Virus record (IMG/VR): IMGVR_UViG_3300031247_000001
Direction: 5' to 3' (one strand)
Source: an uncultured virus (IMG/VR IMGVR_UViG_3300031247_000001)
Lineage: Duplodnaviria > Heunggongvirae > Uroviricota > Caudoviricetes
DNA: 20,000 nt
Part shown: positions 1 through 20,000 of the stretch, one piece after another
Numbering within the stretch: the stretch's first letter is position 1
How the letters are laid out: each line of letters starts with the position of its first letter
Position numbers and translations under genes: made by a program
Notes under the pieces: generated by a model
Database searches by the model: none
What the model was told of the DNA's origin: nothing
The model's input: the letters and a program-made list of their open reading frames with translations, nothing else

Positions 1-112
1 TCGGTCTCTCTCGTGGTTGTTTCACGCCGCACCAATTAAAAATGCGGGCGCCACTCTCCGGAGCCGACGCCGCGCCGGAATTCCGCAACTTTCCACCCCT
101 CGCCCCAAAAAC

Positions 113-142
113 TTGAGCCGCACCCGAAAGGCAGGGTAGTCT
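113..142 (+). promoter_or_regulatory. sigma70-like promoter (TTGAGC-N18-TAGTCT) upstream of the collagen-like fibre gene
   Basis: -35 at 113-118 and -10 at 137-142, preceded by AAAAAC. The same geometry recurs at five other intergenic sites in the window. Confidence 0.55.
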
Positions 143-243
143 CGCCCCACTAGGTCGGTTTGGGCTCGGGCTGCTGCCCGCAGGCAAACGGGACGATCGA
201 GCGGCGCGCAGATTTGCGCTTTCCCTCGGAGCGTCCCTTGACC

Positions 244-3200
244 ATGGACACCAGCAGCGTTGCCAGCCGAAATATCGGGGCAGTAGCCACCCTCCTCGGT
301 GCGCCCAATTCCCTCGAAAACGTCGGCACGCAAACCCTCGACGACGGTTGCTGGGCTTACGTGCAGTCCGAGCTCAAGCACTACGAGCTCCACAAAGAAT
401 CGACTGCCCCGTCCAATCCTCCCTTCGTCATCGTGCCGATCTGCGGCGTCGGTCGCTGGGTGCCTGGCGGTGGCGGCGCGCAGGGCGTGCAAGGGGCTCA
501 GGGTCCGCAGGGCGCGCAGGGTTTTCAAGGTGGCGGCTTCCAAGGCGCGCAAGGCGCAGTCGGCACGCAGGGCTCACAAGGTGCGCAGGGCGCACAGGGG
601 CGCCAAGGCTTCCAGGGGAACGGCACGCAAGGCGCGCAGGGATCTCCGGGCGCGCAAGGCCCGAGCGGCGGCGCGCAGGGCGCTCAAGGCGCGAGCGGCG
701 TGCAGGGTTTCCAGGGCGCGCAGGGGTTTCAGGGCGGCGGCTTCCAAGGTGCGCAGGGCCAGACCGGCGCTCAAGGCGCTGGCGGCGGCGCGCAGGGCGC
801 TCAAGGCGCGAGCGGCGTGCAAGGTTTCCAGGGCGCGCAAGGCTTTCAGGGTGGCGGCTTCCAGGGCGCGCAAGGCAATCCCGGCGCGCAAGGAGCGACG
901 GGCACGACCGGCGCGCAGGGCAGCCAAGGGGCGGCGGGCACGACCGGCGCGCAGGGTAACACCGGCGCGCAGGGATCCCAGGGCAATCAAGGCGCGAGCG
1001 GCGTGCAAGGTTTCCAGGGAGCGCAAGGCAACCAAGGGACGCAAGGCGCGGGCTTCCAGGGCGCGCAGGGCTTTCAGGGCGCGCTCGGTGTCACCGGCGC
1101 GCAGGGTTTTCAGGGCTTCCAGGGCGGCGGCTTTCAGGGCGCGCAGGGATCTTCGGGCGCGCAGGGTCCAGGCGGCGGCGCGCAGGGCGCTCAAGGTGCG
1201 CAAGGCACGCAGGGCGCTCAGGGCACGCAGGGCGCGGGCTTCCAGGGCGCTCAAGGCTCGACCGGCACGCAGGGTGGCACCGGCGTGCAGGGTTTCCAGG
1301 GCGCTCAAGGCTTTCAAGGCGGCGGCTTCCAAGGCGCGCAGGGCGGCACGGGCCCGCAGGGTCCCGGCGGCGGCGCGCAAGGCGCGCAGGGCGCAGCCGG
1401 CACGCAAGGCTTTCAAGGCGCGACGGGTGTGCAAGGCTTCCAGGGAGCGCAGGGCTTCCAGGGAGCGCTCGGTGTCACGGGCGCGCAGGGCTTCCAGGGG
1501 TCGCAGGGCTTCCAGGGTGGCGGCTTCCAAGGCGCACAGGGATCGTCCGGCGCGCAAGGTCCCGGCGGCGGCGCGCAGGGCGCTCAGGGCGCATCCGGCA
1601 CGCAAGGCTTCCAGGGAGCGCAAGGTTTTCAGGGCGGCGGGTTTCAGGGCGCGCAAGGTCAGACCGGCGCGCAGGGCGCGGGTGGCGGCGCGCAAGGCGC
1701 GCAGGGCGCTCAGGGTAGCGGCGGCCAGCTCAATCCCGCCAACGTCGCGGCGCTCCAAGCGATCAACGCGACCTCGCTCCCGTCGGGCACGCTCGCCGAC
1801 ACGGGCGTCGTCGGCGATCTCTATCGCCTGAACAAATCCCCGACCGCCGGTGAGACCGCAGGCATCGACGCCACCAACGTCGTTGCCGTGACGACGCCAG
1901 CGGGCAGCGTCTTCGAGCGGCTCGGTCTCGCGAACAAGTCGTTTGCGTTCGTGGGCGCATGGTTTATCGACGGCACGGCTGGCAACGACACGAACGATGG
2001 TCTCACGAGCGGCACGGCGCTCAAAACGCCGAGCGAGCTCGCTCAACGCCTGAGCCCCGGTGGACAGCTCTGCAGGATCCAGCAGTCAGTCACCGTCCAG
2101 ATCGCTAACGTCCCCGCGGGCGAGATCAACCTCAACCTGGACGCGCCGCCAGGATCTGGGTTTGCCTTCACGATCCAGGGTGATTTTACGAGCAGCGCGC
2201 CCATCACGCTCGCCACCGTCGTCGATACGGTCGCCTCCGCATCCCCCGTGCGAGGTCGGCTTACCACCGCGAGCGGGACGTTCGTGGACAAGGCCCGCAT
2301 TCGATCGACCAGTGGCGCGGCGGTTGGAGCGATTACTTATTCCACGGGGCTCAACTCCACGACGGATACGTGGGTTAAGGCCTGGCAACTCGGCCTGGCC
2401 AACGCGCAAACGAACATCGCTCCGGGCACCACTTGTGTCGTGGACACGCTGGTATCCACGCTCACGATTGCCAGGATCAAGCTCGGTCGCAATATCGCTC
2501 TCCGCGTCAACGACTTGAAGCTCCCGAACGGGATCGAGGTTGACAACTTCGACAGCGGTAGCGCCTCCGATTTGATACAGCAGTGCGAGCTCGGATCGGC
2601 CAGCACGACGTGTCGGCTCTTGGGCAATGTGCAGTTCATCAACTGCAACGGGGTCAACGCTCTAAACACTGGCGTCACCAACACGCCGCAGCCGATCTTC
2701 CGAGGCTGCGTGCTCGGCGGTACGTTCTTTTCGGGCGCAGGCGCGGCGGCCGCTTGCCCGAGCATGCAGGGCGGAACCAATTGCTTCAACGGAGGCGCGC
2801 TCTTTCTGGGCGGCAATACGGCGACCGCCATGGCGAGCCATGGACTCGATACTGCCGTCGAGTGGGTCAATGGCGTCGCGGCGGTCGCGATCACGGTGAA
2901 GAAGGGCGCCATCCTCGGGATCCGAGGACAGCAATTCGGGTTTGGAGGGACTTACTCGATCGGCATCCAAATGGAGAGCGGCAGCACTGCCGTAACGGAC
3001 TCAGCGTCGCTCGTTGCCATCCCCGCAACGCAGCAGCTGTCGATGACGGGGCACAATCTCAACTACTCGGACATCCCCGCCAATACGTTTTTCCCACGAG
3101 CCGCGTGCGTGTTCGCGATCAACCCCGATCCGGGCGCGACGAGCGGATCGCAAGGGTTTCAGGGCGCGCAAGGCGTGCAAGGTGCGCAGGGTTTCCAGGG

Positions 3201-5565
3201 CTCAGGCGGCGGAGCTCAGGGCGCACAAGGCGCTCCCGGCGTCGCTGGATCGCAAGGCTTCCAGGGCGCGACGGGCGCAAGCGGCGGCGCGGGCTTCCAG
3301 GGCGCGCAAGGCGCCTCCGGGCCGCAGGGCTTCCAGGGCGGCCTCGGTCAGGGCGGCGCGCAGGGATCGCAGGGTCGTCAAGGCGCGACCGGCACCGCGG
3401 GCGCCGCGGGCACGCAAGGCTTCCAGGGCGCGCAGGGCGGCGGCTTCCAAGGCGCCCAGGGCGCGCAGGGTCAGACGGGTCCGGGCGGCGGCTCGCAAGG
3501 CGCGCAGGGCGCGACGGGCGTGCAGGGCTTCCAGGGCGCGCAGGGCTTCCAGGGTGGCGGCTTCCAGGGCGCCACCGGATCGCAGGGCGCGACCGGCACG
3601 CAAGGCTTCCAGGGCGCGCAGGGTTTCCAAGGTGGCGGGTTTCAAGGCGCGCAGGGTGCAACCGGCGTGCAGGGCTTCCAAGGCGCGCAGGGTTTTCAAG
3701 GCGGCGGCTTCCAAGGGGCCACCGGATCGCAGGGCGCGACCGGCACGCAGGGCGGCCAGGGCGCGCAAGGCGCGACCGGCGCTGGCACGCAGGGCGCGCA
3801 AGGCGCGACCGGTACGCAAGGCTTTCAAGGCGCGCAGGGCTTTCAAGGCGGCGGCTTCCAAGGCGCCACCGGATCGCAAGGCGCGACGGGCACGCAGGGA
3901 TCGCAAGGCGCGCCCGGATCGGGATCGCAAGGCGCGCAGGGCGCAGCGGGCACGCAGGGCTTCCAGGGCGCGCAAGGTCGACAGGGGAGCACCGGCACGG
4001 CAGGCACCGCTGGCGCTCAAGGCGCGCAGGGTAACACGGGCGCGACCGGCACGACGGGCGCGCAGGGCGCCTCTGGCCCGGCGGGCGTGCAAGGCTTTCA
4101 AGGTGGCGTCGGCCCCGGCGGCGCGCAGGGATCGCAGGGTCGCCAAGGCGCAACCGGCGTGCAAGGCGCGGTCGGCCCGCAGGGATTCCAAGGCGCGACG
4201 GGCGCCGGCACGCAGGGCGCGCAGGGTCGCCAAGGCTTCCAGGGCGCCGCGGGCGTGCAGGGCGCCCAGGGCTCGTCGGTGGCGCCGCTCACGCAGGTCT
4301 TCTACGTCGACTCCAAGAATACGGGCGCCGCGAACGGCTCCATCCAGGCGCCCTTCGCGTCGATGACGGCGGCGCTCGCTGTGGTGCCTCTCAATGTGCC
4401 GACGACGTTCTTGGTGACGCCGCACACGTACGCCGAGACGATCACGATTACTAACGCGCAGGCGGACATCACCATCGTTGGGCTCGGGCCGCCGACGGAT
4501 CAGTCGGTGATCTTCACCGGCGCGTGCCATGCGTCGTTCTTGTCGTCGGACTCGACGCTCACGCTCCAAAACATCCTGGTTGAGGGCGCGCTCACCGAGA
4601 CTTCTGCTTCCGATCTCGGCACGACCTTCGCGCTCGTCGACACGCACATCGGCGGCAACGTCACCGGCACCGGCTCGAACGTCGGCAGCACCAAGCTTCG
4701 GATGGGCTCGGCCCTCCCGTACGAAAGCGGCAGCGGCACCGGCGTAGTGATCGACGGCGACCTCACGACCTTCGAGCAGGTGCTCGCAGAGAACGCCAGC
4801 ATCGCGAATTTCGCCGGCCCAACCGCCGACAATCAGCAGTTCGCGAACCGCTTTACCAACTGCTACTTCGGCTCCGCAAACCTCGGGGGCCCATCGATCT
4901 GCGAGGGCTGCGTCTTCCCAAGTGGACTGGCCTCAGCGGCGTCCTCGACCACCGCGAGCTACCTCACGGACTGCGTCATCGACGGCGACATGCTGTCATC
5001 GACGGGCCACTCGCTTTATGTAAACGGGGGCCTCATCGGAGCGGGCGCCCCCATCCCGCCCCTCGCGCTCAATTGGCACGGGATCGTCAATTTCCGAAAC
5101 ACCCTCTTCGGTCCGTTTTCTAGCGGTCACGTCGCAATCACGGCGCCGCTCACGACCCTCCAGCTCGACAGCGCGAGTGAGCGAAGTCTCTTTTCGACGA
5201 CCGGAGGCAAGGCGACGCTCTCGGCGGATTCGGTCGGGATCTACGCGCTCGATCAGGGAGAGTCGGATGCGGTGCAACTCGCGGACTCGTCCTCGGGATA
5301 CGGCGTCGCTGGGATCGGTCGGCTGTTTCTGCCGTCGACCAAGCTCACGGCCGACCGCACGATTCAGTTGGCGGCGGGCGGCGGGTCTGGGCTCGATATG
5401 CTGCCGCTCGATGTCTACGGCACCAACGGTCACACGCTGACGGTGCAGTTCAATTCGGTGACCATCAAAACGATCGTTAGCTCGCACGTGCCCGCTCGGT
5501 ACTTCTTCCAAGTATCAGAAGACAACACGGTCGTGGTTTACATCGGAGTGGAGAGCTTCCAATGA
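244..5565 (+). CDS. Collagen-like (Gly-X-Gln) fibre/spike protein with two putative pectin-lyase-like beta-helix domains, ~1773 aa
   Basis: Long ORF; ATG at 244 (GGAG upstream) preferred over TTG 160. GXQ repeat blocks at ~466-1725 and ~3133-4275. Globular regions begin with [23 protein letters not shown] and [26 protein letters not shown], the motif that typically precedes parallel beta-helix domains, and are followed by N/C/G-rich beta-strand sequence. Confidence 0.85.
466..1725 (+). repeat. Collagen-type 9-bp codon repeat block 1 (Gly-X-Gln), including a 117-bp (39-aa) higher-order unit
   Basis: GAQ/GFQ/GTQ/GVQ triplets. The unit starting [31 protein letters not shown] occurs at ~667 and ~784, with variants later. 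Confidence 0.9.
3133..4275 (+). repeat. Collagen-type repeat block 2
   Basis: Same GXQ triplets, with recurring [23 protein letters not shown] units. Confidence 0.9.
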
Positions 5566-5954
5566 GTGACTTTCGAGCTGGGCCCTGGACGCTACCGATC
5601 CCCCGGTTTCTCAATCTGCACACGACCGGGCTCTCGGCGCCCGTCTCGATCAACGCCCCCGTCGTCACGCCGGTCGGGCTCTACCGGGTGTCGATGAGCA
5701 TCGCGATCACGACCGCGGGCTCCGCCGGGCAGCTCATCATGTCGGTGGTGAGTAACGGCGAGGGCGGATCTTCCCAGATACAGTCGCTCGCGGCGGTCAG
5801 CGTCAATACGCTCGGCGATCTCGCCCAGGATGCGTTCGTGGTCGATGTCGCCTCTGCCAACGTATCCTACAAGGTGGACGGCGTAGGGCTCACCGCGGGC
5901 TCGCTCAAGTACGCCATCCGGCTCGTCATCGAGCAGATCTCGGCGCTCCCCTGA
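5562..5954 (+). CDS. Small beta-rich protein, probable virion or fibre-associated protein (130 aa)
   Basis: ATGA overlap with the fibre gene stop. Alternating hydrophobic pattern ([22 protein letters not shown]) suggests a beta-sandwich. Confidence 0.7.
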
Positions 5955-5986
5955 AACGTGTGACATCGGGACTGCCCGGCAAAAAC

Positions 5987-6016
5987 TTGCGCGCACACCG
6001 AGTCCTCCGATAGCCT
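5987..6016 (+). promoter_or_regulatory. sigma70-like promoter (TTGCGC-N18-TAGCCT)
   Basis: Intergenic and preceded by AAAAAC, as at 113. The -10 is flanked by an inverted repeat CTCCGA...TCGGAG. Confidence 0.55.
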
Positions 6017-6054
6017 CGGAGAGTCATGCATTCATTCACCCGTAGGGATTGCCG

Positions 6055-6408
6055 ATGGCCATGAGCAACGAGCAGATGCTTGACCAGATTGCGGGCCTCA
6101 TCGCGGAGTCTCGGGTCGAGTTCCGGCAAGCCATCTCAGACCTCGAGCTCGAAATCAGAACCGGCTTTTCTGGGGTCAGGAAAAATCAGATCGTCCAGGA
6201 AGCCAAGCTCGATAGCCTCGAGTGGGAGTTCGATGAGTTGAAGAAGGTGCTGAAAGCTCAGGATCAGGCGCTCGATGGTCTGACGCAGCTCGGCAAGACC
6301 AACTTCGACATGAATGAGTCGATCCTGAAGGCGATCCACGGTGAGTCGGGATCGGTCACAATTAGACATGGCGCAACTGAAGAGAGCAGCGGGGCTAACC
6401 CCCAGTAG
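6055..6408 (+). CDS. Coiled-coil hypothetical protein (~117 aa)
   Basis: AGGGA RBS before ATG 6055 (alternative 6061). Heptad-like LDSLEWEFDELKKVLKAQDQALDGL. Confidence 0.7.
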   Translation: MAMSNEQMLDQIAGLIAESRVEFRQAISDLELEIRTGFSGVRKNQIVQEAKLDSLEWEFDELKKVLKAQDQALDGLTQLGKTNFDMNESILKAIHGESGSVTIRHGATEESSGANPQ

Positions 6409-6763
6409 CCCTACGGTGCTCTTGGTAGATGACGATGATCGGTACCTCGATTCACTCGCCAGGTTCTTGGAGGGAGACTCCGCGCGTCTCCTTCGTGCGC
6501 GGTCAGGGCTCCACGCACTCGAGCAACTGAAAACCGAAACCGTGTCGCTCGTGGTGAGCGACTATTGGATGCCCGGGATGGACGGCGTGCAGCTACTCGA
6601 CGAGGTCATGCGTCTCTACCCGAGAGTTGGCCGAGTGCTGCTCACGGGCAGGCCCGACGCAGACATCGTGCTCGACTCGACGCGCCATCGGTTGCTCGTC
6701 AAGGGCATGGAGCCCGATTTGATTCGGCGGGTGATCCTGCGGGAGGCTCGTCGCCATGGCTAA
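6368..6763 (+). CDS. Stand-alone CheY-like response regulator receiver domain (~131 aa)
   Basis: VLLVDDD acidic pocket, LVVSDYWMPGMDG (phospho-Asp), LLTG (conserved Thr) and LVKG (conserved Lys); no output domain. Start uncertain (ATG 6368 vs 6341). Confidence 0.9.
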   Translation: MAQLKRAAGLTPSSPTVLLVDDDDRYLDSLARFLEGDSARLLRARSGLHALEQLKTETVSLVVSDYWMPGMDGVQLLDEVMRLYPRVGRVLLTGRPDADIVLDSTRHRLLVKGMEPDLIRRVILREARRHG

Positions 6764-7514
6764 CGACGATCGCTCGCGACCGACGCGGCCTCCGCTTCAG
6801 CGCGAAGAGGACTCGCCCCCGGGTCAGTATCGCGAGCCCGGGCGACCGATCCCTGAGGCGATCGGGAAAATCGCGCTTCGTGCGCCCCGGGTGACGGTGC
6901 CAAGTCAGCACGAAGAAGTGCTCCGCGCATTGGCCTCTACCGAAGGTCGGATGCTCGCCGAGATGAGCGATCTGCGTGACGAAGAACAAGCCCGTCAGAT
7001 CGCTCGCCAGCAGGCCTTCGAGGATGAGATCCGGAGCTCGCTTCGGGAGCTCGTCGTGCGCGAGGTGCGGTCGATCCCGCCGCCACCCGCGGAGCCAAAG
7101 AAGCGCTTTGAATGGGCGCACCTGCAGTACGTGGCGGCCTTCGTCGTGGCCCTGACCGGGCTCATCGCGCTCATCCTGGGCGCGCAAAAGCCGAGCGCCG
7201 AGGTCACCAAGCGCTTCGATGAGATCGACAAGAAGCTCGATCTCAGTAGCTCAAAGCTCGAGGCGCACATCGAAGCGGAGTCCGCGCAGCGATCGGCAGA
7301 CCGCGAGCAGGACTACAAATACAACTTGGACGTGCGGAGCTGGGTCACGGACGTGCTCGAGCGTGCGGCGAGCGTGAAGATCGACGATCCGCCGGGCACG
7401 CCGAAGCGCGACCAGCTCGGCTTCTACCCAGCGCCGCGCATTGACTCGCACAAGATCACCGACACCCACATCGTGCAACCGCGCGATCCCTATCCCGTGC
7501 CTCCGCCACCCTGA
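6756..7514 (+). CDS. Single-pass membrane protein with flanking coiled coils (252 aa)
   Basis: Hydrophobic segment YVAAFVVALTGLIALILGAQ, helical charged regions on both sides, Pro-rich termini; overlaps the upstream stop. Confidence 0.75.
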   Translation: MANDDRSRPTRPPLQREEDSPPGQYREPGRPIPEAIGKIALRAPRVTVPSQHEEVLRALASTEGRMLAEMSDLRDEEQARQIARQQAFEDEIRSSLRELVVREVRSIPPPPAEPKKRFEWAHLQYVAAFVVALTGLIALILGAQKPSAEVTKRFDEIDKKLDLSSSKLEAHIEAESAQRSADREQDYKYNLDVRSWVTDVLERAASVKIDDPPGTPKRDQLGFYPAPRIDSHKITDTHIVQPRDPYPVPPPP

Positions 7515-7524
7515 GAGAAAGCCC

Positions 7525-7992
7525 ATGCAAGAGCTCACCGATCTTTACCAAAGCCTCGTGACCCGGAACTGGTTTGCCGTTGCGGCCTTTACGATCATGC
7601 TCGGCATCCAGATCGGAAAGACCACCGTGGGGTCCGAGCTCTACGCCAAGATCCCGAACGGCTACCGCTTCCTCGTGCCGGTGCTGCTCGCGTCGGGGAC
7701 GGCGTTCGTGCATGGTTTCGCGGCGCACGAGAGCCTCGGGGCCTCGGTGTTCGATGCGATGAAGATCGCGCTCGGGGCCATGGGGGGAGCTGCGGCCCTG
7801 AAGGAGTCGCCGCTGCCGTGGGGAGGCGGCCCAGGGGGAACGCCCGCGCCGAAGAAGGGCCAGGCGACGGCGCCCGCCCGGCGCGCGTCGCCGCCCTTCC
7901 CTGGGCTTCGTGATGCAGATCTCGACGACGATGACAAGACGCCGGTCGACAGAAAGCCGCCTCCGCCGAGCGATCCCCCGTCCGCCGCCTGA
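7525..7992 (+). CDS. Putative holin-like multi-pass membrane protein (~155 aa)
   Basis: ATG 7525 after GAGAG. Two to three hydrophobic segments (WFAVAAFTIMLGIQI; FLVPVLLASGTAFV; AMKIALGAMGGAAAL) and a charged Pro-rich C-tail. The holin role is inferred. Confidence 0.55.
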   Translation: MQELTDLYQSLVTRNWFAVAAFTIMLGIQIGKTTVGSELYAKIPNGYRFLVPVLLASGTAFVHGFAAHESLGASVFDAMKIALGAMGGAAALKESPLPWGGGPGGTPAPKKGQATAPARRASPPFPGLRDADLDDDDKTPVDRKPPPPSDPPSAA

Positions 7993-7995
7993 GGC

Positions 7996-8025
7996 TTGCC
8001 TTTCACGTAGGGCAAGTGGTACTTT
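7996..8025 (+). promoter_or_regulatory. sigma70-like promoter (TTGCCT-N18-TACTTT), 11 nt before ATG 8037
   Basis: Intergenic; overlaps the inverted repeat CTTGCC...GGCAAG. Confidence 0.5.
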
Positions 8026-8036
8026 TCTCCCCAGCC

Positions 8037-8474
8037 ATGAGCCAATACGACGAGGACCTCCCCGACCAGAACTTTGGCGCGCTTGGGGGGCTCGGGACCG
8101 AGGCCTTCGAGAAGATCACCAATTCCGTTGCCCCCGACGGGCTCCATACTCGGTGCTACTGCGAATTTTGCGGCACCAAGAACGAAATCATCTCGAGCTG
8201 GCCCGAGGTCATCGTCGGCTCCCTCTCGCTCGTGCCGCCCGACTGGTACGTGGACCGAGGCAATGGCGCGCTCTATCCGCGCGTCGGCTGCGCCAACAAC
8301 GGCTGTCGTCGCGAGATCGGCATTCGCTACGCCCCGCAGGAGCTCGCCCGCTACGTCGCCTCGGGGCTCGGGAGCAACGTCGTCTACCTTGCGCCCAATC
8401 AGCCGCCCGCTACTCCGCAGCAGGTGGAAGGGTTTAAGCAGCAGATGCTCCAGGCGGCTGGCGGTCGGCGATAG
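8037..8474 (+). CDS. Hypothetical Cys-containing, putative Zn-binding protein (~145 aa)
   Basis: CYCEFC and GCANNGC Cys clusters; coding-like GC3 bias. Confidence 0.7.
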   Translation: MSQYDEDLPDQNFGALGGLGTEAFEKITNSVAPDGLHTRCYCEFCGTKNEIISSWPEVIVGSLSLVPPDWYVDRGNGALYPRVGCANNGCRREIGIRYAPQELARYVASGLGSNVVYLAPNQPPATPQQVEGFKQQMLQAAGGRR

Positions 8475-8480
8475 GGATTG

Positions 8481-9065
8481 ATGACGAAGCGAGCGACGGC
8501 TCGGTCGGTGCCGCCGCCGGCCCCCCCAGAGCGAGGGCAGTGCCTCCCGCGCGTGGAGGAAGAGCCCCTCAGCGCTGAAGAGGCGTACGTCGTCCTCGAG
8601 CCTTACTTCGAAGTGGTCCGCGAGGAGTACCTCGCTCAGGGCTTCAAGAAGTGTAAACGCACGCGTCTCTTCATCGCGCCCGCGATGCACGACTCGCCGC
8701 GCCACTTTGGCGCCTGCAAAGACGATGGGTCTGCGATCTTGCTCGCCCCCGAGCTCGCGGACGTGGCCGACACCGTGATGCTCGCGATCATGGCGCACGA
8801 GTTTGGGCACGCGACCGATTTCCTCTACCCGGGCGAGTTTGTGCTCGGGCGGAGTGGCCCGGCGCTGCGGCGGCAGCGCGCGGAGGTCGAGGAAAAGCAG
8901 TGGAGCAAATGGCTGAAAGCCTGGCACCGCCGCGACGAAGACGTGGTGGAGATCACGGCGGACGCCATCGCTGAGCGCGTGATGGGGGTGCCCTACGGCT
9001 ACCAGGGACCCTGCTGGATCCAAAGCTTTGACGCCGCAGAAGCGCGGCCCATGGGACTCCGATGA
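8481..9065 (+). CDS. Zincin-like metallopeptidase (HExxH), ~194 aa
   Basis: IMAHEFGHATD motif plus downstream EITADAIA (ExxAD third-ligand helix), as in M48/ImmA-IrrE-type zincins. Confidence 0.7.
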   Translation: MTKRATARSVPPPAPPERGQCLPRVEEEPLSAEEAYVVLEPYFEVVREEYLAQGFKKCKRTRLFIAPAMHDSPRHFGACKDDGSAILLAPELADVADTVMLAIMAHEFGHATDFLYPGEFVLGRSGPALRRQRAEVEEKQWSKWLKAWHRRDEDVVEITADAIAERVMGVPYGYQGPCWIQSFDAAEARPMGLR

Positions 9066-9277
9066 CCGACGAATCTCCGCAAACGTTTCCGACCATCGAA
9101 GCAGTCATCGCAGCTCACATCCGCTCGGTGCTCATCGCTACCCGTTGGAACTGCTCCGAATCCGCCCGGATCCTCGGCATCGATCGGCGCACGATCTACA
9201 GGCAGATCGCGCGCTACAAGATCGAGCGACCCCCGGAAGAGAAAAGCCCCGCGCCGAGCTCGGCCTGCGGGGAGTAG
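9062..9277 (+). CDS. Stand-alone Fis-type (HTH_8) DNA-binding protein (71 aa)
   Basis: TIEAVIAAHIRSVLIATRWNCSESARILGIDRRTIYRQIARY matches the C-terminal HTH of NtrC/Fis proteins. ATGA overlap with the upstream gene. Confidence 0.85.
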   Translation: MTDESPQTFPTIEAVIAAHIRSVLIATRWNCSESARILGIDRRTIYRQIARYKIERPPEEKSPAPSSACGE

Positions 9278-9288
9278 ACTTCTCTCGC

Positions 9289-9990
9289 ATGCCAGTGGCA
9301 GCGCCTGAACAGCGCGGAAGTAACCCGCGTCCCGGTGACGATCCCAACGAGGTCGTCAAGCAGTGGACGCCGCTCGTGAAGATGCTGGCGCGCTCGTACA
9401 GTAAGCACCTCGGTCGCTGGTACGAGTTTGATGATCTCGTCGCGATTGGTCAGGAGGCGCTCTGGGGGTGCATTTCGTATTGGAGAGAAGACGGCGGCGC
9501 CATCTTCAAGACCTTTGCGTACCATGCGATCGTGCATCGGTTTGAGGCGATCAAAAAGTACTGGAGGAGCAACAAGCGTCGGGGGTCGATCTACTCTGAC
9601 AGCATCGAAGACCCCGGCGAAGGTCGCCCGCGGACCGAGCTCAGCATCGAGGCCGATGACCAGGCGCTCGATCACCAGCGCGCTCTCTCGGGCCTCCGGC
9701 AAGCATTTGGTGGGCTACAGCCCCGCGAGGGTTACGTGCTAGAGGAGCGCTTCCTCGGCGATCGGTCTCTAAAAGAAGTCGGGCAGGCGCTCGGGGTTTC
9801 CCGGGAGCGGGCGCGTCAACTCGAGCGGCGCGGGCTCCAGAAATTGCGGAGATCGCTCATGGAGATCATCCCGGAGCTCCGGGATGCGCCTCCGGTCTCG
9901 AGCGGAGCCAGGGCCCGCTCGAGGACGGACGCCGAGGTGGGGCGCTGCAATCAGCAGCGCGCCCGACGAAAAGTTGCCCTCGGGCCCTGA
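9289..9990 (+). CDS. RNA polymerase sigma-70 family factor (FliA/SigB-like; regions 2 and 4), ~233 aa
   Basis: Region 2: PLVKMLARSY...FDDLVAIGQEALW...FKTFAYHAI. Region 4: LQPREGYVLEERF...SLKEVGQALGVSRERARQLERRGLQKLR. Confidence 0.9.
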   Translation: MPVAAPEQRGSNPRPGDDPNEVVKQWTPLVKMLARSYSKHLGRWYEFDDLVAIGQEALWGCISYWREDGGAIFKTFAYHAIVHRFEAIKKYWRSNKRRGSIYSDSIEDPGEGRPRTELSIEADDQALDHQRALSGLRQAFGGLQPREGYVLEERFLGDRSLKEVGQALGVSRERARQLERRGLQKLRRSLMEIIPELRDAPPVSSGARARSRTDAEVGRCNQQRARRKVALGP

Positions 9991-10002
9991 GTCACGTAGG
10001 CT
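9974..10002 (+). promoter_or_regulatory. sigma70-like promoter (TTGCCC-N17-TAGGCT), 7 nt before ATG 10010 (leaderless candidate)
   Basis: Matches the recurring motif; no SD before ATG 10010. Confidence 0.55.
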
Positions 10003-10009
10003 TTTGTCT

Positions 10010-10636
10010 ATGGCTGACGCGCCGAAGAAGCAAAAGCACCCGTATGGAGCGATGTTCTGGGGGGTGCTGGGCCTCGCCGCGGCTTTCCGCGCGCTCTATC
10101 ACCCTTGGCGAGTCCTGGTGAAGGACGGGTTTGCATCGCGCTGCTCGGGCGACGGGTCGTGCGATCCGTCGATGACGGTTACGTCCTTCCAGGGTCAGAC
10201 CGAGGTCTACTGCCCGGTGCGCGGCGTCGTCGTATCCCAGAAGCCCGGGCGCCTCTTGATCGTGCCGGACGACGAGGCCGTCGTGCTCGAGTACAACGGA
10301 GATCCGGCGACGTTCTTGACGCAACTCGTGGCGGGCGCGCCCGTCGGCGCGGGTCAACAGATTGGGCTCGCGAGTCAATTCACTTTCGCGGTCTGGACGC
10401 TCGGTCGCACGACGACCGGCAGCCCGCAGATGGGCGCCGCCATCGAGCCCGCATCGTGGCTCACGACGCACGGCGCGAAGATCAGCGCCAAGTACCACGT
10501 GCCGAGCCCGCAGGCCGCCTGGTGCTCCACGGGTCGAAAGCTCGTCGCGCCCCAGACGATCGCGAGCCAATGCGGCACGGTGCTTCCGGCGCCGAGCGGC
10601 TACGCGCTCCTGCCGACCTCCGTCACGATGGGGTAA
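10010..10636 (+). CDS. Membrane-anchored degenerate M23/LytM-like protein (~208 aa)
   Basis: N-terminal TM (AMFWGVLGLAAAFRALY). TEVYCPVRGVV...LVAGAPVGAGQQIG...FTFAV...IEPASWL follows the M23 pattern, but the Zn-ligand histidines are absent. Confidence 0.6.
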   Translation: MADAPKKQKHPYGAMFWGVLGLAAAFRALYHPWRVLVKDGFASRCSGDGSCDPSMTVTSFQGQTEVYCPVRGVVVSQKPGRLLIVPDDEAVVLEYNGDPATFLTQLVAGAPVGAGQQIGLASQFTFAVWTLGRTTTGSPQMGAAIEPASWLTTHGAKISAKYHVPSPQAAWCSTGRKLVAPQTIASQCGTVLPAPSGYALLPTSVTMG

Positions 10637-10639
10637 GCC

Positions 10640-10864
10640 GTGGCGTCGGGCTCGGATCTCAATGAGCTATTTGCCCATGAGCTTGGGGCAGATCTCAACG
10701 GCGATCCGGAGCTCCGCTACGAGGTCACCGAGACGCGTGCGACGCTGCGCGAGTGGGTGGCTGAAAAAGTGCGCGAGCAGACCGATAGCGATGAGATGTC
10801 GCGCGCGGTGAAGCGATTCATTCGGGCGCGCCTGAGCGTCTCCAAGGTCATGGAGTTTTTCTGA
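10640..10864 (+). CDS. Small hypothetical protein (74 aa)
   Basis: GTG start 3 nt after the upstream stop; TGATG coupling to the next gene. Confidence 0.65.
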   Translation: MASGSDLNELFAHELGADLNGDPELRYEVTETRATLREWVAEKVREQTDSDEMSRAVKRFIRARLSVSKVMEFF

Positions 10865-11205
10865 TGCTCGGCGTGGCCACCACGAGCCCAACGCCGATGC
10901 CCGCGATCAGCTCGGGCACGCAAGAGCTCATTGCGTATGGCTTGCTCCTCGGCGGCGCCGTCGTCGTCGGCAAACTCATGATCGATGGGCTCGTGGGCGA
11001 CATGGACGCCGCGAAGGCAAGGAGGGAGTTCATTGGGCCGGTGTACGAGCCGCCGAAGCCGCCCAGGGATTTGCACGTGCAGCTGAGTGACGTGGTGAAG
11101 TTTCTGGCCATGAGCGCGAGCGTGTACTCGCTCATTGCGGAGCTGCCGACGCTCGTGAGCCAATGGGGCTCGGTCGAGGCGCAGATCGAGAATTTGGTGA
11201 AGTGA
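10864..11205 (+). CDS. Hypothetical membrane protein (113 aa)
   Basis: TM segment LIAYGLLLGGAVVVGKLMI; TGATG overlaps at both ends. Confidence 0.7.
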   Translation: MLGVATTSPTPMPAISSGTQELIAYGLLLGGAVVVGKLMIDGLVGDMDAAKARREFIGPVYEPPKPPRDLHVQLSDVVKFLAMSASVYSLIAELPTLVSQWGSVEAQIENLVK

Positions 11206-11603
11206 TGCGACTCACCGATGAATGGTTTGAGGCTCAGTTTTACGGGGAGGCGACCGCCAAGGGTCATCGTTATTTGCCGAGCATCGAAGGAGCGCAGGGA
11301 CTCTTCCTCTGGTGTCCTTGCGGCTACGGCAAGGCGGAGTTTCCGCTCGATGGAGGACGCCCGCACGGCGTCATGGTCCCCTTCTCGACCCCCCGCAATG
11401 CCCCGGAGCTTCCGTCGGATCATGGCCCACAGTCGGCGGCCAACCCCGATGGTCCGCGGCCGCGCTGGGCAATGACCGGGACGAGCCTCGAAGATCTCTC
11501 GACGACGCCGTCGGTCGCGGTCGGCGGCAGGCCCGCGCAGGGTGACAAGCCTGCGGTGCCGCCCTGCTGGCACGGGTACATCACCGGTGGTGAGGTCACA
11601 TGA
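11205..11603 (+). CDS. DUF6527-like Cys/His protein (~132 aa)
   Basis: LWCPCG...PH...RWAMTG...LSTTPSV...CWHGYITGGEV resembles the DUF6527 signature (recognised from memory). TGATG and ATGA coupling. Confidence 0.65.
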   Translation: MRLTDEWFEAQFYGEATAKGHRYLPSIEGAQGLFLWCPCGYGKAEFPLDGGRPHGVMVPFSTPRNAPELPSDHGPQSAANPDGPRPRWAMTGTSLEDLSTTPSVAVGGRPAQGDKPAVPPCWHGYITGGEVT

Positions 11604-12352
11604 GCAAGATGAGCTATGCCGAAGCGCGCGCCTACGTGAGCCAAGCGTTTATCGAGGAAGAGGGCCGTCCGGGCGCGCGCTCGGAGCTTCAGTGCCTCCA
11701 AGGGATCGGCGATCTCGAGACGGGCTTCGGATCGACTTGGACGGGCCCGGGCATCGGCAGCTTCAACATGGGCGCGATCCAGAAGGGCGGCTGGACGGGA
11801 GCGGTCTTCAGCTACACCGACACGCACCCCAATCCTGATGGCACGAGCACGCCCTACACGATCGATTTTCGGAAGTACGCGTCGGCGACCGATGGCTTCA
11901 AGGATCTGGCCAAGGTCGTCTACGACGCCTTCGAGATCAGGCGCGAGGCGCTTGCCTGCGCGAGCCGCGGGGATATTTTGGGGTTCTCGACGGCGCTCCA
12001 CACGCCTCCGGTCTACTACGAAGGCTTCGGTGCCACCGACCAGGAGCGCATCGCTCACCACTACAATGCGGTCCTCGCGAGCATCCAGCGGCAGTGCGCG
12101 GCGCTCGGCGAGCCCATGCCGACCCTCGAGCCGCTCCCTGTCATCGCGCCGGCGCTCTTCATCGGCTGCACGGGCGAGGCCGTGAAGGTTTGGCAGAAGA
12201 TCGTGGGCGCCAAGCCCGAGGATGGGATCTTCGGGGGCGGCACGCAGACAGCCACGCGTGTCTGGCAAAAGGCGCACGGCTTGCCCCAGAGCGGCATCGT
12301 GACGCAGGCGGAGCTCGTAGCGGCGGGGCTCGCGCCATCATCGTCAGCGTGA
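11600..12352 (+). CDS. Putative endolysin: GH73/glucosaminidase-like catalytic domain plus C-terminal peptidoglycan-binding domain (250 aa)
   Basis: LETGFG (catalytic Glu), FNMGAIQ, FRKYAS..DGFKD, FSTAL..YYEG. The C-terminal LFIGCTGEAVKVWQ...DGIFGGGTQTATRVWQKAHGL..SGIV matches PG_binding_1. Confidence 0.8.
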   Translation: MSKMSYAEARAYVSQAFIEEEGRPGARSELQCLQGIGDLETGFGSTWTGPGIGSFNMGAIQKGGWTGAVFSYTDTHPNPDGTSTPYTIDFRKYASATDGFKDLAKVVYDAFEIRREALACASRGDILGFSTALHTPPVYYEGFGATDQERIAHHYNAVLASIQRQCAALGEPMPTLEPLPVIAPALFIGCTGEAVKVWQKIVGAKPEDGIFGGGTQTATRVWQKAHGLPQSGIVTQAELVAAGLAPSSSA

Positions 12353-12925
12353 TTGAGATGCAATCTCAATCAAAAACTGAGCGAAAGCGATCGGGGTCGC
12401 GCTGGCCTCGCGTTTGCCCAAGGTGGGCTTAATGCGGTCAAACCAGCCGCACTGTGCTTCGCCCGGCAGCTGAAGCCATGACGGCGCGACCGGCTTTGCG
12501 ATTGAACAGGCAAAAAGCCAGGTGCGTTTTCTGGCCCGATGGCCATAGGCGCTTTGCCATACTTCGGTGGTCCACTCGCCCTCCGCAGCATTCTGCCAGC
12601 CGATCCCGAGTGGTCTCGGCAGCCCATGAGCAGCCCAAGCGCGCGACGAGGCCGGGTGCTCCAGCACGCCTCCGACTCTGCGCACGGTTGCGAGCGCGGC
12701 CGCAAAGCATCCCCCGTCATTGCCGGGGAGATTATGGTCGCCGCCGTAGCGTTTGAAATTCAAGCGCGCGATGTTTGTCCAAAGCTGGCAAGGCGGATGC
12801 GCGACTACCGGAAATAGTCCTGTGTATGTTCTGGCGTCCCGCGCTTGATCCCAGCACTGCTCTGCTCCGAGCAGTGCTGGGTAGATCCCGTCTGGATCGA
12901 CGAAGAGTGCTGCGACCTTCGTCAA
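12344..12925 (-). CDS. Short phage C5 DNA-cytosine-methyltransferase-like protein (193 aa)
   Basis: VAALFV start, PVVAHPPCQLW (motif IV PC), GGVLEHPASS (motif VI-like) and QSAYGHRARKRTWL (motif VIII-like). TTG start 7 nt after the upstream stop. Confidence 0.65.
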   Translation of the reverse strand: MTKVAALFVDPDGIYPALLGAEQCWDQARDARTYTGLFPVVAHPPCQLWTNIARLNFKRYGGDHNLPGNDGGCFAAALATVRRVGGVLEHPASSRAWAAHGLPRPLGIGWQNAAEGEWTTEVWQSAYGHRARKRTWLFACSIAKPVAPSWLQLPGEAQCGWFDRIKPTLGKREASATPIAFAQFLIEIASQSR

Positions 12926-12932
12926 GAGTGCG

Positions 12933-14297
12933 TCACCATGGCCGCTCCTTCAGCTGCGGGAACATCGCCATCGCCCGCAATCGATCGACCTCCCCGAGCT
13001 CTACCTGCCGCTCCTCGGCGGTGCGGTTTGATGCCCAGCTAGCTTGCAGGTTGTAGACGCTCAAGATCTGATAGATGCACGTGTAGCGCGCGCCCGCCAT
13101 CTCGAGCAGCGGCCACATGACGGCCTTGTCGATGGCGAGCGAGACCCAAGAGCCGTCGGGACGAAATAGGCAAGAAGGCGCGACGCCCGGACCGTTCGCG
13201 AGCTTCTTTGCTAGACCCGCCCGGAACGTCTTCAGGTGGGTCGCTCGCCAGTCCGAGTACCGCACGCGTGCGCCGAGCGCATAGGGAGCCGCAAACCCGA
13301 CCTCCCCATCGGAAAACATGAATTGTCCGTAGGTGAGCCAAGGCTCGGCCTTCGCGGCATAGGCGAGCGCCAAGACCTCGAGCGCGCGATCGTGCGCTAG
13401 CCAGTCGTCGCCATCGAGCCAGACGATGACTTCGTCGTCGGGGAGATCTTTCCAAACCGACCAGCAGTTTTCGAGCGCGGAGAGGCGCTCGGGGTTTCGG
13501 ATCACGGTGAGCTGCTGATCCGTTTCCATATTGAAGAGCGCGATCTCGCTCGTGCGGTCCTCGCTCTTGGCGTCGATGACGACGTGGGTGTAGTTCCGGA
13601 AAGTTTGATCGAGCACGCTGTCGAGGCACTTCTGGATCCAGCGCTCGGCGTTGAGCGCGGTCGACACGATCGTCATGTGCAGGGGCTTACCGCTCTTCAC
13701 GAGCACGCAGAAATTGTGGCGCCCCATCCAGTGCTGGGCCTGGTGCACCTCCATGAGTGAGCGGAGCTGCGCCGTGCGCGCCTCGTCCAGCGTCCATCCA
13801 TGAATGCGAAAGCGCGTGAGCCAGTACTCGGGCGGCTGCAAGTTGATGTGGCCCTCCCATTCCTGACCGGGCGCTGCCGCCGACCACACGATCACGTCCG
13901 TCGCGTGCACTGCGACATTTTCGACGATGGCGAGCGAATGCTGCTCGGAGATGTGCTCGGCCGTCTCGGTGCAGATCACGCAGGAATACTTGGCAACGGC
14001 GCCAGCCCCTTGCAGGGTTTGGGTCAAGTCAAACCGTTGCACCTCGACCCCCGGCTCGATCATCTCGATCGCGTGCGGCGAGTACTCCGCCCCGATCGTG
14101 CCCTCCCACCCGAGCTCGATCAGGCGAGCGGTCTGTAGGCCGATACCGCACCCGATGTCGAGGCAGCTCGGTTGCTGCCCGACTACCGCGTGGATGCAAT
14201 CGGCGAGCTTTCGGTAGTTGTCGCGGCACTCGCGCATTTGCTCGAAAAATGCCTGGTCATGCGGGTCTCGATTGGCTTGATTTTCAGTGTTTCCCAT
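12933..14297 (-). CDS. Class I SAM-dependent methyltransferase fused to a family 2 glycosyltransferase (454 aa)
   Basis: N-terminal CLDIGCGIG, ICTETAEHI and SAAAPGQEWEGHINLQ. C-terminal IVSTALNAERWIQKCLDSVLDQT...VVIDAKSED...VWLDGDD (DxD). Confidence 0.9.
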   Translation of the reverse strand: MGNTENQANRDPHDQAFFEQMRECRDNYRKLADCIHAVVGQQPSCLDIGCGIGLQTARLIELGWEGTIGAEYSPHAIEMIEPGVEVQRFDLTQTLQGAGAVAKYSCVICTETAEHISEQHSLAIVENVAVHATDVIVWSAAAPGQEWEGHINLQPPEYWLTRFRIHGWTLDEARTAQLRSLMEVHQAQHWMGRHNFCVLVKSGKPLHMTIVSTALNAERWIQKCLDSVLDQTFRNYTHVVIDAKSEDRTSEIALFNMETDQQLTVIRNPERLSALENCWSVWKDLPDDEVIVWLDGDDWLAHDRALEVLALAYAAKAEPWLTYGQFMFSDGEVGFAAPYALGARVRYSDWRATHLKTFRAGLAKKLANGPGVAPSCLFRPDGSWVSLAIDKAVMWPLLEMAGARYTCIYQILSVYNLQASWASNRTAEERQVELGEVDRLRAMAMFPQLKERPW

Positions 14298-14305
14298 TGC
14301 GTGAG

Positions 14306-14334
14306 ACAGTAGCGTGCTATCTTCGGGAAGGAAA
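14306..14334 (-). promoter_or_regulatory. Candidate leaderless promoter (TTTCCT-N17-TACTGT), 8 nt before ATG 14297
   Basis: -10 TACTGT at 14311-14306; weak -35; no SD. Confidence 0.35.
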
Positions 14335-14371
14335 GCCGAAAGCCCGCAGTAGCACGGGGGAGGAGATCGCC

Positions 14372-15130
14372 ATGAAGAGTTTGTTTTTGGTTTGCCTCAT
14401 CGTCGCCATGACTGCCTGCGGCGCGCCGTTCACGGCGGAGTCGTTTACCGATAGCGGGAGCGCCGGTGCCATCGGGGCTCCGGCGGCACCGAGCGCAGGC
14501 GCGGCCGGCGCCGAGCCGCGCGAGGATGCCGGCGGAGCGACGAGCATCCCGCTCGAGTCAGCTGGCGCCGCCGGCGCCGCCGGCGCGCCTGACCTAGGCT
14601 CCGCCGGCGCGCCGAGCGTCGACCCGCCGCCGCTCTACACGCCGCCCCCGTGCTCCACCGACCAGAACGTCACCGGCGGCTACGACGGATCGCTCAGCGC
14701 CGCCCCTGCCTGCCTCCGCACCAAGGAGGCCCTCAACACCGTTGCTTGTGCCAACTGGGACGGGCGATCGATCACCGTCAACGGCGCCGCGGCGACCTGC
14801 GGCGTCCCGCTCTCCTTCCCGGAGAGCGTCGATGGCTTCACGTACATCGATCTCGGCCCGGGGACGAGCTCTGGCGTCGCGCTCCGGTGGTTTTTGACAG
14901 CGCCCGCCCCAAACCCCTGCGACGCGCGTTGGTGGACCCAGGGCGACCTCTACGCCCCGAACGAAATCATGCTCGATGTCTGCGACGCGCCCGGGAGCGA
15001 AAAGAGCTGCGAGCTCGGCAAGACCTACGCCTTCTCGTGCCTCGACACCCCGACCAGCCGGTGCACCAGCACGGGGCCCGGCGCAAGCGGCTGGACTTCG
15101 AGCTGGGCGCTGGTTACCCTCTGCAAGTAA
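14372..15130 (+). CDS. Cys-rich lipoprotein, myxobacterial style (~252 aa)
   Basis: GGAGGAG RBS; signal peptide MKSLFLVCLIVAMTA|C (lipobox); G/A/P-rich linker; multi-Cys extracellular domains. Confidence 0.85.
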   Translation: MKSLFLVCLIVAMTACGAPFTAESFTDSGSAGAIGAPAAPSAGAAGAEPREDAGGATSIPLESAGAAGAAGAPDLGSAGAPSVDPPPLYTPPPCSTDQNVTGGYDGSLSAAPACLRTKEALNTVACANWDGRSITVNGAAATCGVPLSFPESVDGFTYIDLGPGTSSGVALRWFLTAPAPNPCDARWWTQGDLYAPNEIMLDVCDAPGSEKSCELGKTYAFSCLDTPTSRCTSTGPGASGWTSSWALVTLCK

Positions 15131-15356
15131 AGGCAGCGCGACGCCTACGGAAGTCGCGACCACGCGGTGCTGGGGCAAAGGGAGCTCGGCCCCTACGGAA
15201 GCCGAGACAAGCCATGACCGAGAAACGACCGCCAGGGTTTAGACAAGTGCAAAGGGAGCTCGGCCCCTACGGAAGCCGAGACAAATCCTGCCGGGCGGCT
15301 ACCTGGCCTATCTCGACACGGTGCAAAGGGAGCTCGGCCCCTACGGAAGCCGAGAC
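15125..15356 (-). CRISPR. CRISPR mini-array without adjacent cas genes: three 36-bp repeats plus one diverged repeat; spacers of 38, 38 and 12 nt
   Basis: Plus-strand repeat GTGCAAAGGGAGCTCGGCCCCTACGGAAGCCGAGAC at 15321-15356, 15247-15282 and 15173-15208 (1 mismatch). Diverged copy at 15125-15160 (27/36). Unique spacers at 15283-15320, 15209-15246 and 15161-15172. Minus orientation is inferred from the 9-bp G-U-containing hairpin and from degeneracy at the low-coordinate end. Confidence 0.88.
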
Positions 15357-15390
15357 CTGCTAGGTTTGCGAGGGGGCTAGCGGCCAGAAT

Positions 15391-15420
15391 TTGACTTCGG
15401 ATCCGGTACCCGGGTAGCCT
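15391..15420 (+). promoter_or_regulatory. sigma70-like promoter (TTGACT-N18-TAGCCT), 8 nt before ATG 15429 (leaderless candidate)
   Basis: Near-consensus -35; overlaps the palindrome TACCCGGGTA (15407-15416); lies in the presumed CRISPR leader region. Confidence 0.6.
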
Positions 15421-15428
15421 CTCGTTCA

Positions 15429-15809
15429 ATGGCCGTTGCAATTGGATCCCGCGTCGCGCTCAAGACTCTTGGACAAGGTCTGGCCATCGGCCAGGTGACC
15501 GCTCAGCCGCCCGTCTTTGGCGTGTCGCAGACGGCCTCCCCGGGCCCTTGCGTCATCGACTGGGAGAACGGCGCTCAAGCCACGGTGCCGCTCGCGGTGC
15601 TGGACGAACTCCTCGGGGCCAACCCGACTACGCTCGGTCTCATCGGGCAGGTCGTCAACGTCGAGGGGCAGTCGGCGGCGTACAATGCCCTCGTGGTCGA
15701 TGCCTACAACCGCAACGGCACTCAAGAGCTCGTGCTCGTCAAGACCCTAAACAACGGGACGTACTTCGAGCTCGACGCCACCACCGTCGTCCCGCAACCG
15801 AACCTCTGA
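15429..15809 (+). CDS. Hypothetical beta-rich protein, possibly tandem SH3-like barrels (126 aa)
   Basis: Two similar halves (IGSRVAL...VIDWENG; IGQVVNV...VKTLNNG); promoter immediately upstream. Confidence 0.7.
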   Translation: MAVAIGSRVALKTLGQGLAIGQVTAQPPVFGVSQTASPGPCVIDWENGAQATVPLAVLDELLGANPTTLGLIGQVVNVEGQSAAYNALVVDAYNRNGTQELVLVKTLNNGTYFELDATTVVPQPNL

Positions 15810-15814
15810 GCCCG

Positions 15815-16159
15815 GTGGACCTCGACGCTCGCACGTCGTGCCTGCGCGCCGTGACGCTCGTCGCGCGCAATGCTCGGCTCTGCGCTTCAGTGGACCCGGT
15901 CTCCGACACGTACAAGTCGGCGGTGGCCTCCGCCGTGCGGGTGGGCGAGCGCGCCGCCGGCTACTTCAAGACGATGAAGGGCGATCACGCGCCGCACGAG
16001 CGCCAGGTGCGCGTCGTCGGCGACGCGCTCGAAGAGGCGGAGATCTGCGTGAGGCAGCTAGTCTCCGGGCTCACGGACGCTGATGATCTGGCGCTCCAGG
16101 CGGAGAAGATTGAGCGGGCGGTGGCGCGGGCGGAGAGGCTGATAGCGGCTCCTGGTTAG
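15815..16159 (+). CDS. Hypothetical alpha-helical protein (~114 aa)
   Basis: GTG start 5 nt after the upstream stop; helical A/R/E-rich sequence. Confidence 0.6.
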   Translation: MDLDARTSCLRAVTLVARNARLCASVDPVSDTYKSAVASAVRVGERAAGYFKTMKGDHAPHERQVRVVGDALEEAEICVRQLVSGLTDADDLALQAEKIERAVARAERLIAAPG

Positions 16160-16195
16160 GAGGATTCGTGGCCCAATCGGGAACGGCGATGGCGG

Positions 16196-16468
16196 CTAGT
16201 TCGCGACGGCGCTGTCGTGCTCGAGAATCCAGCGTGTGTAAGTCGTCTGCAAGTCGAGCCAAAACTCAGGACTCGTCTTGAGTGCAGCGGCGAAGCCGAG
16301 TCGCACCGTCATGAACACCCCAGTCGGCATCGAGACGTGGCTCACGTAGGTGCCCCAAGGCTTCGGGGGGCGCGATCGCAGGAATGGGTAGGCAATCGCC
16401 ATGAGAAACAAGACGAAGCAGGAGGCCGCGACGATCGCGGAGTCTGGGATCGTAAACGATAGGTGCAT
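16196..16468 (-). CDS. Small membrane protein with HigA-antitoxin-like C-terminal segment (90 aa)
   Basis: GAGGAG RBS and TGATG coupling; TM AIVAASCFVLFLMAIAYPFL; C-terminal MTVRLGFAAALKTSPEFWLDLQTTY. Confidence 0.55.
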   Translation of the reverse strand: MHLSFTIPDSAIVAASCFVLFLMAIAYPFLRSRPPKPWGTYVSHVSMPTGVFMTVRLGFAAALKTSPEFWLDLQTTYTRWILEHDSAVAN

Positions 16469-16794
16469 CAAGGCTCCTCGGGATAGATGTCTGCAGGATT
16501 GCCGCCCAGGCTCTTCACGAGCTCGGCGAGTTGCTGACTCCGCTTCCGCGCGGCGTCCCGCTCCAGCATCAAAACTTGCACCACACGCGGCGTGATCCTC
16601 GTCACGAACTCCTGGTCCGCTGCGCTCGACCAAGTCACGTCGTAGTCTCCGCCATAGCAGAGCGTGAGCCCGTCCTGAAAGCGGATGACACCCGTATAGT
16701 CGGTCGTGCGGTAGCAGTCGGTGGCGTTCTTGATGAGTTCCCGGAGCTCGTCGTCGGTAGGGAACGCGGCAGAAGGATCTGGATCTTGAGACAT
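16468..16794 (-). CDS. Hypothetical protein (108 aa)
   Basis: ATG 16794 with TACTAT -10 7 nt upstream. The DQEFVTRITPRVVQVLMLERD helical tail is reminiscent of phage Ead/Ea22-like proteins (weak). Confidence 0.6.
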   Translation of the reverse strand: MSQDPDPSAAFPTDDELRELIKNATDCYRTTDYTGVIRFQDGLTLCYGGDYDVTWSSAADQEFVTRITPRVVQVLMLERDAARKRSQQLAELVKSLGGNPADIYPEEP

Positions 16795-16819
16795 ACGAGT
16801 GATAGTAGCCAACTGTCTC

Positions 16820-17680
16820 ATGGAGATCCAGCCCGAAGAATTCCCGTGCGCGCAATGCGGAAAAGGTTTTCCAAAAGGAGCATTCGTCGGTAAGCGAGGC
16901 CAGCTGATCCGCACCTGCGTCGGGTGCCGCGAGCTCTACTCCGGGGACTACGGCATCCGTGGATCGGTGCCGCGTCGCTTGCTCCGCGTGGTGTCGCCGA
17001 CCGGCCAAGCGCGGGTCACCTGGATCCCGAAGAGCGGCAATAAGAAGCTCGGCGGCATCCCGGCGTCAATCGTCTCGCCCGAGACCTGCCCGCCGTCGTG
17101 CGGCTTCTACGGCAAGGGCTGCTACGCGGAGTTCGGGGCCTCAGGCCATCATTGGCGGAACGTCGAGCACAATGGCATCGAGTGGGGAGATTTTCTCGCC
17201 TGCGTCAGCGCCCTGCCGAAGGGACAGCTCTGGCGCTACGCCGTCGCCGGAGATCTCCCGGGACAGGGAGAAGAGGTCGATCTCCGCGCGCTGTCCGATC
17301 TCGTGCGAGCAAACCAGGGCAAGCGCGGGTTTGCGTTTACGCACAAGGCGGTCACTCGCAGCAATGATCTGATGCTCCTTTCGGCCAACGCGATGGGCTT
17401 CACCGTCAACCTCTCTGCCGACACGCTCGAAGAGGCCGACCAGAAAGCGCGCTTCGGGCTCCCCGTCGCCGTCGTGCTGCCCGAGCACGCGTCCGGCGAC
17501 ATCCGCACGCCCGAAGGCCGCCGCGTCGTCATCTGCCCGGCGCAGCTGCGCGACGACATCACGTGCGCGTCGTGCCAGCTCTGCAGCGTGAGCTCGCGCA
17601 AGGGCATCGTGGGGTTCCGGGCGCACGGGCAGATGAAGAAGACCGTGTCGAAGATCGCAGAGGGAACAAAGATCGCATGA
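16820..17680 (+). CDS. Cys-rich phage protein, GP88/DUF7227-like (radical-SAM-like), with N-terminal Zn ribbon (~286 aa)
   Basis: CAQC...CVGC N-terminus; KSGNKKLG, TCPPSC..YGKGCYA, WRYAVAGD, FTVNLSAD, ICPAQ..ITCASCQLC and VGFRAHG motifs. Family name recalled, not searched. Confidence 0.65.
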   Translation: MEIQPEEFPCAQCGKGFPKGAFVGKRGQLIRTCVGCRELYSGDYGIRGSVPRRLLRVVSPTGQARVTWIPKSGNKKLGGIPASIVSPETCPPSCGFYGKGCYAEFGASGHHWRNVEHNGIEWGDFLACVSALPKGQLWRYAVAGDLPGQGEEVDLRALSDLVRANQGKRGFAFTHKAVTRSNDLMLLSANAMGFTVNLSADTLEEADQKARFGLPVAVVLPEHASGDIRTPEGRRVVICPAQLRDDITCASCQLCSVSSRKGIVGFRAHGQMKKTVSKIAEGTKIA

Positions 17681-18180
17681 CGCAATGGTTTTTGGATACG
17701 GAGTTCGATGAGGACGGGAAAACGATCGAGCTCATCTCGATCGGTCTCGTCTCCGACGAGGGCCACGAATACGAAGCGGTGAGTCGGGAGTTCGATCCGC
17801 TGCATTGCAACGAATGGGTGCGCGAAAACGTGCTCGGAAAGCTCCCGCCTCCGGGCGATTCGCGCTGGAAGACGCGCGCCCAGATCCGGGGAGAGATCAC
17901 AGCGATCGTGCTCGCGGGTAGCTCGACTGCGCCGAAGTTCTACGGGTACTACGCCGACTACGATTGGGTCGTGCTCTGCCAGCTCTTCGGCAGGATGGTG
18001 GACTTGCCACCAGGGTTCCCGAGGTACTGCCGAGATCTGAGGCAGATGCTCGACGACTATGACAACCTTCGGAAAAGCGATCTGCCCGTGCAGCCCGAGG
18101 GCACCGAGCACAGCGCGATCGATGATGCGCGCTGGGTACGCGATAGCGTGCTCTGGATCCAGAAGTGGTGTAACCGGTGA
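17677..18180 (+). CDS. DEDDh 3'-5' exonuclease, Rv2179c/RNase AS (DUF5051)-like (167 aa)
   Basis: FLDTEF (ExoI), LISIGLV, WVRENVL, YYADYDWVVLCQLFG (ExoII), CRDL and HSAIDDARW (ExoIII); ATGA overlap. Confidence 0.88.
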   Translation: MTQWFLDTEFDEDGKTIELISIGLVSDEGHEYEAVSREFDPLHCNEWVRENVLGKLPPPGDSRWKTRAQIRGEITAIVLAGSSTAPKFYGYYADYDWVVLCQLFGRMVDLPPGFPRYCRDLRQMLDDYDNLRKSDLPVQPEGTEHSAIDDARWVRDSVLWIQKWCNR

Positions 18181-18229
18181 GCTTCGTGAGGGGAGACAAC
18201 CGTCGCGTCATGAAGGGCACGGGCAAGCG

Positions 18230-18754
18230 ATGACGCCGACGACGCGGTTCTATCAGGTGCGGGTCAAAAATGGCCTCGAGTGGGCACGGATCTGGATCAC
18301 GAGCGACGGGTGCATCTCGATCGTCAGCGACTACGGAAACTTCGGGTATTGGTTTGGGTCGCCTGCGTGCGAGTTTCGGGAGTTCCTGGTTCGGTGCGGA
18401 GACGATTACCTGCAGAAAAAACTCTCCGATGGCAGGAAGGAGATTGACGCGCAGGCAACAGAAAAGTGTGCCAAGCGGCTCGTGCTCGAAGCGCGCCGCG
18501 CGCGCTCCCTCGATCGTCAGCCATCCCGCGACGAATGGGAAGCGTTGGCTCAAGTCGAGTGGTGCTCGGAATACTCGCGCTGTAAGTGGTACTTCGAGGA
18601 GACGCAGCTCTCGGGCGCCACTGAGGTGCTCCAATACCGCACCCCCATGAACGTGCAGATGTTCCTGAAGGTGCTGTGGCCGCTGTTCGTGGAGAAGCTC
18701 GAGGCGGAGCTAGCGGCCGAAGCGGAGCTTGCTCACCCGGGGTTTACGGACTGA
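18230..18754 (+). CDS. Phage-type hypothetical protein (~174 aa)
   Basis: Aromatic-rich (ISIVSDYGNFGYWF, DDYLQKKL); TGATG coupling to the next gene. Start uncertain. Confidence 0.7.
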   Translation: MTPTTRFYQVRVKNGLEWARIWITSDGCISIVSDYGNFGYWFGSPACEFREFLVRCGDDYLQKKLSDGRKEIDAQATEKCAKRLVLEARRARSLDRQPSRDEWEALAQVEWCSEYSRCKWYFEETQLSGATEVLQYRTPMNVQMFLKVLWPLFVEKLEAELAAEAELAHPGFTD

Positions 18755-18972
18755 TGATCCGTGTGGGAAGCAAGCCGACGCCCATCGAGCGGCTAGTGTT
18801 GGCGCGACTTGCGCGCGGAGAAGATCCGGCTCCGCATCGACTGCGGGCGCGCGTCGATCTTCAGGCGATCGGGCGGCTGCGCAAACGGGGCTACGTCAAC
18901 TACGGCTACGTGGAGGGAGATCCGAAGCCTCGGTATTACCTGACCTTGCGAGGGCAAGAGATTGTAAAATGA
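18754..18972 (+). CDS. Small winged-helix-like protein (72 aa)
   Basis: TPIERLVLARL...AIGRLRKRGYV...RYYLTLRGQE resembles a MarR/PadR-type wHTH ending. Translationally coupled at both ends. Confidence 0.6.
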   Translation: MIRVGSKPTPIERLVLARLARGEDPAPHRLRARVDLQAIGRLRKRGYVNYGYVEGDPKPRYYLTLRGQEIVK

Positions 18973-19223
18973 AAAAGCCCAGCCGTCTCGAACGCGCGGT
19001 CATCCGAGCCCGCGAAGCTCTAAAGCTCGGTGAAGAGCGCCTGCTCGAGAGGCTCCGCGTGGCCCAAGAAGCGCTCGGCGACGCTTGCTCGCACCCGCAA
19101 ACCTTCAAATACCAGTGGCAGACGCGCGGTTCCCTCGCGAACTTCGTCACGGGCGAGCGCTGCAAGCTGTGCGACAAACGGCGGCCTTTTGCGGGTCGCG
19201 GCCGCTGGCAGAAGGGGCACTGA
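18969..19223 (+). CDS. Small basic protein with CxH...CxxC motif (84 aa)
   Basis: ATGA overlap; CSH...RCKLCD. Confidence 0.65.
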   Translation: MKKPSRLERAVIRAREALKLGEERLLERLRVAQEALGDACSHPQTFKYQWQTRGSLANFVTGERCKLCDKRRPFAGRGRWQKGH

Positions 19224-19241
19224 GGGCGATGCCTCAAGAAA

Positions 19242-19271
19242 TTGACCCCATGCTCACAGCCGGGATACCCT
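19242..19271 (+). promoter_or_regulatory. sigma70-like promoter (TTGACC-N18-TACCCT), 7 nt before ATG 19279 (leaderless candidate)
   Basis: Near-consensus -35; same geometry as 15391-15420, with CGGG just before the -10 in both. Confidence 0.6.
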
Positions 19272-19278
19272 CCGGGTC

Positions 19279-20000
19279 ATGGTGCGTCCCCGCCTGCGGT
19301 CCAATCGCCTCCCTGTTGCCCCTCCGCCTCTTCGCCACCGGGCGCATGCTCCGTCCGGCGCTGCCCGGGAGAGCTCGCTTGAGCGCGTGCGGCGCATCGC
19401 CCGCGAGCACCGAGCCAAAGAGAGGCCATTCGATCCAGAGAAGCGGGGAACCTGGAAGGGATCTTCCCGAGATCTCGTCGTGAACCCCACCCGCGCTCGC
19501 CGCGGCGACAAGCACGGTCGCGAAACGGACGAAGAATTTCTGGTCATTGAAGAAACGGACTCCAATGAGGCCGGTTACATCTTCATCAACCCAACGGACT
19601 ACCCGCAGAGTCGGCATCACGGCATCGGCTCGCGCACGAAACTCTTCGGATTGCACTTCGGGGCGTATGGCTGGACCAAGGTGCTTGTCTGGTCGGATAG
19701 CCTGGAAGACGCGCTCGAGGAGGCTGCCGGGTGGCTCGCTGACCATGCGCCCGGGATCTTCGTCGACCAAGAAAATCTCGCAGAGCTCGAGAAAGAGGCT
19801 ATCGAGGAAGCTCGCGAGGAAAACCCGGACGCTGACGACGAAGAACTCGAGCAGATCGTCATGGATTCGGATTCGGCCCATACCGATCTCACGTACACCG
19901 AGTCCGGGTACATCGCGAGCTATGAATGGGGCATCGGCTTCGACAGCGAGAACCAGGGGACCGACAACGAGTTCTACAAAGTGGCGCTCGAGGCTTCGAG
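19279..20000 (+). CDS. Hypothetical protein running off the window (basic N-terminus, acidic C-terminal domain); absent from the ORF track
   Basis: Manual translation: MVRPRLRSNRLPVAPPPLRH...EEFLVIEETDSNEAGYIFINP...FGAYGWTKVLVWSDSLEDALEEAAGWLADHAPGIF...DLTYTESGYIASYEWG..., with no stop before 20000. Confidence 0.75.
   Translation, partial: MVRPRLRSNRLPVAPPPLRHRAHAPSGAARESSLERVRRIAREHRAKERPFDPEKRGTWKGSSRDLVVNPTRARRGDKHGRETDEEFLVIEETDSNEAGYIFINPTDYPQSRHHGIGSRTKLFGLHFGAYGWTKVLVWSDSLEDALEEAAGWLADHAPGIFVDQENLAELEKEAIEEAREENPDADDEELEQIVMDSDSAHTDLTYTESGYIASYEWGIGFDSENQGTDNEFYKVALEAS

What the first reader, a model, noticed from the sequence alone, without database searches (positions are those of the whole stretch)
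15125..15208. Diverged repeat with compensatory stem changes bounding a 12-nt spacer: candidate regulatory crRNA or RNA anti-CRISPR
Seen: AAGTAAAGGCAGCGCGACGCCTACGGAAGTCGCGAC (15125-15160) differs from the consensus at 9 of 36 positions. Four of these form two compensatory pairs (stem CTCGGC/GCCGAG becomes CGCGAC/GTCGCG), and CCTACGGAAG is intact. It lies only 12 nt (minus strand CAGCACCGCGTG) from the next repeat, whose 8-nt tag is also altered (CTTTGCCC). Covariation implies selection on RNA structure rather than simple trailer decay. Known: CreA/CreR-type crRNA-like RNAs use diverged repeats and limited complementarity to repress promoters; Racr solitary repeat units inhibit Cascade; CAST homing crRNAs use atypical repeats. 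Inference: the locus may combine two full-length interference guides with a short non-cleaving guide that represses a host or phage promoter or titrates Cas proteins, which may be an undescribed combination.
Basis: partly seen in the sequence, partly recalled or inferred. Interest (0 to 1): 0.85.

Follow-up and report, generated by a model that had tools for sequence, protein, structure and literature searches.

The report
Conserved odd repeat heading phage mini-array
The flagged sequence is a structurally intact, evolutionarily maintained copy of the RNA handle used by a phage-encoded DNA-binding CRISPR protein (Cas12m), sitting at the front of a small phage CRISPR array; it is not a decayed repeat, but what its 12-base tail does remains unproven.

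Summary
At 15125-15160 a repeat differs from the array consensus at 9 of 36 positions and lies 12 nt from the next repeat. Six of the nine changes form three compensatory pairs: two in the hairpin and one in a pseudoknot helix. The window is a high-GC phage. Three related phage contigs carry the same repeat family downstream of a compact Cas12m gene (type V-M, DNA-binding only). G-U pairs show the RNA is read on the + strand, so the odd repeat (R0) is the first unit, not a trailer. One relative (G002) has an orthologous R0 at the same place, after the same lipoprotein gene. Its stem has a different sequence but is fully paired, its loop is conserved, and its gap is 15 nt. Another relative (G007) has five lone units of this kind between genes. 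The gap sequence is no better conserved than synonymous sites, and no convincing target was found. Best reading: a selected, solitary-repeat-type Cas12m scaffold that works through its structure (a processing or effector-loading element at the mRNA-array junction). A short-guide regulatory role remains possible. New variant of a known kind.

The parts
14249..15130 (+). Upstream ORF (293 aa as listed). It is lipoprotein-like, with a probable true start at ATG 14372 (MKSLFLVCLIVAMTAC...). Its stop codon TAA 15128-15130 lies inside the 5' end of R0.
   Evidence: The ORF list, GC3 of about 0.9 in this frame and the translation with a lipobox-like AMTAC define it. It has no Pfam or PHROG family. 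It is 60% identical to the ORF that precedes array B in G002.
15125..15160 (+). R0, the diverged repeat. It reads as an intact Cas12m-type crRNA scaffold. Hairpin arms are 15137-15142 (CGCGAC) and 15153-15158 (GTCGCG), the loop is 15143-15152, the pseudoknot pairs 15131-15134 with 15143-15146, and the 3' end is AC.
   Evidence: An orthologous unit in G002 (L036 10300-10335) has stem CATGGT/ACCATG and loop GCCTACAGAA.
15161..15172 (+). 12-nt gap (CACGCGGTGCTG) between R0 and R1. This is shorter than the 17-bp guide-target duplex reported for Cas12m2.
   Evidence: Searches give the gap. The G002 counterpart is 15 nt, with 8 of 12 positions identical after a 3-nt offset (read). The 17-bp duplex is from PMC10442227 section 7.
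15173..15208 (+). R1, the first consensus-type repeat (T2>G only).
   Evidence: The T2>G change favours an alternative hairpin in the predicted fold.
15209..15246 (+). Spacer 1 (38 nt).
   Evidence: No significant match in G001, G002 or the window, nor in the phage collection (best E 0.1).
15247..15282 (+). R2, consensus repeat.
15283..15320 (+). Spacer 2 (38 nt).
   Evidence: No significant match (best E 0.5).
15321..15356 (+). R3, consensus repeat and last unit. In a type V reading, the sequence after it (15357 onward) could act as a further guide.
15429..15809 (+). Downstream ORF (126 aa) on the same strand. Its homologue in G001 (71% identity) has no array in front of it.
14176..14192 (-). 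Weak candidate partial match to the R0 gap plus the first 5 nt of R1 (14 of 17, with the first 8 contiguous). It lies in the 5' coding part of the divergent methyltransferase-glycosyltransferase gene and is probably chance.
   Evidence: (I4). Among shuffled guides, 4 of 300 reach 14/17 in the 1.6-kb upstream region and 18 of 100 do so anywhere in the window. The homologous G002 site does not match the G002 gap.

Best explanation
R0 is a selected, structurally intact Cas12m (type V-M) crRNA scaffold of the solitary-repeat kind. It stands at the 5' edge of a phage-borne mini-array that is read on the + strand. The array is probably co-transcribed with the upstream lipoprotein-like gene. Shown: its identity as a member of this repeat family, the strand, its conservation, and compensatory evolution of both helices. 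Inferred: the phage's Cas12m binds R0 and cuts beside it as it does at ordinary repeats. Because only 12 nt follow (fewer than the 17 bp Cas12m2 pairs), the product would work through its scaffold, not through a specific guide. It would separate the lipoprotein mRNA from the crRNA array and occupy effector protein without giving it a usable guide. R0 would be an old anchor unit beside which the exchangeable array (R1-R3) sits.
For: (1) Repeat family and effector. Three related phage contigs carry this repeat family directly downstream of, and on the same strand as, a compact gene that matches Cas12m. The matches are PADLOC Cas12u1/Cas12f at E 5e-48 and 2e-49 and PDB chain 23vw_A 'Cas12m' at E 3.8e-36. 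The RuvC positions read N-E-D, a triad listed for Cas12m clades 3 and 4 (PMC10442227). The loci are G001, G002 and G007. A fourth, more distant locus is L061.
(2) Structure. On 26 distinct units, 92.3% of cells pair and the hairpin pairs in 97.4%. Six of 10 pairs change on both sides, and 0 of 500 shuffles reach any measure. Sliding the partners gives 31-39% paired.
(3) Strand. Pairing is 240 of 260 on + against 226 of 260 on the reverse strand.
(4) R0 itself. All 6 differences in its structured part are compensated (simulated rate 9e-5).
(5) Orthologue. In G002 the same gene order (sigma factor, methyltransferase-glycosyltransferase, lipoprotein gene, array) holds an R0 with a conserved pseudoknot and loop (14 of 16 positions identical, against 40 of 68 at synonymous third positions). 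Its stems are only 4 of 12 identical, yet 6 of 6 pairs are Watson-Crick in both phages. The downstream arrays share no spacer.
(6) Related units. G007 has five lone units with the same 5' flank and loop and with individually different, fully paired stems. They lie between co-directional genes. A structure-aware scan found 0 such units in reversed-sequence controls. G001 has three such units directly before the cas12m start codon.
(7) Gap. At 8 of 12 identical, the gap is not more conserved than neutral sites.
(8) Transcription. No sigma-70-like promoter or terminator lies between the lipoprotein ORF and the array, and the conserved cas12m-array leader seen in G001 and G002 is absent here.
Against: No cas12m gene lies in the 20-kb window (tblastn best E 0.98), and the whole genome is not held. 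That this phage encodes Cas12m is inferred from relatives and from leader-like loose ends in run X1. No RNA data exist, so binding, cutting and co-transcription are all unshown. The cleavage position in the repeat is unknown for this clade. If the cut in R1 falls after position 5-7, the R0 product would carry a 17-19-nt 3' part and could act as a guide. R0-specific conservation rests on two genomes only. G001 has a homologous lipoprotein gene with no R0 or array after it, so the unit is dispensable. Main arrays need no R0-like unit before their first repeat, so a processing role is not obligatory. Sub-17-nt gaps also occur inside an ordinary array (7, 9, 10 and 15 nt among 38 in-array gaps of L061). 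A short gap can therefore be a deletion by-product.
Confidence: 0.4

Rival explanations
1. Short-guide crRNA (CreR/crlRNA-like, or simply a minimal guide). R0 plus the 12-nt gap, possibly extended by the first 5-7 nt of R1, would guide Cas12m to a partially matching site in the phage, in a rival phage or in the host, and repress it by binding.
For: R0 keeps every scaffold feature. Cas12m acts by binding alone (PMC11013384). Spacers of 17-23 nt are common in related arrays: G002 array B and L061 with a mode of 18-19 nt. Twelve nt plus 5 nt of R1 would reach 17. A 14/17 site with an 8-nt seed lies at 14176-14192, near the start of the lipoprotein-array unit. The altered base of R1 (T2>G) matches it, and it is preceded by ATC; the one clear protospacer in this phage group is preceded by TTC. 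CreR units with a repeat-like handle and partial matches repress cas12a (10.1101/2023.03.10.532045, passages).
Against: The gap is 8 of 12 identical between the window and G002, the level of synonymous sites. The homologous site in G002 does not match the G002 gap, whose best match in the region is 13/17. A 14/17 match somewhere in the window arises for 18 of 100 shuffled guides. No seed of 9 nt or more for the G002 gap exists elsewhere in G002's 110 kb. The 11/12 match at 15591-15602 is mismatched at guide position 2. The host genome and the rest of this phage could not be searched.
Confidence: 0.25
2. RNA anti-CRISPR-like decoy (Racr type). R0 would mimic the scaffold of the Cas12m of rival phages (or of a host) and trap that protein on an RNA without a usable guide.
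For: R0 carries the C10-G19 pair type used by the arrays of G001 and G007, whereas its own array uses G10-C19. These phages appear to fight one another: a G002 spacer matches 27 of 28 bases of G001's cas12m gene. Racrs are solitary repeat mimics encoded by viruses (PMC10651486; only the search listing and the start of the abstract were seen).
Against: Relatives that carry such lone units also carry their own Cas12m with the same scaffold type (G007, G001). The units would therefore titrate their own effector. A swapped base pair within a helix is unlikely to make the scaffold specific for a foreign protein. R0 is not solitary but abuts an array. No inhibition data exist.
Confidence: 0.12
3. 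Non-functional remnant. R0 and the short gap would be a scar of array rearrangement (a deletion inside an old spacer, or a junction left when an array was seeded next to an older repeat), with the hairpin not yet decayed.
For: Arrays of this phage group, which show no adaptation genes next to cas12m, are irregular. L061 has gaps of 7-15 nt inside its array. G001's upstream units include a 51-nt tandem duplication. G001 lacks the unit after its lipoprotein homologue. Shmakov et al. consider many solitary repeats spurious duplications (10.1101/2023.03.03.530964, passages).
Against: The pseudoknot and loop are 14 of 16 identical between two phages whose synonymous sites are 59% identical. Four stem positions changed on each arm, with every pair kept. 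The simulated rate for the window's R0 pattern is 9e-5. Five lone units in G007 all keep 6 of 6 pairs with four different stems.
Confidence: 0.15
4. Decayed trailer-end repeat of a type I array read on the minus strand (the null reading that the first reader argued against).
For: Terminal repeats of arrays are often degenerate. On the minus strand the consensus repeat folds into a longer stem with G-U pairs.
Against: Across the family, 11 hairpin cells are G-U on + and would be A-C on the minus strand. In 4 of 4 related loci the array follows cas12m on the strand that puts the hairpin at the 3' end of the repeat. No type I gene was seen: 0 of 28 window ORFs hit a Cas family.
Confidence: 0.02

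Closest known systems
Type V-M (formerly V-U1) CRISPR-Cas12m crRNA scaffold (MmCas12m2, GoCas12m, MsCas12m)
   Same: A 36-nt repeat with a 6-bp helix closing next to the 3' end, followed by A and C. A G opposite the A matches the position of the G(-23):A(-2) pair. A second helix forms a pseudoknot, and there is no anti-repeat or tracrRNA. The guide lies 3' of the repeat, and the effector is a small RuvC protein with a non-canonical triad. Sources: PMC10442227 section 7 and discussion, PMC11013384 section 36.
   Different: The loop is 10 nt here against 8 nt in Cas12m2. The effectors of the relatives are shorter (about 479-514 aa against about 600) and are phage-encoded. R0 is followed by 12 nt rather than a spacer. 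The window itself shows no cas12m.
Solitary repeat units (SRUs) next to cas12a in type V-A loci (Shmakov et al., 10.1101/2023.03.03.530964)
   Same: These are conserved, rather diverged single repeat copies associated with a type V effector locus, with no conserved targeting pattern found. The authors propose that they bind and down-regulate the effector (passages).
   Different: Here the unit is in a phage, belongs to type V-M, heads a secondary mini-array far from (or without) the effector gene, and shows explicit compensatory evolution. Sister units lie between ordinary phage genes.
CreR / CreA / crlRNA regulatory mini-arrays
   Same: A degenerate repeat that keeps the handle and the stem-loop, followed by a short spacer-like segment (10.1101/2023.03.10.532045, passages).
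   Different: CreR is defined by partial complementarity to a PAM-flanked site at the cas promoter. No such site was found here or in G002. The effector here is not a nuclease, so limited pairing is not needed to avoid cleavage.
RNA anti-CRISPRs (Racrs; PMC10651486) and viral crlRNAs (10.1101/2024.10.29.618823)
   Same: Virus-encoded repeat mimics without normal spacers.
   Different: Those act on host systems. Here the phages themselves encode the cognate effector and arrays. Only the listings and the starts of the abstracts of these two papers were seen.
Phage-encoded Cas12m of a myxophage (MvCas12m; preprint 10.64898/2026.09.14.751636)
   Same: A phage type V-M locus with the effector next to an array, and without cas1, cas2 or cas4 (passages).
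   Different: That protein has 610 aa and a D-E-D triad. No lone or atypical repeats are described in the passages seen.

Membership tests
Type V-M CRISPR repeat / Cas12m crRNA scaffold | Repeat-derived scaffold with a 3'-proximal helix plus a pseudoknot, supported by covariation | tested here: met
   92.3% of cells paired, 6 of 10 pairs changed on both sides, and 0 of 500 shuffles as high. R0 has 10 of 10 pairs intact.
Type V-M CRISPR repeat / Cas12m crRNA scaffold | Conserved 3' end ...A C next to the guide, with a G opposite the A (G(-23):A(-2) and C(-1) in Cas12m2) | tested here: met
   R0 has G12, A35 and C36. The G002 orthologue has A12, G35 and C36.
Type V-M CRISPR repeat / Cas12m crRNA scaffold | Association with a cas12m gene | tested here: inconclusive
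   None in the 20-kb window, and no whole genome is held. The feature is met in 3 related contigs with the same repeat family. Run X1 shows leader-like sequence joined to the same repeat.
Type V-M CRISPR repeat / Cas12m crRNA scaffold | Followed by a guide long enough for the 17-bp duplex | tested here: not met
   Only 12 nt lie before R1. A length of 17-19 nt is reached only if the RNA reads into R1, and the cleavage site is unknown.
CreR / crlRNA regulatory cr-like RNA | Degenerate repeat retaining the handle and stem-loop | tested here: met
CreR / crlRNA regulatory cr-like RNA | Spacer-like part partially complementary to a PAM-flanked site at the cas (or toxin) promoter | tested here: not met
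   The window offers only a 14/17 site of chance-level score. In G002, which holds cas12m, the gap has no seed of 9 nt or more anywhere else. The cas12m promoter of the window's own phage could not be examined.
CreR / crlRNA regulatory cr-like RNA | Located within or beside the cas locus | tested here: not met
   The unit lies after a lipoprotein gene with no cas gene within 20 kb. G001's three units before cas12m would meet this feature.
Racr (RNA anti-CRISPR) | Solitary repeat mimic of a CRISPR repeat, encoded by a virus | tested here: inconclusive
   It is virus-encoded and repeat-like, but it abuts an array. Truly solitary sister units exist in G007.
Racr (RNA anti-CRISPR) | Inhibits a Cas effector of the host or a rival by forming aberrant complexes | not testable with these tools
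   No host is known and no assay is possible.
Degenerate terminal (trailer) repeat | Lies at the leader-distal end, with changes that ignore RNA structure | tested here: not met
   R0 is the first unit in the supported orientation, and all structured-part changes are compensated.

The most novel reading that the evidence does not exclude
Phages of this group may use their nuclease-dead Cas12m together with hard-wired lone scaffolds (R0 here; five in G007; three before cas12m in G001) as a post-transcriptional and transcriptional control network. Cas12m would cut polycistronic phage messages at these scaffolds and stay bound to the 5' end of the downstream RNA. This could regulate neighbouring genes, including cas12m itself and the lipoprotein-array unit, and could turn adjacent sequence into guides. 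The individually diverged stems would then be selected to keep the fold while avoiding recombination with the arrays.
Probability: 0.18. Interest if true: 0.85.

Novelty: new variant of a known kind. Interest (0 to 1): 0.6.

Why it matters
Lone or atypical CRISPR repeats are usually dismissed as decay. Here the comparison of two phages gives direct evolutionary evidence that one such unit is maintained for its RNA fold, in a system (phage-encoded Cas12m) whose effector only binds DNA. If the scaffold-only or network reading is right, it would show a phage using a CRISPR effector and fixed repeat units to manage its own transcripts or effector supply, rather than for adaptive immunity. It also points to very small natural Cas12m variants (about 480-510 aa) with natural guides as short as 17-23 nt. 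That is of practical interest for compact programmable repressors.

Tried and rejected
- **Exact or degenerate repeat-core scans.** Viral contigs gave 0 and metagenome contigs gave 0. Genome contigs gave 1 hit, which lies inside a long ORF of an efflux-pump-like gene with no repeat around it and is chance.
- **Rfam.** 0 matches in the window at gathering thresholds.
- **Own genome.** Not held.
- **Phage collection.** blastn with 4.5 kb around the array found no match.
- **Lipoprotein searches.** The single-protein search found only a spurious short hit. The alignment search found G002 and two distant metagenome loci (33% and 28% identity) without repeats.
- **Mistyped pattern.** A pattern with six instead of five N cost one scan and gave 2 chance hits. 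The corrected pattern gave 8 loci, of which 4 are real and 4 are chance hits without complementary arms.
- **Targets of the 12-nt gap.** There is an 11/12 match at 15591-15602 with a mismatch at position 2, and a 14/17 match at 14176-14192. Neither is above chance nor conserved.
- **Targets of G001's three upstream units near cas12m.** Only 7-8-nt seeds were found.
- **Spacers 1 and 2.** Nothing in G001, G002 or the window, and nothing in the phage collection (best E 0.1 and 0.5).
- **Promoter and terminator scan.** 0 promoter-like sites, and no terminator-like site at R0. The phage has its own sigma factor, so this says little.
- **Fold of R0-gap-R1.** Not better than shuffles for the window (z -0.04). 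For G002 it is (z -2.79). This was not pursued.
- **Sequencing runs.** No RNA holder is listed. The contigs of X1 break at the repeats, and X2-X4 give no cover of R0.
- **Earlier-findings look-ups.** Those by place and by sequence found nothing.
Full report
**What is in the window.**
The sequence at 15125-15356 holds four 36-nt direct repeats at start-to-start spacings of 48, 74 and 74 nt. R2 (15247-15282) and R3 (15321-15356) are identical. R1 (15173-15208) differs at one base (T2>G). R0 (15125-15160) differs from the consensus at 9 of 36 positions. Two 38-nt spacers separate R1-R2 and R2-R3, and 12 nt (15161-15172) separate R0 from R1.

The array fills a 298-nt gap between two + strand ORFs. 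Both reading frames are supported by third-position GC of 0.8-0.9. The upstream ORF, 14249-15130, encodes a lipoprotein-like protein with a lipobox-like AMTAC. Its stop codon TAA 15128-15130 lies inside the 5' end of R0. The downstream ORF is 15429-15809.

The window is phage DNA. It holds an 1801-aa collagen-repeat tail fibre, a sigma factor, a DUF7227 protein and an exonuclease. Eight of 28 ORFs hit PHROGs, 8 of 28 hit Pfam, and none hits a Cas family. GC content is 60-74%.

**Checking the observation.**

I add a third compensatory pair. Positions 7-10 (AGGG) can pair with 19-22 (CCCT) across the hairpin as a pseudoknot, and R0 has G10>C together with C19>G. So all six differences in the structured part of R0 are compensated. 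The remaining three (positions 1, 2, 4) lie in the 5' end that overlaps the stop codon.

In 500,000 simulations of nine random substitutions, 'no broken pair and at least three double changes' occurred at a rate of 9e-5.

**Relatives and the system.**
The exact repeat core occurs nowhere else in the three collections, apart from one chance hit in an efflux-pump-like gene.

Protein searches found a related phage, G001 (135 kb, terminal repeats). Its DUF7227 protein is 73% identical and its 126-aa protein is 71% identical to those of the window. At the position matching the window's array, G001 has only a 34-nt gap. Elsewhere it carries 23 repeats of a related sequence.

Directly upstream of that array, on the same strand, lies a 488-aa ORF (P0001). 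It matches PADLOC Cas12f and Cas12u1 models (E 2e-49, 5e-48) and a solved 'DNA-binding protein Cas12m' (23vw_A, E 3.8e-36). Pfam sees only the C-terminal Cas12f1-like TNB domain, below cut-off. In the alignment to 23vw_A the RuvC positions read N, E, D. N-E-D is one of the triads listed for Cas12m clades 3 and 4 (PMC10442227 discussion).

A second relative, G002 (110.7 kb, linear, 82% complete), has a 72% identical gene followed by five repeats that run into the contig end. A third, G007 (41 kb fragment), has a 47% identical N-E-D homologue followed by 24 or more repeats. A fourth, distant locus (L061, 34% identity) has 41 units.

According to the papers read (PMC11013384 passages and section 36; PMC10442227 passages and section 7), Cas12m has these properties:
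- it binds DNA without cutting it;
- it matures its own pre-crRNA by a cut within the repeat, independently of RuvC;
- it uses no tracrRNA;
- in Cas12m2 it pairs 17 nt of guide;
- its scaffold is a pseudoknot plus stem ending in A(-2) C(-1), with a G(-23):A(-2) pair.

The repeats here have the same layout, with G12, A35 and C36.

**Strand.**
Many repeat variants in G001 and G002 keep the hairpin only through G-U pairs on the strand that equals the window's + strand. Over 26 distinct units, 240 of 260 cells pair on + and 226 of 260 on the reverse strand. For the hairpin alone the figures are 152 of 156 and 141 of 156.

In 4 of 4 related loci the array follows cas12m in this orientation. R0 is therefore the first unit of the window's array, not a trailer repeat.

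**Covariation of the family.**
I aligned 26 distinct units out of 42 catalogued in the window, G001 and G002. Duplicates were removed, and two units with a 1-nt insertion (G2B_R2 and G1m_14) were dropped. G007 units were found later and are not included.

With the structure ......[[[[..((((((]]]]......)))))).., 92.3% of cells pair and 6 of 10 pairs change on both sides. None of 500 shuffles reaches any of the five measures, and sliding the partners gives 31-39% paired.
- The hairpin pairs in 97.4% of cells, with 5 of 6 pairs changed on both sides.
- Pair 10/19 is C-G in 16 units, G-C in 8 and U-G in 2, and is never unpaired.
- Pair 7/22 is not supported in G001 (16 unpaired cells).

**R0 is conserved.**
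G002 shares the window's gene order: sigma factor, a divergent methyltransferase-glycosyltransferase gene, the lipoprotein gene (60% identity), then an array.

Thirty nucleotides after the lipoprotein stop codon, G002 has AAACGAAGGCAACATGGTGCCTACAGAAACCATGGC. Then come 15 nt, and then a consensus-type repeat. Compared with the window's R0:
- the pseudoknot arm, linker and loop are 14 of 16 identical;
- the two stem arms are only 4 of 12 identical, yet 6 of 6 pairs are Watson-Crick in both phages;
- synonymous third positions of the adjacent gene are 40 of 68 (59%) identical.

With a neutral identity of 0.59, 14 or more of 16 has a binomial probability of about 0.015 (my arithmetic).

The arrays behind R0 share no spacer and differ in size. 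The window has two 38-nt spacers. G002 has spacers of about 35, 17, 21, 23 and 30 nt. R0 and its short gap are therefore older than the array content.

G001 has a distant lipoprotein homologue but no R0 or array behind it.

**Sister units.**
A pattern built from the parts shared by the two R0 copies found G007. Its main-array repeat has the same 5' flank and loop. A structure-aware scan then found five lone units in G007 outside the array, with stems CTCGAT/ATCGAG (twice), CCTGAT/ATCAGG, CTCGAC/GTCGAG and CTCGGC/GCCGAG. It found none in reversed-sequence controls of the four sequences.

These lone units lie between co-directional genes. In one, the upstream stop codon lies inside the unit, as in the window. 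Another ends 28 nt before the next start codon.

G001 has three units directly before cas12m, with gaps of 15 and 25 nt. The upstream stop codon lies inside the first unit, and the last unit ends 29 nt before the cas12m ATG. R0 belongs to this class of individually evolving, structure-preserving lone scaffolds.

**Does the 12-nt gap guide anything?**
The gap is 8 of 12 identical to the G002 gap after a 3-nt offset, which is no better than synonymous sites.

In the window the best matches are:
- 11 of 12 at 15591-15602, with the mismatch at guide position 2;
- 14 of 17 at 14176-14192 for the gap plus five bases of R1. This site has an 8-nt seed, is preceded by ATC, and lies in the 5' part of the divergent methyltransferase-glycosyltransferase gene.

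A score of 14 of 17 is reached by 4 of 300 shuffled guides in the 1.6-kb upstream region and by 18 of 100 anywhere in the window. The homologous site of G002 does not match the G002 gap. The G002 gap has no seed of 9 nt or more elsewhere in its 110 kb. So there is no support for a specific target. The host and the rest of this phage could not be searched.

Sub-17-nt gaps are not unique to R0. L061 has gaps of 7, 9, 10 and 15 nt among 38 in-array gaps, while most of its distal spacers are 18-23 nt. This suggests that spacers shrink to about the functional length and that shorter ones are by-products.

**Mechanism.**
Shown:
- R0 is a member of a Cas12m repeat family;
- it lies on the transcribed strand of its neighbours;
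- it has both helices intact and its key end bases present;
- it is conserved above the neutral level, with compensated stem turnover.

Inferred:
- it is transcribed with the lipoprotein gene, because no promoter-like or terminator-like site was found and the conserved cas12m-array leader of G001 and G002 is missing;
- Cas12m binds it and cuts beside it;
- the product acts through the scaffold, either by separating the mRNA from the array or by occupying the effector.

I put this reading at 0.4. The rivals are a short guide (0.25), a decoy against rival Cas12m (0.12), a remnant (0.15) and type I trailer decay (0.02).

Main weaknesses:
- no cas12m in the window;
- R0 orthology rests on two genomes;
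- there are no RNA data (no RNA holder listed);
- the cleavage site in the repeat is unknown, and it decides whether the tail could reach 17-19 nt.

**Known work and novelty.**
The closest described things are:
- conserved solitary repeat units beside cas12a, with no targeting pattern found and a proposed effector-binding role (10.1101/2023.03.03.530964, passages);
- CreR (10.1101/2023.03.10.532045, passages);
- Racrs (PMC10651486, listing and start of abstract only);
- viral crlRNAs (listing and start of abstract only);
- a phage Cas12m reported as the first of its kind (10.64898/2026.09.14.751636, passages; 610 aa, D-E-D).

My searches used 'Cas12m' (88 papers, 15 listed), 'solitary repeat/anti-CRISPR/Racr' and 'CreR/cas regulation/degenerate repeat/crRNA-like'. 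In what I read, none showed a description of covarying lone scaffolds in Cas12m phages or of such a unit heading a mini-array. Supplements were not consulted, and Wu et al. 2022 was seen only as a citation.

Earlier AI notes of this scan report lone Cas12m repeats between genes in other phage genomes. They agree with this reading but are not independent evidence.

Verdict: new variant of a known kind; interest 0.6.

Noticed in passing
L031 (G002) 166-203 minus strand spacer; target G002 1850-1887; G001 28809-28836: The third spacer of G002's cas12m-adjacent array matches G002's own cas12m gene at 36 of 38 bases. The mismatches are at guide positions 6 and 28, and the site is preceded by TTC. 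The same spacer matches G001's cas12m at 27 of 28 bases. This suggests either rivalry between related phages aimed at each other's effector gene, or autoregulation.
   Followed up: partly
L038 (G001) 8975-9122, minus strand (G001 28975-29122): Three atypical repeat units sit between an upstream ORF and the cas12m start codon, with gaps of 15 and 25 nt. The stop codon of the upstream ORF lies inside unit 1. Units 1-2 are a 51-nt tandem duplication, and the last unit ends 29 nt before the ATG.
   Followed up: partly
G007 (L055/L056): 17974 (+), 19083, 11786, 9065, 5728 (-): Five lone repeat units lie outside the array. Each has a fully paired stem, with four different stem sequences among them. 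They are wedged between co-directional genes. One contains the upstream stop codon, and one ends 28 nt before the next ATG.
   Followed up: partly
L061 4415-6787 and 8377-8456: A distant phage Cas12m locus has a 41-unit array. Its first ten spacers are 29-44 nt, mostly 36-44 nt. Distal spacers are mostly 18-23 nt, with a few of 7-15 nt, as if spacers shrink to about the length Cas12m pairs.
   Followed up: partly
G001 28960-28974 (-), 41337-41351 (+), 50950-50963 (+): The motif GCAACTTTTTGGGC follows the last unit before cas12m and recurs twice elsewhere in G001 within a longer shared stretch (…GGGCCGAGAGGGGT). It may be a phage regulatory motif rather than a guide-target pair, because the bases before it differ between sites.
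   Followed up: partly
window 15161-15208; L036 10336-10386: In predicted folds the gap plus the 5' end of R1 forms an alternative hairpin that competes with R1's normal hairpin. In the window this is GGGGC/GCCCC, helped by the T2>G change. In G002 the gap pairs with R1's 5' arm, and that fold is better than 198 of 200 shuffles. The window's fold is not better than shuffles.
   Followed up: partly
window 15113-15415 in run X1: Summed contig depth on the repeats is about 134, against about 17 on the flanks. Loose ends before a repeat resemble the leader that lies between cas12m and the array in G001 and G002. The sample therefore holds further arrays with this repeat, possibly this phage's main array.
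   Followed up: no
window 6341-6763: A phage ORF with a response-regulator receiver domain (Pfam E 2.7e-15) lies a few genes upstream of a phage sigma factor (9028-9990).
   Followed up: no
G001 25791-25828 and 26297-26340 (minus strand): Two spacers of G001's main array are 94% identical over 36 nt, indicating duplication of a repeat-spacer unit within the array.
   Followed up: no
window 12933-14297 (-): This is a fused methyltransferase-glycosyltransferase gene, divergent from the lipoprotein gene. The pair is conserved in G002 (76% identity) and G001 (63%). The R0 and array follow the lipoprotein gene only in the window and in G002.
   Followed up: partly

Follow-up and report, generated by a model that had tools for sequence, protein, structure and literature searches.

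A small CRISPR array with a subtype V-M-type repeat on a phage-like contig: a probable side array of a phage-encoded Cas12m system

Subtype V-M loci and other short virus-borne arrays

Subtype V-M loci (MmCas12m2, GoCas12m, MsCas12m, and PmCas12m), in the portions of PMC10442227, PMC11013384, and bioRxiv 10.64898/2026.03.26.714355 drawn on here, share a 36-nucleotide repeat whose 3’ hairpin precedes a terminal AC and whose 5’ part pairs with the loop to form a second helix. They contain no Cas1 or Cas2 and do not need a tracrRNA in these portions. In the window, the 20-kb stretch of DNA analyzed here, the repeat has the same two helices and the same ending, and the relatives of its phage also have no Cas1 or Cas2. 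The window differs from the V-M loci in that its array lies apart from any effector gene. The carrier also differs, being a large phage here and a plasmid in the known loci as these portions present them.

Precedents exist for V-M systems in prophages (2024 review) and for a phage Cas12m (2026 preprint). Myxophage MV-1, in the available part of bioRxiv 10.64898/2026.09.14.751636, and Rctr197k likewise carry a V-M effector and an array without adaptation genes. The MV-1 effector is 610 aa long with a D-E-D triad, its single described array adjoins the gene, and the same part of the preprint reports no confident protospacers. The window differs from MV-1 in having an array that would lie far from the gene as a second one, and in its diverged leading repeat; this comparison concerns layout and does not extend to the repeat sequences.

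Two further kinds of short array resemble the locus. Virus mini-CRISPR arrays that use host Cas proteins are treated in a review (PMC11656645, citing Faure 2019 and Medvedeva 2019). In the relevant section they are likewise short, with one or two spacers, on a virus, and with no cas gene nearby, and their spacers match related viruses, as do spacers in the lineage of the window. Their repeats are identical to those of host arrays, whereas here no host array was found and the relatives encode an effector. Regulatory mini-arrays and solitary repeat units, in the part of PMC10120712 that describes them, likewise have diverged repeats and short or partial spacers. Repeat units may precede the effector gene, as in one relative of the phage (G002). 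The unit in the window, in contrast, has no cas gene beside it, and no promoter matching it was found.

The array and its repeat family

A small CRISPR array is present at positions 15125-15356 of the phage-like window. Its features and the flanking ORFs are listed in Table 1.

Table 1. Features of the array region, in window coordinates.
Feature	Position	Strand	Description
Upstream ORF, 293 aa	14249..15130	+	no Pfam or PHROG family
Diverged leading repeat	15125..15160	+	GGC/GCC pseudoknot class
Short spacer	15161..15172	+	12 nt between leading repeat and repeat 1
Repeat 1	15173..15208	+	5’ end GGG, versus GTG in repeats 2 and 3
Spacer 1	15209..15246	+	38 nt; no target in the searches
Repeat 2	15247..15282	+	5’ tail, pseudoknot strand AGGG, hairpin CTCGGC...GCCGAG, 3’ AC
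Spacer 2	15283..15320	+	38 nt; target searches without significant match
Repeat 3 (last)	15321..15356	+	followed by 72 nt to the ATG of the next + strand ORF
Downstream ORF, 126 aa	15429..15809	+	no family

Three 36-nucleotide repeats were located both by direct reading and with a repeat finder. With two unique spacers they form an array with a period of 74 nucleotides. The general features of a CRISPR array are all found, namely at least three near-identical direct repeats of 23-50 nucleotides, unique spacers of similar length, and regular spacing. A 34-nucleotide core of the repeat occurs in three copies in the window with no mismatches, and none of 200 dinucleotide shuffles gave three matches. 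The coordinates and the shuffle test agree with the first-pass annotation, which had reported this layout and had called it a CRISPR mini-array among phage genes.

A fourth, diverged repeat copy (78% identity by the repeat finder) precedes these three and was absent from that annotation. It differs from repeat 2 at nine positions. Six of the nine form three compensatory pairs (columns 11/21, 16/35, and 19/32 of alignment A1, described below), so that both helices are kept. The TAA stop codon of the upstream ORF lies inside this leading repeat. Its pseudoknot class is that of two relatives of the phage, G002 and G003, and the array behind it is of the other class, GGG/CCC.

The upstream ORF likely has its true start at M42 (position 14372), followed by a lipoprotein-like signal peptide; the motif MKSLFLVCLIVAMTAC is read by us as the putative lipoprotein-like signal. 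A search of both strands of positions 14800-15800 for a sigma-70-like promoter was negative.

Anchoring a metagenome scan on an 11-mer from the repeat gave 107 loci, of which six carry repeats with five or fewer mismatches to that of the window; beyond these six, the nearest repeat has 12 differences. Related repeats, identical at 31-32 of 36 positions (32 at locus L117), occur on phage contigs (L045 and L117) immediately 3’ of genes for compact Cas12m-like proteins. The window repeat also aligns with the arrays of the MsCas12m plasmid locus (L115) and of Virus Rctr197k (L116, GenBank KX853510). Longer arrays of the family have 13 (L040), 14 (L048), at least 7 (L080), 5 (G001), at least 22 (G002), and 25 (G003) repeats. 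The exact repeat had no match in IMG/VR and none in a megablast of 6 kb against GenBank phages. A two-copy 11-mer pattern returned seven IMG/VR loci, whose repeats, at 19-20 mismatches, are all unrelated.

Alignment A1 contains 27 repeat variants and has eight invariant columns. GAGAC, or a sequence close to it, forms the 3’ end of nearly all of them. The 3’ hairpin is 92.6% paired over the 27 variants, and four of its six pairs covary. Pseudoknot pairs 9/23, 10/22, and 11/21 hold and covary in 11, 8, and 16 of the 27 variants, respectively. This helix is GGG/CCC in the window, GCC/GGC in the Ms repeat, and AGA/TCT in the Rctr repeat. At a fourth candidate pair (8/24), just 8 of the 27 have standard pairing. 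The covariation score of the fold was reached by none of 500 shuffles. The fold corresponds to the Cas12m2 crRNA layout given in the relevant section of PMC10442227, where a 36-nucleotide scaffold lies 5’ of the guide and a helix extends to position -3, followed by A(-2) and C(-1). Judged by sequence and fold, the repeat, in its + strand reading, is assigned to the subtype V-M (Cas12m) repeat family.

The + strand of the window is taken as the transcribed strand because V-M repeats lie downstream of the effector gene, co-oriented with it, and end in GAGAC on the gene strand. All 14 effector-linked arrays of the family (L045, L115, L116, and 11 IMG/VR loci) read in the + sense of the window. 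In this reading L040 and L080 have their degenerate last repeat at the 3’ end. The first-pass annotation had instead read the minus strand, as a 9-bp hairpin with two G-U pairs, and had likened hairpin, 4 nucleotides, and 8-nucleotide tag to type I-G repeats. The hairpin exists, but the wider family does not preserve its three inner pairs. With + strand transcription the type I-G-like reading falls, since it would require the strand opposite to that of all 14 effector-linked arrays. The related loci examined contained no type I cas gene. A point against the + strand reading is hairpin energy: calculated without pseudoknots, the minus-strand hairpin (-13.9 kcal/mol) is 2.9 kcal/mol more stable than that of the + strand (-11.0 kcal/mol).

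Effectors, relatives of the phage, and spacer targets

No cas gene was found in the window, as the first-pass annotation had stated. None of the 26 ORFs scanned against Pfam and PHROGs belongs to a Cas family, and tblastn with three Cas12m-like proteins gave no significant match. A profile of 22 compact Cas12m-like proteins reached a best E of 0.57 against the six-frame translation, with positive controls at 8e-173, 4e-63, and 3e-60. Searches for cas1 and cas2 (PF01867 and PF09827) were negative in the window and in all three related records, one of them complete, while control genomes scored. The lack of Cas1 and Cas2 in the relatives is as expected for V-M.

The effector was found in related loci. 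At L045/L080 the array begins 55 nucleotides downstream of a co-oriented gene for a 459-aa protein, which matches solved Cas12m chains (23vw_A, 5.5e-31; 23vu_A, 3.6e-11; 8hhl/8hio, approximately 5.6e-8). Relatives of this compact protein are encoded at 12 loci in IMG/VR, and in 11 of the 12 the array is directly downstream. Recovery of these loci needed alignment A2 as the query; the single protein P0002 returned no related loci in IMG/VR, and an NCBIfam scan of it was uninformative. The compact proteins are 425-530 aa in length, compared with approximately 540-620 aa for V-M effectors in the published portions cited above. Their RuvC positions are N-E-D, with N at RuvC-I and E at RuvC-II in 22 of 22 aligned proteins, and this differs from the triads D-E-D, H-D-D, and N-D-D given in the corresponding part of PMC11013384.

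A 127-kb contig contains two arrays of the family, L040 with 13 repeats and L048 with 14. The 10 kb to either side of them lacks a Cas12m-like gene; the search covered approximately 42 kb of the contig. The 902-aa gene beside the L040 array was considered as an effector and rejected, as it encodes a coiled-coil protein with no Cas12 features. L045 is phage-like, with a minor tail protein (1.2e-35) and an excisionase-like HTH protein. A link between L045 and the phage of the window through a tail fibre was tried and gave no significant match.

Two IMG/VR relatives, G001 and G002, have approximately 70% nucleotide identity to the phage of the window and carry a Cas12m-like gene and a main array. 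G001 (the record behind L117, 110,728 bp) is collinear with window positions 104-15356, and the longer blocks have 66-78% nucleotide identity. Its Cas12m-like gene (positions 452-1996, minus strand, 514 aa) and main array are at the other end of the record. G001 has a second array at the position of that in the window, directly preceded by a stretch homologous to the upstream, lipoprotein-like ORF. The two side arrays have two spacers in the window and five in G001, none of them shared. The leading repeat also has a counterpart in G001, and both diverged copies keep both helices through compensatory changes. The 12-nucleotide short spacer is partly conserved with its 16-nucleotide equivalent there. 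A leader-like element of the main arrays is missing at the array in the window and is retained at the syntenic array of G001.

G002 is complete (135,429 bp, terminal repeats), with a Cas12m-like gene at 27479-28945. In the 5’ leader of this gene is a mini-array of three repeats with spacers of 15 and 25 nucleotides. The block homologous to the downstream ORF of the window is at G002 positions 391-1149, approximately 40 kb from the block that matches the left side of the window. A Cas12m-like gene is also present in G003, where a solitary repeat is followed by the first 14 nucleotides of the last spacer of the main array. The first-pass annotation had called the array orphan. This holds for the window itself and does not hold for the lineage, where relatives of the same phage encode a Cas12m-like effector, the kind of finding that annotation had named as making the array not orphan.

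In run X1, from the likely source sample of the window, the summed depth is 114 over the repeats versus 14-17 over the flanks, and this sample contains further copies of the repeat beyond the window. A contig of 3,882 nucleotides with the depth of the phage (16.8) ends in the exact repeat of the window. Compared by eye, the letters before this repeat are alike at 25 of 35 positions to the cas12m-proximal leaders of G001 and G002. From the relatives and this one junction we infer that the phage of the window may encode an effector elsewhere on its own genome.

Both spacers were searched for targets. Against GenBank phages the best E values were 0.1 (spacer 1) and 0.5 (spacer 2). Against PLSDB plasmids there was no match or E was at least 0.1, and the related loci compared gave only chance matches of 12-13 nucleotides. 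The spacer search of IMG/VR that the first-pass annotation had proposed gave no match (first 22 nucleotides, exact). Neither spacer matched the related phages significantly; a candidate target of spacer 2 in G002 (22/38, E of 0.041 among 84 queries) was rejected as chance. Among the 84 spacers tested, spacers of the relatives match kin or their own genome (35/37, 34/36, 32/37, 29/33, and 32/41). The G001 main array includes a spacer that matches the Cas12m-like gene of G001 itself, at 35/37. The four best protospacers of the relatives are preceded by TTC, CTC, TCC, and CGT; these flanks disagree, and the shared PAM that had also been proposed as a check was not seen. A role in conflicts between mobile elements, as suggested earlier, is plausible, given that spacers of related phages match kin phages. 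The short spacers of the window, G001, G002, and G003 had no 17-nucleotide match (two or fewer mismatches) outside arrays, except for a single G002 match with two mismatches and no further support; the 12-nucleotide query is too short to be informative.

A probable side array of a phage-encoded system and the alternatives

The region 15125-15356 is read as a + strand V-M array, and within a Cas12m system encoded by the phage it is probably a side array distant from the cas gene. Rather than hijacking the host, it most likely supplies that system with a second cassette of guide RNAs. The carrier lineage would consist of soil phages of approximately 110-135 kb with their own Cas12m-like effector (approximately 490-515 aa, N-E-D) and a main array elsewhere. 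The array would be transcribed together with its + strand neighbors, probably by read-through from the lipoprotein gene, since the leader-like element found at the main arrays is missing from it. The Cas12m-like protein of the phage would grip each repeat through the pseudoknot and the 3’ hairpin and trim the transcript. The expected products are crRNAs of approximately 50 nucleotides, in which a repeat scaffold precedes a guide of approximately 17-20 nucleotides. The complex would bind complementary DNA beside a PAM without cutting, and so may keep rival mobile elements, in all likelihood related phages, from being transcribed or replicated.

The first-pass annotation had proposed that the array draws on the CRISPR machinery of the host to exclude competing elements. 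In this reading, the phage itself would lack an effector and its crRNAs would load onto a Cas protein encoded by the host or by a plasmid. The lack of a cas gene in the window would fit this, as would the arrays of the 127-kb contig, likewise without a nearby effector. V-M is also strongly plasmid-enriched in the relevant section of PMC11656645, and a resident plasmid could therefore supply Cas12m. Against it, the exact 34-nucleotide repeat and the two-copy family pattern are absent from 185,579 species genomes, a set outside which the host may fall. In G001 and G002, the closest relatives, a Cas12m-like gene is accompanied by cognate repeats, and the junction of leader and repeat in run X1 is at the depth of the phage itself. 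Host hijack is accordingly judged highly improbable. It is rather improbable that the array is an inert remnant, a decaying duplicate of the main array that arose by recombination and is unexpressed or unused. The missing leader-like element, the negative promoter search, the small number of spacers (two, targets not found), and the movement of array fragments within the lineage, as with the solitary repeat of G003, all point that way. However, the three repeats are identical over 34 nucleotides, and the side array is kept in place in G001 at the nucleotide identity given above. The compensatory changes by which the diverged copies of both phages retain their helices argue for selection on the RNA.

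The units, chiefly the leading one, might instead be regulatory or decoy RNAs that steer a non-cutting effector to genes of the phage or host, or titrate the effector. The mini-array in the leader of the G002 Cas12m-like gene, the G001 spacer against its own effector gene, the mini-arrays and solitary repeats near cas genes described in the section of PMC10120712 cited above, and the pseudoknot class of the leading repeat, unlike that of the array behind it, all count in favor of such a role. The short spacers show no match outside arrays beyond the one unsupported case in G002, and the two 38-nucleotide spacers look ordinarily acquired and are wholly unlike the five of G001. As an account of the whole array, regulation is very unlikely. 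A narrower proposal is that the side array does more than hold spare guides and works as a part in its own right, whose vertically inherited leading unit could be a hard-wired regulatory or decoy RNA that engages the Cas12m of a competitor or modulates that of the phage itself; this is speculative and seems unlikely. Two observations are noted alongside this reading: the effectors of G002 and G003, phages of the rival type, use the GGC/GCC class, and the spacers turn over without Cas1-Cas2 on the phage.

The favored reading, a side array of the phage’s own system, corrects the step from an orphan array to a phage that borrows host Cas proteins. The repeat alone, when compared with effector-adjacent arrays, is enough to tell the subtype, which strand is transcribed, and what the effector likely is. 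The analysis adds a soil phage lineage in which arrays at more than one site accompany a compact Cas12m-like protein whose RuvC site is altered, and the compact proteins may interest tool builders. The spacers of this lineage aim at kin phages, including the kin’s own Cas12m-like gene. This bears on non-cutting CRISPR in competition between phages and on how arrays change without adaptation genes.

Repeats and gene content of the window

The array contains three 36-nucleotide repeats, beginning at positions 15173, 15247, and 15321, separated by two unique 38-nucleotide spacers for a period of 74 nucleotides. The sequence itself and a repeat finder both bear out this three-repeat arrangement at 15173-15356, which the first-pass annotation had described. 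A 34-nucleotide core is the same in all three repeats, and three matches were reached in none of 200 shuffles of the window. The first letters are GGG in repeat 1 and GTG in repeats 2 and 3. The repeat finder also located a fourth, diverged copy (15125-15160, 78% identity) that the annotation had omitted. The upstream ORF ends at a TAA stop within this leading repeat, and 12 nucleotides separate the leading repeat from repeat 1. After the last repeat, GGATCC, GGTACC, and CCCGGG lie back to back at 15399-15419; because they fall within a block conserved in the related phage record G002, the trio is probably chance in G+C-rich DNA.

None of the 26 window ORFs scanned against Pfam and PHROGs matches a Cas family, in agreement with the earlier observation that the 20-kb window is free of cas genes. 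By gene content, the window looks like phage DNA (see table). In the tail-fibre ORF, extended collagen-type G-X-Y tracts occur alongside tandem repeats of 117-198 nucleotides; paralogues of its N-terminal modules are present in the metagenome locus L048 and several times in the related records G001 and G002. The ORF preceding the array appears, by our own reading of its translation, to carry a lipoprotein-like signal. A search for a sigma-70 consensus promoter near the array was negative, which the phage's own promoters may explain.

Window genes and spacer matches outside arrays
Feature	Location	Strand	Source or identity
Collagen-repeat tail fibre, 1,801 aa	window 160-5565		Pfam/PHROGs
Receiver domain, stand-alone response-regulator type	window 6341-6763		Pfam/PHROGs
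Sigma-70-type factor	window 9028-9990		Pfam/PHROGs
Glucosaminidase-like (weak, under Pfam cut-off) and peptidoglycan-binding domain	window 11600-12352		Pfam/PHROGs
Glycosyltransferase-methyltransferase	window 12933-14297	minus	Pfam/PHROGs
DUF7227 protein	window 16799-17680		Pfam/PHROGs
3'-5' exoribonuclease-like protein	window 17563-18180		Pfam/PHROGs
G001 main-array spacer 3, in own Cas12m-like gene (L137), residues ~37-49	G001 1850-1886		35/37
G001 main-array spacer 3, in G002 Cas12m-like gene (L144 region)	G002 28799-28835		32/37
G003 spacer	own genome		34/36
G002 spacer 5	own genome		29/33
G002 spacer 4	own genome		20 nt exact; 26/40 overall
L048 spacer	G001		32/41
G003 main-array spacer, in ORF 10864-11205	window 10932-10966		25/35 (21/22 core)

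Repeat family, fold, and Cas12m-like proteins

The exact repeat is absent from IMG/VR and from 185,579 species genomes, and a megablast of the surrounding 6 kb found none in GenBank phages. A tolerant scan of metagenome contigs for two copies, anchored on one 11-mer, gave 107 loci; the 11 anchor letters are fixed by construction, and relatives with a different 5' part are missed by design. Six of these loci have repeats within 5 mismatches of the window's, the next best being 12 positions off. In one variant, the repeat builds two arrays, of 13 and 14 units, on the same 127-kb contig (L040 and L048; the L048 array was also assembled as L043 and L078). This contig shares with the window a glycosyltransferase and, at 59% over 292 aa, a collagen tail fibre. 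No recognisable cas gene lies within 10 kb of either array. The array of a second variant (L045/L080) starts 55 nucleotides after the gene of a 459-aa protein, P0002, in the same direction. L045 is phage-like: one of its products matches a minor tail protein (E 1.2e-35), and another is an excisionase-type HTH.

P0002 matches the solved Cas12m structures 23vw_A (E 5.5e-31), 23vu_A (3.6e-11), and 8hhl/8hio (~5.6e-8). It has 21 relatives of 425-509 aa (37-57% identity), all metagenomic. In this compact Cas12m-like subfamily, all 22 aligned proteins have N at RuvC-I (motif A(I/V)N(F/Y/L)GWR) and E at RuvC-II; the RuvC-III residue is D (motif DQD), and two CxxC pairs are conserved. A C-terminal AAE is also conserved, and the source contigs reach 136 kb. 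Cas12m variants with D-E-D, H-D-D, and N-D-D triads are reported all to bind DNA and none to cut it (PMC11013384). The 22-protein profile gave nothing in a six-frame translation of the window, where the best E was 0.57, and no match in L040, L048, L078, or L043; it scored 8e-173 at L045, 4e-63 at the MsCas12m plasmid locus, and 3e-60 in Virus Rctr197k.

This plasmid, pMESIL02 of Allomeiothermus silvanus, encodes MsCas12m, a relative of P0002 characterised in PMC11013384. In Virus Rctr197k (KX853510), a gene annotated as 'similar to transposase' upstream of an annotated CRISPR also encodes a P0002 relative. In each case, the array follows the gene on the same strand, with a repeat ending in CTGAGAC.

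Alignment of 27 repeat variants (window, L040, L080, pMESIL02, and Rctr197k) has 8 invariant columns. A 6-bp hairpin is 92.6% paired, with covariation in four of its six pairs. A second helix joins the 5' part and the loop; three of four tested pairs (columns 9-11 with 21-23) hold and covary, reading GGG/CCC in the window family, GCC/GGC in Ms, and AGA/TCT in Rctr, and pair 8/24 is standard in only 8 of the 27 variants. Fold scores of 500 shuffles all fell below the observed one. The Cas12m2 crRNA is described as having a 36-nucleotide repeat-derived scaffold 5' of the guide and a helix with positions -8 to -3 as its 3' strand, followed by A(-2) and C(-1), which are read by the protein (PMC10442227). 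The hairpin and second helix of the window family fit this published layout.

The first-pass annotation had read the array on the minus strand as type I-G-like. The 9-bp stem it proposed is present and, folded without pseudoknots, is 2.9 kcal/mol more stable than the plus-strand hairpin. Its three inner pairs are confined to the window family, and two of them are never paired in any of 8 Ms variants. The second helix accounts for the conserved C's. In L040 and L080, the last repeat is degenerate and falls at the 3' end of the plus reading. From these 3' degenerate repeats, the covarying fold, and the gene-strand arrays of Ms and Rctr, we conclude that the window array is probably of V-M type, the subtype of DNA-binding Cas12m, and read on the plus strand like the neighbouring genes.

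Related phages and the probable cas-distal side array

An IMG/VR search based on the protein alignment gave 12 effector loci on viral contigs of 41-229 kb, 11 with an array directly downstream of the Cas12m-like gene. The L117 repeat is identical to the window's at 32 of 36 positions, and those of L119 and L118 belong to the GGC/GCC class. Window DNA was searched against the three best records, G001, G002, and G003. Cas1 and Cas2 profiles match none of the three; control genomes scored.

Window 104-15356 has a collinear counterpart in G001 (110,728 bp, estimated 82% complete), with 66-78% identity over longer blocks. An array in G001 occupies the same position as the window's, directly after the lipoprotein homolog, at the end of the record. 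The other end carries a 514-aa Cas12m-like gene (452-1996, minus) and a 5-repeat main array. G002 (135,429 bp, terminal repeats, estimated complete) has most window genes at ~70% identity and a 488-aa Cas12m-like gene (27479-28945) with at least 22 repeats; homologues of the window's left and right sides are ~40 kb apart.

Three V-M repeats with 15- and 25-nucleotide spacers lie directly before the G002 Cas12m-like start codon (~28950-29130, minus), resembling regulatory mini-arrays of other CRISPR types. G003 has solitary repeat units away from its main array (27874-27907 and 11750-11783, minus). Like the window's leading repeat, one of these units overlaps a TAA stop; after it come the first 14 nucleotides of the main array's last spacer.

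The syntenic G001 side array opens with a 36-nucleotide leader-like element resembling the main-array leader. This is followed by a diverged GGC/GCC-class leading repeat, a 16-nucleotide spacer, and six repeats that are not identical, separated by spacers of 35, 17, 21, 23, and 29 nucleotides. The window side array is without the leader-like element and keeps the leading repeat and its 12-nucleotide spacer, partly conserved with G001. Between the window's leading repeat and repeat 2 there are 9 differences, 6 of which form three compensatory pairs (alignment columns 11/21, 16/35, and 19/32). The two side arrays have no longer spacers in common. The kept syntenic position, compensatory changes, and lack of common longer spacers point to an old locus whose RNA fold appears to be under selection and whose spacer content has turned over. 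It is unlikely that the array is an inert remnant.

Sequencing run X1, the likely source sample, contains 95% of sampled words of the stretch. Summed contig depth is ~114 over the repeats (15138-15371) versus 14-17 on the flanks. In several contigs, the window's repeat adjoins other spacers, so further arrays with the exact repeat exist in this sample. One contig (3,882 nucleotides, depth 16.8) ends in the window's repeat with 0 mismatches over 35 nucleotides. Compared by eye with the stretch between the Cas12m-like gene and main array, the 35 nucleotides preceding this repeat match G001 and G002 at 25/35 each. This hints at, but does not prove, a main array behind a similar leader in the window's phage. 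The alternative that a host or plasmid supplies the effector, as first proposed for the host, is very unlikely.

Spacer targets and proposed role of the side array

Neither window spacer has a significant match in GenBank phages, in PLSDB plasmids, or in the loci and related genomes examined, and their first 22 nucleotides have no exact match in IMG/VR. Across the lineage, 84 spacers were compared with 506,700 bases. The matches of G001 spacer 3 to the two Cas12m-like genes fall in their N-terminal coding parts and could reflect kin-targeting of a rival's effector, or self-tuning. Mismatches in self-matches are often near the repeat-proximal end, which fits a derivation of these spacers from kin phages. 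The repeat-proximal 8 nucleotides of the G003 match to the window are mostly mismatched. No clear PAM emerged, the protospacer flanks being TTC, CTC, TCC, and CGT.

Guides in published V-M systems are reported at ~17-20 nucleotides. Cas12m2 forms a 17-bp heteroduplex (PMC10442227), and PmCas12m is described with a 33-nucleotide repeat part, a 17-nucleotide guide, and a YTN PAM. Side-array spacers of 17-35 nucleotides should therefore be long enough for guides; the 12-nucleotide spacer may not be. Regulatory or decoy RNAs are a further reading of the array units, to which the mini-array in the G002 effector-gene 5' leader and the solitary G003 repeats lend weight. No target was found for any short spacer, which argues against this reading, and we consider it quite improbable.

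A myxophage 610-aa Cas12m adjoining an 8-spacer array is called the first in a phage (bioRxiv 10.64898/2026.09.14.751636, Sept 2026); Virus Rctr197k, already in GenBank, carries a Cas12m-like gene and array. In a keyword-level literature search, no account of phage V-M side arrays located away from cas genes came up. The window array probably belongs, as a side array, to a DNA-binding Cas12m system that the phage itself encodes. The array would be expressed and processed to supply extra guides, directed against rival elements, to a Cas12m-like effector predicted on the phage's own genome.
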